Source: Candidatus Marinacidobacterales bacterium (GTDB taxonomy: Bacteria > Acidobacteriota > Vicinamibacteria > Marinacidobacterales > SMYC01). From it: 64,000 nt of DNA. Position numbers and translations under genes: made by a program. Below the pieces are notes generated by a model that saw only the letters and a program-made list of their open reading frames with translations, searched no databases and had not been told where the DNA came from. Shown piece by piece: positions 1 to 64,000 of the stretch; within the stretch, counting starts at the first letter, position 1; the number at the start of each line of letters is the position of its first letter. The stretch covers positions 1,280,001 through 1,344,000 of the forward strand of contig CBDCYI010000011.1 in the NCBI GenBank assembly GCA_965224085.1. Reading direction: 5' to 3'.

Positions 1-229
1 CGATGCGTTGAACGTCCGCCTCGATCTCGCTCAGGATATTCCGGATCAGGTCATGAGTCATCGGACGAGGAGTTGAAATGTTCTCGATTTGCAGCGCTAT
101 GGCATTCGCTTCGAACACGCCGACCCAAATCGGCAAAACGCGCTCGCCTTCTTTGTCCTTCAAAATCACAATGGGCATGTTGGTAACGGGGTCGATCATC
201 AAGCCCTTGATGGTCATTTCGATTTCCAT
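1..229 (-). CDS. Bifunctional nuclease / DUF151 family protein (runs off the window start)
   Basis: Not in ORF track. Manual translation from ATG 229: MEIEMTIKGLMIDPVTNMPIVILKDKEGERVLPIWVGVFEANAIALQIENISTPRPMTHDL; LPIWVG and RPMTHDL are DUF151 motifs. Confidence 0.9.
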   Translation of the reverse strand, partial: MEIEMTIKGLMIDPVTNMPIVILKDKEGERVLPIWVGVFEANAIALQIENISTPRPMTHDLIRNILSEIEADVQRI

Positions 230-269
230 ACGTAAGCCCTTCCGCTGACCCCATTCTGAAGGTGTGCAC

Positions 270-315
270 CACCAAATATAGGGGCTCACCCCGACCTTGT
301 CAACAGGATTTAGTG
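270..315. promoter_or_regulatory. Tandem NrdR-box-like operators
   Basis: CACCAAATATAGGG (270-283) and AACAGGATTTAGTG (302-315), starts 32 bp apart; resemble NrdR consensus CACwAtATaTwGTG. Confidence 0.5.
275..303 (-). promoter_or_regulatory. Sigma70-type promoter for the DUF151 gene
   Basis: Minus strand TTGACA (303-298), N17, TATATT (280-275). Confidence 0.7.
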
Positions 316-1637
316 GTGTACTCCCCGAACAGGCTATTGGGGCCAGCCCGCGTGATGTGAACCGGAATGATGGCGCCCGGTCGACTCTTTCCAACGAAGT
401 TCACGACTCGGTTGTGCGGTGTCCGACCGGAAAGCTCACTCTCGACCTTCTTGCTTCGCCCCTCGACGAGAACCTCGACGGTGTCTCCGATCAGTCTGTG
501 GTTCTTTCGGAGTTGAATCTGCCTCTGGAATTCTTGCAAACGCGCGAGACGCGTACGCTTCACACTCTCAGGGACGTCATCGACCTGTTCGCGCGACGCA
601 TAGGTATAAGGTCGTTCGGAATATTTGAAAGAGTAGATGCTGTCAAACGCAATCTCCTGAACAAGTTCGAGCGTGTCGTCGAAATCTTCGTGCGTCTCAC
701 CGGGGAAACCGACGATCAGATCCGTGGATAGCGCAATCCCAGGCACGAGCTCGCGTGCGCGAGCCACCTTGCTCAATAACTCCTCGCGCGTGTAACCCCG
801 ATTCATCGCGGCAAGAACGCGAGTCGAGCCGGATTGCGCCGGCAAATGCATATGGGGACAGAGCTTCTCGAGATCGCGAAATCGTTCCATCAAGGGTGCG
901 CCGAAGTCCTTCGGGTGCGGGCTCGTGAAACGCAACCGCCGCAGACCATCCACCGCGTTGACCGCGTCGAGCAAGGCTTCGAATGAGCGGCCATCGTTCG
1001 GATCGCGATAGGAGTTGACGTTTTGTCCCAAGAGCTGCACCTCGAGATAGCCCGCACGCGCGAGCACTTCGGCTTCACGAACGATGTCCTCCACCGGGCG
1101 GCAACGCTCGCGGCCGCGTGTAAACGGCACGATGCAGAACGTGCAGAAGTTGTCGCACCCCTCCATGATCGTGATGTATGCCTTGATGCCCGAAATTCTC
1201 GCGATTTGCTCGGGTGGGATATCAAGGTTGTCTTGGTGTCGTCCAATCTCGACGACCTTCTCGTTTCGCCCGACGACGGTCGCCAACACTTCCGGCAGCT
1301 GTACGAGGCTCTGCGTGCCGAGCACGAAGTCGACATCCGGCGAACGCTCGAAAATGGCTTCGCCTTCTTGCTGCGCGACGCATCCCGTGACACCAACCAC
1401 GATCGGTCGCAACTTCTTCATCACCGTGAAGTTGCGGAGCCGCGCAAAGACTTTTTCTTGAGCCTTCTCGCGCACACTGCACGTATTGAGGATGATGACA
1501 TCAGCATCGGCCTCGCCATCCGCTGGCTCGAGGCCGAGCCGCCTCAAGCTGCCGGACAACTTTTCGCTGTCATGGGCGTTCATCTGACAGCCCCACGTTT
1601 CGATGAAGAAGCGCTCGTGTTTTAACATGGACGACAT
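300..1637 (-). CDS. miaB: tRNA methylthiotransferase MiaB (radical SAM)
   Basis: TWGCQMNAHDSE, ILNTCSVREKA, CDNFCTFC radical SAM motif, C-terminal TRAM domain. Start 1637 or 1628 rather than 1736. Confidence 0.96.
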   Translation of the reverse strand: MSSMLKHERFFIETWGCQMNAHDSEKLSGSLRRLGLEPADGEADADVIILNTCSVREKAQEKVFARLRNFTVMKKLRPIVVGVTGCVAQQEGEAIFERSPDVDFVLGTQSLVQLPEVLATVVGRNEKVVEIGRHQDNLDIPPEQIARISGIKAYITIMEGCDNFCTFCIVPFTRGRERCRPVEDIVREAEVLARAGYLEVQLLGQNVNSYRDPNDGRSFEALLDAVNAVDGLRRLRFTSPHPKDFGAPLMERFRDLEKLCPHMHLPAQSGSTRVLAAMNRGYTREELLSKVARARELVPGIALSTDLIVGFPGETHEDFDDTLELVQEIAFDSIYSFKYSERPYTYASREQVDDVPESVKRTRLARLQEFQRQIQLRKNHRLIGDTVEVLVEGRSKKVESELSGRTPHNRVVNFVGKSRPGAIIPVHITRAGPNSLFGEYTTKSC

Positions 1638-1641
1638 TGGC

Positions 1642-3306
1642 TCAGTGACTCTTGTCCGTAACGAGCTGACGAGCATGTGCGCGAGCACTATCTGTGACGA
1701 CCGCGCCGGCGAGCATGCGCGCGATTTCATCGACACGCGCCTCGCTATCGAGGCGCTCGATACGCGTCTCGATTCTGCCTTTGTGCTCTATCTTATCAAT
1801 TCGGTAGTGCGATGGGGCGAAGCTCGCAATCTGCGGAAGGTGCGTGACGCAAATGACTTGATGAAGCGTCGCGAGCTCCTTGAGCTTCGCACCTACGGCA
1901 TCGGCCACCCGCCCGCCAATTCCGGCATCGACCTCGTCGAACACGAGGACTTTGGACGTATCGCCCTTGGCAGATACCGTCTTGAGTGCGAGCATGAACC
2001 GAGACAGCTCGCCACCCGAAACGACTTTACCCAACGTTCGCAGATCCTCGCCAGGGTTCGCCGAAAAGAGAAGCTCCACGACGTCCATGCCACTGACACG
2101 CCAATCGCCCTCGCTTATATCGGCCGCGAACCGGGCCTTTTGAAGCGCGAGGCTCGGGAGCTCTTTCGCTACCGCCTTTTCGAGTCGCTTTGCCGAATTC
2201 TTTCGCATCTTGGACAGCTCGGCCGCCAAAGCGACATACTTCCCCCGCGCCGCATCCAACTGCTCGCGAAGCTCCTCGAGCTTCTCGCTCGAGCGCGACA
2301 GCTCCAGAAGCGCTTCGCGTGCGCGCTCCTGACGCTCGAGAACGGTGTCCAAAGTTCCTCCGTGTTTCTTCTTGAGCCTCTCGAGAAGCGCGAGCCGCGT
2401 CTCGATCGTGTCGAGCTTGCCCGGCACGACTTGAATTTCTTCCCGGTAATCACGGAGGCTCAACGCCAGGTCCTCGAGCTGTCCCGTCAGAGCGTCGCGC
2501 TCGTCGATGTAACGTTGCCATCGACCGTCGATGCTCGCGAGCTCTTCGACGTGCTGAAACACTTGGGCCAGACGCGACACGACCGAGCCCTCGTTCTCGT
2601 AGAGTGACGCGTACGAACGCTCCGAAAGCTCCTTCAGCTTCTCGGCATGGGTCAGAAGCTCGCGCTCGCTCGCGAGCTCTTCGTCCTCGCCGGCAACCAA
2701 CTCGGCTTTGTCGAGCTCGTTGAGCTCGAACTCGAGATGCTCCCGGCGCGAGCTGCGCTCCTGGGCGGCCAGCTCCAGGCGCTCGAGCGCTCCCTGCGTT
2801 CTCTCAATACCGGCGAACGCGTCCGCGACCTTCTCTCGAAGCACAAACAAGCCGCCAAAACCATCGAGCAGCTCGATGCCCGCGTCTAATCGCAGCAGCG
2901 CGAGGTTATCCCCTTGGCCGTGTATATCAACAAGAAACGTAGACAGATCACGTAACAGTGCCCGTGAGCTAGAGACGCCGTTCACGACGATCTTTCCGCG
3001 TCCCGCCTTCGTAATCTCCCGCCTGATCACAAGCTCGGGCTCCGGCTCGATACCAGCTTCCCGAAGACGTGCATCGAGAAGCTCTGGAACCGGATCCATC
3101 TCGAACCCGGCCTCCACATAGGCCGATTCGGCCCCCGTACGCACGAGCTCGGAAGGCGCACGATTGCCGAGAACCAACCCCAACGCATCGATGAGAATGG
3201 ACTTTCCCGCGCCTGTCTCCCCGGTCAAAAGGTTCAACCCAGCCTCAAAATCAACCTCGAGATGGTCGATCACCGCGACATTCTCGACCCGCATCCAACA
3301 CAGCAC
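1642..3306 (-). CDS. recN: DNA repair protein RecN
   Basis: LTGETGAGKS Walker A, DIHGQ, SGGELSR signature, FDEVDAGIGG, CVTHLPQIA. Confidence 0.97.
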   Translation of the reverse strand: MLCWMRVENVAVIDHLEVDFEAGLNLLTGETGAGKSILIDALGLVLGNRAPSELVRTGAESAYVEAGFEMDPVPELLDARLREAGIEPEPELVIRREITKAGRGKIVVNGVSSSRALLRDLSTFLVDIHGQGDNLALLRLDAGIELLDGFGGLFVLREKVADAFAGIERTQGALERLELAAQERSSRREHLEFELNELDKAELVAGEDEELASERELLTHAEKLKELSERSYASLYENEGSVVSRLAQVFQHVEELASIDGRWQRYIDERDALTGQLEDLALSLRDYREEIQVVPGKLDTIETRLALLERLKKKHGGTLDTVLERQERAREALLELSRSSEKLEELREQLDAARGKYVALAAELSKMRKNSAKRLEKAVAKELPSLALQKARFAADISEGDWRVSGMDVVELLFSANPGEDLRTLGKVVSGGELSRFMLALKTVSAKGDTSKVLVFDEVDAGIGGRVADAVGAKLKELATLHQVICVTHLPQIASFAPSHYRIDKIEHKGRIETRIERLDSEARVDEIARMLAGAVVTDSARAHARQLVTDKSH

Positions 3307-3401
3307 AACCTAGAAGTTAGCACGACTGGCAACCGAAGGAGGGCGATGAGGTAGGCTTATTCAAACGTTCTGAATCCTGTATCGTCACGGTACCCCAAAC
3401 A

Positions 3402-3474
3402 TTGACTTACCCCAAGTCCTTGTGGTACCGTCCCATACGGTCACAGTATCTAGTGTATCGTTCGTATTTCGTTC
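3402..3474 (+). promoter_or_regulatory. Putative tol-pal-ssb promoter with NrdR-like boxes and a GTTC-N7-GTTC box
   Basis: TTGACT (3402-3407) and TGG-TACCGT extended -10; CCCAAGTCCTTGTG (3411-3424) and CACAGTATCTAGTG (3442-3455), 31 bp apart; GTTCgtatttcGTTC (3460-3474). Confidence 0.45.
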
Positions 3475-3506
3475 CAATCTTGAGCGCCGACGTGGAACCC
3501 TAGCTC

Positions 3507-4214
3507 TTGCAAGAGATCAATTCGACGGCTATTGAAACGTCATCCCCGTTGAATCCTTTGGACCTCGTTCTGGATTCGGGGCCGGTCACCATCGCCGTTC
3601 TTCTTATTTTGTTCGCTTTTTCGCTTGTGTCGTGGGCGATCATCTTCAGCAAGTGGACGACGCTCCGCAAAGCCGACTCTCACACCGCGGCGTTCCTCGA
3701 GATCTTTCGTCGTAGCAAGAAATTCGCCGACGTACACGCGGTTTGCCATCAGTTACGGACGAGTCCTCTCGTCGGACTCTTCTTGTCGGGCTATCACGAG
3801 CTCAACTACCAGCTCAAAACCAAAGGCGAATCCGAGAACGACGCGCGCGTTCACAATCTGGAGAGCGTCGCCCGCTCTCTCGCCCGCGCTTCGAACGCTG
3901 AGGGCTTGAAGCTTGAGAGCCGACTGACCTTTCTGGCAACGACGGGTAGCGCGACCCCGTTTATCGGGCTGTTCGGCACCGTTTGGGGCATCATGAATGC
4001 GTTTCAAAACATCGGCGCGGTCCAGTCGGCGAATATCAGCGTCGTCGCGCCGGGCGTTAGCGAAGCCTTGGTCGCCACCGCGGCGGGCCTCGCCGCCGCC
4101 ATCCCCGCTGTCATCTTTTACAATTATTTCCTGAATTGGGTGAAGCGGCTTTCGACGCAAATGGATGATTTCGCGCTAGAGTACATCAATATCATCGAGC
4201 GCAATTTCACCTAA
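3507..4214 (+). CDS. tolQ: TolQ (MotA/TolQ/ExbB proton channel)
   Basis: LATTGSATPFIGLFGTVWGIM and VAPGVSEALVATAAGL motifs; tol-pal context. Confidence 0.93.
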   Translation: MQEINSTAIETSSPLNPLDLVLDSGPVTIAVLLILFAFSLVSWAIIFSKWTTLRKADSHTAAFLEIFRRSKKFADVHAVCHQLRTSPLVGLFLSGYHELNYQLKTKGESENDARVHNLESVARSLARASNAEGLKLESRLTFLATTGSATPFIGLFGTVWGIMNAFQNIGAVQSANISVVAPGVSEALVATAAGLAAAIPAVIFYNYFLNWVKRLSTQMDDFALEYINIIERNFT

Positions 4215-4227
4215 CACGGGGACGGGC

Positions 4228-4716
4228 GTGCAAGTCGGAAGCGGCGACAGTGGATCGGGCCGGGGCTCATCGCTCGGAGGCTCGGCGACAGCGATGCTCA
4301 TGGCGCGGCGGGGCTCCGGCGCGGGCGCGACGCTCTCCGAGATCAACGTCACGCCCTTCGTCGACGTCGTTCTCGTGCTGCTCATCATCTTCATGATTAC
4401 GGCACCGATGCTCATGCGCGCCATGGACGTCAGTCTGCCGTCGGCCTCTCTCCGCCGCGACGATCCGACCGAGCGCATAGTCGTGACGCTCGACGCCCAA
4501 GGCCGCACCTTCGTGAACGACAATGCGGTCAACATCGAGCTTCTCGAAGAGCAGTTGCGACAGCGTGTCGAGGTGAATAATTTGCGCTTGGCCTATCTTC
4601 GGGCCGACGAGACGCTACAATACAAGGAAATCATCAAGCTGATGGACTTGATGAAGCGGGCTGGCGTGGACACCGTTGGTCTCGTCTACGTCTACCCCGA
4701 AGAGCGAGTGAACTAA
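4228..4716 (+). CDS. tolR: TolR/ExbD
   Basis: SEINVTPFVDVVLVLLIIFMITAPM and YLRADE; true start may be ATG 4294 or 4300. Confidence 0.92.
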   Translation: MQVGSGDSGSGRGSSLGGSATAMLMARRGSGAGATLSEINVTPFVDVVLVLLIIFMITAPMLMRAMDVSLPSASLRRDDPTERIVVTLDAQGRTFVNDNAVNIELLEEQLRQRVEVNNLRLAYLRADETLQYKEIIKLMDLMKRAGVDTVGLVYVYPEERVN

Positions 4717-5459
4717 TGGGTGGCGCGAACCGAGATTCTTTCACACTGATGCTCGTGTGGTCGGGTATCGTGCACGTGCTGTGCTTCACCTCTCTCGCGC
4801 TCGGCAGTTATCTGACCCCTCGCGGGGGCCTTCTGGCGGCTCCTGACGCCCAGGTCTATATCAGTATCGGCGCGTCTGGTCCGCTTGAAGGCTCGGGCGG
4901 CGGCGGTGCCCCCACGCCTCCCGAACCGGAACCGGAACCGGAGCCCGAGCCGCCCAAGAACGAAGTTGTGCGTCCGAGCAAAGTTGTTCGCGAAGAGATA
5001 CCGCGGCCGGACGCGCCCGCAACAAAAAAGCCGCGGTGGGAGCGCATCAAGGAAGATACTGGTCTAAGAGGCGACACGGCGGCGACGGGCGAGTCCGCCA
5101 AGCTGAGACAAACTCCCGCGATCGCTCCGGGGCTCGGACTTGGTGGCGCCGGGGGCAGCTCGCCCTTCGACCAAGACTTCGAGTACGCCTATTACGTCCA
5201 ACAGATGTTGGGACGAATCCATCAGCATTGGCAACGCACGCCGGTGCGCGGGACGGCCACTGTGACGGTCCGTTTCACCATCTTGAAGGATGGGAGCGTT
5301 CAAAATGTGGAAGTAGAGCAATCGTCCAGAGTGTCGCTTCTCGACCGCGGCGCGCTACGCGCCGTTATGCTCGCGGATCCGATGCCGCCGCTTCCCAATT
5401 CCTATCCCCGGGATCGCGTCGGGGTCCACTTACGATTCACCTATTCGGACAACCAATGA
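4716..5459 (+). CDS. TonB/TolA-family energy transducer
   Basis: N-terminal TM with His, (PE)n linker, TonB-C domain (VRFTILKDGSV..SS..LDRGALRAV); occupies the tolA position. Confidence 0.85.
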   Translation: MGGANRDSFTLMLVWSGIVHVLCFTSLALGSYLTPRGGLLAAPDAQVYISIGASGPLEGSGGGGAPTPPEPEPEPEPEPPKNEVVRPSKVVREEIPRPDAPATKKPRWERIKEDTGLRGDTAATGESAKLRQTPAIAPGLGLGGAGGSSPFDQDFEYAYYVQQMLGRIHQHWQRTPVRGTATVTVRFTILKDGSVQNVEVEQSSRVSLLDRGALRAVMLADPMPPLPNSYPRDRVGVHLRFTYSDNQ

Positions 5460-5489
5460 AGGCAATGAAGGCAATGAAGGCAATGAAGG
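5454..5489 (+). repeat. 9-bp tandem repeat (CAATGAAGG)x4 at the tonB/tolB junction
   Basis: Four exact copies, encoding MKAMKAMKAMK. Confidence 0.95.
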
Positions 5490-6877
5490 ACGCCATGAAA
5501 CATCTGCTGCGATCTATGATCGTCATGGGTATCATCTTTGGCGCGTTGTCCTCTTTCCACGCCACGACGTATTCTTCCGGAACCGCAGGTGCCGTCCAGG
5601 AGCAAGCGCTCACACAGCCGACTGCGGGCGACTGGTACATCCGGATCACCGATCCCAGACGGCCGGTCTACATGGCGATCCCGGATTTCGAGACGGGGAC
5701 CGAGGACGCGACAACCTTCTCCTCGACGATCTCTAGCGTCGTCTGGAACGACATGGAATTCGCCTCCATCTACCGATTGGTGCCCAAGCGGAACTACCGG
5801 ATCGCCCAGACGTCGAGCGACCCCAGGAAAATCGACTTTTATCAGTGGGAATCCATCGGAGCGGACATTCTGATTCGCGGCGTCACCGAGCTCCAGCGCG
5901 ATACCCTCATCGTCGAGGTCCGCATCTACGCGATCCGCGCTCAGGAGATGGTCTTTGGCAAGCGTTATGAAGGGCCCGTCTCGGCAGCCCGACGCATGGC
6001 CCATCGCATCGCCGACGACATCCTCATCCAAGCCGGAAACTATCGCGGTATCAACCAGACCAAAGTCGCGTTCGCCAGCGACCGCCGCGGCGAGAGAAGC
6101 AAAGAAATCTACGTCATGGACTATGACGGCTATAGCCAAAAACCGCTCACAGCCAACCGCTCGTTGAACTTGACGCCAACATGGTCGCCAGACGGGCGCG
6201 CGCTCGGCTATATCTCGTATCGGACGGGCAACCCTTCGCTTCATATCGCCCATATCTACGAAGGCCGCGGCGAGCGTTTCGATACCGGCGACGGGATGGC
6301 GATCAACCCGTCCTGGGCTCCAGACGGCACGAAGCTCGCGTTCACGTCGACGCGGGACGGCAACTCCGAGATATATTTGATCAACACGGATGGCACGGGC
6401 ATGAGGCGGCTTACGCATCACCCCGGGATCGATACCTCCCCGTGTTGGTCGCCGACGAGTCGCGAGATCGCTTTCACGTCGGATCGCACAGGGTCGCCTC
6501 AGATCTACGCCATGGACACCGAAGGGCTAAATTTGCGACGCATCTCTTATCAAGGAAGCTATAACGATTCGCCTAGCTGGTCTCCTTCGCGACAATATAG
6601 CGAGCTTGCCTTCACGTCGCGGATCGAGCGCGGTCCTTTCGACATCGTCGTCTACGATTTCCAAACCCGGCAGACGCGGCAGCTCACGACGGGTCGCGGC
6701 AGCAATGAAAGTCCCGACTGGTCTCCGAACGGGCTTCATCTCGTATTCACGTCCAGCCGCACCGGCTCGAACCAAATTTTTACGATGAACCGCGATGGGA
6801 GCAATCAGAGACGCCTCACGAGAGAGGGCAAGAACACCACGCCTCAATGGGGCCCCATCACGGGACAGGAATCTTAA
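5456..6877 (+). CDS. tolB: Tol-Pal beta-propeller protein TolB
   Basis: Signal peptide, TolB-N (AHRIADDI), PD40 repeats (PTWSPDG, PSWAPDG, PDWSPNG). Start between 5456 and 5495. Confidence 0.94.
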   Translation: MKAMKAMKAMKDAMKHLLRSMIVMGIIFGALSSFHATTYSSGTAGAVQEQALTQPTAGDWYIRITDPRRPVYMAIPDFETGTEDATTFSSTISSVVWNDMEFASIYRLVPKRNYRIAQTSSDPRKIDFYQWESIGADILIRGVTELQRDTLIVEVRIYAIRAQEMVFGKRYEGPVSAARRMAHRIADDILIQAGNYRGINQTKVAFASDRRGERSKEIYVMDYDGYSQKPLTANRSLNLTPTWSPDGRALGYISYRTGNPSLHIAHIYEGRGERFDTGDGMAINPSWAPDGTKLAFTSTRDGNSEIYLINTDGTGMRRLTHHPGIDTSPCWSPTSREIAFTSDRTGSPQIYAMDTEGLNLRRISYQGSYNDSPSWSPSRQYSELAFTSRIERGPFDIVVYDFQTRQTRQLTTGRGSNESPDWSPNGLHLVFTSSRTGSNQIFTMNRDGSNQRRLTREGKNTTPQWGPITGQES

Positions 6878-6897
6878 AGCGTGTCACAAGGAGAATA

Positions 6898-7509
6898 TTG
6901 TTGAGAATCTCAAACGTTTCGCGGAACCTTTGGACGGTCCTCCTTTTCTCCCTGTTACTAGCCGCGTGCGGCGGCAAAACGGATCGCCCGCCCGCCACGA
7001 CGTCCGGGCCACCGACCCAGACCACAGACGACCCTGCAACGCGGCCCGCACCGCCTCTCGAGGTGGTCGACACGCTGCCTCCGGTGGTGGACCCGGGGGA
7101 CGACCTGTTGTTGATCGATGAGGCGGATCCTCTCGGGATCCGCGATATGCCGCTCAACGCGATCAACGAGCTTTCGCCCCTTATAGACGTTCCCTTCGAT
7201 TTCGATAGCGCCGCGCTCCTCGACGAGGCCCGTGTGACGCTCAACGCGCATGCCGATATCCTCGCACAATACAGCTCGCTGACGGTACTCATCGAAGGGC
7301 ATTGTGACGAGCGTGGTACGGTAGAGTACAATTTGGCGCTCGGGGAGCGCCGCGCGAACGCCGTCTACAACTACCTGATGAATCTTGGTATCTCGGCGAG
7401 CCGACTCAAAACAATCAGCTACGGCAAGGAATTTCCAAAAGATCCGGGCCATAACGAGCAGGCATGGGCCGCCAATCGTCGTGGACACTTCGAGATCACC
7501 GGGAAATAG
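6898..7509 (+). CDS. pal: Peptidoglycan-associated lipoprotein Pal
   Basis: Lipobox LAAC; FDFDS, IEGHCDERGTVEYNLALGERRA, SYGKE, ANRR. Start approximate. Confidence 0.95.
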   Translation: MLRISNVSRNLWTVLLFSLLLAACGGKTDRPPATTSGPPTQTTDDPATRPAPPLEVVDTLPPVVDPGDDLLLIDEADPLGIRDMPLNAINELSPLIDVPFDFDSAALLDEARVTLNAHADILAQYSSLTVLIEGHCDERGTVEYNLALGERRANAVYNYLMNLGISASRLKTISYGKEFPKDPGHNEQAWAANRRGHFEITGK

Positions 7510-7533
7510 CATCGACGAAGAAAGGAGGCCGCA

Positions 7534-8391
7534 GTGACTCGAATGGTTCGGATCGTCACCGCAACGGCCGTAGTCGCCGCTTGGAGCCTTTCGAGCACGA
7601 GCGCTCTGGAAGCTCAAAGAGACCGCGACGCCATCGTCGCGGAGCTGCGACAGATTCAAGCGCAGCTCTCCGAAATCCAGACCTCGCACGCCGCGTTGAA
7701 AACGGCCATCGAGTCCCTAACCGCGCAGACCACGAATCAACGAGACTCGCTCCGCAAGACGCTCGCGGACTCGAATGTCACCTTGCAGCGACTAGAGCAG
7801 AACCTGTCTATCCTGTCGGCGCGCGTGGACGAGACGAACGGGCGGGTCGGCGACTTGCAGCAAGAGGTCGGCTCGATACGCCAAACGCAGCCTCTCATCA
7901 TCCCGCCAACGGAAACCGCCGCAAACGGCGAGGATGGCGACGCCGCCGATAGTGCGCCGAACGCGACGCCGCCTCCCCCAGCCATGGCCGCGGGCCCGAG
8001 CATCACGGACATTTATAACCAAGCGAGAATCGACTATACCCAGGGGCGCTACGCGCTCGCGATTTCCGGCTTCGAAGATGTCGTCGCGAGCAATGCCAGA
8101 GGAGATTTGGCCGACAACGCGCATTACTGGATTGGCGAGTGCCACTTCTCGCAACGCGGCTACGAGCGCGCCATCGAATCGTTCGATAGGGTCGTGCGCG
8201 AATATCCGGATAGCAACAAGCGCTCCGACGCCTACCTGAAAAAAGCGATGTCGCTCGAAAACCTGACGCGGCGTTCGGAGGCAATGTTGATGTACGAGTT
8301 CGTGATCGAGCAGTTCCCACGCTCCCAGCACGAGCGCATCGCCCGCACCCGCCTCGAAGAGCTCATGCGCACCACGCCTCCCCGACGGTGA
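7534..8391 (+). CDS. cpoB: CpoB/YbgF coiled-coil TPR protein
   Basis: Signal peptide, coiled coil, TPRs (LADNAHYWIGE, YPDSNK); directly follows pal. Confidence 0.9.
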   Translation: MTRMVRIVTATAVVAAWSLSSTSALEAQRDRDAIVAELRQIQAQLSEIQTSHAALKTAIESLTAQTTNQRDSLRKTLADSNVTLQRLEQNLSILSARVDETNGRVGDLQQEVGSIRQTQPLIIPPTETAANGEDGDAADSAPNATPPPPAMAAGPSITDIYNQARIDYTQGRYALAISGFEDVVASNARGDLADNAHYWIGECHFSQRGYERAIESFDRVVREYPDSNKRSDAYLKKAMSLENLTRRSEAMLMYEFVIEQFPRSQHERIARTRLEELMRTTPPRR

Positions 8392-8416
8392 GGAGGGAGG
8401 ATCAGAAGGACAAAAC

Positions 8417-8430
8417 TCGTCTATAGACGA
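8417..8430. promoter_or_regulatory. Perfect 14-bp palindrome upstream of ssb
   Basis: TCGTCTATAGACGA. Confidence 0.35.
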
Positions 8431-8465
8431 AAGGGCTGAATGCCCAACGCTGAATGGAGGCAATC

Positions 8466-8894
8466 ATGAGAGGGGTCAACAAAGTCATACTCATCGGGAA
8501 CCTGGGGCGAGATCCGGAGATCCGATACACAAAGAGCGGCACGGCAGTCGCGAATCTCAATCTCGCCACTTCGGAGTCCTGGAACGACGCACAAGGAGAG
8601 CGCCAAGAGCGCACCGAGTGGCATCGTGTGGTCGCGTGGGACAAGCTCGCCGAGATCGCGAAGGAATATCTATCGAAAGGACGTCAAGTCTATATCGAAG
8701 GCCGGCTTCAGACGCGTTCGTGGGAGGACAAGGACGGCAACAAGCGCTACACCACCGAGATCCGAACCGACCAAATGGTCATGCTCGGCGGACGTGGGAT
8801 GGACGGACCGTCACGGGACTCAGCCCCACCGCCAGCACCGGACGACTACCGCCGGGAGCCATTTAAAGCGACCGACGAAGACGTCCCGTTCTAG
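8466..8894 (+). CDS. ssb: Single-stranded DNA-binding protein
   Basis: [34 protein letters not shown]-terminal DEDVPF; GGAGG upstream of ATG 8466. Confidence 0.97.
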
Positions 8895-9196
8895 GGGTTT
8901 TCCGTGCTGGTACCACCAGCTTCGCGCTTTTCGTGACGGGGACCGTGACCTGAACGCTGCGATCCATCTTTACCGTACGGTGAGCGGCTGGGCGGATGGC
9001 AAGGATGCTGCTGCGGTCGTAGAAAAACCACAACGAGTGTGCGGGACAAGGATTCTAGCCGGATCGCAGGCGGAATAGATTACGGAGATCCGGAGGAAAC
9101 TAGTGGTGACTTGCTCGACTCCATTTCGTAGAATGGAGGTGGCTCCACCCCACAATCCATGAATGAAACAGCTCCTAAAAAGAGGCGGGCCTGGCT

Positions 9197-9856
9197 TTGG
9201 TAGCGCTCCTGACGCCGCTCGCCGCCCTCGGCACGGTCGCTCTACTTCTCGCGCTCGGCGTTCTCTTCAACGCCTCCGGCGAGACGCTCGAGCCCACCCG
9301 AGAAGAACGCGCGCTTCTGCTCGACATCTGGCACTTATCCGCATGGATGGTCGGGTATACGCCCGACCTCGCAGGCGAACGCATGACCAAGACGCGCTAT
9401 TTCGACGACTCCTATGAAATCGAATACGTCTACGATCTTCCAGACGACGAAGAGGCTCCCTATCTCACCTATTCGCTGACCTTCGAAGGCACCGAAGCCG
9501 ACGCCCGCGGCACCTACACGTCGATCTGGGGAGGCACAAACGTCGCGTTCATGATGCTCGGCGATACCGAGGTCTCAGTCGACGAAAGGAGCGAGCTGTT
9601 TCGCTGGGGCGATTTCTCCCGTTTCGGAGTTCTCACAACAGACGGCGTCCCTTTCGGCAACGTCTTTCTCGCGCGGCGGGGAAGCATGGTCGTCTACCTC
9701 CTCCTCGCCGGTGTCTATTTCGACGAAGGCGAATCCGTATCGGAGCTTCTGACGTCCTACCTCGAAAAGTTAGACAGGCTCAGCGGCGCTGAGCCTTCAC
9801 ATGCTGGGCGGTCCAGCCCGGGTAAGAATAACTACCCATTCTTGGACGGACACTAA
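9197..9856 (+). CDS. Hypothetical membrane-anchored protein, possibly 5'-truncated
   Basis: 219-aa ORF with hydrophobic N-terminus; no family recognised. Confidence 0.6.
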   Translation: MVALLTPLAALGTVALLLALGVLFNASGETLEPTREERALLLDIWHLSAWMVGYTPDLAGERMTKTRYFDDSYEIEYVYDLPDDEEAPYLTYSLTFEGTEADARGTYTSIWGGTNVAFMMLGDTEVSVDERSELFRWGDFSRFGVLTTDGVPFGNVFLARRGSMVVYLLLAGVYFDEGESVSELLTSYLEKLDRLSGAEPSHAGRSSPGKNNYPFLDGH

Positions 9857-9915
9857 GAAGAGGACGGAGCGCTAAAGACGCCGTTTTCCATGAAAGCGGG
9901 CGGCGCTCCGGACGG

Positions 9916-11523
9916 CTACTCGTCCTTGTTCCGCTGCAATACGCCTCGGAGCCGCTCCACCGCACACATGCGTGAGGCGTTCGCCAGCTTCTCGAGCGCA
10001 CGCGCGTTGCCCGGATCCATCTGGAGCGCCTCCTCGTACATTTTGCTAGCGCGCGTATCCATGCCGTCTTTCTCGTAGAGCTCGCCGAGTGTCAACATGG
10101 TGTTCGTGTCGAAATGCTCCGATTCGAGAACTTTCAGAAGATGCTCTTCTGCCCGATGGCGCCACCTCGGGCTCTTAGCGAGCGCGTATCCGAGCAGGCG
10201 ATGATATTTCGGATTCGATCCGTCGAGACGCACGGCATCCTGGAGCTCAGCAATCGCTTCATGGTAGCGCTCCTGGTCGTAATACGTTTGTCCGTTTTCG
10301 TGATGCAGGCGCGCCATCTGTTTCGCGTCGAAGCTGCGCGCGGACTTCTCGCGCTCCTTCGACGACGGTTCGTCGTTCGCGGTGGCCTGCTCTGGTCTGA
10401 CGGCGGTTCGCGGCTTTCGCATCTGTATCTTCTCGAGGCTGAAGTCGTAGCGACGCCGTTCGGCATCGCTCGAGAGCACCTCGTAGGCCGCCTTGGTGGC
10501 CAGATAAAGGTCATCGAGCACGCCGTCCTCGTCCCGAATCTTGAGACTCGCACGATGCTCGGGGTGTAGCTTTTGGGCGAATTTGAAATAGCCGGCTTTG
10601 ACCTCGTCGCTCGAGGCGTTCGGAGCGATTTCGAGCAACTCGTAATACGTGACTTCGTGCGCGGTGGCATGTTTCGCGTGCATCTCGTCACAAAAACGCT
10701 TGGCTTCCGGCGAAAGCTCGGGCTCGACATCCTTTTTGACTGTCTCGAGCCGTGGAGGTTCGGGCGGCGGCTTGGGTGGGCGGATCACGTCCGGCCGCGT
10801 CTCGACGAGCAGCCGGGGGGTGCTTTCGACCACCAAAACGCCGGCTACGACCAGCGCGCAAATCAAGCGCAGTGTGTCGTTCTCACCCATTGGAGAGAGC
10901 TGTAAGATCTCCAAAGCCGTGGCTGCGCCATCCACCCGCGACAGCAAGAACCCTTCTTCAGGGGTCAACCGCAGATTGGCATCCATCCACGACGATTCTT
11001 TCGCGAAGCGAAGCGTGCCGTTGAGATCTCCGATGCCGGCGCGGATGGAATCTTCGTCTTCGAGCGCGCGCAGGGCATCGAGGACGACGTTCTCGACCGA
11101 TATGTCCGCCCGCTGGAGGTCTTCGTCCACCGGACTCTCGTTCAGCTCGGTACGGAAGGAGCCCGACTCCCAAGAGATCACCGATCGGATGATGGTCTCG
11201 ACCTGCTTTTTGATGTGGCCGTCGAGCTCGTCGTCTGAAATATATCCCAAATCGACGAGGGTTCTTCCGAGGCGAAGCTCTGATGCTTCGCGCACTTTGC
11301 ACGCGAGGTCGAGCTCCTTCCGTTTGAGCTTCCCCGACCGCACGATGAGCTCCCCAAGCCGGTCCTCGCCCAGGTCCGAGTCTGCATAGACGACACGACC
11401 GTCTTTGAAGTACACGCGCTTCGTCGCGCCATCGCGGGCGAGATGCACGATTCCGGAGCGGCGAGATGCGCGAAAGCCATCGAGGACTTCCGTCAGCTGG
11501 AGCGGCTGTAATGTGCCCTCCAT
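9916..11523 (-). CDS. DUF4388 + J-domain + TPR protein
   Basis: N-terminal DUF4388/GSPII-N-like region, J domain (YYELLEI..KLHPE..AYEVLS..RRRYD), C-terminal TPRs. Confidence 0.85.
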   Translation of the reverse strand: MEGTLQPLQLTEVLDGFRASRRSGIVHLARDGATKRVYFKDGRVVYADSDLGEDRLGELIVRSGKLKRKELDLACKVREASELRLGRTLVDLGYISDDELDGHIKKQVETIIRSVISWESGSFRTELNESPVDEDLQRADISVENVVLDALRALEDEDSIRAGIGDLNGTLRFAKESSWMDANLRLTPEEGFLLSRVDGAATALEILQLSPMGENDTLRLICALVVAGVLVVESTPRLLVETRPDVIRPPKPPPEPPRLETVKKDVEPELSPEAKRFCDEMHAKHATAHEVTYYELLEIAPNASSDEVKAGYFKFAQKLHPEHRASLKIRDEDGVLDDLYLATKAAYEVLSSDAERRRYDFSLEKIQMRKPRTAVRPEQATANDEPSSKEREKSARSFDAKQMARLHHENGQTYYDQERYHEAIAELQDAVRLDGSNPKYHRLLGYALAKSPRWRHRAEEHLLKVLESEHFDTNTMLTLGELYEKDGMDTRASKMYEEALQMDPGNARALEKLANASRMCAVERLRGVLQRNKDE

Positions 11524-11688
11524 CGCGAGACTCCTTTCAACCGGCGTCTGCCCAACATTCGCCACCGGACCGAGAGGCGGCTCCAGAGGTGCAAGGCGAC
11601 GATTGTCCCGCAATTACGGGGTCCGCGTCAAGCCGCCGACGATCCCAAACCGGTCACAAAAATGCTCCACGAGAAAGGGGCTCTGGGG

Positions 11689-11790
11689 ATGTCACGTTCA
11701 AAGCGACTTGCGACCTTGTCCTCTCCGTCTGACGAGATGCACGAAGCCTTCGACGCCGCGGTCAAACGCGTCCGCGCCGTTTGCAGGAGT
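11689..11790 (+). pseudogene. Possible N-terminal remnant of an aldehyde dehydrogenase
   Basis: ATLSSPSDEMHEAFDAAVKRVRA resembles the N-terminus of a P5C-DH-like ALDH subgroup; nothing recognisable follows. Confidence 0.3.
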
Positions 11791-11839
11791 GAATGGTGGA
11801 CGCCGCCTCGAGAAATGGGCGGGGCGGCGTCCATCCTTT

Positions 11840-12040
11840 CTACGCATTCTCTTTTAGGAACGCGGCGAGAGCATTCAAACGCTCGTCCCAGTAAGCTTTC
11901 AATTTCGTCGCCTCCGCCTTCGTCGCGAGCTTCTGGTGCTGCACCGCGACATGACTCTTCGACAGAGCCTTGGCCGTGAAATAGACGTTGACCGCCGTTG
12001 CATCCCCCCAGGTCATGCGGATGGAGTTCGCGTACCCGAA
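11840..12040 (-). pseudogene. C-terminal remnant of an SRPBCC-like conserved protein
   Basis: SIRMTWGDATAVNVYFTAK..KSHVAVQHQKL..KAYWDERLNAL is protein-like but has no credible N-terminus. Confidence 0.5.
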
Positions 12041-12101
12041 ACGTAGCACTCGAATCCTTTGGTAGCCTCGTGAGAGTGCAGTATCCTTCCTCGAGGAAGT
12101 C

Positions 12102-12956
12102 GTGACCATGAAAGCGTCGCCAAAACTCACTCTTGGGCTTCTCGTTCTTGTGACGTCGCTATGGCCCTCCTATGCTTCCGGAGCCAAGCTGCGCGGAGAC
12201 ACGCGCGAGGCCTGGGAGAGCTATCGCGGCCTCACCGAAAAGCGCATCGAGAAGGAGCTCGGCGCGAGCGACGGCTTTCTTATTCACGATTACATGAGCG
12301 CGGGTGATGCTGCGGCCGTACGACAAGCGCTCGCCTCCGGCCAGATCTTCATCAAGAAGTTGAAGACCTTGAACGAGGAAGGCGGCGAGGTCCGGATCCC
12401 TAAAGGAATCATCCATCATTGGTACGGCAGCGTGCTCGTTCCGGGCGCGAGCCTCGATGACGTGCTCGCCTGGGTACAAGATTACGACAACCATGCGGAC
12501 TACTTCGATGAAGTCGAAGAATCGAACTTGGTATCGCGAACCGGCGAGGTGTTCGACGTCTTTTTGAGATTGCGCCGGAAAAAAGTCATCACGGTGCACT
12601 ACAACACCGAGCATCAAGTGACCTACGAGCGCCGCTCCCCCGACGAGGCCGTAAGCCGGAGCGCGTCGACGCGTATCGCCGAGATCAACCATCCAGGAAC
12701 CGACCGCGAGCGCGAGAAGCCGGTAGAGAACGATCGCGGATTTCTGTGGCGGTTGAACTCCTATTGGCGATTCCGACACACACCCGAAGGCGTCATCGTC
12801 GAGTGCGAGTCCATCGGGTTGAGCCGGACGATCCCCGTCGCGTTCCGCTGGGTCGTGCAGCCGTTCATCACGTCGGTGCCGCGCGACTCCCTTTTGGCCA
12901 CGCTCGAGCCGCTGCGAGACGCTTTCCGCGGAAGTCGGCGCCAATCCGCTTTTTGA
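12102..12956 (+). CDS. Secreted conserved hypothetical protein (START/SRPBCC-like, inferred)
   Basis: Signal peptide; IHHWYG, QDYDNH, GFLWRLNSYWRF, VECESIGLSR motifs. Confidence 0.75.
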   Translation: MTMKASPKLTLGLLVLVTSLWPSYASGAKLRGDTREAWESYRGLTEKRIEKELGASDGFLIHDYMSAGDAAAVRQALASGQIFIKKLKTLNEEGGEVRIPKGIIHHWYGSVLVPGASLDDVLAWVQDYDNHADYFDEVEESNLVSRTGEVFDVFLRLRRKKVITVHYNTEHQVTYERRSPDEAVSRSASTRIAEINHPGTDREREKPVENDRGFLWRLNSYWRFRHTPEGVIVECESIGLSRTIPVAFRWVVQPFITSVPRDSLLATLEPLRDAFRGSRRQSAF

Positions 12957-13001
12957 TCTCGTAGCCCATCACTTCAGTCGTGAGAGTATCCTGGATGCTG
13001 A

Positions 13002-14030
13002 ATGATGATCGCAACCGAAGTCGTCTCGAGGATCCCGGCCATCGATCGCACCCGGGTCGGCGACACCGTCGGCAAGACCCACGGCGATCTGCTCGAGCTC
13101 GTGCCTGAAATCCATCAACTCGAACTGGACAACGCATTCGCCGAAGCTTCAGAAGACGCGAAGAAAGAACCTTTCGTGCTGTGTTGGAACGGTGAGCGGG
13201 GGCGTTTCGTGCTAGAGGAGACACCGCTCCCCTTCGCAGACATCTACCTCCTGAACGAGATGGACGCGGGCATGGCGCGCACGAACAACGCGCATACCGT
13301 ACGTCGCTTGGCCGAGCGCCTGGATTTCAACTATCTATATGCCGTCGAGTTTCTGGAGCTGACCAAAGGAGAGCCCGCCGAGCGCCAATCCCCGGGAGAG
13401 AACACGCTCGGCTTTCATGGCAACGCCATCCTCACGCGCTACGTCATCCACGAGCCTCGGATGTTGCGCCTCGAAGGCGGCTCGCAGTGGCTCGACGACG
13501 ATCAAAAACGCATCGGCACACGCATGGCGCTCGCTTGCCTCGTCGATACCGAGAGAGGACCGATACGGATCGTCTGCACGCATCTCGAATCCGAATCTCC
13601 CCCAGCGCTGCGAGCACAACAGATGCAGCAAATCTTGGAGTTTTTGGCAATCGACGGAAGCGATGTCCCGACGATCGTCGGCGGAGACTGGAACACGTGG
13701 AGTTTCGATAAGCGCGATGAGCAGGAAAAAGGGCGCCTCGCACGGGATCCGGAGAGCCCGGGGAGACTTCTTCGCCCGATGCCTTGGGAGCCTCTTTTCC
13801 AAGCCCTCACGTCTCACGGCTATACCTACGAATCCGCCAATGACTTGACGCGCGGGACCTATCCCGTGGCGGGCTTTCCTATCGAAGCGCGCCTCGATTG
13901 GCTCGCGGCAAAGGGAATGGGCGCCAAGGACCCTGTCGTGATCCCGGCCGCTAAGTCGCCTCGGCAGAATCGCCCTTTGTCCGACCATCACGCCATCGGT
14001 GCGCGCTTCGTGGTGGATGGCTCGGACTAG
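13002..14030 (+). CDS. Endonuclease/exonuclease/phosphatase family protein
   Basis: WNGERG, LLNEMD, GNAILTR, THLES, GGDWN, LDW, SDH motifs. Confidence 0.9.
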   Translation: MMIATEVVSRIPAIDRTRVGDTVGKTHGDLLELVPEIHQLELDNAFAEASEDAKKEPFVLCWNGERGRFVLEETPLPFADIYLLNEMDAGMARTNNAHTVRRLAERLDFNYLYAVEFLELTKGEPAERQSPGENTLGFHGNAILTRYVIHEPRMLRLEGGSQWLDDDQKRIGTRMALACLVDTERGPIRIVCTHLESESPPALRAQQMQQILEFLAIDGSDVPTIVGGDWNTWSFDKRDEQEKGRLARDPESPGRLLRPMPWEPLFQALTSHGYTYESANDLTRGTYPVAGFPIEARLDWLAAKGMGAKDPVVIPAAKSPRQNRPLSDHHAIGARFVVDGSD

Positions 14031-14096
14031 CTCGTGCTGCCACGGTAGCTACGCGGTTGTGGATGCCCGCTCGCGCCAGGAAAAAATGGAATCTTC

Positions 14097-14125
14097 TTGC
14101 ATACCAGACAAATGTCTGGTATGGT
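14097..14125 (+). promoter_or_regulatory. lexA promoter overlapped by an inverted-repeat operator
   Basis: TTGCAT (14097-14102), N17, TATGGT (14120-14125); CATACCAGACA-AA-TGTCTGGTATG at 14100-14123; ATG at 14133. Confidence 0.7.
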
Positions 14126-14132
14126 TCCTAGC

Positions 14133-14455
14133 ATGCCGGAAACGCCCCCTGGTGAGACGCGCGAGCGGGTCTACTGCTACGTTCGGGAGCGTCTTTTCGA
14201 AGGGCGAGCGCCTACGATCCGCGAGGTCCAGCATGCGTTCTCGTTTCGGGCGGTCGAGACGGCGCGCGGGCATCTCGAAGCGCTCGTCCAGGAAGGTCGC
14301 CTCGCCAAAAAAAGCGGCCAGGCACGTGGGTTCGCGCTGCCGGAGCTCGAGGGGTTAGCTATCCCCAGGCTCGTGCCCATTCTCGGGCGCGTGCAAGCGG
14401 GTGCATCGAGCACCGCGGTCCAGGATCTCGACGGTTACCTTCACTTTGAAGCAAA
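14133..14455 (+). pseudogene. lexA: LexA repressor, truncated (DNA-binding domain and AG site only)
   Basis: PTIREVQHAFSF..GHLEAL..G, ARG, VPILGRVQAG; the Ser/Lys peptidase domain is absent and the sequence switches into imuA. Confidence 0.85.
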
Positions 14456-14907
14456 GCACCTTCTTCCCTCCCGACGCGGCGGCGTCCGGCATTTCGCTCG
14501 CACATCTCGCGGTCGTGCGGGTGAACAATGCGCGCTCAGCGACACGGGCGACGGTCGAGCTCACGCGTTCGAACGGTTTCGACCTCGTCGTGCTCGATCT
14601 CGGATCTTACGCCATTCGAGAAAAACTCGTGCGCCGCGACAAACGTCGAAGTGGCCGAAATTACCTTTCGACGCCGCTTCTCACCAAACTCGTCGGCTTG
14701 GCTCGCAAGAACGCGACCGCCGCCGTCGTGCTCACTGAGAAAACCGATCGGATGAGCTCGGTCAGCTCTCTCATTTCACTGCGTGCTGAAGCCCGGCGCG
14801 GCAAAGACGCACCACACGCTGTCGAGGTGGAGGTCTTGAAGGACAAGCGCCGGGGGCCGGGCCGTCTCCACCGCGAGGTCTGTCATGTCCCGGCTGGCTT
14901 GCGTTGA
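14440..14907 (+). pseudogene. imuA: RecA-like ImuA, N-terminally truncated
   Basis: STFFPPDAAASGISLAHLAVVR, GFDLVVLDLG, LKDKRRGPG; Walker A half missing; lies between lexA and imuB. Confidence 0.75.
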
Positions 14908-16135
14908 CATCCCTGCCTTCCCTCTTCAGCTCCTCTTGAAGGAGCATCCCGATTGGCGCAACTTTGCCGGCTGTCGTCGTCGCCGAAGAAAAACCGCAAG
15001 CGTTCATCTTGTGGGTGAACGACAAGGCGAGACGGCTCGGCATCCGTCCCGGACATCGTTACGCGGCGGGGCTCGCGCTGTCGCGAGAGCTGCGGGCGGG
15101 TGCCATCGGAGAAACTCTCATAGACAAAGAAGTCGAAGCCATCACACAGCAACCTTCGTCACTTCACACCCGACGTCGAGCCTGCGGATGCGACATGGCA
15201 CTCCCCTGGCCTTTTTTTGGCTGAACGCTTCGGGGCTCGGACATTTGTTTCCTTCGCTCGAAAGCTGGGGCGAGAATATCCGCGCCGCACTCGACAAGAT
15301 AGGCTTTTATACTTCCGTCGCCATCGGCTTCTCGCGTTTCGGAACCTACGCCGTTGCGCGGGCCTTACGCGGGCTCTGTGTTTTCGAAAGCACGCGAGAC
15401 GAAGACCGCGCAGCGCAGCGCGTGCCGTTGTCGCGGCTCGACATTCCACCTGACGCGCAAGAGTCTTTTATCAAGCTCCACATCCGGACGGTCGCGGATT
15501 TTCTGTGTTTGCCTCCCAAAGGGCTCTTGAAACGATTTGGCCCCGAAGTCGAAGCATTCCAACGTCTCGCCGCGGGCGATCTTTTCGCACCGCTCACGCC
15601 CGAGCCTCCGAAAGAGCCACTGACAAAAACGATGGAGCTGCCCGGCCCAGTGGCCGATAGTGAGCGGCTTCTGTTCTTCGTCAAACAGCTCCTCGACACG
15701 CTTCTTCAGGATCTCGAGGCCAAGAGCCTCGCACTCACGAAGCTTTTTCTCCGGCTCGAGCTCGACGATCACCGCTCGCTCGAAGAAGTGCTGCGCCCCG
15801 ATGCGCCCACGCTCGCGAGCCCACTTCTGCTCGGGCTCGTGCGCTTGCGGCTCGAGACATTGCGCCTCGACGCCGGCGCGGTCGAGCTTTTCCTTCGCGC
15901 CGAAGCGGTACGCAAAACGGTGGAGCAGCTTTTGCTCGCTCGAGAGAAGCCGAAGCGCGAACCGAGAAAACAGAGCCGCGCTTTCGCGAGACTCCGGGCC
16001 GAGTTCGGAGACGAAGCGGTCGTGCAAGCGGAGCTATTGAAAGGCCACCTCCCGAGCGCGCGTTTTCAATGGACGCCTCTCGAGAGCCTCCCAACACTTA
16101 GTCCGCTAATAAACCCGCCGCCTCTGGCGGCGTGA
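14885..16135 (+). pseudogene. imuB: Y-family polymerase-like ImuB with two compensating frameshifts
   Basis: ACVDIPAFPLQ start; continues in the 14964 frame (WVNDKARRLGIRPG), then returns (ARLRAEFGDEAV); C-terminus truncated. Confidence 0.8.
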
Positions 16136-16169
16136 CCCGAAGAGCTTCGAGCGATCCGGCGTGTGCTAG

Positions 16170-18298
<2,129 letters not shown>

Positions 18299-18310
18299 AT
18301 CTGCTACCAG

Positions 18311-18763
18311 CTACCTGCTTGTCACTTTTCGAGGGAGCTGATATCGAGCGAAGCGTCTTCGATCGCGATGCGGGTCACTTCCGTACCCGGTCGGCACTCT
18401 GAACGAGAAGTTGCAAGTACAAGTCTCTTGCGAGCCCGCGTCGCGAAACGACTGCGCCGTCTTGTACTCGTTTCCGGCGTCATCGAAAAGCAACGGTTTG
18501 GGAACGTCCCGGCCCTCGAACGCGGGAAGAACTTTCACGCCGATCTGGATCGTCGCGAACTCATTGTCCTCTACCGGTCGAATAACGCCTCTGACGATAT
18601 TTTCCCCTGGGGGACAATCTTGAAGGCTCACCCTCTTGGACCGCGAAACACTTTTCGCAGTCAGCTCCAGTCCGCTATATGTGGCCGTGTCATCGGCACC
18701 CGCCTGCAACACGACACCGCCGAGCGCGACGACGAACCCGAGACGAGAGATACGAATCCTCAT
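18311..18763 (-). CDS. Secreted hypothetical protein
   Basis: Signal peptide, AGGAG RBS; C-terminus may be frameshifted. Confidence 0.55.
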   Translation of the reverse strand: MRIRISRLGFVVALGGVVLQAGADDTATYSGLELTAKSVSRSKRVSLQDCPPGENIVRGVIRPVEDNEFATIQIGVKVLPAFEGRDVPKPLLFDDAGNEYKTAQSFRDAGSQETCTCNFSFRVPTGYGSDPHRDRRRFARYQLPRKVTSR

Positions 18764-18819
18764 GAGGCGACACTCCTAACGCTCGGGTAGCGACGCACGC
18801 CGCTACCCGACAAAGATGT

Positions 18820-19632
18820 TTATAGTCGCCGATCCGGCCAAATCAACGTGCGCCACATGTGGGTCGTTGGCGAGTTGTCCCAACCGAGCCCTTCCTCGGG
18901 CTGCTTGAAGTGGCGAGCGATGACCTCGCGGAACGGGTCGATCGACACCTTGGCGTTCCGGTCGAACGAATAGAGATCGTTCACCGTCACGAGCCTCGGA
19001 TACTCGTACCATTTGTGATTCTTGACCCACTTGTGCGTCTCCTGCAGATACGGCTCCGGCACGTAGTCTTCGCCAAACGACCGGAAATAACTTTCCGGAT
19101 ACTCGTAGCCGTATTCCGCGTCCGGAAAAAACCGCAAGCACTGGTGGTAGCGGATCGCGAACGCCGTTTTTTCCGGGACGTAGGGCTCGACGAGTTGCGC
19201 ACCCCACCACCCGTGATCCGGACGGATCAAATTGAGGACTACGTCGTGCAGCAAGCAGGCCAGGATGATCTCTTCGGACATCCCGGTGGTGAGCGCGCGG
19301 TTCGCGCTCTGCAATACGTGGTTCGCCGGCGCGAACCGATACTCGAAGAAGTCCTCGAGCGTCGGTTTTTCCGGCATGGGCTCGAGTTTCCTCAGCCTGC
19401 CGTCACGCCCCTGCCTAAAGAGGAACCCGGCCCCGTTGCGAGCCGGACGAGTGAGGTCCTCGTTCCTCGCCGCGAGATCGGCCACCGTCGGATATTCGGG
19501 CTCGTCCGCGGCCGCATTCAGCTGCTCCTCCATATAGTGCTCGAGAGCATCGGCCTTCTGATCCGGGGTCATCAGTGCAACGGCTGCCGCCCCACCAAGA
19601 CTGTGAAATAGAGCGCGACGATCGATTTCCAT
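18820..19632 (-). CDS. HD-domain phosphohydrolase with Tat-like leader
   Basis: NHVLQSA, CLLHD, DHGWWGAQL, RYHQ, NDLYSFD; DRRALF N-terminus. Confidence 0.85.
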   Translation of the reverse strand: MEIDRRALFHSLGGAAAVALMTPDQKADALEHYMEEQLNAAADEPEYPTVADLAARNEDLTRPARNGAGFLFRQGRDGRLRKLEPMPEKPTLEDFFEYRFAPANHVLQSANRALTTGMSEEIILACLLHDVVLNLIRPDHGWWGAQLVEPYVPEKTAFAIRYHQCLRFFPDAEYGYEYPESYFRSFGEDYVPEPYLQETHKWVKNHKWYEYPRLVTVNDLYSFDRNAKVSIDPFREVIARHFKQPEEGLGWDNSPTTHMWRTLIWPDRRL

Positions 19633-19688
19633 GAGCTATCCTCTCATCCGCAGCCGGTACCCTCGATGGTCGCACCAGCTACCAAGCT

Positions 19689-19880
19689 ATGAGACCACCG
19701 ATGATCATCCCCGAGCGCGACCTGGCCGGCGCCACGCCGGAGAGATTGGCCCGCGCGTTGCTGAGTCCCTTACGACCTCGCCATCGAACTGAGCCCGTTC
19801 TTGGCGACGAGGTCACGGTAGAGAAGTCGGTGTCCGACAAGCCGAGCGACGGTGTCGAGCATTTGGTCGAGAGTTCCTAG
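19689..19880 (+). CDS. Small ORF overlapping the transposase 3' end
   Basis: MRPPMIIPERDLAGATPERLARALL; function unknown. Confidence 0.4.
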   Translation: MRPPMIIPERDLAGATPERLARALLSPLRPRHRTEPVLGDEVTVEKSVSDKPSDGVEHLVESS

Positions 19881-20749
19881 GTCGCGGATGTTGTGCTTCT
19901 CAGCGAACTCATTAACGTAGCGTTGTAAGTGCTTGGGGCTCATCTTGTGGAACGTCCCCTTGTGCGCCCGCTTGAGCATCGACCAGAAGCTCTCAATCCC
20001 GTTGGTGTGCGCCATTCCGTTGACGTACTCTTTGACGCTGTGCTTCACCGTCTCGTGATTGGGTAGACCGACATAGCCTCTGTGGTCGTCGGTGTAGAGC
20101 TTCGCGCTAGGATCGACATTCTTCGCGACGAAGCCTTGGAGCGTCGGTTGGTCGGTGTTGCCGATGACCTCGGCGCTGACACGGTTCGTCCGGCGGTCCT
20201 TCGCGCGATGACGGCCGTCTTCCCTGCGGATCCTCGGCCCTTAATAGCCTGCTCGCGCTTGTGGGCGTGCTGCATGTTGCGAGCCTTCCCGCCGAAGAAG
20301 GTTTCGTCTACCTCGACAGGCCCGGCGAACGATTTGCCGTTAGGACCGCTCCACGCTTCTCGAATCCGATGGAGCATGAACCAAGCCGCGGCCTGTGAGA
20401 CGCCGATGTCTCGGTGGAGCTTCATGCTCGAGACGCCTTTGAGACTAGTCAAGCAGAGGTAGATGGCGATAACCCATTTGCGGAGCGCGATCTTAGAATG
20501 GGCAATAGGGGTGCCCGTGCGAACGCTGAAGTAGCTCCGGCAGGTGGAGCACCAGTAGGGCATCGGCTTTTCGTTCGGGACTTCGCTGGTGCTGAGGCTA
20601 CCGCAATGTCCGCAGCACCGAGTGCCATGCCAGATTGCAGCCTCGAACCATTTGGTTGCCGCTTCATCGGTCGGGAACATGTCCATGAGCTGAACAACGG
20701 TTATGCCTTCCCGGTGCCCTCGCCCTGGGGAGTTGTATCGCGTCATCAT
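19770..20749 (-). pseudogene. IS1595-family DDE transposase, frameshifted near 20205
   Basis: Zn ribbon CGHC..CSTC, VEVDETFFGG, YTDD, HTNGIESFWS, HLQRYVNEF; split over two frames by an apparent 1-nt loss. Confidence 0.92.
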
Positions 20750-20755
20750 GATCGT

Positions 20756-20784
20756 AGAATACACGATCACGGGCGCCTTGTCAA
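20756..20784 (-). promoter_or_regulatory. Transposase promoter, leaderless type
   Basis: TTGACA (20784-20779), N17, TATTCT (20761-20756), 6 nt, ATG 20749. Confidence 0.7.
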
Positions 20785-20804
20785 GCGTTTCTTATAGTTC
20801 CCCT

Positions 20805-21576
20805 TCGTTGGGCCGAGGACAAGCTTGGTGTCCCCGTCATCGACCACTGGTGGCAAACCGAGTCGGGCTGGCCGATGGTGGCAAACTGTCTCGGCATGGG
20901 CCCCCATTCCGTCAAGGCGGGCTCACCAACGAAACCGGTGCCCGGGTACGACGTGCGCGTTCTCGATGACGGCGGACGCGCGCTCAGCGATGGCGAGATG
21001 GGGAATCTCGTCGTCAAGCTACCCCTCCCACCCGGATGCCTACCAACCCTGTGGAACCATGACGCGGCGTTTCAAGAGAAGTACACGGATCCCTTTCCCG
21101 GCTACTACCTCACCGCCGATGCCGGCTACCGGGACGAAGACGGCTATTGGTGGATCATGAGTCGCACCGACGACGTTATCAACGTCGCGGGGCACCGCTT
21201 GTCAACGGGACAAATCGAGGAAGTGCTCGCCTCCCACGAGGACGTCGCGGAATGCGCGGTGCTCGGGGTCGCGGACGATCTGAAGGGCCAGCTCCCTTTG
21301 GGCATCGTCGTGCTCAAAGCAGGCGTCTCCCGGAGTGAAGAGGCCATCGTACCCGAGCTCGTCGCCCTCGTCCGCAACGCCATCGGCCCGGTCGCCGCGT
21401 TCAAACAGGCCGCGGTCGTCGCGAGACTTCCCAAAACGCGATCGGGAAAAGTGCTCCGGGGCACCGTGCAAAAAATGGCGGATGGCGACGACTACAAGAT
21501 GCCCGCGACGATCGACGACCCAAAAATCCTAGACGAGATCCGGCAGGATCTCGACAGGCTCGGCTACCCGAAATAG
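20805..21576 (+). pseudogene. prpE: Propionyl-CoA synthetase-like, C-terminal part only
   Basis: WAEDKLGVPVIDHWWQTESGW, YYLTADAG, SRTDDVINVAGHRLSTG, LPKTRSGK; begins right at the IS end, N-terminal half absent. Confidence 0.85.
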
Positions 21577-21589
21577 CTTGGTTTTTGCA

Positions 21590-22348
21590 TCACACGCCGA
21601 GAAATTTGGGCTTTCGCCCCTCCCGGAACGCCGCAATACCTTCTTTCGCATCCCGGCTCGCGAAGATCATCTCGGGACCTCGGCGCCACAAAGCCGCCGT
21701 CTCGACCGGCCCTTTCGGCATCACTTCATGCGCGTAGCGCTTCATCATCGCAAGAACGAGCGGGGCGTTGTCGACGATACGCTCAGCGTAAGCGGTCGCG
21801 GCGCTCATGAGCTCGGCCCGCGGCACGACGCGATTGACGAGACCGATTTCGTACGCACGCTGCGCTGAGATCGGATCTCCGGTCAACATCAGCTCCATCG
21901 CCACTTTGTGAGGTATTCGAGCCGCGAGCGAGCTTGCCGCACCGATGGCCAGGCCGACTTTCGCTTCGGAGAAAGCGAACTGTGTATCGTTGGCTGCGAC
22001 ACAGAGGTCGGAGAACTGGACGAGACCGAGACCCCCGCCCAGGCAATGACCGAAGACCGCGGCGATGATGGGCTTTTCCACGTCGACGATGTGACCCGGG
22101 ATCGCGCGCCAGACATCGAGCGAGGGACCGTTCAAGTCCGCGCCGACGCAAAAGGCCCGCTCCCCTGCCGCCGTGATGATAGCGACGCGGTCGTCGCTGT
22201 TGTTGAAACGTCGCCAAGTCGCCTCGAGCGCCCCCCACATATCGTCGTTCATCGCGTTGAGCTTTTCGGGGCGATTGAGAGTGATGGTGGCGATGCTGTC
22301 TTTGGATTCGTAAAGCACCACGTTCGTTGACAAGGCTACCTCCGCCAA
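21590..22348 (-). CDS. Enoyl-CoA hydratase/isomerase family
   Basis: ITLNRPEKLNA, AFCVGADL, KPIIAAV.G.CLGGG, GLVNRVVP, AFREGRKPKF. Confidence 0.93.
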   Translation of the reverse strand: MAEVALSTNVVLYESKDSIATITLNRPEKLNAMNDDMWGALEATWRRFNNSDDRVAIITAAGERAFCVGADLNGPSLDVWRAIPGHIVDVEKPIIAAVFGHCLGGGLGLVQFSDLCVAANDTQFAFSEAKVGLAIGAASSLAARIPHKVAMELMLTGDPISAQRAYEIGLVNRVVPRAELMSAATAYAERIVDNAPLVLAMMKRYAHEVMPKGPVETAALWRRGPEMIFASRDAKEGIAAFREGRKPKFLGV

Positions 22349-22466
22349 TCGGATTCCACGCCCATGATACTCTTCGGAGCACGAATCGCGGAAGCGTCAC
22401 GACCGGGAGACTCTTAGGACCAAGCTCCGGTACGGTCGAACGACGTTAGGCAAACAGAGGCAGATC

Positions 22467-24488
22467 ATGAAGAGACTTTTCCTCCTTTTGGTGCTGGCCG
22501 CCCTGTCGCAGCACGCCTGGGCCAAGGTGGTCCGTTTCGACATCGAGCACCGCGAAGACATCCTCGCCGGCCACACCTTCGGTTTGGCCGGTGCCTATGA
22601 AAAGATCGCGGGTACCGTGTATCTCGCGGTGGATCCCACACTCGAGCCGAACTTAATTGTCACGGACATCACAAAAGCCCCGACCAATGATGACGGCCTC
22701 GTGGAGTTCTCCGCCGAGTTCTATATCGTCAAGCCCAAGCTCGCCGGCCGCGGCAACGGGTCTCTTCTGCTCGAAGTCGGGAATCGGGGTGGCAAAGGGC
22801 TGTTGTCCTTTTTCAACTTCGGAGAACGAAGCTTGGACCCAGAGACAAAAGCGCACTTCGGCGACGGCTTCTTGCTGCGTGAGGGCTTCACCCTTCTGTG
22901 GGTCGGCTGGCAGTGGGACACGCCCGAGATCGAGGGACGGATGCGGATGTTCCCATCGGTCGCGACCGAGGACGGCAAGCCCATCCGCGGGATCGTGCGC
23001 AGCGATTTCGTGCCGCGCGAGCCCAAATCCGATCACTCGCTTGCCGACCGCAATCACATCGCGTATCCGGTTGCAGACCCCGATACGCCCGAGAACGTGC
23101 TCACGGTGCGCGACGACGTCGAAGCGAAGCGATACATCGTGCCACGCTCGAAGTGGGGATTTGGAAGGATTGCGAACGGAGAGGTTGTCAACGATCCGCG
23201 CCGCGTTTATCTCGAAGGTGGCTTCGAGCCTTTTAAGATCTACGAGGTTGTCTATGTCTCCGAGAACCCGCCACTCGTTGGGCTCGGCCCGGCAGCTATC
23301 CGCGACGTCACGTCGCACCTCAAATATCAAGGCGATCCCGATCTCGGGATCTCGACCGAATCCGTCGAACGTGCTCTCGCATTTGGCATCTCGCAAAGCG
23401 GACGCTTCCTGAGAACGTTTCTCTATTACGGCTTCAACGAGGACGAGCGCCAACGCCGTGTTTTCGACGGGGTCTTCGCGCACGTGGCCGGCGGCGGCCG
23501 CGGGAGCTTCAACCACCGCTTCGCTCAGGCGTCGCGCGATGCACATCCCTACATCAACTTCTTTCATCCGACCGACATCTTCCCCTTCACCGACATGGAG
23601 CAAGTCGACTTCAAGACAGGTATGAATGACGGCCTGCTCGTCTACCAAAAAACTCAGTTCTTGCCGAAGGTCTTCTATACAAACTCGTCTTACGAATATT
23701 GGGGCCGGGCCGCTTCGCTCATTCACACCAGCATCGATGCCCAGGAAGACGCGAACCTTCTCGACCAGGTCCGCATCTACCATTTTTCCGGAAGCCAACA
23801 CGGCCCGTCGCGCTTTCCACCGAGAAGGACGATCGGCCATCAAACAAGCAATCCGATGGACTTTCGCTTCTCGATGCGGGCCCTCTTGGTGGCCATGGAA
23901 CGGTGGACGCGCGAAGGCGATGCTTCGAAGGAGCCACCCGCGAGCCGCTACGGCCACGTCGAAGGCGGAACGCTCGTCTCTCCCGAGAAGCTCGATTTTC
24001 CGGACCTACCTGGCATCGATAGCCGCACGCGCATCCACAAAGCTTATCGCGCGGATTACGGCGACAAGTTTCGGAGCGAAGGTATCATCACTCAGGAACC
24101 GCCGGTGATCGACGGGGCTTACCCTATGATGGTCCCCGCCGTGGACGCGGATGGGAACGAGATCGCCGGCATTGAGATGCCCGAGCACGTGGTGCCGCTC
24201 GCAACCTATACGGGCTGGAACCTCTTCAACGAGGAATCGGGCCCCACTCACGTTCTCTCGAGCATGCAAGGCTCGTTCATACCTTTCGCTAAGACCGAGG
24301 CGGAGCGCAAGAAGACGGGCGACCCGCGGCCATCGATCGAAGAGCGCTATTCGAGCCGCGAGCACTATCTCGGGCTCGTCGCGCAAGCCGCTCTCGAGCT
24401 TATCGACGCCGGCTATCTGCTCGGCCACGATCTACCAGCCATGTTGAAACAGGCCGGAGAACATTGGGACTACATCACCCGTCCTTGA
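22467..24488 (+). CDS. Secreted alpha/beta-hydrolase domain protein
   Basis: Signal peptide; NRG, GWQWD, GISQSGRFLR nucleophile elbow, EYWGRAASL, VDADGNE. Confidence 0.85.
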   Translation: MKRLFLLLVLAALSQHAWAKVVRFDIEHREDILAGHTFGLAGAYEKIAGTVYLAVDPTLEPNLIVTDITKAPTNDDGLVEFSAEFYIVKPKLAGRGNGSLLLEVGNRGGKGLLSFFNFGERSLDPETKAHFGDGFLLREGFTLLWVGWQWDTPEIEGRMRMFPSVATEDGKPIRGIVRSDFVPREPKSDHSLADRNHIAYPVADPDTPENVLTVRDDVEAKRYIVPRSKWGFGRIANGEVVNDPRRVYLEGGFEPFKIYEVVYVSENPPLVGLGPAAIRDVTSHLKYQGDPDLGISTESVERALAFGISQSGRFLRTFLYYGFNEDERQRRVFDGVFAHVAGGGRGSFNHRFAQASRDAHPYINFFHPTDIFPFTDMEQVDFKTGMNDGLLVYQKTQFLPKVFYTNSSYEYWGRAASLIHTSIDAQEDANLLDQVRIYHFSGSQHGPSRFPPRRTIGHQTSNPMDFRFSMRALLVAMERWTREGDASKEPPASRYGHVEGGTLVSPEKLDFPDLPGIDSRTRIHKAYRADYGDKFRSEGIITQEPPVIDGAYPMMVPAVDADGNEIAGIEMPEHVVPLATYTGWNLFNEESGPTHVLSSMQGSFIPFAKTEAERKKTGDPRPSIEERYSSREHYLGLVAQAALELIDAGYLLGHDLPAMLKQAGEHWDYITRP

Positions 24489-25818
24489 AGAACTCGCGGA
24501 TGAGCTTGCGCAAGAGCGCCGCCGAGCCGAGGATCGCCACGAGGTTCGGGACCGCCATCAGCGCGTTCAAAGTGTCCGAGATCTGCCAGACGAGTTGGAG
24601 GCTGCCGGTCGCGCCGAACCAAACGGCGCCCACCCACGCGATCCGGTACGGCAGCACCGCGCGATCGCCGAAAAGATAGACCGCGCCCGTCTCACCGTAG
24701 AACGACCAGCCCACCAACGTGGAGAATGCAAACGTGAGGACACCGACGGTGACGACCACATCGCCCCAAACACCCGGCAAGCCGAGCTCGAAACCTTTGG
24801 CAGACATCGCGGCGCCGGTGAGCTCGAGCTCCCAGGCGCCCGTGGTCAAGAGCACGAGTCCCGTCATCACGCAGACGACGAACGTGTCGATGAAGACTTC
24901 GAAGATTCCATAGAGTGCTTGGCGCACGGGGTGATCTGTCACGGCAGCCGCGTGCACGATGGGCGCGCTCCCGAGACCCGCTTCGTTGGTGAACAAGCCC
25001 CGTGCAATCCCAAGCCGCACAGCCTGCATCACAGTGGCACCGGCAAAACCGCCCACCGCCGCCGAACCGTTGAAAGCACCGTCGATCACGAGGCTCACCG
25101 CGCGCGGGATCTCGCCGAAGTTCGAAAGCAGGATCACCCCGGCGCCGATGATATACGCGATACACATGAACGGTACGAGATACTGCGTCACCTCTACGAT
25201 GCGCCGAAGGCCTCCGAGCACGACGAGCGCCACGAGCGCCATCAAGATGACACCGGTGACGTGCACATCGAGGCCGAAGCTCGCATCTACGGCATCCGCA
25301 ACCGAGTTCGCTTGAACCATGTTGCCGATGCCAAACGCGGCGAGGCTCGTCAGAAGCGCAAAGATGGAGCCGAGCCATGGAAGGCCGAGACCGTTCTTCA
25401 AGATGTACATCGCGCCGCCACGCATCGTGCCTTGGGCGTCTTTCTCACGATAGTGAAGTGCGACGGCGATTTCGCAAAACTTTGTGCACATGCCGAAAAG
25501 GCCCGACACGAGCAACCAGAACAAAGCTCCCGGGCCACCGAGATGGATCGCGGTCGCGACCCCCGCGATGTTGCCGACCCCGACCGTGCTCGCGAGCGCT
25601 GTGGCGACCGCCTGGAAGGGACTGACCGTTCCCGTGCCTGCCCCTTTCGTCCAAAGCGTTCCCAAGACTTCGCGGAACGCGAATCCGAATCGACGAAACT
25701 GAATGCCTCCGGTCCAAATCGTCAGAAAGAGCCCCGTGCTCATCAAGGCGATGATGAGAGGAGTGCCCCAGACCAAAGCGTTGATTTGATTGTGAATCTC
25801 GATGAGGCCGTCTATCAT
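24475..25818 (-). CDS. Sodium:alanine symporter (AGCS family)
   Basis: SPFQA, TVGVGNIAGVA, GGPGALFW, GNMVQAN, RGLFTNEAGLGSAP. Confidence 0.95.
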   Translation of the reverse strand: MIDGLIEIHNQINALVWGTPLIIALMSTGLFLTIWTGGIQFRRFGFAFREVLGTLWTKGAGTGTVSPFQAVATALASTVGVGNIAGVATAIHLGGPGALFWLLVSGLFGMCTKFCEIAVALHYREKDAQGTMRGGAMYILKNGLGLPWLGSIFALLTSLAAFGIGNMVQANSVADAVDASFGLDVHVTGVILMALVALVVLGGLRRIVEVTQYLVPFMCIAYIIGAGVILLSNFGEIPRAVSLVIDGAFNGSAAVGGFAGATVMQAVRLGIARGLFTNEAGLGSAPIVHAAAVTDHPVRQALYGIFEVFIDTFVVCVMTGLVLLTTGAWELELTGAAMSAKGFELGLPGVWGDVVVTVGVLTFAFSTLVGWSFYGETGAVYLFGDRAVLPYRIAWVGAVWFGATGSLQLVWQISDTLNALMAVPNLVAILGSAALLRKLIREFFKDG

Positions 25819-25868
25819 GGCGAGCCGATGCTACACGAAAGATGCGTGATTACCAACGCCAAGCGGGG

Positions 25869-26216
25869 CTACGGGATCGGTTCGATGGGCGGAGGTGCTT
25901 GCCGTCCCTCGTCCAGAAGAAACGGCATCGGGATCGGAGCGTCATCGATCGCCGCCTGGACAAGGATCCCCGAGACGCGTCCGTAGCGAGCCTCCTCCAG
26001 AACTTCGGCCGATCGGACGGCGTCTCGAGACCAAAGCACAACGACGCAATCTGCCGCATTCAGGGCCTCGCGCAGGGCGTGCGTCGTGATGACGTTCGGC
26101 TCAGCGAAGCGCTCCCACGAAACCGGCCAGCCCTTTTGCTCGATTGCCTGGACGACCTGCCGCGCAGTGTCGCTATCTTCGAGCGAGTAGCTCAAGAATA
26201 TTTGTTGTCCCGTCAT
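25869..26216 (-). CDS. TIR-domain protein, stand-alone or truncated
   Basis: IFLSYS.ED, CVVVLWSRDAVRS.EV.EEA, PMPF; ends just after the TIR domain. Confidence 0.75.
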   Translation of the reverse strand: MTGQQIFLSYSLEDSDTARQVVQAIEQKGWPVSWERFAEPNVITTHALREALNAADCVVVLWSRDAVRSAEVLEEARYGRVSGILVQAAIDDAPIPMPFLLDEGRQAPPPIEPIP

Positions 26217-26364
26217 GGTCGAAGATGATAGCTCAGCTCATCGCCATTCGGCTATCGACGCGCATCTGCGCATTCTCCGCAGATCTAGCGCGGGACTCAG
26301 GAATTAGTAGTTCAGAGGCGAAACGCTCGAGCTCGATTCGAGCTGAATACGAAGCCTTGACGAA

Positions 26365-26733
26365 CTACTTCTCTTGTAGCTTCGCGTTCGCTTTGGCGAG
26401 GTTTTCTTGGCTCTCGAAATAGTAGACGCGGTTATAGGCGTCGGCGGCGATGATGGCTGTGGCTTTGTCCACTTTCGTGCCGCTGACGGGGTCGATGCCG
26501 ACGCGCAGTTGCTCGTTGTTCTCGAGACGGGCTTTGCACATCTCGCAGCAGCCGTAATAGGTCTTGCCTTCGACGTCCACGCGTACTTGCTCCTTGTCGT
26601 AGGCCGCATCGTTGACCATGCAGACATACTCGGCTTCCACGACTTCGAGAGCGTTGTCGGCCGAGACAATAGGAGCTAGCAACGCGAGCACAAAAACAAG
26701 GCAAAGACTCTTTTTCAGCATCGTCAACAACAC
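26365..26733 (-). CDS. Secreted YHS/TRASH metal-binding protein
   Basis: Signal peptide; VCMVND, GKTYYGCCEMC, DPVSG, YYFES. Confidence 0.85.
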   Translation of the reverse strand: MLLTMLKKSLCLVFVLALLAPIVSADNALEVVEAEYVCMVNDAAYDKEQVRVDVEGKTYYGCCEMCKARLENNEQLRVGIDPVSGTKVDKATAIIAADAYNRVYYFESQENLAKANAKLQEK

Positions 26734-26763
26734 CTCACCGCTATTATAACAAAATTGGGGCTT

Positions 26764-26930
26764 TCAGGAATCCCGAAGCGCTACGAGCGGGTCGATGCGG
26801 GTTGCCCGCAATCCCGGGAGCAAACAAGCCCCAAACGCCACGCCGCCGAGCGCGACGCTAATCCCAACGAGGGTCCACGGGTCGGACGGTGCCACTCCGT
26901 AGAGCATTCCCTCCAGAAACAGAGTCAACC
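26764..26930 (-). pseudogene. C-terminal remnant of an ADOP/MacB-like permease
   Basis: Manual translation LEGMLYGVAPSDPWTLVGISVALGGVAFGACLLPGLRATRIDPLVALRDS*. Confidence 0.75.
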
Positions 26931-27038
26931 TGCTCTCTAGATTTTTCAGGATCTCCTATGGCGGCTTTGCGTACTGTCCTCTTTTGAGCTCCCTTTCGAG
27001 CACACAGAAGATATGCCGTTCGACGAGCTCTCGGAACG

Positions 27039-28091
27039 TCAGCCGCCCTCGACGCCTTGGACCGCCTGGATGAGCTCTCGCGCGTCGCCGGCTCTTCTTC
27101 CGTCGATGCGCTCGACTTCACGAAGTGCCTCGAGCGCGCGGTCAGGATCTCTTTTCATTAGCTCGGCCTTGCCCAGGAGCCAGAACGCATCCTCGCGGAG
27201 CCTCGTGCTTTGGCCGGATTCCGTCACGATTCGAAGGTGCTCGATAGCACGGTTGAGCCGTGGTTCGCTGTAGGCGAGGACACGGCCAAAGATCTCCGTC
27301 TTCGCTTCGAAGAGCCAAGCGGAACCCGAGAGGTAGTGAGCATAAGTGACGAGACCGGCGTCCGACTCGCCGGCGCTGAATCGCTCGAGAAGCGTTAGCG
27401 CTTCCGAGTAACGACCTTCGTTCATGAGTGATATCCCTTCAGTCAGCGTGCTACCGGAATCTCGTGTCAGAAAACTCGTTTCCGTTGCCTCCACGAAAGC
27501 TAGTTGGTGGTACGGGTTCCGAAGCTACGGTCCCATCCACAAAAAGACGACGAGAAGACAACCGAGGGCCACGCCAGCAGTGGGATAGGGAGGGGTTGAG
27601 ATCAGGGCGTTCTTCGCTCGTATCCAAACTCGTTCGAGCGCTCGTTCGAGCTCGTGGCGAACGGAGACCCTCGAGGGAGGTAGTTTGATGAGCGGTACTG
27701 GCGGGACGCCGGCTTCGGTCAAAAAAATGTCAACTTCGCGATACTGCTCGATGATGCTATCGACCGCCAACCGGCAACGTGGGCACGCACCGACGTGGCC
27801 CTCGATCTGTTGAACTTCGAGGCCGGACAGCCGAGTCTGGTCATAGTCCGCCTCCGTCGGCGCGGCGCGATGAATCGCGAATCGGGTGAGCCGCTCTCCG
27901 TCGACGTGTAGCGGAGCCTCGAAGTTCCGCAGGGCCACCATCAGGGCCCGATATTCCGCGAGCTTCGCTCGACAGCTCTGACACGTCTCTGCATGGCGCT
28001 CGAGATCGATACGCGTTTCGTCACGGAGGTCAGGAAAATCGGTGAGCCGGGCATCGATGGCGTCGCAGGGACTCATCTTGTTGTGTGCCAT
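27039..28091 (-). CDS. Anti-sigma factor: two HxxxCxxC fingers, TM, extracytoplasmic TPR; interrupted by an in-frame TAG (27525-27527)
   Basis: HAETCQSC and HVGACPRC; TM ending FLWMGP; reads GP*LRNPYHQLAFVEATETS in frame into the 27039-27494 ORF; 350 aa if joined. Confidence 0.75.
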
Positions 28092-28092
28092 T

Positions 28093-28677
28093 TCAGCCCA
28101 GCCCGCTCCGGGTCGACTCGAGCAACCATTTCAGTAGTAATGTCGTTGAGAAAGTGAGAATGGTCACATCGAGAGCCGAACGAAGTTTGGCGAGGTTCCG
28201 CTTGACCTGCATCTTCACTCCGCTCACACTCAGGTCGGTCTTTGCCGAGATTTCCTCGTACTTGTAGCCATCGGCTCGCATGAGCAGGATGCGACGACTC
28301 TGCTCCGGCAGTTGTTCGAGCGCCTTGTGCAGGTCCAATCGGCGCAGGATCGCCTCGGCCGGATCCTCGCCGGATGTCACCTCGTCTACCTCCAGCGATT
28401 CTTCCGGGTGTCGATACTTCTTTCTCAAGTAATCCTGGGTCACGTGGACGGCAATCTTGATGATGAAGCCCCGTAGGCTCATGCGCTCACGGAGGAACCG
28501 TATGAAGGTCTCCTGACAGAGCTCTTCGACGACGTCGGGGTTTTGGAACCGGCGCCAGAAGTACTTCCGGATGGGCGGGTCCAGCTCGCGGCAGAGCGCG
28601 TTCAGAGCGGCGTCGTCACCCGCGGAGGCTTTTTTAAGAAGCTCCGCAAGGAGACGCGCGGTTCGATCTTCGGCCAT
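28093..28677 (-). CDS. ECF sigma-70 factor
   Basis: GDDAALNAL, VEELCQETF (region 2), LEQLPEQSRRILLM, GYKYEEIS, VSGVKMQVKR (region 4). Confidence 0.92.
   Translation of the reverse strand: MAEDRTARLLAELLKKASAGDDAALNALCRELDPPIRKYFWRRFQNPDVVEELCQETFIRFLRERMSLRGFIIKIAVHVTQDYLRKKYRHPEESLEVDEVTSGEDPAEAILRRLDLHKALEQLPEQSRRILLMRADGYKYEEISAKTDLSVSGVKMQVKRNLAKLRSALDVTILTFSTTLLLKWLLESTRSGLG
28142..28168 (-). promoter_or_regulatory. Candidate ECF promoter inside the sigma gene 3' end
   Basis: TGTGAC-N17-CGAC about 50 nt upstream of the anti-sigma ATG; the same motif occurs at 32465-32491. Confidence 0.5.
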
Positions 28678-28737
28678 TGCGATGGGACCCCGATGCTAAT
28701 GAGCCCGCACCCATTGTGTTCGGTTAGCAAGAACATA

Positions 28738-31725
28738 TCACGTTGCAAGCGACCGTGAACCGCGGCGTTTCCACATAAAGCCTATGGCTGCGCTCAATAG
28801 GAGAAAGCCGCTGACGGGCACGAGCCAGTCGCGCTCGGGACGACGCTTTTTGGGCAGAGCCAAAGGCCGCCAGTCTCCGTTCAGAATGAAGGGCGCCCAA
28901 TAAAACGGGTCTTTCTTATCGCCTCGCGACGCGTGCAAGTAATCGAGCTTGGCTTGGCGTAACGCCTGCTTCTTGCTTGAACCCGCTTGCAGGTGCCGAT
29001 AGAAGAACTCCATGATGCGCGCCGTCGCGTCGTCATCGACACTCCACAGACTGACTACCAAACTCGGCACACCGGCATACAAGAAGGCACGGCTGATGCC
29101 GATGAGCCCCTCGCCCTTGCGGAGGTTGCCCAAGCCCGTGTTGCAGGCGCTCAAGACCGCGAGCTCGGCGTTCAACTTCGCGTCGAAGATCTCGTAGGTT
29201 TGGAGGACGCCGTCCGCGAGCGCGATCCGTGAGTAGAGCGGCTGCCGATCATCGTTCCAAAAATGGGTGGCGAAATGAAGCACCCCATATTGCTCGGCTT
29301 CTTGCTCGAAGGCGGTTTCTGTCGCCGCGTCACCCGTAAACACACTGTTCTCAAAGCCCTCAAACGCGGCTTGAATGGCCTCCACTTCAGCCTCAGAGTT
29401 GGGAAGACGCGGCGTTCTGTCCATCGTGTCCGGGAAAGACGGGTTGCCAAAGGCGATAACACCTTTTCTAGATTCTCTTGGTCGCTTCAACGTCGGATCG
29501 AGCACACTCGCCGAGGCTGAGTACGATACCGCGTAGCGCTCGACCAAGAAGGTGGCGGCAGAGAAATCGTAGCGGTGCTCGGCGTCTCGACTCTCGATGA
29601 CCAGCACTTCGAACGGCAGATAGAAAAGGAAATCGTCGGGGACGATAATGAGCTCAGCGCTTTCGGGCAGCCACGCTTCCACGGGTTCGAGCAACGTTTG
29701 GTAGAGAGCTCTTGCCGGAGGCAAGGAAAAGTCCGCAAGCTCAGGGTTGAAGACCCTGAAGACTTGGCCGCTGGACTTCGCGTCGAGGGCGCCGTCGACT
29801 TCGAATAGAGGGCTCAGCTTCGCGAGCCGTCGTCTCAGCTCCTGCCTGCCCACGGGCACCTCGCGGTAGTGGAGCTCGTCCCGACTCACGACGAATACGG
29901 AGAGACTCTCCTCGCCTATCAAGTATTCCACCAGGACCTGGTCGGGCTCGAGTACCCTGGATTGAACGCTGGCCACATCGAGCGGCTCCGAAAGAGCCAT
30001 TTCATAGAACTCGCCGTTCTCCTCTCGGACGCGATCCAGAAGCAACGACTTCCGAAGCTCGAGCGCCGTTATCCGCTCTTCGAGCGTGACGGCGGTCGCG
30101 ACGTTGCCTAGAATACGCGAGCGCATCCGTGAGAGCTCGGCGTGGTTTTCTGAAAGCTCAGCGCGTACCGCTTCAAGCTCCAGACGAAGGTCCTCAGGCA
30201 GGTGGGTCTCGAAGAGCGTTTGTCCTCTCGCCAAGATGTCGAGAAAACCTTTTGCTTTGAATTTCTCCGTGAAGGCGAAGGCTTCCTTGAAAGCACCTTC
30301 GGCGGCCAAAAGCTGCACGATCGCGGGATAGGCCTCGTACTTATCCTCGAGAAACGAGCTTCCCAGCGATTCGATGGCGAGCCCCTCCCGCACCTCGTCG
30401 TAAAGCGCGATGGCTTCTGCGTAATGCGCTATCGCCTTCGCCGCTTCACCTTGCATCTTGTAGGTCGAGCCGAGCCCTGCCTGAGCTTCCCAAACGGCTT
30501 GAACCTCACCCGTCCGCTCTCCGATCGATAGCGCTCGATTGTAGTACGCAATCGCTTCAGCGTTGTAATAGCGCAAGGCCTCCGCGAGATCGCCGCGACC
30601 CTGGAACGCCTCAGCCATGTTGGCGAGGGTCACACACTGCTCAGTCCTGAATCCATACTCACGCGCAAGCATCAAAGCTTCGCGATAATGCGCGAGGGCG
30701 CTCTCATAGCGCCGAGCTTCCTTGTGTACTGAGCCGACATTGCCGAGGGCGATGAGCTCGGCTCGGATGTCTCCACTGTCTCGCGCAAGCCTGAGGTTAG
30801 TCCGGAAATATTCCAGCGCTTTTTCGTGGTCGCCCGCCATCGCGTAGACCGCGGCCGCGTTGTTCACACTGCTTGCTTCCCTACTTCGGTCTCCGATCTC
30901 TTTGGCGAGGTTTAGAGATTCGTGAAGATAGTCCAGCGCTTTCAGGTAGTCCCCCCGAAACCATGCAATCGTGCCCTGCATCATCGCCGCATAGGCGAGC
31001 ATTTCGAAATCACCACGACGATCGGCCGCTTGCCGCAAGGCCAGGCACGATTCCCAACTCTTTTGGTACCTCCCAGTCCGAAAGTAGCTCTGCACGAGCC
31101 CGTGGTTGGCTTGCGTGAGATCGGGATTGAGCTCGAGCGCCCTCGTGAAAGACCGAATGGCTTCGTCGACTTGGAAACTTTGAGCGTAGCTCCAGCCCAA
31201 TCCCAACAATGCGTTGGCGTTTCTCGGGTACGCGATCGTGAGGGCTCCGAAGTAATCGATCGCAGCATCGAGCGCGTCCTTGGCGCGATACACTTCGACC
31301 AGCCCGCCATGCACACCATAGGGCTCGGCAAATTCTGGCTCGAGGCTTACCGCACGCTTCAGTTTCTCGAGCGCTCCGTCGACGTCGCCCTCGTGAAAAT
31401 CGAGCCGCCCCAGTCCGTAATGCGCGTACGCATCTCGTGGATCGGTTTCGACCCGCTCTTCGAAATAGCTGCGCGCTCCGCTCACATCGTGCAGCAACAG
31501 GAAGAGATCGACAAGGGCTCGATGGACAGTGTCGAGATCGGGGTGCTCGGAGGCGAGTTGCTTTGCGTCCCGAAGGGCGAGGCGATAGGCGGACTCGCCC
31601 CTCAGCCTGAGGACTTCGAGAAGACGTTCGCTCATGCCCGACTGCGCCGACGCAAGCGACCCTGCCACGACTGCACAGGCCGTAAGCGCGGTGACGAGGC
31701 CGGGGGCGAGCGAGTCGCTCCGCAT
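28738..31725 (-). CDS. Exported TPR-CHAT (caspase-like) protease with C-terminal membrane anchor
   Basis: Signal peptide; long TPR array; CHAT motifs IVPDD.L..LPFE, LHFATH, LSACNT, SLWSVDD, PFYWAPF; C-terminal TM followed by KRR. Confidence 0.92.
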   Translation of the reverse strand: MRSDSLAPGLVTALTACAVVAGSLASAQSGMSERLLEVLRLRGESAYRLALRDAKQLASEHPDLDTVHRALVDLFLLLHDVSGARSYFEERVETDPRDAYAHYGLGRLDFHEGDVDGALEKLKRAVSLEPEFAEPYGVHGGLVEVYRAKDALDAAIDYFGALTIAYPRNANALLGLGWSYAQSFQVDEAIRSFTRALELNPDLTQANHGLVQSYFRTGRYQKSWESCLALRQAADRRGDFEMLAYAAMMQGTIAWFRGDYLKALDYLHESLNLAKEIGDRSREASSVNNAAAVYAMAGDHEKALEYFRTNLRLARDSGDIRAELIALGNVGSVHKEARRYESALAHYREALMLAREYGFRTEQCVTLANMAEAFQGRGDLAEALRYYNAEAIAYYNRALSIGERTGEVQAVWEAQAGLGSTYKMQGEAAKAIAHYAEAIALYDEVREGLAIESLGSSFLEDKYEAYPAIVQLLAAEGAFKEAFAFTEKFKAKGFLDILARGQTLFETHLPEDLRLELEAVRAELSENHAELSRMRSRILGNVATAVTLEERITALELRKSLLLDRVREENGEFYEMALSEPLDVASVQSRVLEPDQVLVEYLIGEESLSVFVVSRDELHYREVPVGRQELRRRLAKLSPLFEVDGALDAKSSGQVFRVFNPELADFSLPPARALYQTLLEPVEAWLPESAELIIVPDDFLFYLPFEVLVIESRDAEHRYDFSAATFLVERYAVSYSASASVLDPTLKRPRESRKGVIAFGNPSFPDTMDRTPRLPNSEAEVEAIQAAFEGFENSVFTGDAATETAFEQEAEQYGVLHFATHFWNDDRQPLYSRIALADGVLQTYEIFDAKLNAELAVLSACNTGLGNLRKGEGLIGISRAFLYAGVPSLVVSLWSVDDDATARIMEFFYRHLQAGSSKKQALRQAKLDYLHASRGDKKDPFYWAPFILNGDWRPLALPKKRRPERDWLVPVSGFLLLSAAIGFMWKRRGSRSLAT

Positions 31726-32019
31726 TCGAGATTACTCCAAATGACGCGCAATCAGACCATACTACAAATGGCTAGTGTCCTGTCCCAGTAATTCGTTAGC
31801 ATAAAGCTCGAGGTTATTTTGTGTGGTGGCGAGGCGTGCCGACGTCTCGGGATATTTCGAGCCGCCTCGAGCAGTTGAGCCTGTCGAGCAGAGGGCTAGG
31901 CGGAGGCCGAACTGGAACGATACCGAAACGAACCAGCGCGCAAAAGGGACCGAGGTTTGTGTGACGAACTTCTGATACAGGGCACGAACTTGGAGGAGTT
32001 ATCTCTGTCGGCAGGTGGT

Positions 32020-32059
32020 CTCCGCACGGCGGCCTCAACTCAGAGACCGCCGTGCAGAG
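32020..32059 (-). terminator. 17-bp stem-loop after the small peptide ORF (no U tract)
   Basis: Minus strand CTCTGCACGGCGGTCTC-tgagtt-GAGGCCGCCGTGCGGAG pairs fully with two G-U wobbles; the plus strand would have C-A mismatches. Confidence 0.65.
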
Positions 32060-32067
32060 GTAGAACT

Positions 32068-32121
32068 CTAGTCGTGGACCATCCAGCGCACACCGGCCTG
32101 GATCCGGGTTCTGACTTTCAT
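32068..32121 (-). CDS. Putative 17-aa peptide MKVRTRIQAGVRWMVHD
   Basis: Manual translation; AGGGGT RBS-like sequence upstream; strong hairpin starts 9 nt after the stop. Confidence 0.55.
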   Translation of the reverse strand: MKVRTRIQAGVRWMVHD

Positions 32122-32124
32122 AGG

Positions 32125-32377
32125 GCACCCCTACAAGTTCGGCGTCGCTGGTCGCGCAGAGGTGTCGCCGGGAGGTGCGTCGCCCCGCGCTGGACGCCGG
32201 TTTCTTGTTCTTGCCTGCCTCCCCCCAGCGCTTCAGTGGGGGGCACGGAAGCCTGGCTCCTCACAACGGCAGCCGAAGACTCCAGCCGCCGAAGTTGGTC
32301 GAGTTCCCAAGTTAGGGGGAACGCCAGCCAGTAGGGCCCGCGTTAGGGGCTAGACGAACATCTAGATTTTTGGGTAA
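32125..32377 (-). ncRNA. Candidate structured 5' leader or ncRNA
   Basis: Stem-loops at about 32350-32365, 32303-32322, 32267-32291, 32221-32243 and 32140-32199, several with minus-strand G-U pairs; promoter TTGTCG-N18-TATAGT (-10 at 32389-32384). Confidence 0.45.
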
Positions 32378-32464
32378 CAAACCACTATACCATCGGTCCG
32401 CTGTGTTCGACAAGCTCGCCAGATTCGAAGAGATTCAACAGGCGCCCCGAAAACAGGAATCGCG

Positions 32465-32491
32465 TGTGACTTTCTCGAGCTAGGAACCGAC
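32465..32491 (+). promoter_or_regulatory. Second TGTGAC-N17-CGAC candidate ECF promoter
   Basis: TGTGAC 32465-32470, CGAC 32488-32491, upstream of the pseudo-receiver gene. Confidence 0.45.
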
Positions 32492-32605
32492 TCTACAAAC
32501 GAGCAGCGACAAAGTTTAGGCGCCTTGCTGCCAGCTTGGACTTTTTTCAAAACGCGCGCTGGGGTTCGCACGACGTGTGATCGACTATCACGAAAGGCTC
32601 AATAT

Positions 32606-33349
32606 ATGGCGCACCAGGATTTTGTCCCAACGCTGCTACTCGTCGAGCGCTCCGGGAAAGAGTCCGAAAGGTACCGAACGCTAGCGAAACGCGCCGGTTT
32701 CCGAGTCTTGACGGCGAAGTCCGCACCCATGACGCGCGTCGTCGCCCAGCGCTCCCGGCCGGGTCTCGTATTGTTGTCTCCTTTGACGGGGCCGCCAGGT
32801 GCCTCGGAGATCGCGCGCAGCATCAAGGAAGACCCCAAGACGAGCGACATTCCAATCATGATCCTCGTCGATCGCGCTGGTCCACCCCTGTCCCGCGTCT
32901 ATCCGACCGAAGCGTGCGCGTCTACAGCGGCGAGTGACGAAGACCTCGTCCAAACGATGCGAGCGGTCCGCAGTCGCCGACGGACGGAGCGCCGCGAACC
33001 GGAGCCTTCGAGCCCACTCGAGGGAGATCTCGCGGACGACACCCTCCCCGGTGTGCTCGAGTTCCTGTTTGCGACCGAACGTACGGGCCGCATAGTCGTA
33101 CTCGAGGGAAGCAGACGGCCGGGACATATCTACGTCGAAGAAGGTAATGTCGTTCATGCCGAGATTGCCCAACAACGCGGTCTCGACGCGTTCAAAAGGA
33201 TGTGTTTTCTCACCCACGGCCGATTCAAATTCGAGCCCGAGTTCCGTGCGGGTGTGAGGACCATGACGGAGAACGGCATGAAGATGCTCTTGGAGAGCGC
33301 CCACCAGCGCGACGAGCTCGATCGAGCGAGGAGCGTCGCCCGCGGCTAA
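32606..33349 (+). CDS. Pseudo-receiver domain + DUF4388 protein
   Basis: REC-like fold (GFRVLTA, RPGLVLLS, IKEDPKTSDIPIMIL) lacking the acceptor Asp; DUF4388 (LEGDL..LPGVLEFL..RTG, G.VVHAE). Confidence 0.8.
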   Translation: MAHQDFVPTLLLVERSGKESERYRTLAKRAGFRVLTAKSAPMTRVVAQRSRPGLVLLSPLTGPPGASEIARSIKEDPKTSDIPIMILVDRAGPPLSRVYPTEACASTAASDEDLVQTMRAVRSRRRTERREPEPSSPLEGDLADDTLPGVLEFLFATERTGRIVVLEGSRRPGHIYVEEGNVVHAEIAQQRGLDAFKRMCFLTHGRFKFEPEFRAGVRTMTENGMKMLLESAHQRDELDRARSVARG

Positions 33350-33369
33350 GGGCTCTCAGGAAATTGTCT

Positions 33370-36141
33370 TTAATGGATCCCGGCTAGCGCCTCGATGTCG
33401 GCACGGGTCGAAGCACTCCAGCCGGAGAACGCGTCGATCACGCTCCCACGGGCGTCGAGTACGAGGGTGAGAGGAACCGTGAGCGACGAGCCGGCGAAGA
33501 TCTTCCCGAAATCAGACTCAGCGAGCGTGTAGTTGGGGTAGGAAATCTGCCGCGCCTCCAGGTAGCCTGGCACCGCGCCCGTATCGGTGTCGACGCTGAT
33601 ACCAACGAGCTCGACACCCGCCGCCTCGAGCTTCGGAAATAGTCTCTCGAGCTCGGGCATCTCCACGGCGCACGGCACACACCAAGTCGCCCAGAAGTTG
33701 ACGAGCATCTTTCGCCCGGAAATACCGAGAGCAGCCCTCGGGTTTGCGCCGACGGACGTGAGCGCGAGCTCTGGAAACGACTCGCCAACGCCTACCGCCA
33801 GGGTCTTGAAGAGCCTTTCCGATGGCGTTCGCGGCCGGGGCAGCTCCAGCCGGTCGAGATCGAGCTCTGAGAGGCCTTCACCCTCGACGAGACGCACGCT
33901 CTCGCCGCTGTGAACGTCGTAGCGCTCTTCGAGCCCCGACGGCCAAAGCACCGATAGCGGATAGGGTCCATCGGGTGCGTTGGGCCCGAGCCCAAAAAGA
34001 AGGCGCGCGTCGCTAAAGGAGAGAAAGCCGCTCCCACCGGATTTGATTTTCGTCTGCGTCCCGCGCGACGTTTCGAGCTTCACGACCGCGCCAAAGGCGT
34101 CGGACGCTGATCGGGTCCCGCGAAGGGTAACGCGCACGAAATCGTTGTCCTGGCCCACGTTGTTGCGATAGACGAGACGGGCGGTCTCTTGCACGGGCAC
34201 GATCACGACATCGAGATCCCCGTCATTGTCGAGATCGCCAAAGGCAAGACCGCGTCCATCGCTGATGGAATCGAGGCCGGAGACACCGGAGACGTTTATA
34301 TAGGTGCCGTCGCCTTGGGCCAGGTAGAGCGCGTCGCGCTCGAATCCGCTGAAAGACATCCCCTCCTCGAACAGCTGCGCCATGTGCTCGTTCTGATAGG
34401 TGCTGTTGCCTGCCTTCTCCTGCTCGCTCGCGGACGCCACGACGTGGCGCCAGAAGAGGCTTCACGTGTCCTTCATCGTCTTGCCCGAGACGAAGCCGTT
34501 CACCGAGAACGCGTCCTCCCAGCCGTCATTGTCGAAATCGAAAAAACCCCCGCCATAGGCCCAACCGGCGCCGAAGCCGCCCGCCGCCGAGGCGACGTTC
34601 ACGAACGTGCCATCGCCCTGGTTCTCGAAAAGCGAGTTCCCTGCGGCAAGCTTTTTCAACAGCGCGGTATCTGCAGTTGCAGTGGCATCGGGCATGAGAC
34701 GAGCGAGAATGCGATTACCCGCGGTGGAGGACATGTTCGTAACGTGGAGGTCCAGGTCGCCATCGTTGTCATAGTCGCCGAACGACACCCCCATACCGTT
34801 TCCAGGATCCACCGCACCGCGTAGGGCGGCCTCGTCTTCGAAATCGTCACCTCGATTCATGAAGAGCGCGTTTTCTCCGAAATCGTTGGCGACATAGAGA
34901 TCTTGGCGCCCATCGCCGTCGACATCGGCGAACGCTGCGGCGTAGCTCCACCGACGATCGGCCACGCGCCGCGAGCGCGCCTCTTCGCGAAACGTGCCGT
35001 CGCCCTGATTGATGAAGAGCAAGTTCGGCGTACCGTTTTCAGCCCGGCTCCACGAGTCCGGCATGATCTGCCCGTAGAGATTGTAGGAGCTCACATAGAG
35101 GTCCGTATAGCCATCTCCGTTCACATCCGCCGCGGACGTGCTGAAGCCCACCGCACGATGGTCGACACCCGCCTCCACCGAGACATCGAGAAACTCTAGC
35201 TTTCCCGAAGGCCGCAGCTGGTTTTGTAGCAGAATCTGCTCGCCAACAGCCGCCATGAAGATGTCCCGATCTCCATCGTTGTCGTAGTCGACTAGGAGCG
35301 TCCCCGTACCTCTGCGGCTGAAGAGAACGAGCGTCTCGTCGGAAACGTCGCGAAAGGTCGAGCCACTATCGAGCGTGTTCAAAAAGAGGCGGTTTCCGAG
35401 AACGCCGCTCGTGAAGAGATCGGCGCGTCCGTCGCCATCGACATCGCCAATCGCCGCGCCATGGGCCACGAAGCCATCGTTCGGCGCGACCCCGAACCGT
35501 GGGACGTTCTCCCAGAGGCCCAAAGGTTCGCTCACCTCAGAGAACAGATCTTGCCGCGAGATGAGTGAATCGAGGTTCTGGAATCGCCAATAGTCGACGA
35601 CCCACCGCTCCTCGGGACCGAGGTGCACGCGGGCTTCGATATTGCCTCGCACCCACTCGCGATGACCCGCAGGATCACGTCCGATAAGAAAGAAGAAGAC
35701 AGAGGCCTGACCGCGGACCGGCTGAGAGAGCTCGAAGTCGGCCTTTATGACTTTGAAGCGAACATCTTCGAGGTGCGTGAAATGAGCGAGAAAGCCTTCG
35801 AGGCTCGCAAGGAACACTTCGCGCCCGACGGGCCGAGCCTCGCGATCGAGCTCCCACCCATGACTCTCGATCCACTTGACGACACGGAGGCTAGGCCCGG
35901 CTTTGGAGGGAAAGAGAGTGGCTTCGAACGGTTTGCGCTCGCCGAAGCTCGCTGCGACTTGGGCGAGGTCCTGCCCGCGCAAAGACACGGAAAGCTCGAG
36001 AAGCTGATTGGCGAGCGATTCGGACAGGTCTTCCACGCGCTCCAATTGGGCGCGGTCGAGCTCGATGGGCTGCGCCGATGCCGAGAGCGCGACACCAGCA
36101 AAAAACCACGCGAGCACACACGACCCTACCCTGCGCATCAC
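33370..36141 (-). CDS. Secreted FG-GAP/CRTAC1-like, ASPIC-UnbV, TlpA-thioredoxin fusion; putative selenoprotein (in-frame UGA 34462-34464), 923 aa
   Basis: FG-GAP repeats (GDVDGDG, DYDNDGD, DFDNDGWED) continue past the stop (GDLDNDGDLD); junction KDT*SLFWRHVVAS is in frame; ASPIC-UnbV region; NFWATWCVPC..EMP. If not read through, it is two ORFs. Confidence 0.8.
34433..34451 (-). promoter_or_regulatory. Bacterial SECIS-like hairpin
   Basis: GGCGCCAC-GUC-GUGGCGUC: 8-bp stem from +11 after UGA, apical loop at +19 starting with G. Confidence 0.65.
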
Positions 36142-36192
36142 TCAGAATAGCGGCAAGAATCGATCCCCGCAAGAGCACCCAGCAGAGGGGGC

Positions 36193-37986
36193 TCAGCGTT
36201 TCGCAGGAGCCAGCTTCCGCAGCTCCTCTCCCAGAAAGGCGGAGACCTCTTTCACCGTGGCGAGACGGAGAGCTTCTTCCGCAATGGCCCGGGCTTCGCT
36301 TGCGGACAACCGCCGGATCAAGTTTTTGACGGTCGGGATCGAGACCGCGTTCATCGAGAGCTCATCGAGGCCAAAGCCGACGAGGAGTGTTATGAGGAGC
36401 GGATCCGCTGCCATCTCGCCGCACATACCGACTTTGATCCCACCTTCATGCGCGGAGTCGATGACGAAGCGGAGGGTTCGGAGAACGGCGGGATGAAGCG
36501 GCTCGTAGAGATACGACACCCGGTCGTTGCCGCGATCGACGCCAAGCAGATATTGGATCAGATCGTTGGTGCCAATGCTGAAAAACGCCGCCTCTTTCGC
36601 GAGAAGGTCCGCCGTCGCCGCCGCCGAGGGCACTTCGAGCGTCACGCCGCAGGGCAACTCGTCGCTGAAATCGAGCCCGTCGCGCCGAAGCTCGTGCTTC
36701 GCCTGTTCGACAACGCTCATCGCCTCGCGGAACTCACCGACACCACTCACCATTGGAAACATCACTTTGATGTTCCCATGGACCCTGGCGCGCCACAGTG
36801 CGCGGAGCTGTTCTTTGAACAACGTCCGATGCCTGAGCAATAATCGCACCGCTCGCAGTCCGAGCGCCGGATTGGCCTCGGAGCCAGAAACGTCGTCTCC
36901 CAGTTGCTCAGCGGAGAGATCGAAAGCACGCACGATGACGGACCACGGCTTCATCCGCTCCGCCATCTTGCGATAGACGACATATTGCTCCTCTTCGCCC
37001 GGAAACGCTCCGCGGCTTCTGGTGAGAAACCACTCCGAGCGAAAAAGACCAATGCCTTGCGCGCCGTTTTTCTCCGCCGAAGTGCACTCCTCGGGAAACT
37101 CGATATTGGCTTGAAGCACGACTTCGAAGCCGTCCGTCGTCTCCGCGGGCAAATCGCGCAAATGCTCGAGCTTCTGCCCGAGCGCTTTCTCACGGCGCCG
37201 CTTCGCACGGTATTCCCGCAGCGTCCCGCGATCGGGGTTGACCACGATGATCCCTTCGCTTCCGTCGAGGATGAGAGGCGCTCCGTGGTCGACTTTCTTC
37301 ATTAGATCCCGAACCCCGACGACACAGGGAATGCCAAGGGAACGGGCAATGATGGCGGTATGGTAGGTGCGGCTTCCGACTTCCATGCCGAGGCCCGCCG
37401 TGTGGTCCCAGTCGAGCTGCGCCGTATCGGACGGCCGCACGTTCTCGGCGAGGAGGATGTAATCCCTCTCCAGCTTTACGAGACTCCGGTTAGGCGCACC
37501 AGCGATATTGCGCACGAGCCGTCCGGCGACGTCGAAGATATCGCCGCGCCGCGCCCGGAAGTAATCGTCTTCCACACGATCGAAAACCGAGGCGAGCTCC
37601 TCGAGCGTGACCTTCACCGCCCATTCGGCGTTCACGCGCTGCTCGCGGATCACTTGCTCGACCCGCCCGATGAGAAGCGGGTCGTCCAGCATGAGGATTT
37701 GGGCATCGACGATATAACCATGATCTTCACCCAAAGCATCGACCGTGCGCGCTTTGACGGCTTCGAGCTGTTTCTTCGTGAGCTCCGTGGCGTTTTCGAG
37801 CCGCGCGACCTCAGGCTTCACCTCCTGGCGCCCTAGGGGGATGCGAAAGAACGGGACTTCTTGGTAGTCGAAAACGAGCGCGCGGGCGATGACGATTCCT
37901 GGAGCGACGCCGATGCCGTGCAGGACCAGGGGCTCTGGCCGGTCGGCACGGTCCAGAGGCGGTGACGTCGGCGCGCTCGTCGTCAT
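36193..37986 (-). CDS. ptsI: PTS enzyme I
   Basis: GSRTYHTAIIARSLGIP, GIGLFRSE, EANPALGLRA, SIGTNDLIQY, GMCGEMA. Confidence 0.96.
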   Translation of the reverse strand: MTTSAPTSPPLDRADRPEPLVLHGIGVAPGIVIARALVFDYQEVPFFRIPLGRQEVKPEVARLENATELTKKQLEAVKARTVDALGEDHGYIVDAQILMLDDPLLIGRVEQVIREQRVNAEWAVKVTLEELASVFDRVEDDYFRARRGDIFDVAGRLVRNIAGAPNRSLVKLERDYILLAENVRPSDTAQLDWDHTAGLGMEVGSRTYHTAIIARSLGIPCVVGVRDLMKKVDHGAPLILDGSEGIIVVNPDRGTLREYRAKRRREKALGQKLEHLRDLPAETTDGFEVVLQANIEFPEECTSAEKNGAQGIGLFRSEWFLTRSRGAFPGEEEQYVVYRKMAERMKPWSVIVRAFDLSAEQLGDDVSGSEANPALGLRAVRLLLRHRTLFKEQLRALWRARVHGNIKVMFPMVSGVGEFREAMSVVEQAKHELRRDGLDFSDELPCGVTLEVPSAAATADLLAKEAAFFSIGTNDLIQYLLGVDRGNDRVSYLYEPLHPAVLRTLRFVIDSAHEGGIKVGMCGEMAADPLLITLLVGFGLDELSMNAVSIPTVKNLIRRLSASEARAIAEEALRLATVKEVSAFLGEELRKLAPAKR

Positions 37987-38258
37987 CCGGTCCTCTTTTC
38001 GCCGAGCCCTTCCGAGACGAGCGTCACGAGCGCGTTCACCGCAGCTTCCTCGTCCTCGCCGGTCGCGGAAATGGTGATGACGCTGCCTACTGCCGCTACG
38101 AGAAATAGTATGCCGAGGATACTCTTGCCGTCCGTCGTTGTTCCGTCTTTCGTAATGGTGACTTTCGAGCGGAACTTCGTGGCGGTCCGCACGAACCGAG
38201 CCGCGGGCCTCGCATGAAGGCCGAGAACATTTACGATCTCGACGCGTCGTTCAACCAC
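37983..38258 (-). CDS. ptsH: Phosphocarrier HPr
   Basis: GLHARPAA (His15) and GKSILGIL (Ser46); GTG start 38258. Confidence 0.94.
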   Translation of the reverse strand: MVERRVEIVNVLGLHARPAARFVRTATKFRSKVTITKDGTTTDGKSILGILFLVAAVGSVITISATGEDEEAAVNALVTLVSEGLGEKRTG

Positions 38259-38691
38259 TCTCGGCGTCCTGCTCTTTCTTTTCCTTCCGCGCCAGCAGAT
38301 CGCCAGCAAGGTAGATACTGTCTTTACCTTCTCGCGCCGCTTCGGAGGCGAGCTCCAAGAGGCCGTCCCCCTCTTCCTCTTCGCGAAGGCTCGCGAGTCG
38401 TATGAGCATTGGCAGGTTCACACCCGTCACGACCTCGACCCGACTTTTCTCGAGAAAGGTCAAGCTCAAATTCGAGGGCGTGCCACCGAACATGTCGGTG
38501 AGGACGACGGTGCCTTTGCCAGAATCGGCGCGCAGGATGGCTTCCTCGATCTCTCTTTGCGCATCGTCCGGGCTCTCGTGCCAGCCGATGGAGACCGCGG
38601 TCACGTTCGGAATTTCCCCGATGATCATCTCGGCCGCCGAGACGAGTTCGCGCGCGAGCTGGCCATGGGTAACGACCACGATGCCGATCAC
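38251..38691 (-). CDS. PTS EIIA, mannose/fructose type
   Basis: MIGIVVVTHG, LTDMFGGTPSN, GVNLPML. Confidence 0.93.
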   Translation of the reverse strand: MIGIVVVTHGQLARELVSAAEMIIGEIPNVTAVSIGWHESPDDAQREIEEAILRADSGKGTVVLTDMFGGTPSNLSLTFLEKSRVEVVTGVNLPMLIRLASLREEEEGDGLLELASEAAREGKDSIYLAGDLLARKEKKEQDAESG

Positions 38692-39573
38692 TCAGACGGT
38701 CTCCACATCTCTATGCGAGATCCGCACACGCTGACGGGCGCTCTCGAGTCGCTTGCCGATATGGTTCGAAATCGCCACTGAACGATGTCTACCACCGGTG
38801 CACCCAATGCCAATCGTAAGATTGCTCTTGCCCTCCGCCGCGTAGTGCGGCAGCAGATAGTCGAGAAAGGACGAGAGCCGGTCGAGAAACTCCTCTGTCT
38901 GCGGTTGCGCGAAAAGAAAGGACTCCACCTCCGCGTCGCTCCCCGTCTTCTCTCGGAGATCCGTCTCGAAGTATGGATTGGGAAGAAAGCGCACGTCAAA
39001 CAAGAGGTCCGCACCCAAAGGAATGCCGTTCTTATAGCCGAAGGACAAAACGTGAATCGCCGGCCCCGCGCGCTCCGCAGTGTCGACAAAGCTCTCGAGC
39101 ACGTGTTGACGAAGCTCGTGGACCGTCAAGTTCGACGTATCCACGATCCGATCCGCGATCTTCCGAATCGGCGCGAGCTCTGCCTCTTCCCGCTGAACCG
39201 CGTCCTCCAGTGTGTCTACGTCACCATCGCCTTGAAGCGGATGCGGGCGGCGGCTCTCGCTGAAACGCCTGACAAGGACGTCGTTACGCGCCAGTAAAAA
39301 GATGACTGTCGTGGGAAAGCCGCGCTCTTTGAGCTGTTCATGCGCTTCGGGAAAATCTTCGAGAAAGCCTCGTTCCCTGATGTCAGTGACGATGGCGACG
39401 CGGTCGATCTCGCCGCCTTTCGCGGTGAGCTCGGCGAAGGGCAAGATGAGCTTCGCCGGCAGGTTGTCGACGCAGAAAAAGCCCGTATCTTCGAGCGCTT
39501 TCATCGCCAGGGTCTTCCCGGAGCCGGAAAGCCCGGTAATAAAAACGAATCGCGCTCGCGCTGGCTGCGACAT
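38692..39573 (-). CDS. rapZ: RNase adapter RapZ
   Basis: ITGLSGSGK, CVDNLP, RRPHPL, SFGYK.G, DVRFLPNP, GCTGGRHRSV. Confidence 0.96.
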   Translation of the reverse strand: MSQPARARFVFITGLSGSGKTLAMKALEDTGFFCVDNLPAKLILPFAELTAKGGEIDRVAIVTDIRERGFLEDFPEAHEQLKERGFPTTVIFLLARNDVLVRRFSESRRPHPLQGDGDVDTLEDAVQREEAELAPIRKIADRIVDTSNLTVHELRQHVLESFVDTAERAGPAIHVLSFGYKNGIPLGADLLFDVRFLPNPYFETDLREKTGSDAEVESFLFAQPQTEEFLDRLSSFLDYLLPHYAAEGKSNLTIGIGCTGGRHRSVAISNHIGKRLESARQRVRISHRDVETV

Positions 39574-39608
39574 TCAACCGGTCCACATGGGGCTTGTGGT
39601 CGCGCGGC

Positions 39609-40154
39609 TTACTCCGGGTCGATCAGCCCCAGATTCCCGTCGGGCCTCTGATAGAGAACGTTGGTGCGATCGTTGCTGGCATTTTTGAAGACGAGAAACT
39701 CCCCGCCACCCTCTTCGAGTGCTAACACCGCCTCTTCGACCGTCATCGGTTTGATGAGGAAGCGCCGGCTCTCGATCACATTCCGCGACTCCGGGCCCGA
39801 GCCCTCGCCGCCGGCGAGAACGTTCAACGTGCCCTGACCATCACTCTTTGGAGCGCGCCGTCGTTTCTTGTCGATGCGCTTGGCGCGGTGCTTTTTCGCT
39901 TGACCTTGAATCTTTTCGAGCGCCTTGGTTACCGAGGACTTCAAGTCATCGGTCGCTTCGGTCGCAGACATATGGACGCCCCCACGACTATGAACGTTGA
40001 GCTCGGCAATCTGGCGATACTTTTCCGTCGACAGAGTGACACGGACATCGGTGATGCCATCGATAAATTTGTCAAGCTTTTCCACGCGATTCTCGATATA
40101 GGACTTCAACTTCGGTGGCACATCCATATGCCGAGCCGTGATTTGAATCAACAT
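39609..40154 (-). CDS. hpf: Ribosome hibernation factor, long HPF
   Basis: IQITARHMD N-domain; KPMTVEEA, FLVFKN, NVLYQRPDGNLGLI C-domain. Confidence 0.92.
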   Translation of the reverse strand: MLIQITARHMDVPPKLKSYIENRVEKLDKFIDGITDVRVTLSTEKYRQIAELNVHSRGGVHMSATEATDDLKSSVTKALEKIQGQAKKHRAKRIDKKRRRAPKSDGQGTLNVLAGGEGSGPESRNVIESRRFLIKPMTVEEAVLALEEGGGEFLVFKNASNDRTNVLYQRPDGNLGLIDPE

Positions 40155-40206
40155 GGCGCACTCCGACGACCGGAGCGAACGCGCGCGACGAGCATGGATG
40201 GTCGTG

Positions 40207-41721
40207 TCACGAAGCGAACGGGCTGCTATAGAGGTTCTTTCTTTGGTTCGAAGGTGGGATCCGCAGCTCTTCCCGATATTTGGCGATCGTACGACGCGCC
40301 AAAACGAGGCCTTCGTCCTCGAGGATCTTGACGATCTTGGAATCGGAGAGAGGTTTTTTCGGGTTCTCCTCGTCCACGATTTTCTTGATTCGCCGCTTAA
40401 TGGTGACCGACGAGACATTGTCCCCGCCTATGCTGGCGATGCCGCTATGGAAGAAATACTTCATGTCGAAGACACCCTGGGGCGTGTGGATGTATTTGTT
40501 AGCCACGACACGCGAGACGGTCGATTCGTGCATGCCGATATCGATCGCGACATCGCGTAAGACCATCGGCTTGAGGTGCTCGACACCGTTATCGAGAAAA
40601 TCCTGTTGCTGGCGCACGATGCTATTGGCGACTTTGTAGATCGTTTTCTGCCGCTGGTCCACCGACTTGATCAACCATAGAGCGCTTCGCAGCTTCTCTT
40701 TGACATATTCGCGGGTCGAGTGGTTCTCCTCGGACTTGTTCTCGAGCATGCGCCGGTAGATCGGGCTGATGCGAAGCTGCGGCAGCCGGTCTTCGTTTAA
40801 CACGATCTCGTATTTGCCGTCGACTTTGACCACATAGACGTCCGGCGTGACGTAGAAGCTTTTTTCGGTCGTGAACTTCGAGCCGGGCTGTGGGTCGAGC
40901 CGCCGGATGATTTCGCAGTGATGGATAACCTCTTCTAGCGGCAGGCGCATCGCTTTCGCAATTTCGTTAAAACGGTGGTTTTGCAAGTGGTCGAGATGCT
41001 CGTTCACCATCGTTTCCACGGGCGTGTTGCCGACCTCGAGGCGACAGAGCTGAATCAGGAGGCACTCCTTCAGATCGCGCGCGCCGACACCGACGGGGTC
41101 GAAGGCTTGCACCATCGCGAGTGCGTCCTCGACGTGCTTTTGCTCGTAAGGGCCCATCTTACATAGCTCTTCGATCGACGCTTGTAGATAACCATGCCCG
41201 TCGATGTTCCCGATAATGGCCTCGCCAATCTCGGCGATCTTCGCCTCCACCGTGACCATGCGCAATTGCCAGTCCAAATGGTCCGCGAGCGAGTTCGTCG
41301 TGGAGAGCGTGTTCTCGATGGGTGGAAGGTCCGGGACTTCGTGGCTCGTCCGCGGGCGATAGCCTTCGTCGAGATAGTCGCTGAAGAAAGACTCGTAGTC
41401 GATCTCGCTCAGCGAGTCGTCGGTCTTCGCGTCGGGCTCGGGCTCAGCATCGACCTTGGCATCGGGTGCTTGAGCTTCGGTCGTGCCTTCGCTCGCAGCG
41501 TCGCTCGTCGAGTCATTCGCGTCATTGGCGGGTTCCGTCGTCGCTTCCGTTCGCTGTTGCTCGAGCTCTTCCTCGAGAAGCGGGTTCTCCGTGATCTCTT
41601 GCTGGAGCATGTCCGCGAGCTCGAGGGTGGACATGGGAAGAAGCTTGATCGCCTGCTGCAGCGAAGGCGTCAGGATCAGCTTCTGCTGAAGTTTGACCTG
41701 AAGTGTTAGCTTTTGCTGCAC
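40207..41721 (-). CDS. rpoN: RNA polymerase sigma-54
   Basis: LQQAIKLL, DPVGVGARDL, MHESTVSR, RpoN box ARRTIAKYRE. Confidence 0.97.
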   Translation of the reverse strand: MQQKLTLQVKLQQKLILTPSLQQAIKLLPMSTLELADMLQQEITENPLLEEELEQQRTEATTEPANDANDSTSDAASEGTTEAQAPDAKVDAEPEPDAKTDDSLSEIDYESFFSDYLDEGYRPRTSHEVPDLPPIENTLSTTNSLADHLDWQLRMVTVEAKIAEIGEAIIGNIDGHGYLQASIEELCKMGPYEQKHVEDALAMVQAFDPVGVGARDLKECLLIQLCRLEVGNTPVETMVNEHLDHLQNHRFNEIAKAMRLPLEEVIHHCEIIRRLDPQPGSKFTTEKSFYVTPDVYVVKVDGKYEIVLNEDRLPQLRISPIYRRMLENKSEENHSTREYVKEKLRSALWLIKSVDQRQKTIYKVANSIVRQQQDFLDNGVEHLKPMVLRDVAIDIGMHESTVSRVVANKYIHTPQGVFDMKYFFHSGIASIGGDNVSSVTIKRRIKKIVDEENPKKPLSDSKIVKILEDEGLVLARRTIAKYREELRIPPSNQRKNLYSSPFAS

Positions 41722-41773
41722 GTCGTCCTAGCTGTGGTCTACCAGTCGCCTCAGTCTCTAAGCATGTTCCGTC

Positions 41774-42499
41774 TTAATCGAGTCGAAAATCCTCACCGAA
41801 GTAAACCCGGCGAACATCTTCGTTCTCGGCTAACTCCTCGGGAGTTCCTGCACAAAGAATCTTCCCGTCATTCATTATATAGGCTCTATCGGTGATCTTC
41901 AGGGTTTCTCTGACATTGTGATCCGTCACGAGGATACCGATACCTTTCGATTTCAGATGATGGACGATTTCTTGGATGTCGCCGACCGCGATCGGGTCGA
42001 TGCCGGCGAACGGCTCGTCGAGGAGCATGAAGGAAGGAGAGGTGACCAGCGCGCGCGTGATTTCGGCGCGGCGGCGCTCGCCGCCGGAGAGCGTGTAGCC
42101 ACGGGACCGAGATTTGTCTGCAATTCCAAGCTCATCCAACACTTCCGCCAGTTTGCGCCGCCTCTCCCGAGGGGTTAGAGGCAGTGTCTCCAAGATCGCT
42201 AGAACGTTCTCTTCTACCGTCAGTTTTCGAAAAATCGACGGCTCCTGCGGCAAATAACTGATGCCACCCCGTGCCCGCAGATACATCGGCAGCGAAGTGA
42301 TGTCCTCGTCGTTCAGGAAAACCTTACCGTAATCGGGCCGCGTCAGCCCGACCACAATATGAAACGATGTCGTTTTGCCCGCACCGTTGGGCCCGAGCAA
42401 TCCGACCACCTCGCCCTCGCGCACTTCGAGGTCGACAGCGTCAACAACCTTTTTCTTACGAAAAGATTTGGCGAGCGCTTCGCCCCGCAGAACCTGCAT
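41774..42499 (-). CDS. lptB: LPS export ATPase LptB
   Basis: [48 protein letters not shown]. Confidence 0.96.
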
Positions 42500-42505
42500 C
42501 AGAAA

Positions 42506-44536
42506 TTAAAAAGGGCGAGGTTTTGATGAGTACGTGGTCTTGGTTCGGTTCTGTTCTTGACCGTCGACCAAGATTTTATCATTCGATAAAAAGAAAGTCA
42601 ACTGCTTGCCTTCTGTGAGTTTACCGTCATTTTGGAGCCAAGCTTGCTCTCCTTCGAGGGTCATACTTTGTTCGTCCGGCAAGTATCTTGCGTGCTCGCC
42701 GGCGGCCTTTCCGTCGGCGGTAGAAATTTCCACTCCGCCCTCGGCATAGATCTCCTCGACCCCGCTTCCGCCTTTGCCGAGCCGAACCTCGACACGGTTG
42801 CCTTGAAGCGTCATCTCGGTCGAGCGCATTAGAACGCCGTCTTGATATTCCAGCACTTCGTCTGCCGCACGGTAGTGAAGGCGCGCCGCGTTCGTCACCG
42901 TAGGCTCTACCGGACTACCCGCTTCCCCGTCGCCGCTCCGGACTAGCTCCTGCAAGAGAACCGTTCGTACATCGCCTTCCGCAATAAGATCACCCACCTT
43001 CTGGAAGATCTGGATGGTATCGGCTTCGACACGGCCCCGTCCCTGGAAGCCGCGCGCGCCTCCGGTATAGACCGCGAGCTCTCGGCTCCGATCGTAGACA
43101 AGATGATCCGCGACAAAGTACACCGGTTCTTTTTCGGTGGAAGGAAACAACCCTACGCCCGGCTCGCCCGCCGACGAGGAGCCCGCTGACAAGGAGCGGA
43201 CTTCCTCGATGCCCTCGACGTTGCCGCTGTCCAGATCCACGATGATCCTTCGAGCTTCGAGGCTCGCCCGCGGGTCCCAGAGTCGAGGCGACTTTCTCAG
43301 AATGAGTCTCGAGTTGGCCGCACGGAAAATGCCTTCCTCCGCGGTCGCGCGAACATCGCCTTGCTCGAACTCCACAGCGCGCGTACACCGAGCCTCCACG
43401 AGGTCACCGGTCGCTGGGTCGAATTCGCTTTCGATCTGCCGCGACCTCACAATCTTGCGCGCGCCGTCATCGCCACTCGGCGGGATCAGAACAAGCGTCA
43501 CACCGCCGCGCCCGCGGAGTTTGGTGAGCTCGCCTTGCTCATCGAAGTCGAAGGCGAGCGTGTGGCCACTCAGCTCCTTGTGATAGCCCTCGGTCGCGTT
43601 GTCGGGGAGCCGCAACTCGAGCCGCGCGCCATTGAGAGCGCGCATCCGCTCGAGGTCTTCGCCCGAGGGGCGAAAAAGCATCTCGAGGCGCTCGGTCGAA
43701 AGGCGCTTCGTTCCGGCCTCCGCGGTCAAAGCGCCCGACATCTGGCTATCGTCCTCGCCGACTTCTTCTTCCGACACTTGCATGTTCATGACAACTTTCT
43801 CGAAGGCATGGATGCGCTCGACGCCATCGTGGTCGTCGTTCAAGAAGATCTGAAGGTCATCGCAAGTCAAGGACTTGTTTTTCTGTCGCACGTCGACGCT
43901 GTCGAAATATTGGACCCAGTGGCGGTTTCTGTGCATGAAGGCCGTCTCGCTCTTGATGTGCACGGGAGCTTCGGAGCTTGGGAGAAGGGTCATATCCACG
44001 CCGTCGCCGAGGTCGAGCTCGCCCCGCTTGATGATGTAGATCATGCTGCCGGCATCGCCGACGATGTCATCTTTGAAATAGCGCACCGGCGAACGGCTCC
44101 ATACCCGATCCGGGAACCGGCGAAACTCGAGGGACTTCGCCTCTAGGCGGAGCGAGGTGTTGTCGCGCACGACGACGTTACCCTGAAGATGGACGGAGCT
44201 GTCCCGGCGGACATTACATAGATCCGCAGTCACCACGACGGGCGTGTCGTCCGCGCCTACGTTGAAGTGGATCTCCGCGTCGCGAAACTGCTGGCCAGAC
44301 TCCGTCTGACCGACGCTCTCGGCCGCTTTCAAGGTCCAAGCCGTGTTTCCGTCCGAGTCGAGCTGCTCGAGCTCCACCTGGCGCGACGTAATGCTTTCCG
44401 GCTCGTCAGGGATGTCCAGTGTGGCTACCGTAGCCGAGCGCATCCCAGCGCGGAGGTGATGAACAACATAGCCGCCACAGACGAAAAAGAGCGCGAGGAG
44501 CATCCACTTGATGATGCGGATTTGCGTGAAGGTCAT
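42506..44536 (-). CDS. Long LptC/LptA (OstA-repeat) protein
   Basis: N-terminal TM then multiple beta-jellyroll repeats; upstream of lptB; start ATG 44536 overlaps the accA stop. Confidence 0.85.
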   Translation of the reverse strand: MTFTQIRIIKWMLLALFFVCGGYVVHHLRAGMRSATVATLDIPDEPESITSRQVELEQLDSDGNTAWTLKAAESVGQTESGQQFRDAEIHFNVGADDTPVVVTADLCNVRRDSSVHLQGNVVVRDNTSLRLEAKSLEFRRFPDRVWSRSPVRYFKDDIVGDAGSMIYIIKRGELDLGDGVDMTLLPSSEAPVHIKSETAFMHRNRHWVQYFDSVDVRQKNKSLTCDDLQIFLNDDHDGVERIHAFEKVVMNMQVSEEEVGEDDSQMSGALTAEAGTKRLSTERLEMLFRPSGEDLERMRALNGARLELRLPDNATEGYHKELSGHTLAFDFDEQGELTKLRGRGGVTLVLIPPSGDDGARKIVRSRQIESEFDPATGDLVEARCTRAVEFEQGDVRATAEEGIFRAANSRLILRKSPRLWDPRASLEARRIIVDLDSGNVEGIEEVRSLSAGSSSAGEPGVGLFPSTEKEPVYFVADHLVYDRSRELAVYTGGARGFQGRGRVEADTIQIFQKVGDLIAEGDVRTVLLQELVRSGDGEAGSPVEPTVTNAARLHYRAADEVLEYQDGVLMRSTEMTLQGNRVEVRLGKGGSGVEEIYAEGGVEISTADGKAAGEHARYLPDEQSMTLEGEQAWLQNDGKLTEGKQLTFFLSNDKILVDGQEQNRTKTTYSSKPRPF

Positions 44537-45501
44537 GAACCGTCTTGGACGTCGAGCCCGACCTCCCCCATTCGCCGAAACTTCTGGTAGCGGGCTTCGA
44601 CCCGCTCTTCCGGGCTCAGCCGCTCCACCCGCTCGAGGGCTTCGACGAGATATTTGTTCAAGATCTGGGCCGTCTGGCGATGAGCCGTATGGGCCCCTCC
44701 CACCGGCTCGGGCACGATGCGATCGACGAGACCGAGCTCGAGCAGGTCCGTCGCGGTGAGCTTCAAGCCATCTGCGGCTGCTTCGGCGCGGCCGGCATCC
44801 TTCCAAAGGATCGCCGCGCATCCTTCGGGTGAGATGACCGAATAGATCGAGTGCTCCATGATCAGTATCTCGTCGCCGACCGCGACCGCGAGCGCTCCGC
44901 CGCTTCCGCCTTCTCCAGTGACAGCCACGATAATGGGAACTCGGATCCGCGCCATCTCCCGAATGTTTACAGCAATGGCTTCGGCCTGTCCTCTCTCTTC
45001 GGCGTCGATCCCCGGATAGGCGCCCGGTGTATCGACGAAACAAAAGATGGGGCGCTCAAACTTGTCCGCCATCTGCATCACACGGAGTGCTTTCCGATAG
45101 CCTTCTGGCCGCGGCATCCCGAAATTACGCCGAATCTTCTGCTTCGTGTCGCGCCCTTTCTGGTGGCCGACGACCACGACCGGCTTGTCGTGAAACCAAG
45201 CCATACCGGTGACGATGGCCGGGTCTTCTCCGAAGCGGCGGTCGCCTCGGATCTCGATGAAATCCGTGAACAAATGCTCGATGAAATCCAGCACATAGGG
45301 TCGTTGCGAATGGCGCGCGACCTGAACGGTCTGCCACGGTGTGAGCTTCGAATAGATCTCACGCCGCATCTCGTCGAGTTTCGTCGAAAGCCGGGCGATC
45401 TCACGCTCTTTGCCGGCATCAGCCGGGTATCCCGTAAGCGACTCGATTTCTTTTTGGAGCGCCGCTAGGGGCGCCTCGAAATCCGATATTTCTATACTCA
45501 C
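44533..45501 (-). CDS. accA: Acetyl-CoA carboxylase carboxyltransferase alpha
   Basis: GHQKGRDTK, NFGMPRPEGYRKALR, DTPGAYPG, GEGGSGGAL, YSVISPEGCA. Confidence 0.97.
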   Translation of the reverse strand: MSIEISDFEAPLAALQKEIESLTGYPADAGKEREIARLSTKLDEMRREIYSKLTPWQTVQVARHSQRPYVLDFIEHLFTDFIEIRGDRRFGEDPAIVTGMAWFHDKPVVVVGHQKGRDTKQKIRRNFGMPRPEGYRKALRVMQMADKFERPIFCFVDTPGAYPGIDAEERGQAEAIAVNIREMARIRVPIIVAVTGEGGSGGALAVAVGDEILIMEHSIYSVISPEGCAAILWKDAGRAEAAADGLKLTATDLLELGLVDRIVPEPVGGAHTAHRQTAQILNKYLVEALERVERLSPEERVEARYQKFRRMGEVGLDVQDGS

Positions 45502-45773
45502 GACGCGCCCAGTGTAGCAAAAGGGTCAATCGGAGTGTGGTATCGTCGAAGGACGGCACAAAAAGATGCTATTTTCCATCCATGCCTTAATGTCGCTCAC
45601 GCTCGCCGGAGAGAGCGATCATAAGTCGTAGTATCTCGAGCTCGCTCAGGCGACTCTTCAAAACCCCGTTCGCACGGCAGAGCTCCGCGCGGCTGTGCTC
45701 TCGCCACTTTTCTAGGACGCGAAGACGTGTCTGAGGTCGAGCGCATCTCGTACCGGTCCGAGGATTGGGGGCC

Positions 45774-46700
45774 TCATTTTCTCTCGCGGCTACGCTCGGC
45801 CCACGGCGCAAGCACGCCGTAGACGGCCTCGCTCATCGGCGCGGGAATGCCGAGCTCACGGGCTCGACGACGGACGGTGCCGTGCAGCGCTTCGAGCTCC
45901 ATCGGCTTACCATGAACCATGTCGTAGTGGAGCGAGGAGTACCACTCGGCCGGAAGGGTCTGGAAGACTTCCATGATTGTGTCGATGGTGTCGTCCGGCA
46001 TCTTTACGCCGGTTGCGTTCGCCACGGAAACGACTTCCAAGACTAAATCGCGATACATCGTTCGTGAAGCTTCTGACGCGCGGATGGCCCCGAGAGGAAG
46101 CCGCACGGCAGCCGTCATGCCGGCGGTCGCGCAAATCATCGCGAGCTTCTTCCACAGCTCTTTTCGAATGTTCTTCGAGAGGTCGGCATCAACACGGCTC
46201 GCGTGGCAAAGGGCGACGAACGCCTCGAGCCGCGCGCTCTTGCTCCCGTCGAGCTCGCCTACGACCATGCGCGCGAGCGTACCGTGATGGGTCACAACGC
46301 CCGGCTCCGTGATCGTCGCGAGAATGTAGGCGACGCCGGAAACGACATGGTCGGAGGAGACGACCGAAGCGATCGTCTCCTCGTTGTCCACACCGTTTTG
46401 AAGCGTAATGACGGCGGTGCTCTCTTTCAATAGCGGCTCGAGGCGCCGTGCCGCGTCGACGGTGTCGGTGGACTTCACGCAAAAAAGAACGACATCAGCG
46501 CTACCGATATCTTCCGGACGATCGCTCGTGGGAAGCGCGAGATGAAGATCCCCGTTCGCGCTCACGATGCGCAAACCCTCGCTTCGGAGAGCCGCAAGAT
46601 GCGCGCCACGGGCAATGAGATGCACGTCGCCGCCGCCCGCCGCGAGTCGCGCTCCGAAATATCCCCCGATACCACCGGCACCGAAAACGGCAACCTTCAT
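45774..46700 (-). CDS. panE: 2-dehydropantoate 2-reductase family
   Basis: GAGGIGG, LQNGV, LWKK, SSLHYD, G.PMELE. Confidence 0.9.
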   Translation of the reverse strand: MKVAVFGAGGIGGYFGARLAAGGGDVHLIARGAHLAALRSEGLRIVSANGDLHLALPTSDRPEDIGSADVVLFCVKSTDTVDAARRLEPLLKESTAVITLQNGVDNEETIASVVSSDHVVSGVAYILATITEPGVVTHHGTLARMVVGELDGSKSARLEAFVALCHASRVDADLSKNIRKELWKKLAMICATAGMTAAVRLPLGAIRASEASRTMYRDLVLEVVSVANATGVKMPDDTIDTIMEVFQTLPAEWYSSLHYDMVHGKPMELEALHGTVRRRARELGIPAPMSEAVYGVLAPWAERSRERK

Positions 46701-46714
46701 ACGCCGCGACCCGT

Positions 46715-47152
46715 TTAGCGGAAAGGACTCCGGACATCGAGAAAGTCAAACTTCTTGAAGTCGTCGATGTCGTTGGTGTACAGAGTTGGGACTCCGTGTT
46801 GTCGAAGAATAGACGCCAGGTGTGCGTCGGGGACGAGGTTGGCGCGCACGGACGTGTCCTTGGTCACGCCACGATAGACATCCAGGAAGCCATCTCGCTC
46901 AGAGATGAGGCGCACGTGGGCCAGTCGCGAAAGTCTCTCCGCGTTTTGAAGCGCTTCACTGGGGGTCAATGGATTCGTGAAAATGCGCGGGTGAGTAGAA
47001 ATTCGCACATAAGACATCAGGGTGAGATAGCACAAATACAGAGGCTCATCTCGACCCGCGCAAGTGTTCATGAACGTCTGCGCTCTAGACTGAAAAGGAC
47101 TCGATTCGTCCGACGCATAGAGGAGGATGTTCACGTCGAGCGAGTAGCTCAC
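46715..47152 (-). CDS. VapC-family PIN toxin
   Basis: LDVNILLYA, RISTHPRIF, LVPDAHLA, LYTND..DF. Confidence 0.92.
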   Translation of the reverse strand: MSYSLDVNILLYASDESSPFQSRAQTFMNTCAGRDEPLYLCYLTLMSYVRISTHPRIFTNPLTPSEALQNAERLSRLAHVRLISERDGFLDVYRGVTKDTSVRANLVPDAHLASILRQHGVPTLYTNDIDDFKKFDFLDVRSPFR

Positions 47153-47153
47153 G

Positions 47154-47396
47154 TCAGTCCGGACGCTCGTCGAGCAGAGCGAAGACCGCCTCCTTGTCGG
47201 AGATATCCACGCGAGCTCCCATCGAACGTGTCGTCCAACGCAATTCTTGCGGCTTCGACTGGCGCCGAGCGCGATGGGCCAACGCTTCCGCCACCAGCTC
47301 GGACACGAGCGCGCCCAGCGATTTGCGCTCTCGCAGGCGCATCTCGTGAAGCTCCTCGAGAAGCGGTGTGTCGAGGTTCAATGTGGTTCGTGACAT
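47154..47396 (-). CDS. VapB-like RHH antitoxin
   Basis: RTTLNLD..LL, KSLGALVSELVAEAL; immediately upstream of the PIN toxin. Confidence 0.88.
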   Translation of the reverse strand: MSRTTLNLDTPLLEELHEMRLRERKSLGALVSELVAEALAHRARRQSKPQELRWTTRSMGARVDISDKEAVFALLDERPD

Positions 47397-47434
47397 GATG
47401 TGTTGATGCTATTAGATAAAACATCTGATGTCAA
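47391..47434 (-). promoter_or_regulatory. vapBC promoter with palindromic operators
   Basis: TTGACA (47434-47429), N17, TAGCAT (47411-47406); ACATC-T-GATGT palindrome at 47421-47431 and ACAT-G-ATGT over the start codon. Confidence 0.65.
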
Positions 47435-47528
47435 ATGACCCGCGCCGTTTGGAGCTCCGTGCCCGACAACCCGATGAAGTCACCGAAGAGTGGCACGGCG
47501 AAAGTACAAGGGGATAAACTCGGCGGCA

Positions 47529-48075
47529 ATGAGCGGCTTCTGGGGCGATGCTAGATGGGCTTTCCGCCAACTCCGAAGCCGACCCAGTTTTTCGATCACG
47601 GCCATCGGCATCCTGACGTGGGCTCTCGGGGCCAATCTAGCTTCGTTTACGATCGTCCACGCCTTGTTCCTCGGTCATGCGCCGCTGCCGCGAGCGGGCG
47701 AACTCGTTCGAATCTACAGCGACTTCGACAAAGGGATGGACCACTTTACGGTGTCCTATCCGAACTACGAAGATGTCGCGGCGCTCACGGACATTCTTAG
47801 TGCAGCGGTCGCCGAACAGCCTATGCCGTTCACCTGGCGCAACGACGATGGACCCCACCGCATTTGGGGCTCCATGGTCTCGCCAAACTACTTCGAGGGG
47901 CTCGAGGTTCCCATACGTCATGGCCGAGGCTTCAGTGCTGATGAGGCGGGCTCGAGCGGGCACATGTGCTTGTGGTCGTGTTCGGCGGCACCATGACCGC
48001 ATCGAGCTTGCTCGCGGCGCGCCGCGCTTTGCGAATCGACCCCGCCCGAGCGCTCGCTGCCGAGCCGCCCTACTG
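47529..48075 (+). pseudogene. ADOP permease with a large internal deletion
   Basis: N-terminus (DARWAFRQLRSRPSF, LGAN, SYPNYED, VSPNYF, GRGF) joined out of frame to the C-terminal ARRALRIDPARALAAE; the middle is missing. Confidence 0.85.
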
Positions 48076-48099
48076 ATACAGGGGGCTAGGCTCCTGCGC

Positions 48100-48235
48100 C
48101 GAGCTTTCGAGGGGCCGATGAGTTCGGCGGCACCAAGGTGCGGATCCCGCTCAAGGACGACGCGATCGTGAGCGAGAGAGGCGTCGAGTGGTTCTATCCG
48201 GTGAACCAGCGGATGTTGCTGATCAAGCAGCTTCG
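48100..48235 (+). pseudogene. Possible C-terminal remnant of an M24-type peptidase
   Basis: EFGGTKVRIPLKDDAIVSERGVEWFYPVNQRMLLIK. Confidence 0.4.
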
Positions 48236-48330
48236 GGCTGCCGGGTATGCCGCCGAGCGTCCGCACGATGTATCCGGTGTATAAAACCTCGTGAGGTGTA
48301 TTGTAAACTAGCCGCCCTGGAGGCAAAGCT

Positions 48331-50720
48331 ATGAAGTCCGCTATTTTGTTTCTGGCCCTCGTGCTTCCCGTGACCACGGCCGCGCAGCTCGCCGAGCAAT
48401 CGAAGCTGACGAAGGCCGATCGCGACGCGGCGTTTCAGCTCACGCTCGAACATCTCTCAGCCGAGACTTCAGAGCGTTCGGGATTTCACCGCGCGATATC
48501 ACCTGGTCGCCGTCGGGAGAGACTGTCTACTTCCGTTGGCGCGAAGACCCGGCTTCGGGGCAGCTTCCCGAGGCGGACCCATTCTACGCGGTGGACGCCG
48601 CGGGGACGAGCTTGCGCGTCGTCGATGCCGAGGAGGCGCGGCGCATCCCGGGCGACGACGTTTCATGGTCGGCGCAGCGCGATCTCGCCGCGTGGTCGCG
48701 CGAGGGGACGCTTTTCGTTTGGAGTCAGGCATCCGGAACGCGCGCCGTCTTCACGCACGCGAACGATCTCGGCAACCTGCGCGTCGCCTCCGATGGAGCC
48801 GAAGTCCAGTTCTCCACTAAGGGCCTCTCGATGCGCGGGGACGATCAAGGGGACCTCTGGAGCTACGATGTGGCGCCCGGCCACGTCCGCCAGATAGCGC
48901 TCGCGGCGGAGAAAGAGAAAGAGCCGAGCGAGCAAGCAAGTTGGCTGGAAGAGCAGCAGCTCGAGCTCGTCGACATCGTGCGCAAACGCAAGGATTTCGA
49001 CGAGCGAAAGGAGGCTCTCGCGAGAGAGCGCGAACCGTATCGTCCCCAGGAGATCCCCGTCGAGGAAGGCGCGCGGATTTTCGGCTTCGAGTCGAGCCCC
49101 GACGGTCGCTTCGTTACGTTTCTGTGGCAAAAAGAGCCCACCGAAGCGCCAACGCACTACATGGAGTTCGTGGAGCTCTCGGGCTACGCCACCGCGAAGA
49201 CGGCGCGGCCCAAGGTCGGCGAGGCGCTTGCGGCTTACAAGATGGGCATCGTGGCCGTCGATGCCGCCCGCGCGCGCGATGACGTCGAGATCGTCTGGGT
49301 CGACGCCGGTATCGCAAAAGACACCATCATCCACGGCCCCTTTTGGAACCCTCAAGGCACGCAAGCGGCCGTTCAGATCCTTTCGATGGATCACAAACAA
49401 CGGTGGATCTCGCTGTTGGATCTCGAAACGGGCAGGGTGACTCATCTTGATCACCAGACGGAGGAGGCGTGGATCGGAGGCCCGCTCGTCGAGGGGCGCT
49501 GGCGTCCGGGCTTTCTCGAATGGCTTCCCGACGGCGACGCCCTCGGTTTCGCCTCGGTGGAGTCGGGCTGGGCGATGCTCTACCTTGTGAACGTGGACGG
49601 CGAGCGGACCGCGCTCACGCGCGGCGAATGGGAAGTGCGGCGGGCGGAGCTCTCGCCCGATGGCACGACCTGGTATCTAACGACGAGCAAAGAGCACCCG
49701 GGCGAAGAACAGCTTTACCATCTTCCAGCGCGCGGGGGTGAGCTCGTGCGCATCACCGGGCGCGAAGGGAAAGTCCGAGCAACGCCGTCGCCCGACGGAA
49801 AACGGTTGGCGCTCCGCTTCGAATCTCCCGAACGTTTGCCGGATCTCTATCTTGCGGCGAACGCGCCCGAGGCGGATTGGAAACGCGTCACCAAGTCGGG
49901 CACCGACGATTTCTACCGCTACGCCTGGATCGATAGCGAGATCGTGAGCTACCCCGACAGCGCGGGCAATACAACGTGGGCCAAGCTCTGGGAGCGGCCC
50001 AGCGACGCGCACGGCGCCGCAGTCGTCTACGCTCATGGCTGCGGGGAGTGTGCACAAGGCGTCGACAAAGGCTGGACCCGCACGAGCGCGACCCTCTATG
50101 CGAACTACCTGTATCACAAGGGCTACGTCTCGGCTTCGATCGACTATCGAGGAAGCTCCGGCTATGGGCACGCGAACCGGACCTATGCCTATCGCCAAAT
50201 GGGAATCTCCGATATTGATAGCGGCATCCCCCTTCTCGACATCCTCGTCGAGCGCCGCGGCGTTGACGCCGGCCGCATCGGCGTCTATGGCGGGTCCTAT
50301 GGAGGCTTCTACACGCTCATGTCGCTCTTCCGGCACCCCGGAAAGTACCGTGCCGGGGTGGCGCTCTATCCCGTGACGGATTGGGCACACTACAACCAGG
50401 GCTATACCAACCGGATTCTGAACGGATCGCAGCAGACCGACCCCGAAGCCTATCGCCGCTCGAGCCCGATCTACTACGCCGACGGACTCGAGGACGCTCT
50501 CCAGATTCAGCACGGCCTCGTGGACGACAACGTCCAGATCCAGGACTCTTTCCGTTTGGCTCAGGTGTTGATGGAGAAAGAGAAGGACTTCGATCTCGTC
50601 GTCTATCCGATGGAAGACCACGGTTGGGACGAAGTCTCGAGCCGCCTCGACAGCTACAAGAGAATGACCCGCTGGTTCGACCAACACCTGTCGGGAGCGG
50701 AAGCCGCGACAGAGAACTAG
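48331..50720 (+). CDS. Secreted S9 prolyl oligopeptidase, frameshifted near 48480
   Basis: Signal peptide at 48331, propeller, DYRGSSGYG, GGSYGG, HGLVDDNV, EDHG; the main ORF is in a different frame from the N-terminus. Confidence 0.88.
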
Positions 50721-51058
50721 ACAGCGGAGGCGCGGAGAACGCTTCCGGAAAGCTCGTTCGTGAGGCGGCCCTCGTTATAGACGCGGTCGTGCGCCGCGAG
50801 ACGTCGGGCGAGCAGGGCCAGCTCGTCCGTCGATGTGTACATACCCGGCGGGTAGATGAGCCCTGCCCGATGCCCAAGCATGGCAGGCAGCCATTCACAT
50901 GGCCAGCCGGCCGCTTCTAGAGGTCTGCGAACGATCCTGTCGAACGTTCGCTCTCCGTACTCCACAATGATCGTGCGAGTAGCGCCGCTCGTTGCATTCG
51001 AATCCGTGCGTTAATTGGAAAAACGCGAGATCCTCGATGACCACCTTGCTTTTCCGGG

Positions 51059-54000
51059 CTAGCCCGCGCTCGGGAGGCGATCTCTCGAAAGCTCCACCGA
51101 GCCTTCGCCGCACATCGCTTCGAGGCTCGTTACCAAATCTGGTGTGGGCTCGACCCGCAAGTACGGGTGCGGGCGCATCACGACTTGGAAGTCGTCCCGG
51201 GCGAGCTCGAACTCGATGTCACATTCCCCGCGGTGATTCTCGAGAAGCTCGCGCAGATGCGGCAGCGTGTCCTCGAAAAAACCGTCGAGCGCGATGCGCA
51301 GTTTCATGGAACCGGCTTCGCGCTGGCGCACTTCGTCGAGGGGAACGATCTTACTCGCGAGCACTTTCCCCGTGTCCTCGCCGATCTCCGGTTTGCCTTT
51401 GACGAGCACAGCGACATCGTTCGAGAGGATGCCAAAGCTGTCCCGGTAGAGATCGGGAAAGACCACAACTTCGGCACTTCCGTTATGGTCTTCTAGACGC
51501 ATGACCGCCATCGCGTCGCCTTTACGCGTGCGAAGGGTACGAATGCTCACGATGAGGCCCGCGATCGCGACCTCTCCCTCCTCGCCCTTGTCGAGAAGAC
51601 TCTTCGTATCGCAGGTCGCATACATCTCCAACTCGGTTTGATAGCTGTCGAGTGGATGCCCGCTCAAGAAGAAACCGAGGGTCGCTTTCTCGTTGGCAAG
51701 AAGCTCCGACTCGCTCCACTCCGGAACGTCTGGCAGGCGGTCGAGCTCGGGGCTCCGGCGGACCCCGCCCATGTCGCCGAAAAGGCTCCCCTGTCCACTC
51801 TCCCGCTCGCGCTGCACTTGCTGGCCGTAGTCGAGCGCGCGGTCCGCGACGGCCATGAGCTGTGCGCGCCTGGCGCCAAACCCGTCGAAGCTTCCTGATT
51901 TGACGAGGCTTTCGAGCACGCGCTTGTTCACAAGCCGTAGGTCGACCTCCTCGCAAAGATCCGCCGGTGAGCCAAAGTGCCCGCGCTCTTTGCGCGCGGC
52001 GAGGATCGATTCGATGGCGGACACCCCCACGTTCTTGACGGCCGCAAGACCAAAGCGGATTTTGTCGCCGACCACGGCGAAGTCGAGCTCACTCTCGTTG
52101 ATGTCCGGGGGCAGCACTTGGAGTCCCATCCCTTTGCAAGATCCCAAATATTGCACGACCTTGTCGGTGTTCTGTTTTTCCGACGTCAGAAGCGCAGCCA
52201 TGAAGAAGACCGGATAGTTCGCTTTCAAATAGCCCGTCTGATAAGCGAGTAGCGCATAGGCTGCCGAGTGCGACTTGTTGAATCCGTAGCCCGCGAAGTG
52301 CTCCATCAAGTCGAACACTTTCCTGGCCTTTTTCTCCGGCACCTCGTTCTTCAGCGCGCCGGCTATGAACTTCTCGCGCTGGTCCTGCATGACTTCGGCT
52401 TTTTTCTTCCCCATCGCGCGGCGTAGCATGTCGGCTTCGCCGAGTGTGAAGCCCGAGAGCTTCGAGGCGATTTGCATAACCTGTTCCTGATAAACGATCA
52501 CGCCGAGCGTATCTTCGAGAATCTCCTCGAGCGCCGGTAGCTCGTAGCGGACCGCGACCTTCCCCCACTTGCGCTTGATAAAGTCGTCGATCATCCCGCT
52601 CCGGATCGGACCGGGACGGTAGAGTGCGTTGAGCGCGGTCAAATCGCCTAGCTTTTCCGGTTTGAAGCGACGCAGGATGTCGCGCATCCCCTCGCTCTCG
52701 AACTGGAAGACGCCGAAGGTATCGCCGCTGGTGAAGAGATCGTAGGTCTTCTCGTCGTCGACCGCGAGCGTGTCGAGATCGATGTGGACGCCGAGCTGAC
52801 GCGCAATCATCTTGACGCAGTTATCGATGAGCGTGAGGGTCCGAAGACCTAGGAAATCCATCTTCAGAAGACCGATATCCTCGCAGTTCCTCATGTCGAA
52901 CTGCGTCGTGATCTCACCTTTGCTCCCGCGGTGGAGGGGCAGATATTCCGTGAGCGGCTTGGGAGCGATGACGACGCCGGCCGCGTGCGTCGACGCATGA
53001 CGGCTCACGCCTTCGAGACGCTTGGCGGACTCGACGAGCTTTTGGACCTGAGGCTCGTTCGCGATCGCATCCTTGAGCTGTGGGACTTCTTCGAGCGCCG
53101 ATTCGAGCGTAGCGTCGAGAGTCGCCGGAATCATTTTCGCGATGCGGTCGACATCGCCGTAAGGGATGTCGAGTACGCGGCCGACATCGCGGATCACAGC
53201 GCGCGCTTTCATCGTCCCGAACGTGATGATCTGGGCGACGTTGTCCCGGCCATATTTCTCCGTCACGTAGTCGATGACCTCGGCGCGCCGCGCCTCGCAG
53301 AAATCGATATCGATATCCGGCATGGTTAGGCGCTCAGGATTCAAAAAGCGCTCGAAGAGAAGGTCGTGCTCGAGTGGATCGATGTCGGTGATGCGCAAGC
53401 AATATGCGACGAGGCTCCCCGCCGCCGAGCCGCGCCCCGGTCCGACCGGAATTCCTTGCTCGCGGGCGAAGCGAATGAAATCCCAAGTGATGAGGAAGTA
53501 GCTCGGAAAGCCCATCTTGCGGATGATGCCGAGCTCGCGTTCGAGTCGTCGGTCGTAGTCGGAGCGGGAGTGCCGCCCGAGCTCTTCGATCGCCCGGCCG
53601 TGCAAGCGCCAGCGATCGGCCAATCCTTCCTGTACGACGCGCTCGAAATAGCTGTCGACGCTGTCCCCTTCGGGCACTTCGAAGCGAGGCAGCTGGAAAC
53701 CCTCGCGCTCGAGGCTTACGTCCACGCGTGCCGCGATGGCGAGTGTGTTGTCATAGGCTTCCTGGTAGCCCTGAAAAAGCGCCCCCATCTCCGCGGACGA
53801 TTTGAAATAGAACTGATCGCCTGGATAGCGCATGCGGTGCTCGTCGGCGACTTTCTTGCCGGTTCCGATACAGAGCAGAATGTCGTGTGCTTCGGCGTCT
53901 TCACGGCTGATGTAGTGGCAATCGTTGGTCGCGACAGTAGCGAGGCCTTCCTTGCGGGCGAGCTCCATCAAGCTCGTATTCACCGTCGTTTCATCTGCAA

Positions 54001-54550
54001 GGCCCAAATCGTGATCTTGAATCTCGAGAAAGAAATTATTCTCGCCGAAAATGTCGCTATAAACGCCAGCCGCCTTCATCGCTTTCGGCAAATCACCACG
54101 AAGCGCCGCTTGGGGAACCTCGCCTTTCAAACAGGCCGAGAGACCAATGAGCCCCTTAGAATGTTCGGCGAGAAGCTCCTTGTCGATCCGTGGCTTGTAG
54201 TAGAAGCCTTCGAGAAAACCCGCCGAGACGAGCTTGACGAGGTTGCCATAGCCCTCGTTGCTCTCCGCAAGTAATACGAGATGGTTATTGGTATCCGCAA
54301 CACTCCCGTTAGGGGATTTGTCGAAGCGACTCCCGGGCGCGACATAGATCTCGCATCCAAGAATGGGTTTGACGCCGGCTTTCTTGGCCGCGTTGTAGAA
54401 ATTGACGGCACCAAACATGTTCCCATGATCCGTGAGCGCCACCGCCGGCATCTCGTAGCGCGCCGCAAGCTCGACGATCTGCCCCACACGGCTAGCCCCA
54501 TCGAGCAGCGAAAAATCACTGTGATTGTGGAGATGTACAAACGGCCGCAT
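51059..54550 (-). CDS. dnaE: DNA polymerase III alpha subunit
   Basis: HLHNHSDFSLLDG PHP domain, GPGRGSAAGS, MPDIDIDF, KMDFLGL, YGFNKSH, OB fold. Confidence 0.98.
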   Translation of the reverse strand: MRPFVHLHNHSDFSLLDGASRVGQIVELAARYEMPAVALTDHGNMFGAVNFYNAAKKAGVKPILGCEIYVAPGSRFDKSPNGSVADTNNHLVLLAESNEGYGNLVKLVSAGFLEGFYYKPRIDKELLAEHSKGLIGLSACLKGEVPQAALRGDLPKAMKAAGVYSDIFGENNFFLEIQDHDLGLADETTVNTSLMELARKEGLATVATNDCHYISREDAEAHDILLCIGTGKKVADEHRMRYPGDQFYFKSSAEMGALFQGYQEAYDNTLAIAARVDVSLEREGFQLPRFEVPEGDSVDSYFERVVQEGLADRWRLHGRAIEELGRHSRSDYDRRLERELGIIRKMGFPSYFLITWDFIRFAREQGIPVGPGRGSAAGSLVAYCLRITDIDPLEHDLLFERFLNPERLTMPDIDIDFCEARRAEVIDYVTEKYGRDNVAQIITFGTMKARAVIRDVGRVLDIPYGDVDRIAKMIPATLDATLESALEEVPQLKDAIANEPQVQKLVESAKRLEGVSRHASTHAAGVVIAPKPLTEYLPLHRGSKGEITTQFDMRNCEDIGLLKMDFLGLRTLTLIDNCVKMIARQLGVHIDLDTLAVDDEKTYDLFTSGDTFGVFQFESEGMRDILRRFKPEKLGDLTALNALYRPGPIRSGMIDDFIKRKWGKVAVRYELPALEEILEDTLGVIVYQEQVMQIASKLSGFTLGEADMLRRAMGKKKAEVMQDQREKFIAGALKNEVPEKKARKVFDLMEHFAGYGFNKSHSAAYALLAYQTGYLKANYPVFFMAALLTSEKQNTDKVVQYLGSCKGMGLQVLPPDINESELDFAVVGDKIRFGLAAVKNVGVSAIESILAARKERGHFGSPADLCEEVDLRLVNKRVLESLVKSGSFDGFGARRAQLMAVADRALDYGQQVQRERESGQGSLFGDMGGVRRSPELDRLPDVPEWSESELLANEKATLGFFLSGHPLDSYQTELEMYATCDTKSLLDKGEEGEVAIAGLIVSIRTLRTRKGDAMAVMRLEDHNGSAEVVVFPDLYRDSFGILSNDVAVLVKGKPEIGEDTGKVLASKIVPLDEVRQREAGSMKLRIALDGFFEDTLPHLRELLENHRGECDIEFELARDDFQVVMRPHPYLRVEPTPDLVTSLEAMCGEGSVELSRDRLPSAG

Positions 54551-54645
54551 AAAATTCTCAGTCCTCAGCCGTCAGCGACGTTCTTGACAAGACGCGTGGT
54601 AGCCGATAACCGGCAGCTCGTAGCGACACTGAAAACAACTCCACC

Positions 54646-56184
54646 TCACTCCCATTCAATGGTGGAAGGCGGTTTCGAAGAAATATCATAGACCACCCGG
54701 TTGATACCGTGGACTTCGCCGGTGATGCGGCTAGAGATTCGCTCGAGAAGCTCCAGTGGCAATCGCGCCCAATCCGCGGTCATGCCGTCGCGGCTTTCGA
54801 CGGCGCGAATCGCGAGCACGTGCTCATAGGTACGCGCATCCCCCATGACCCCCACGGTCCGGATCGGCAGAAGCACGCCGAACGACTGCCACATGTCGTG
54901 GTAGAGCCCAGCTTTCTTGATCTCGCTCACGAGGATATCGTCCGCTTCTCTCAAGAAATCGAGGCGCTCTCGCGTCACTTCCCCGAGAACGCGGATCGCA
55001 AGGCCCGGGCCCGGAAAAGGCTGCCGGAACAATAGCTCGTCGTCGAGGCCGAGCTCACGGCCGAGCTCGCGCACTTCGTCCTTGAAGAGCTCGCGCAACG
55101 GCTCCACGAGCTCGAACTTCAAGCGCTCCGGAAGTCCGCCCACATTGTGATGGCTCTTGATGACGTGGGATGGTCCTTTGACCGATACACTCTCGATGAC
55201 GTCGGGGTAGAGGGTCCCTTGCACAAGGAAACGGGCATTGGGGATCGAGGCCGCTTCTTCGGTGAAGACGTCGATAAACTCACCCCCGATGATCTTGCGC
55301 TTTTGCTCCGGATCGATGACCCCGTCGAGCTTTTTGAGGAAGCGCTCGGATGCGTCGACAGCAATGACTTTGAGTGACAGCTTCTTCGAGAAACGCTTCA
55401 TCACTTGGGCAGCTTCGTTTTTTCGAAGTACGCCGTTATCTACGAAAATACAGGTCAACTGGTCGCCGACCGCCCGATGTGTGAGCGTCGCCGCGACCGA
55501 CGAGTCGACGCCGCCAGAGAGTGCACAGACGACATGGTCGCTCCCGACGCGATCGCGAATCCGTTGGATGGCCTCTTCGCTGTAGGAGCTCATGCGGAAG
55601 TCGCCGCGAAGCCCGCAAATCGCGAACGCGAAGTTACGAAGGATTTCCGTCCCGTGCTCCGTATGCGCCACTTCGGGATGAAACTGCACACCGTAGTGAC
55701 CGGCATCCGCGTTCTCGAACGCGGCGACAGGCGCAGCGTCGGAGCTCGCGGTCAAGTGAAAGCCTTCGGGAAGGGTCTCGATGCGGTCGCCATGGGACGC
55801 CCAGACTTTGAGCTCGGATCCGACATCTTTGAACAGCGCGCTTGCGTTGCGACACGCGATCACAGCGTGCCCGTACTCGCGATGTTGTGCCGGGCGAACG
55901 TCGCTGCCCAACACTTTCGCCATCAGCTGCATCCCATAGCACACACCAAGTGTCGGGACGCCGAGGCCGAAGACCTCTTCTTGGCAATGCGGGGCCCCTT
56001 CGGCATAGACGCTCTCCGGCCCCCCTGACAAAATGACTCCACGTACGTGCGCACCGTCGAGCCTCGACGTGGGGGTCGAAAATGGCAAGATCTCGCAGTA
56101 TACGGAGAGTTCCCGCAGGCGGCGCGCGATGAGCTGGGTATATTGGGAGCCGAAGTCTAAGATAAGGATAGTGTCTTGAGCCAT
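54646..56184 (-). CDS. guaA: GMP synthase
   Basis: [45 protein letters not shown]. Confidence 0.98.
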
Positions 56185-56288
56185 CGATTGTCGCCCGAGG
56201 CCGGGAATTATAGTCATCCCCTTTCGGAATCACAAGACCTAGAGGCTCAGGAATTTGTCATGTCAACATATTGTGCTTTCGCTATAAA

Positions 56289-57917
56289 ATGACGACACCC
56301 GTGATCGGCAGATGGATGCTTCTCCTCACACTCCTGGCACCGCGTTTTGTCGCGGCCCAGCCGCCTCAAACGACGGAGGCGGCGGAGGCGACTGCCGAAA
56401 CCGGTGATTCTGAAACAAAGGCCGCCGCGGGAGAGGGCGATCTCCCCGCTACCGACGAGATCCCAGTCGAGGCACCTCCACCACCGAAACCTCCCGACGG
56501 TCTATTACCGGTGATGGAGCTCGCTCGGTTCGAATTTGCCCCGACGGACCGTCCGAAACCTCTACTCCACGGACGGGTCCTGCTCGTCGTCAGTGCATCC
56601 GGCTTCGTGGAGGCACACGACGCCGAGACGGGCGAGTTCGCGTGGAAACTCGGTCTCCCTGGAGAAGAGCTCTACGACCCCGTCGTTTTCGAGCCCGTCA
56701 AGGTAGACGAAGGCCCGGAGGCTCCCTTCGCGATTTTGCTCTCCGAACCCTCGGGTCACTTAATGGTCATCGACGGGCGAACCGGCGACATCCGACAAGA
56801 GATGCGCCTTCCCTTCGAGCTCGCACTGCCGCCCGTGCGCGGCCCAGAACAGATTCTATTCCTCGCCACGCCGTCCGGCGATATCTTCGCCTACGATCTC
56901 GAGCGGCGCGAGGTGGTGTTTCAAACCGCGACCGACGAGCCCCCGCTTGCGCTCGCGAGTACGGAAACTCTGTTGATCGTGTCCGGAGGCTCGCAAGAGC
57001 TGACAGCCATCGACCTCCCGTCCGGGAACTTGCGATGGAGCTTCGTCGGCCGGGCCGCTTTTCACGCGCCCGCTGCATTCGGGAGCGACGGCGAGCGCGT
57101 TTATATCGGCGACGACACGGGCGGGTTCTATGCGCTCGAGGCGTCGAGCGGCAAGGTTAAGTTTCGATGGTCGACGGGCGCGGCCATCCGCTCTCAGGCA
57201 CTCGTCGAGGGGAAGCGCGTTTATGTCGCGACCTTCGCGAACGCCGTCTACGCCTATCACGCGGCCAATGGCCACGAACAGTGGCGCTCGAATCTTCCCG
57301 GACGGCCCGCGACGCCGCCTTTTCGCGTCAACCAGCGACTGATGATCGCCACACTCGATGGATTGCTCGTCGAGTTGAACCCCGCGGGCGGCATCATCGG
57401 GAAACGCTACACGGCGCCCGGCGAGGTCGTGCACGCGCCCTCCTTCTATCTCGCGAAGCCCTCCCCAGAGGAACTCGACGCCGAGCTTCAAGCCGGGCTC
57501 GCCGAAGACGAGGACGGTGACGAAGACGACACGCTCGCACGAGTCGTCAACGATCCGCTGGCGCCACAGGATTCGAACTTCTTCGATCGGCTAGGGATGA
57601 CGGCCGACGAGCCCGAGATGGTCTTCGACGAAGATGCTGCCGACGCTCTCGCAGACGGCGAGAGTCTGGAGGACGCTCTTTTGGACGACGCGGAGGCGCT
57701 GCCGCCGCGCGAGCCTATGTGGTTCGAACGCTCGCGAATCGCCCTCTCCCTTCGAAACGGTGCGGTGCTCCTGCTCCAGCATCAAGTGCCCGGAGCCACA
57801 CCACCAGAAGCGACGGAAGAGCTTCCCGCGCCCGCCGAGGCAACTCCCGCACCAACGGAAACACTGCGCCCACCCCGTGTGCCCACGAAAGGACGCTCCC
57901 CCTCAGCGCAAAACTGA
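56289..57917 (+). CDS. PQQ-like beta-propeller (BamB-like) protein with an acidic insertion
   Basis: Signal peptide; repeats DAETGEFAWK, SGNLRWSF, SGKVKFRW, NGHEQWR; long D/E-rich segment. Confidence 0.8.
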   Translation: MTTPVIGRWMLLLTLLAPRFVAAQPPQTTEAAEATAETGDSETKAAAGEGDLPATDEIPVEAPPPPKPPDGLLPVMELARFEFAPTDRPKPLLHGRVLLVVSASGFVEAHDAETGEFAWKLGLPGEELYDPVVFEPVKVDEGPEAPFAILLSEPSGHLMVIDGRTGDIRQEMRLPFELALPPVRGPEQILFLATPSGDIFAYDLERREVVFQTATDEPPLALASTETLLIVSGGSQELTAIDLPSGNLRWSFVGRAAFHAPAAFGSDGERVYIGDDTGGFYALEASSGKVKFRWSTGAAIRSQALVEGKRVYVATFANAVYAYHAANGHEQWRSNLPGRPATPPFRVNQRLMIATLDGLLVELNPAGGIIGKRYTAPGEVVHAPSFYLAKPSPEELDAELQAGLAEDEDGDEDDTLARVVNDPLAPQDSNFFDRLGMTADEPEMVFDEDAADALADGESLEDALLDDAEALPPREPMWFERSRIALSLRNGAVLLLQHQVPGATPPEATEELPAPAEATPAPTETLRPPRVPTKGRSPSAQN

Positions 57918-58064
57918 AGAGTTTTGTGTCCCTTTTGACCGGAGATTGTCCCCTTCTTTGGAGGCCGAGAGGTCCAGGCCAGCTTTCGGGTTGGTACGAA
58001 ATGTGCCAGAGACCTATCCGGTCGAGAAGCTTCCAAAATACAGTGGCTTTGACACTTCTGTCAC

Positions 58065-58625
58065 ATGAAGGCTAACATGGAACAAATCATGAGAAGGCAG
58101 GCAGTTTTCGTCATATTCGGGCTGGTCTTTGCCAGCGCCGTCGCCTATGGCCAAAGGCCGAAATATCTCGAGAACCTCGAGCGGCTCATCAACAAGGCGC
58201 ACGCTCCCGAAGAAAAGACCGATGAGGAGGCCGAGGATTTTGAAGCCGACGATTTGTTGGTCGAACGGGCCATCGATTGCGTGGGCCGGGCTTTCGCCCG
58301 AGGCGAGGCGAGGGAGCTTGGGGATTGTCTGACGAAAAAGCCGAGAGTCTATCTTTCGGTCGAAGCCGGCGGCAAGAAAGCCGACAACTACGGAACGAGC
58401 CAGCTGAAGTTCATCTTCGATCAGATCTTCCGAGAAGTGAAGACGCAGTCCTTTCGGTACGACTCGCGCGATGTCGAGCGTTTCAAAGACATTGCGATGC
58501 TGACGGCAGAGTGGACCTATGTCATCTTGGATAAAGACGAAGAGGTCACCGAGTATTTGCAGTTCACGCTCGAAAAGGACGAGTCGGCCTGGAGGGTTTT
58601 CGAGATTCGCTCTGTGTCCCGCTAG
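58065..58625 (+). CDS. Secreted hypothetical protein (NTF2/DUF4783-like, inferred)
   Basis: Signal peptide; YGTSQLKFIF and terminal WRVFEIR. Confidence 0.65.
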   Translation: MKANMEQIMRRQAVFVIFGLVFASAVAYGQRPKYLENLERLINKAHAPEEKTDEEAEDFEADDLLVERAIDCVGRAFARGEARELGDCLTKKPRVYLSVEAGGKKADNYGTSQLKFIFDQIFREVKTQSFRYDSRDVERFKDIAMLTAEWTYVILDKDEEVTEYLQFTLEKDESAWRVFEIRSVSR

Positions 58626-58674
58626 ACTCGAGCTGTTTCACGGGCTAGGCTTTGGCTAAGGGTCCAGGGCCTGG

Positions 58675-59367
58675 ATGAAAGCCTTTTTCCGCTATTCGCT
58701 GCTCCTTCTCTCGCTCCTTCTTTTTGCGCTCGTCGTCGCCGACCTGCGCGCTGAGTTCCAGTATCTCGCCGAGGCGAGCGCTTGGATCTTGGTCGCGCTG
58801 GGCGCAGTCAGCCTCGTGGGGGTAAAACGCGCGTGGCCGAACCAGTCGGCCGGGCGCAGCGTAGTCGTGCTTCTGCTTTTCGGAGCTCTCTTGGCGCTCC
58901 TCGTACGAACGCTCGGCTACGAACGCGCCGCGCTCCGATCGGTCGCGGTGTGGGAAAGCGCTCGAAAAAGCGAGGGCGAGCGGATCGCCACCAAAGTCTC
59001 ATCCCAGTTCGAAGCGATTTGCGCCACTGCACGACGAGCCGCGCGTCAGCTCGCACGCTCATCCGTGATGGAGAACGCGCTCCATGCGTTGAACGGCGAA
59101 GGCGATGTCGCCATTTACGTGACGAAGAAAAAGATGAACGGAAGCGGCTTCGTAGAGATCGTCGTCTCCGATACCGGCGTCGGTATCGACCCGGAGCTCC
59201 GCGAGCGGATCTTCGAGCCTTATTTCTCCACGCGCGCAGCAGGCACCGGCCTCGGCCTCGCTATCGCCAAGAAGGTGGTCGAAGACCACGGCGGAACGAT
59301 CACTCTTGAAAGCGAGCGCGGCCAAGGCACTAGCGTTCGAATGCTTCTTCCAAGCGTTCGGCATTAG
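58675..59367 (+). pseudogene. Sensor histidine kinase with an in-frame internal deletion
   Basis: TM helices joined directly to HATPase (ENALHA, DTGVGI, FEPYFST, GTGLGL); no HisKA H-box. Confidence 0.75.
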
Positions 59368-59416
59368 TGCTCAGTGCGCGCCTTCGCGCGCCTGTCGCCT
59401 CGCTCCTCGCTCGGCG

Positions 59417-60403
59417 TTACACGCGGGCTTTCACGAACTCAACCGCAGTAGATCCTGAATCGTACGTCGTGGTATCCGCGACCGCCCAAAGCCAGAAGCC
59501 AGGCTGCGACAGCTCGATCGGACGGCGAACTCCCCCGATGTGGATCTTGTTCGAATCGGCGGCATCTACCGGGGTCGGCGACTTGGCGCCGCGCCCCGTC
59601 TCGAGCGCGAACGGAGGCTCCTGGAAGCAGGCAAGGAGGGCGCGCTGTTCGACGGGAGCTTCGAGCTCGACCCAAATCGAAGCCGCATATCCGTGGAACA
59701 CCGGTACCTGAACGAGGCTCACCGAAAGCGCGTCTTCCATGTTCGCGAGCTTCGCAGCCTCGAGGGCCACGCTCTCGGCAAGCAACATCGACCGTACGCC
59801 CGAGCCGGCGATCATCACGTTGAAAGCAACCTTCTCTTGAAACATCTCAGTCGGTGGTGGTTTGAAGCTGAGGATGTTGACGACCTGCTGATGCAGCTCT
59901 CTCGCGCCGGCATCGCCTTGAACGCCCGCGGGCAGCAAAATGGTCGCGCTCGCGGACACCGCCGAAAGAGACTCCCGGGCGCGACGAAGAGTGGCCCCGA
60001 CAAAATACGACGCCATTCTCGGCACGACAAAAAGCCGATCCTCTGCATCACCGGAAGCCGTGGGACCTTCCGCGCCGTGGACGACGACCGGCGCTTCGAG
60101 ACCGATGGCCCCTTCGACGAGCGAGAGAATACCGTCGCCGCTCGCATCGACGGCCAGCCGGTTGAAGAGATCGCTTTCCTGCCCGGCGAAAAAAATCACA
60201 TCGAGATTCGTGAAGAGATCCGGATCGAGGGGTTGTGTTACCACCACATCATCTTGAAACTGCGTGAGCGTCGCTTCACCTTCGATCTCGCTCTCGAAGA
60301 GCTTCAGCTCGATGACCGAGAGAGACCCTTCGGAGAGCAGGGAGCGTACGCGGCTCCCGAAGGGGCTTCGCGGGTTAACGACGCCGACGCGAAGCCCCCT
60401 CAT
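59417..60403 (-). CDS. Aspartate-semialdehyde dehydrogenase-like (Usg-like) protein
   Basis: LDVIFFAG, ELHQQ, VAFNV, VPVFHGY, WLWAVAD; the catalytic NPNC is replaced (VVPRM). Confidence 0.8.
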   Translation of the reverse strand: MRGLRVGVVNPRSPFGSRVRSLLSEGSLSVIELKLFESEIEGEATLTQFQDDVVVTQPLDPDLFTNLDVIFFAGQESDLFNRLAVDASGDGILSLVEGAIGLEAPVVVHGAEGPTASGDAEDRLFVVPRMASYFVGATLRRARESLSAVSASATILLPAGVQGDAGARELHQQVVNILSFKPPPTEMFQEKVAFNVMIAGSGVRSMLLAESVALEAAKLANMEDALSVSLVQVPVFHGYAASIWVELEAPVEQRALLACFQEPPFALETGRGAKSPTPVDAADSNKIHIGGVRRPIELSQPGFWLWAVADTTTYDSGSTAVEFVKARV

Positions 60404-61161
60404 GTCTCTTTCGCGTCCGCTTGCTCCGCTGCCGGGGCTTTCGGAACCCTGACAAGAGACGAGATTTTCAAGACAAACCCGCTCACAAGGTAGGTCGATG
60501 CCATGATCAAAAGCATCGCTTGAGGATGCGTGAAGACGGCGACAATGAGAAATGCGAGGAACAAGATCGTGAGATGCGGCTGCCGGCGGCGGAGATCGAA
60601 ATCCTTGAAGCTGTAATAGCGCATCTTGCTCACCATCAGAAGCGATAGTACGAGCACGAGCACGAGCAACGGGAGCGCCTGCGAGCGTGACGTCACGGGC
60701 TCCGGAAAGCGATAGACGAGCGACGCGATGACGGCCGCGGCAGCCGGGATCGGAAGGCCGACAAAAAAGCGCTTGTCCGCCGACGATTGCTGTATGTTGA
60801 AGCGCGCGAGACGCATCGCACCGCAAATCACGAACAGGAATCCGATGAGCCACCCCATGCGGGGCCACAAGCTCATCCCCCACTCGTGGGCGAGCACCAC
60901 CGGAGCAACGCCGAACGACGTCTGGTCAGCGAGAGAGTCGAACTCTTTGCCGAATTGGCTGCTCGCGTTGGCGAATCGGGCCACGCGACCGTCGAGCGTA
61001 TCCATGAGGATGCCGAGGCCTATCAAGATCCCAGCGAGCGCGAGCTCGCCCCGGATGCTGCTGATGATGGAGTAGAAGCCGCAGAAAACATTCGCGACGG
61101 TGAACGCGGTCGGCAGAAGATAAATCCCTCGGCGCGGCAGCTTGGCGTTTCGACCCTTCAT
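60400..61161 (-). CDS. pssA: Phosphatidylserine synthase
   Basis: DTLDGRVAR..S.FGKEFDSLAD..SFGVAP, RLARFN, FVGLPIP. Confidence 0.94.
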   Translation of the reverse strand: MKGRNAKLPRRGIYLLPTAFTVANVFCGFYSIISSIRGELALAGILIGLGILMDTLDGRVARFANASSQFGKEFDSLADQTSFGVAPVVLAHEWGMSLWPRMGWLIGFLFVICGAMRLARFNIQQSSADKRFFVGLPIPAAAAVIASLVYRFPEPVTSRSQALPLLVLVLVLSLLMVSKMRYYSFKDFDLRRRQPHLTILFLAFLIVAVFTHPQAMLLIMASTYLVSGFVLKISSLVRVPKAPAAEQADAKET

Positions 61162-61775
61162 GGTCTCTCCGCGATTACCGTTTCGCCGCCCTTGACTCGA
61201 TCTCCTACCTTGACGCGAATCTTGATCTCCTTCGGAAGGATAATCTCCATACGTGAGCCGAACTGAATGAGACCAAAACGCTCGCCGCGCTCGAGCTCAT
61301 CGTTTTCCTCTCTCGCGCAGACGATCCGCCGCGCAACGACGCCCGCGATCTGCCGGACGATGACCGTGAAGTCTCCGTCGACGAGCTCGAGCTCGTTCTG
61401 TTCGTTCGAAATACCCGCGCCGCTGTTATAGGCAGCGAGGAACTTCCCCGGCGAATATCGGATGCGCCGCACGACCGCGTGCAGCGGCGAGCGATTGATG
61501 TGAACGTCGAAGATCGAGAGAAAAACGCTGATTTGCTGATGCTCGGGGTCGCGCTCCCCCTTACCCACGTAGACCACTTTGCCGTCGGCTGGCGAGACGA
61601 GCAGCTTTTCATCGGGCGGAGGCACCCGTTCCGGGTCGCGAAAAAAATACGCAACGAAGGCCGCGAGGACGAAAAACGGGATGGCATAGAGAGGGCTCGG
61701 GACCAAGGCGGTAACGAGGACGCCGGGGACCACGAGGATACCGATGTAGCGAAACCCCTGTCGGGCAATTTTCAT
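61158..61775 (-). CDS. psd: Phosphatidylserine decarboxylase
   Basis: FFRDPER, SPADG, DVHINRSP, FGSR cleavage motif. Confidence 0.94.
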   Translation of the reverse strand: MKIARQGFRYIGILVVPGVLVTALVPSPLYAIPFFVLAAFVAYFFRDPERVPPPDEKLLVSPADGKVVYVGKGERDPEHQQISVFLSIFDVHINRSPLHAVVRRIRYSPGKFLAAYNSGAGISNEQNELELVDGDFTVIVRQIAGVVARRIVCAREENDELERGERFGLIQFGSRMEIILPKEIKIRVKVGDRVKGGETVIAERP

Positions 61776-61869
61776 GATTTACACCGATTGCCGGTGAACT
61801 CTCGACAGAAGCTCTGAAAATGGTGACACGGATGCCGGAATCCGTGGTCAGTGAACAGTTGGACGGTGA

Positions 61870-62085
61870 TTAGTGGCTTCGCATCATGAACGCCATCCGA
61901 TCTTTAATAACGAGCTTCTTCTTTTTGATGGTGACTTCCTCCAGCTTTTCTTCGGCACTCAAGAATCGCTGCTCCCCAAGAGCGCTCAACCGTTCATCGA
62001 GCTCGCGATGGCGCTGGAACAACTGCTGGAACTCTTCGCTCTCTCGCATGAGAACATCTTGGGCAGCGTGAGCCGGGTTGTTCAT
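61870..62085 (-). CDS. DUF465/YdcH family protein
   Basis: EFQQLFQRHRELDERL and IKKKKLVIKDRM; GGAGG upstream. Confidence 0.85.
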   Translation of the reverse strand: MNNPAHAAQDVLMRESEEFQQLFQRHRELDERLSALGEQRFLSAEEKLEEVTIKKKKLVIKDRMAFMMRSH

Positions 62086-62169
62086 CAAGGGCTTCCCTCC
62101 TTGCATACGGGTGCATCGGGCCGTGGTTAACTAAAAATATCACAGCCTCTTCGATGCCTGCAAGAATCT

Positions 62170-64000
62170 CTATTCGCCTCCGGGCCGGCGCCACGAAACT
62201 CGCGACAGCGTCAAGCGTGCACGTTGTTTCATTTCAAAAGCAAGATAATTTACACCTTGCAAGATAGGTGCGGAAGGCACAAAGACTTCTGCGCGGCCGT
62301 CGGCGCCGATTGTGAGCTCTCCGAGAGGGCGGCCGTTTAAGACGAGCTGCGCGCCGCCGCCGGGAGCCCCTTCGAACACAAGGCGATAGGCCGCGGGCTC
62401 GGCCAGAGCGACGAAGATCTCGGCTTCGCTCCCGCGCGTGCTACGGGTCGTCACCCGCCCGCGGCTCGGCAGGGTCCAGCCGCGCCCGAGGTAGAGCGCG
62501 TCATTGTCACCCATGCGGATATCCAAGTTATTCGAGAGCGCGAGCGCACCCTCGAGGTCGTACGTCGCTAGAGGCGTCCCCGAAGCCAGCGCACGCCTCA
62601 AAGTCGCCGGCCAGGACGGCGGATAGCCCGTCCGGTTGTAGACGAGCTCGATCCCATCCGCCGCCGCTTGCCGGAACGAGGCCGGCCCATCCGGAGGGAT
62701 GGCGCCTTCAAAATAGACGCCCATCAGCATTACGTTCCAAGCGACGAAAGGCCCGAGTAGAATGCCGGTGGCCACTAGCGGGCGTCGCTCGACCTGCCAA
62801 ACGATCCATTGGAGCGACACGGCGATCCCGAGCGCGAACGCAGGCAGCGCGGCATCGAAACGGCGCGAGCCGAAGGACGCTCCGGCCCACCAGTCATAAA
62901 CGGAGGCGTTGACGTACCAGGCCACGAGGATGGCACCGAGAAGCGACCCTCCGAGAACCGGCTTCCGGCGGAAAAAACCGGCGAGGCCAAAAACACCGAG
63001 CCACAACACCGGGGCCCAGGACAAAAGACCGTGGCGGGACGAAAACAGCACGGCCTCGAGCTCGGGCGCCGTCCAGTCGATGTAGCCGCCGCCCTGCGGG
63101 ATGAGAAAAAAACGTCCATAAAGCGCTTTCCAGTACAGGAACTGCGGCGAGAACACGAGGAAAAACGCCGCTCCAGCGGCCGCAATCTCTCTGACTTTCG
63201 GACGTCCGTGCATCGACCAGCTGACGGCGAATGCCACGGGAACAAAGACGACATTTTGCCAGCGCATGAGCGCGACGACACCGCCAAGCGCGCCGAGAAG
63301 AACGAAAGCTTTCACCCCGTGCGCTCCTTCGTGCGTCAACAGAAGGAAGCCGGCAACGCTCGCCATCGCCATGGCATGCGACATCGATGGCTCGAATACC
63401 ATGTACCAAACGTGGAAGGTTGCGAGCCACACGAGGAGCGTCGAGACAAAGGCAATACCCGAGGGAAAGTAGCAGCGTACGAAGCGAAAGAGACAAACGA
63501 CGCCGACGAAGCCCGCCACCACGGTACCCGTCGCGATCGCCGTGAAATAGGGATAGCCGAAGCCGGTCGGGCGGTAGAGGCCGAGCACGCCAAGAAGGTG
63601 CGCGAGCACAAACCACGGGATCCACACGAGCGCGGGCCCGATGCTGAAATTATTAGGAAGTCGCCCGGTCTCCGTTCGCTGGAAATAGCCCGCCGGTGCG
63701 CCGAGCACCCGATACTCGTTCTCGAAGTCGAGATCGCCGTCCACGACGAGCGAGTGGAGCGGCGAGTAATAAAAGATGCCGTCGCTCGCGACCCGCTGAG
63801 GCTGCAAGTAGAGGGCGGCTAAAACGAGAGGCAGAAGCATGAGCAGATAAGCTTCGAGGCGCTCCTCGCGCGTCTCTCGAGACCGCGCCCACAAAAGCAC
63901 GACGCCGAAAGTGACCGCGGCGAGGGCGATGACCCAGCCGCTCCAGTGGTCGCGAATCGCTTCGGGTACAGACCGCCTGAGAACGCCAAGCGTGACGAGC
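62170..64000 (-). CDS. GT-C-like membrane glycosyltransferase (likely starts beyond the window)
   Basis: SDGIFYY, DGDLDFENEY, IGPAL.W.P, PSMSH, RHGLLSWAP, WWAGASFGSRRF; many TM helices. Confidence 0.75.
   Translation of the reverse strand, partial: LVTLGVLRRSVPEAIRDHWSGWVIALAAVTFGVVLLWARSRETREERLEAYLLMLLPLVLAALYLQPQRVASDGIFYYSPLHSLVVDGDLDFENEYRVLGAPAGYFQRTETGRLPNNFSIGPALVWIPWFVLAHLLGVLGLYRPTGFGYPYFTAIATGTVVAGFVGVVCLFRFVRCYFPSGIAFVSTLLVWLATFHVWYMVFEPSMSHAMAMASVAGFLLLTHEGAHGVKAFVLLGALGGVVALMRWQNVVFVPVAFAVSWSMHGRPKVREIAAAGAAFFLVFSPQFLYWKALYGRFFLIPQGGGYIDWTAPELEAVLFSSRHGLLSWAPVLWLGVFGLAGFFRRKPVLGGSLLGAILVAWYVNASVYDWWAGASFGSRRFDAALPAFALGIAVSLQWIVWQVERRPLVATGILLGPFVAWNVMLMGVYFEGAIPPDGPASFRQAAADGIELVYNRTGYPPSWPATLRRALASGTPLATYDLEGALALSNNLDIRMGDNDALYLGRGWTLPSRGRVTTRSTRGSEAEIFVALAEPAAYRLVFEGAPGGGAQLVLNGRPLGELTIGADGRAEVFVPSAPILQGVNYLAFEMKQRARLTLSRVSWRRPGGE

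Follow-up and report, generated by a model that had tools for sequence, protein, structure and literature searches.

The locus raises a simple question: does the TGA triplet that interrupts it end a protein, or is it translated? On the minus strand of the window (the whole stretch of DNA analysed, 64,000 nucleotides), two ORFs at 34462..36141 (559 aa) and 33370..34440 (356 aa) share one frame. Only the TGA at 34462-34464 and seven codons, S-L-F-W-R-H-V, lie between them. The preliminary description had reported this arrangement, and our ORF listing and translation bear it out; with TGA translated as U, the product is 923 residues long and U is residue 560. From sequence comparison, we consider it very probable that the locus is one gene for a 923-residue, exported putative selenoprotein, in which the UGA would be recoded to selenocysteine (Sec). 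The features are as follows.

33370..36141, minus strand: the whole putative selenoprotein gene, 923 codons and a TAA stop; orthologues align across the TGA.
36139-36141, minus strand: start codon GTG, alternatively the ATG one codon further in.
36070..36141, minus strand: predicted signal peptide, residues 1-24 (MMRRVGSCVLAWFFAGVALSASA/QP), read from the sequence and from orthologue N-termini.
35557..36054, minus strand: N-terminal alpha/beta domain, residues ~30-195; a long helix and four long antiparallel strands in the AlphaFold secondary structure.
34162..35469, minus strand: seven-bladed FG-GAP beta-propeller, residues ~225-660 (Pfam FG-GAP_3, 1.1e-36; Foldseek).
34369..34464, minus strand: helical insert between blades 6 and 7, helices 560-571 and 580-591 (DSSP on the AlphaFold model).
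34462..34464, minus strand: in-frame TGA, putatively read as selenocysteine 560 (Sec560); same column in homologues.
34433..34451, minus strand: SECIS-like hairpin GGCGCCAC-GUC-GUGGCGUC, with an 8-bp stem and the loop GUC, inside the codons W-R-H-V-V-A-S.
33922..34098, minus strand: UnbV_ASPIC domain, residues 682-740 (Pfam PF07593, 1.4e-09).
33412..33789, minus strand: TlpA/ResA-like thioredoxin-fold domain, residues 785-910 (Pfam AhpC-TSA, Redoxin, Thioredoxin, Thioredoxin_8).
33670..33681, minus strand: CVPC active-site motif (Cys821, Cys824; WCVPC at 820-824), from the sequence.

Sampling 301 genomes of the phylum Acidobacteriota, we obtained 85 homologous matches. Exactly one internal TGA was present in 61 of them and none in 24, while TAA or TAG occurred in no match, as the selenoprotein proposal had anticipated. 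The TGA form was found in 50 of the 301 genomes, with G000 and the unpublished G049 among them. Alignments to the orthologues run through the TGA, from residue ~1 to ~920, with 44-56% identity. Reading 71 of the 85 matches at the codon level, we find the TGA in one common column (D-T/L-U-S-x-F-W-R) at 57 loci and a sense codon at the other 14. Gene callers stop at this site: 77 of the best 120 database matches are gene calls of 526-635 aa that end exactly at ...DT. We also saw this TGA in records titled Planctomycetota, Phycisphaerae, Pirellulaceae, Roseibacillus, Verrucomicrobiales and Akkermansiaceae. Of 80 further loci from a pattern scan of genome contigs in other phyla, 10-11 have it in the shared column. 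These 80 were mostly distant CRTAC1-like loci; the Sec column was unaligned in 23 of them, and most loci with an aligned column had no S-x-F-W-R motif in the aligned stretch. Thus, the UGA and the frame on either side of it are conserved over deep divergence, in at least three phyla.

The gene is not decayed, because 61 of the 85 matches carry one TGA and none carries TAA or TAG, with the TGA in the same column at 57 of 71 loci. The preliminary description had remarked on decayed genes in the window and cautioned that the TGA might be a nonsense mutation; such a mutation, or a sequencing error in a decaying gene, can be dismissed with near certainty, given the same TGA across 50 sampled genomes and other phyla, the protein-level conservation of both halves, the database matches that end at the site, and the public contigs spanning 34300-34650 (four runs, three studies), which have the same letters as the window and no other letter at codon 560.

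A truly split gene is hardly more credible. In this case, the 559-aa propeller part would end at the TGA and the 356-aa part would be made separately from the GTG at 34440, which the ORF listing places seven codons past the TGA. However, the intervening codons (S-x-F-W-R-H/Q-V across the family) rank with the most strongly conserved parts of the protein and stay in frame in all 57 TGA forms, and the GTG is merely a conserved Val codon. The same region is uninterrupted in a sense-codon clade, and the break would fall within the propeller, between blades 6 and 7. We regard separate synthesis of the two parts as extremely improbable.

We then considered how the UGA could be decoded. Recoding by SelB and tRNA-Sec would be directed by the hairpin, which starts at the 11th base after the UGA (ten bases between) and places 18 nt between the UGA and the apical loop. 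Its eight contiguous pairs fold at -12.0 kcal/mol. The preliminary description had noted such an 8-bp hairpin with a G-first loop, and we find it at 34433-34451 on the minus strand. It lies within all four limits of the bacterial SECIS model of Zhang and Gladyshev as given in section 5 of PMC13188914. The 3-nt loop beginning with G-U, the 8-bp stem, the distance and the energy all resemble that consensus, and a triloop is just large enough for the model. H-to-Q variants of the family have the loop GGUCG. Rfam gave 0 matches for 34350-34500 at E <= 10, and the region has no sequence likeness to any Rfam family.

The isolated fold is not beyond chance (z = -0.69 against shuffles for a 71-nt stretch); what is beyond chance is the conservation of the TGA/hairpin site. 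Over 49 distinct sequences, 83.2% of cells were paired, compared with 77.2% when shuffled (reached in 0 of 500 shuffles) and 34-72% when the window of pairing was slid. One stem pair occurs in five types (CG 30, GU 6, GC 5, UA 4, AU 2), and L082, with a divergent peptide (FWNSVVPHW), yet has a 7-bp hairpin at the same place. The covariation that the earlier proposal called for is therefore present: the hairpin is maintained through compensatory changes. A point against is its overlap with the codons of the conserved peptide W-R-H/Q-V-V-A; the high-GC codons most often used there pair anyway. TGA forms had a mean MFE of -12.5 kcal/mol against -8.5 kcal/mol under synonymous resampling (n=44), whereas the non-TGA homologues gave -8.0 against -7.8 (n=14). 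The hairpin is thus stronger than synonymous recoding gives, and in TGA forms only. With bulges allowed, folding energies are <= -8.4 for each of the 44 distinct 30-nt windows. Under a strict no-bulge test, all four bSECIS limits held for 35 of 49 TGA forms, and also for 4 of 14 non-TGA forms.

Checking the source genome for the Sec machinery, we found SelA (457 bits), the SelB wing domain, SelD (279.6 bits) and a tRNA-SeC with anticodon tca, so that the look-up of selA, selB, selC and selD suggested earlier came out in full. SelA was detected in 47 of the 50 genomes with the TGA form. It was not found in G081 (99% complete), G230 (95%) and G255 (69%), all three of which have SelB and SelD. 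Across the sample, SelA is present in 236 of 301 genomes, which shows wide Sec use in soil and sediment Acidobacteriota. In one genome, selA lies directly downstream of the orthologue (L041). An AIRS-fold neighbour of another orthologue, L036, was considered as SelD and rejected; it is HypE.

These data bear on a further alternative, in which ribosomes pass the UGA, or stop there in part, and selenocysteine is not used; this could be near-cognate insertion or a regulated mix of the 559-aa and full-length products. The hairpin could in principle stimulate such read-through, and gene callers and NCBI annotation alike take the 5' part for a whole protein. Against this, the internal stop is TGA in 61 of 61 matches, Sec machinery components occur in every TGA-form genome, selA adjoins one orthologue, and both the spacing of the hairpin and its G-first loop agree with the bacterial SECIS model given in PMC13188914. 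We judge read-through without Sec to be very unlikely. The conserved UGA column, a hairpin within SECIS limits, and selA, selB, selC and selD in the genome are all found together here, as is typical of a bacterial selenoprotein. With the TGA almost certainly encoding Sec, the gene would therefore belong to a family of exported selenium enzymes that is widespread and uses a propeller fold as its scaffold.

We next looked at the architecture of the 923-residue product. It is predicted to be exported, as described previously: residues 1-21 have pLDDT < 50 in the AlphaFold model, and some orthologues carry a lipobox in place of the signal peptide. The N-terminal alpha/beta domain may be NTF2/SnoaL-like; the relative P0036 has PF13577 in its Pfam listing. 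Seven DxDxDG motifs mark the propeller (233, 285, 339, 406, 456, 535, 636), and those at 535 and 636 flank residue 560; Pfam confirms the earlier statement that FG-GAP repeats continue on both sides of the TGA. In the model, an alpha-helix in the blade 6/7 insert starts with Sec560 as its cap (pLDDT blocks 83-93). Thus, the placement of Sec in the propeller of an exported protein stands, but the plain loop assigned to it before gives way to a helical insert. The protein's own WCVPC-bearing TlpA-like domain, with Sec outside the thioredoxin fold, was likewise recovered by Pfam, the fold match and the motif at 820-824. In the mature protein, Sec560, Cys821 and Cys824 are the sole Cys/Sec residues.

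The propeller belongs to the CRTAC1 family, having an FG-GAP propeller followed by UnbV_ASPIC and a fold like that of solved CRTAC1. Like CRTAC1, it matches the Pfam domains FG-GAP_3, FG-GAP and UnbV_ASPIC above gathering scores. Murine CRTAC1 (PDB 9etn) is the best PDB match by sequence (2.5e-20), and its chain 9etn_A is the best Foldseek match (E 2.5e-29, TM 0.73 on target, 20% identity). Compared with CRTAC1, the extra elements here are the putative Sec in the blade 6/7 helical insert, the N-terminal alpha/beta domain and the C-terminal TlpA-like domain. To our knowledge, the CRTAC1 family has no known catalytic activity. NCBI names full-length relatives 'CRTAC1 family protein'.

The C-terminal part has a thioredoxin fold with a CxxC and scores above the cut-off for Pfam Redoxin and AhpC-TSA. 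Its PDB matches include TlpA 1jfu (3.4e-14 by sequence) and ResA 4nmu (3e-13 by sequence; Foldseek 4nmu_A, TM 0.79 on target), and the W-C-x-P-C motif is common to it and the TlpA/ResA/CcmG-type oxidoreductases. Those are membrane-anchored single domains, whereas here the domain forms the tail of a 923-aa protein. In the NCBIfam scan, matches covered the thioredoxin part only and were all below cut-off, including a weak NF041054; none reached equivalog level for TlpA (62.1 bits vs 230), ResA (60.7 vs 170), DsbE or StoA. By sequence, then, this part is assigned to the TlpA/ResA superfamily and to none of its named proteins.

What would a Sec in the propeller do? In the reading that we favor, Sec560 would act as nucleophile in a reductase or peroxidase outside the cytoplasm, on a substrate held by the propeller. 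Following turnover, a selenenylsulfide would join it to the CVPC of the TlpA-like domain in the same protein, and a DsbD/CcdA-type electron donor in the membrane would then reduce that domain again. A precedent for such a design is Neisseria PilB (Trx-MsrA-MsrB), a catalytic reductase fused to its own TlpA-like recycling domain. In fusions of this type, the oxidised catalytic chalcogen of an exported enzyme is reduced by the fused thioredoxin-fold domain, which is fed from DsbD/CcdA. The analogy is one of architecture only; in sequence and fold, the present protein is unrelated to the Msr domains. A redox role is suggested by the helix-first position of Sec in the model, by the three Cys/Sec residues, by the CxxC lying 245-300 residues downstream of Sec in 57 of 57 TGA forms, and by a nested clade of 13 relatives that lost Sec and lost the CxxC too. 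We give this relay a little under an even chance.

The sense-codon homologues explain our caution. Cys stands at the Sec position in only 4 of the 43 full-length database matches (P0007, P0016, P0021, P0034) and in 0 of the 14 sense-codon homologues from the sampled genomes; the site mainly has Ser and assorted residues. Such scarcity of Cys homologues is unusual for a selenoprotein. The codon tabulation proposed earlier pointed to a selenoprotein, as did each of the other computational checks suggested with it, but with a qualification: the TGA is conserved, Cys homologues are rare, and assorted non-Cys residues gather in the nested clade, itself devoid of CxxC, where the site is free to vary (D, E, Q, N, S, A, G). 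On the tree, Sec loss takes two changes and CxxC loss one, and therefore the co-loss is a single event (two independent pairs, sign test p = 1). We rejected Sec/CxxC co-occurrence as statistical support for this reason, and for the same reason the Sec-to-CVPC relay stays an inference. Further points count against it. Five relatives keep the CxxC with neither Sec nor Cys at the site (L087, P0003, P0004, P0005 and P0018, with A, V, L, S and A, respectively), Cys occupies the site in P0016 and P0021, which lack the thioredoxin domain, and no shared neighbour gene was present among 53 flank ORFs of 27 orthologous loci.

The relatives that keep one site without the other, and the single co-loss, would also suit a selenoprotein whose Sec stands outside any relay, as a metal or metalloid ligand or a stand-alone nucleophile, with the TlpA-like domain serving some other external substrate. 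The near-absent Cys replacements fit a role that sulfur cannot fill, and aldos-2-ulose dehydratase (4a7y), an FG-GAP-type propeller with an active-site metal, is among the fold matches. However, the CxxC accompanies every TGA form, many mature orthologues have only the three Cys-type residues, and we identified no metal-binding motif near Sec. On balance, we consider a Sec without a relay unlikely, and keep it as the main competitor of the relay.

Returning to the relay, a broader proposal can be offered tentatively, with more doubt than belief. The CRTAC1/ASPIC-UnbV propeller family may include old, widespread extracytoplasmic selenoenzymes in which a helix Sec that Cys cannot replace is recycled by a built-in TlpA-like CxxC; relatives with assorted residues would be their dead descendants. 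If so, the protein would be a self-contained redox module in the periplasm or at the surface, acting on a new class of substrate, and it would give the first hint of redox catalysis for the CRTAC1/ASPIC-UnbV fold.

The catalogued thioredoxin-fold selenoproteins comprise the UGC-containing TlpA family, the WAxxUGC ResA-like and the thiol-disulfide isomerase-like UxxC proteins (Table 1 of PMC13188914). They resemble the present protein in being bacterial and of extracytoplasmic type, with a TlpA-like fold and Sec-using hosts. They differ in that Sec substitutes a Cys of the CxxC, whereas here the CxxC is all-Cys and the putative Sec belongs to a different domain, 261 residues upstream. Table 1 of that 2026 catalogue, covering 119 prokaryotic selenoprotein families, has no FG-GAP, CRTAC1 or UnbV entry, although its supplements may list candidates. 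We found no paper linking FG-GAP, VCBS, ASPIC, UnbV or CRTAC1 with selenocysteine, although supplementary tables may list candidates; the accessible parts of PMC13188914, PMC12013277, PMC1794560, PMC5029168 and PMC2398784 make no such link either. Apparently, this widespread family of putative exported propeller-thioredoxin selenoproteins is undescribed.

If the Sec assignment is right, the family would be a large addition to the prokaryotic selenoproteome, with 50 of 301 genomes of one phylum and also Planctomycetota and Verrucomicrobiota. Current annotation would then be halving the protein, with the 5' halves named 'VCBS repeat-containing' or 'FG-GAP-like repeat-containing' protein by NCBI. 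It would also be a rare case of Sec outside a thioredoxin-like fold with almost no Cys counterparts, and therefore well suited to the question of what selenium can do and sulfur cannot.

An internal TGA like this one is missing from the other FG-GAP paralogues of the same genome (L005-L012), and we found no functional clue in the gene context of the window. The flanking genes are lptC/A-like, lptB-like ABC, rpoN, hpf, rapZ and ptsI upstream, and DUF4388 and CHAT-TPR genes downstream.

On the minus strand of the window, two open reading frames in one frame, of 559 codons (34462-36141) and 356 codons (33370-34440), are separated by a TGA (34462-34464) and seven codons, S-L-F-W-R-H-V, just as in the preliminary description. 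Translating the TGA as U, we obtained a protein of 923 residues with U at 560. Homologue and codon comparisons make this very probably a genuine selenoprotein gene, and we hold the selenoprotein reading of 33370..36141 with high confidence. Performing Pfam searches, we recovered the FG-GAP repeats flanking the stop, along with the UnbV_ASPIC and thioredoxin-type domains claimed for the joined protein. The fold was modeled with AlphaFold from a 47-sequence alignment (mean pLDDT 91.3, pTM 0.90).

Features of the joined protein (residues; gene on the minus strand)
1-21: putative signal peptide, disordered in the model; a lipobox in some orthologues
30-195: alpha/beta domain (AlphaFold model)
about 225-660: propeller (AlphaFold model)
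233, 285, 339, 406, 456, 535, 636: seven DxDxDG motifs
682-740: UnbV_ASPIC (Pfam), covered by a beta-sandwich (AlphaFold model)
785-910: AhpC-TSA/Redoxin/Thioredoxin (Pfam)
785-920: thioredoxin fold (AlphaFold model)

Upstream on the same strand (36193-45043, minus) lies a housekeeping row (LptC/LptA-like, ABC ATPase, rpoN, hpf, rapZ, ptsI). Downstream (27525-33349) come a DUF4388 gene in convergent orientation, a TPR-CHAT protein of 995 aa, and a sigma/anti-sigma pair of the ECF type. Neither neighborhood has an evident link to the selenoprotein. A Pfam scan of 11 ORFs showed nothing broken-looking in 26000-45000, the range that contains 33202-33387.

We examined the conservation of the TGA by querying databases with residues 400-720 of the joined protein. 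Among the best 120 matches, 77 were gene calls of 526-635 residues that ended at the identical residue (...SGK-S/T-M-x-D-T), with 66-96% identity to our protein over that part. Searching 301 genomes from the same phylum in six frames (E <= 1e-60), we obtained 85 matches, of which 61 had exactly one internal TGA, 24 had none, and 0 had TAA or TAG. An orthologue spanning residues about 1-920 (44-56% identity) occurred in 39 genomes, and 11 further genomes carried a second, longer paralogue type only; the window's own genome has both. These tallies take in three genomes flagged as unpublished (G049, G152, and G024), G049 being among the 50 with a TGA form. Reading 71 of the 85 matches at the codon level, we found TGA in one column in 57 (D-T/L-U-S-x-F-W-R-H/Q-V-V) and a sense codon in 14. 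Scanning named genome records for the pattern, we saw the same TGA in 10 of 80 loci, plus one doubtful locus; the titles of TGA-bearing records include Planctomycetota, Phycisphaerae, Pirellulaceae, Roseibacillus, Verrucomicrobiales, and Akkermansiaceae. The suspicion of a nonsense mutation was therefore rejected, since the same TGA stands at one column in homologues of several phyla and so many of the best matches end there. Contigs covering 34300-34650 in four public runs (three studies) showed no letter other than those of the window, although contigs can hide rare variants.

The proposed hairpin, GGCGCCAC-GUC-GUGGCGUC, is present at 34433-34451. Folding of a 71-nt stretch was by itself unremarkable (z = -0.69 against shuffles), and Rfam returned no match for the region. 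When 49 distinct stretches of 51 nt surrounding the TGA were compared, the 8-pair helix formed in 83.2% of cells, compared with 77.2% in column shuffles (0 of 500 attained the observed value) and 34-72% with slid partners; these and the other hairpin figures are descriptive and not probabilities, as the sequences are related, not independent. Compensatory changes were found: one variable pair (C-G 30, G-U 6, G-C 5, U-A 4, A-U 2) links an Arg codon's third base with the first base of an Ala/Thr/Ser/Pro codon, so that the 3' amino acid shifts together with a synonymous 5' change. When the next codon is GCU or GCA, the helix is preserved through a one-base bulge. The divergent locus L082 has the peptide F-W-N-S-V-V-P-H-W, yet keeps a hairpin of 7 bp equally far from the TGA.

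Because the helix overlaps conserved codons, we compared each 30-nt window with 300 synonymous-codon resamplings drawn from the gene's own usage. The TGA forms (n = 44) averaged -12.5 kcal/mol versus -8.5 when resampled (resamples of equal or greater stability: median fraction 0.083), whereas sense-codon homologues (n = 14) averaged -8.0 versus -7.8 (0.505). The bacterial SECIS model (PMC13188914, section 5) has a 3-9-nt loop with G in its initial two positions, a stem of 4-16 bp, a UGA-to-loop distance of 16-37 nt, and an MFE <= -7.5; our hairpin (loop GUC, 8 bp, 18 nt, -12.0) lies within all these limits. Under a strict version that permits no bulge, 35 TGA forms out of 49 pass, as do 4 of the 14 with a sense codon; the TGA forms that fell short comprise the variants with a bulge and one group whose MFE is -7.3. 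The recoding itself is of the ordinary bacterial kind.

The window's genome encodes SelA (457 bits), a 649-residue frame with a SelB wing domain, SelD (279.6 bits versus a cut-off of 125; no in-frame TGA), and tRNA-SeC (anticodon tca). We found SelA in 236 genomes of the 301 sampled, representing 158 of 186 genera, and selenocysteine use looks very common in the phylum. Among the 50 genomes bearing the TGA form, 47 had SelA; it was not found in G081, G230, and G255, all three of which have SelB and SelD. The SelD genes of G081 (C9:30237-31163) and G255 (C447:829-1755) each contain one in-frame TGA, as in the known Sec form of SelD. In G021, selA (L041:4706-5782, plus strand; TIGR00474, 441.7 bits) is the direct downstream neighbor of the orthologous selenoprotein gene, starting ~700 bases away on the same strand, and in G175 it lies ~4 kb downstream.

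The positions of the DxDxDG motifs put residue 560 between blades six and seven, outside the thioredoxin fold as first proposed; the propeller loop assigned to it gave way in the model to a two-helix insert (560-571, 580-591), with U560 as the first residue of its first helix. A helix N-terminus is a typical location of redox-active Cys or Sec. The mature protein, like many orthologues, has three Cys-type residues only: U560, C821, and C824. The window's genome also encodes a second selenoprotein of the family (G000:C5:2082025-2084142, minus strand; L004:838-4473; 37% identity), whose TGA occupies that same column (KDL-U-SFFWRQVV) and whose thioredoxin domain has WCAPC. This longer type, with the same domain order plus C-terminal TPR repeats, recurs in other genomes.

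All 57 TGA forms have an intact CxxC thioredoxin domain; a conserved recoding signal sits in a predicted exported CRTAC1-like protein, with that domain always alongside the TGA. Sec560 would be the catalytic nucleophile, its oxidised form would be resolved by the fused CVPC, and this domain would be re-reduced by a DsbD/CcdA-type donor, as with other TlpA-like proteins. Thioredoxin-Msr fusions, where a fused thioredoxin domain resolves the catalytic residue, offer an analogy for such built-in recycling. We rate a relay between Sec560 and CVPC slightly below even. In a tree built without the Sec site and the thioredoxin domain, 13 homologues lacking both Sec and CxxC grouped as a single clade within the TGA forms (SH-aLRT 97); therefore, the joint loss was a single event, and co-occurrence supports the relay less than raw counts suggest. 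Locus L087 lost Sec but kept CxxC. Database relatives P0003, P0004, P0005, and P0018 also have a CxxC, and their residues at the site are V, L, S, and A; P0016 and P0021 have Cys there and lack a thioredoxin domain. In the clade without Sec, the thioredoxin motif has degenerated and the site varies freely (D, D, E, E, Q, N, N, S, A, A, G, G, S), a pattern that fits loss of the whole redox function. At the Sec column, the nearest full-length, stop-free relatives (P0002, P0003, P0004; 64-66% identity) carry R, V, and L. Cys forms do exist (4 of 43 full-length database matches) but are few, with none among the 14 sense-codon homologues of the genome sample.

The propeller part belongs, by the tests applied, to the CRTAC1 family, its best solved relative being murine CRTAC1 (9etn_A; sequence E 2.5e-20; Foldseek E 2.5e-29, TM 0.73 on target). 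The C-terminal domain resembles TlpA and ResA in sequence and fold and counts as a member of the TlpA superfamily; with every NCBIfam score far under cut-off, it is no equivalog of TlpA, ResA, DsbE, or StoA. Judged by computational criteria for bacterial selenoproteins, the gene behaves as one, save for the few Cys homologues. None of the 119 families or subfamilies that a 2026 review (PMC13188914) lists in its Table 1 fits it; in the thioredoxin-type selenoproteins of that table, Sec lies within CxxC. Searches of openly available full-text literature and of the main text of selenoproteome papers found no link of FG-GAP, VCBS, ASPIC, UnbV, or CRTAC1 to selenocysteine, so that the lack of a published account is provisional. 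The protein belongs to a large and apparently undescribed family, which current annotation misses, as the NCBI names of the cut-off halves ('VCBS repeat-containing protein', 'FG-GAP-like repeat-containing protein') show. Its interest lies in a host propeller fold for which we know of no catalysis, combined with scarce Cys forms and a built-in thioredoxin domain.

Among co-occurring relatives, the recoding signal is the best-conserved part of the gene at the DNA level. In metagenome-like runs, several extra contigs matched just the ~50-base stretch 34432-34485 (TGA and hairpin) with 3-5 differences, producing a local depth peak.
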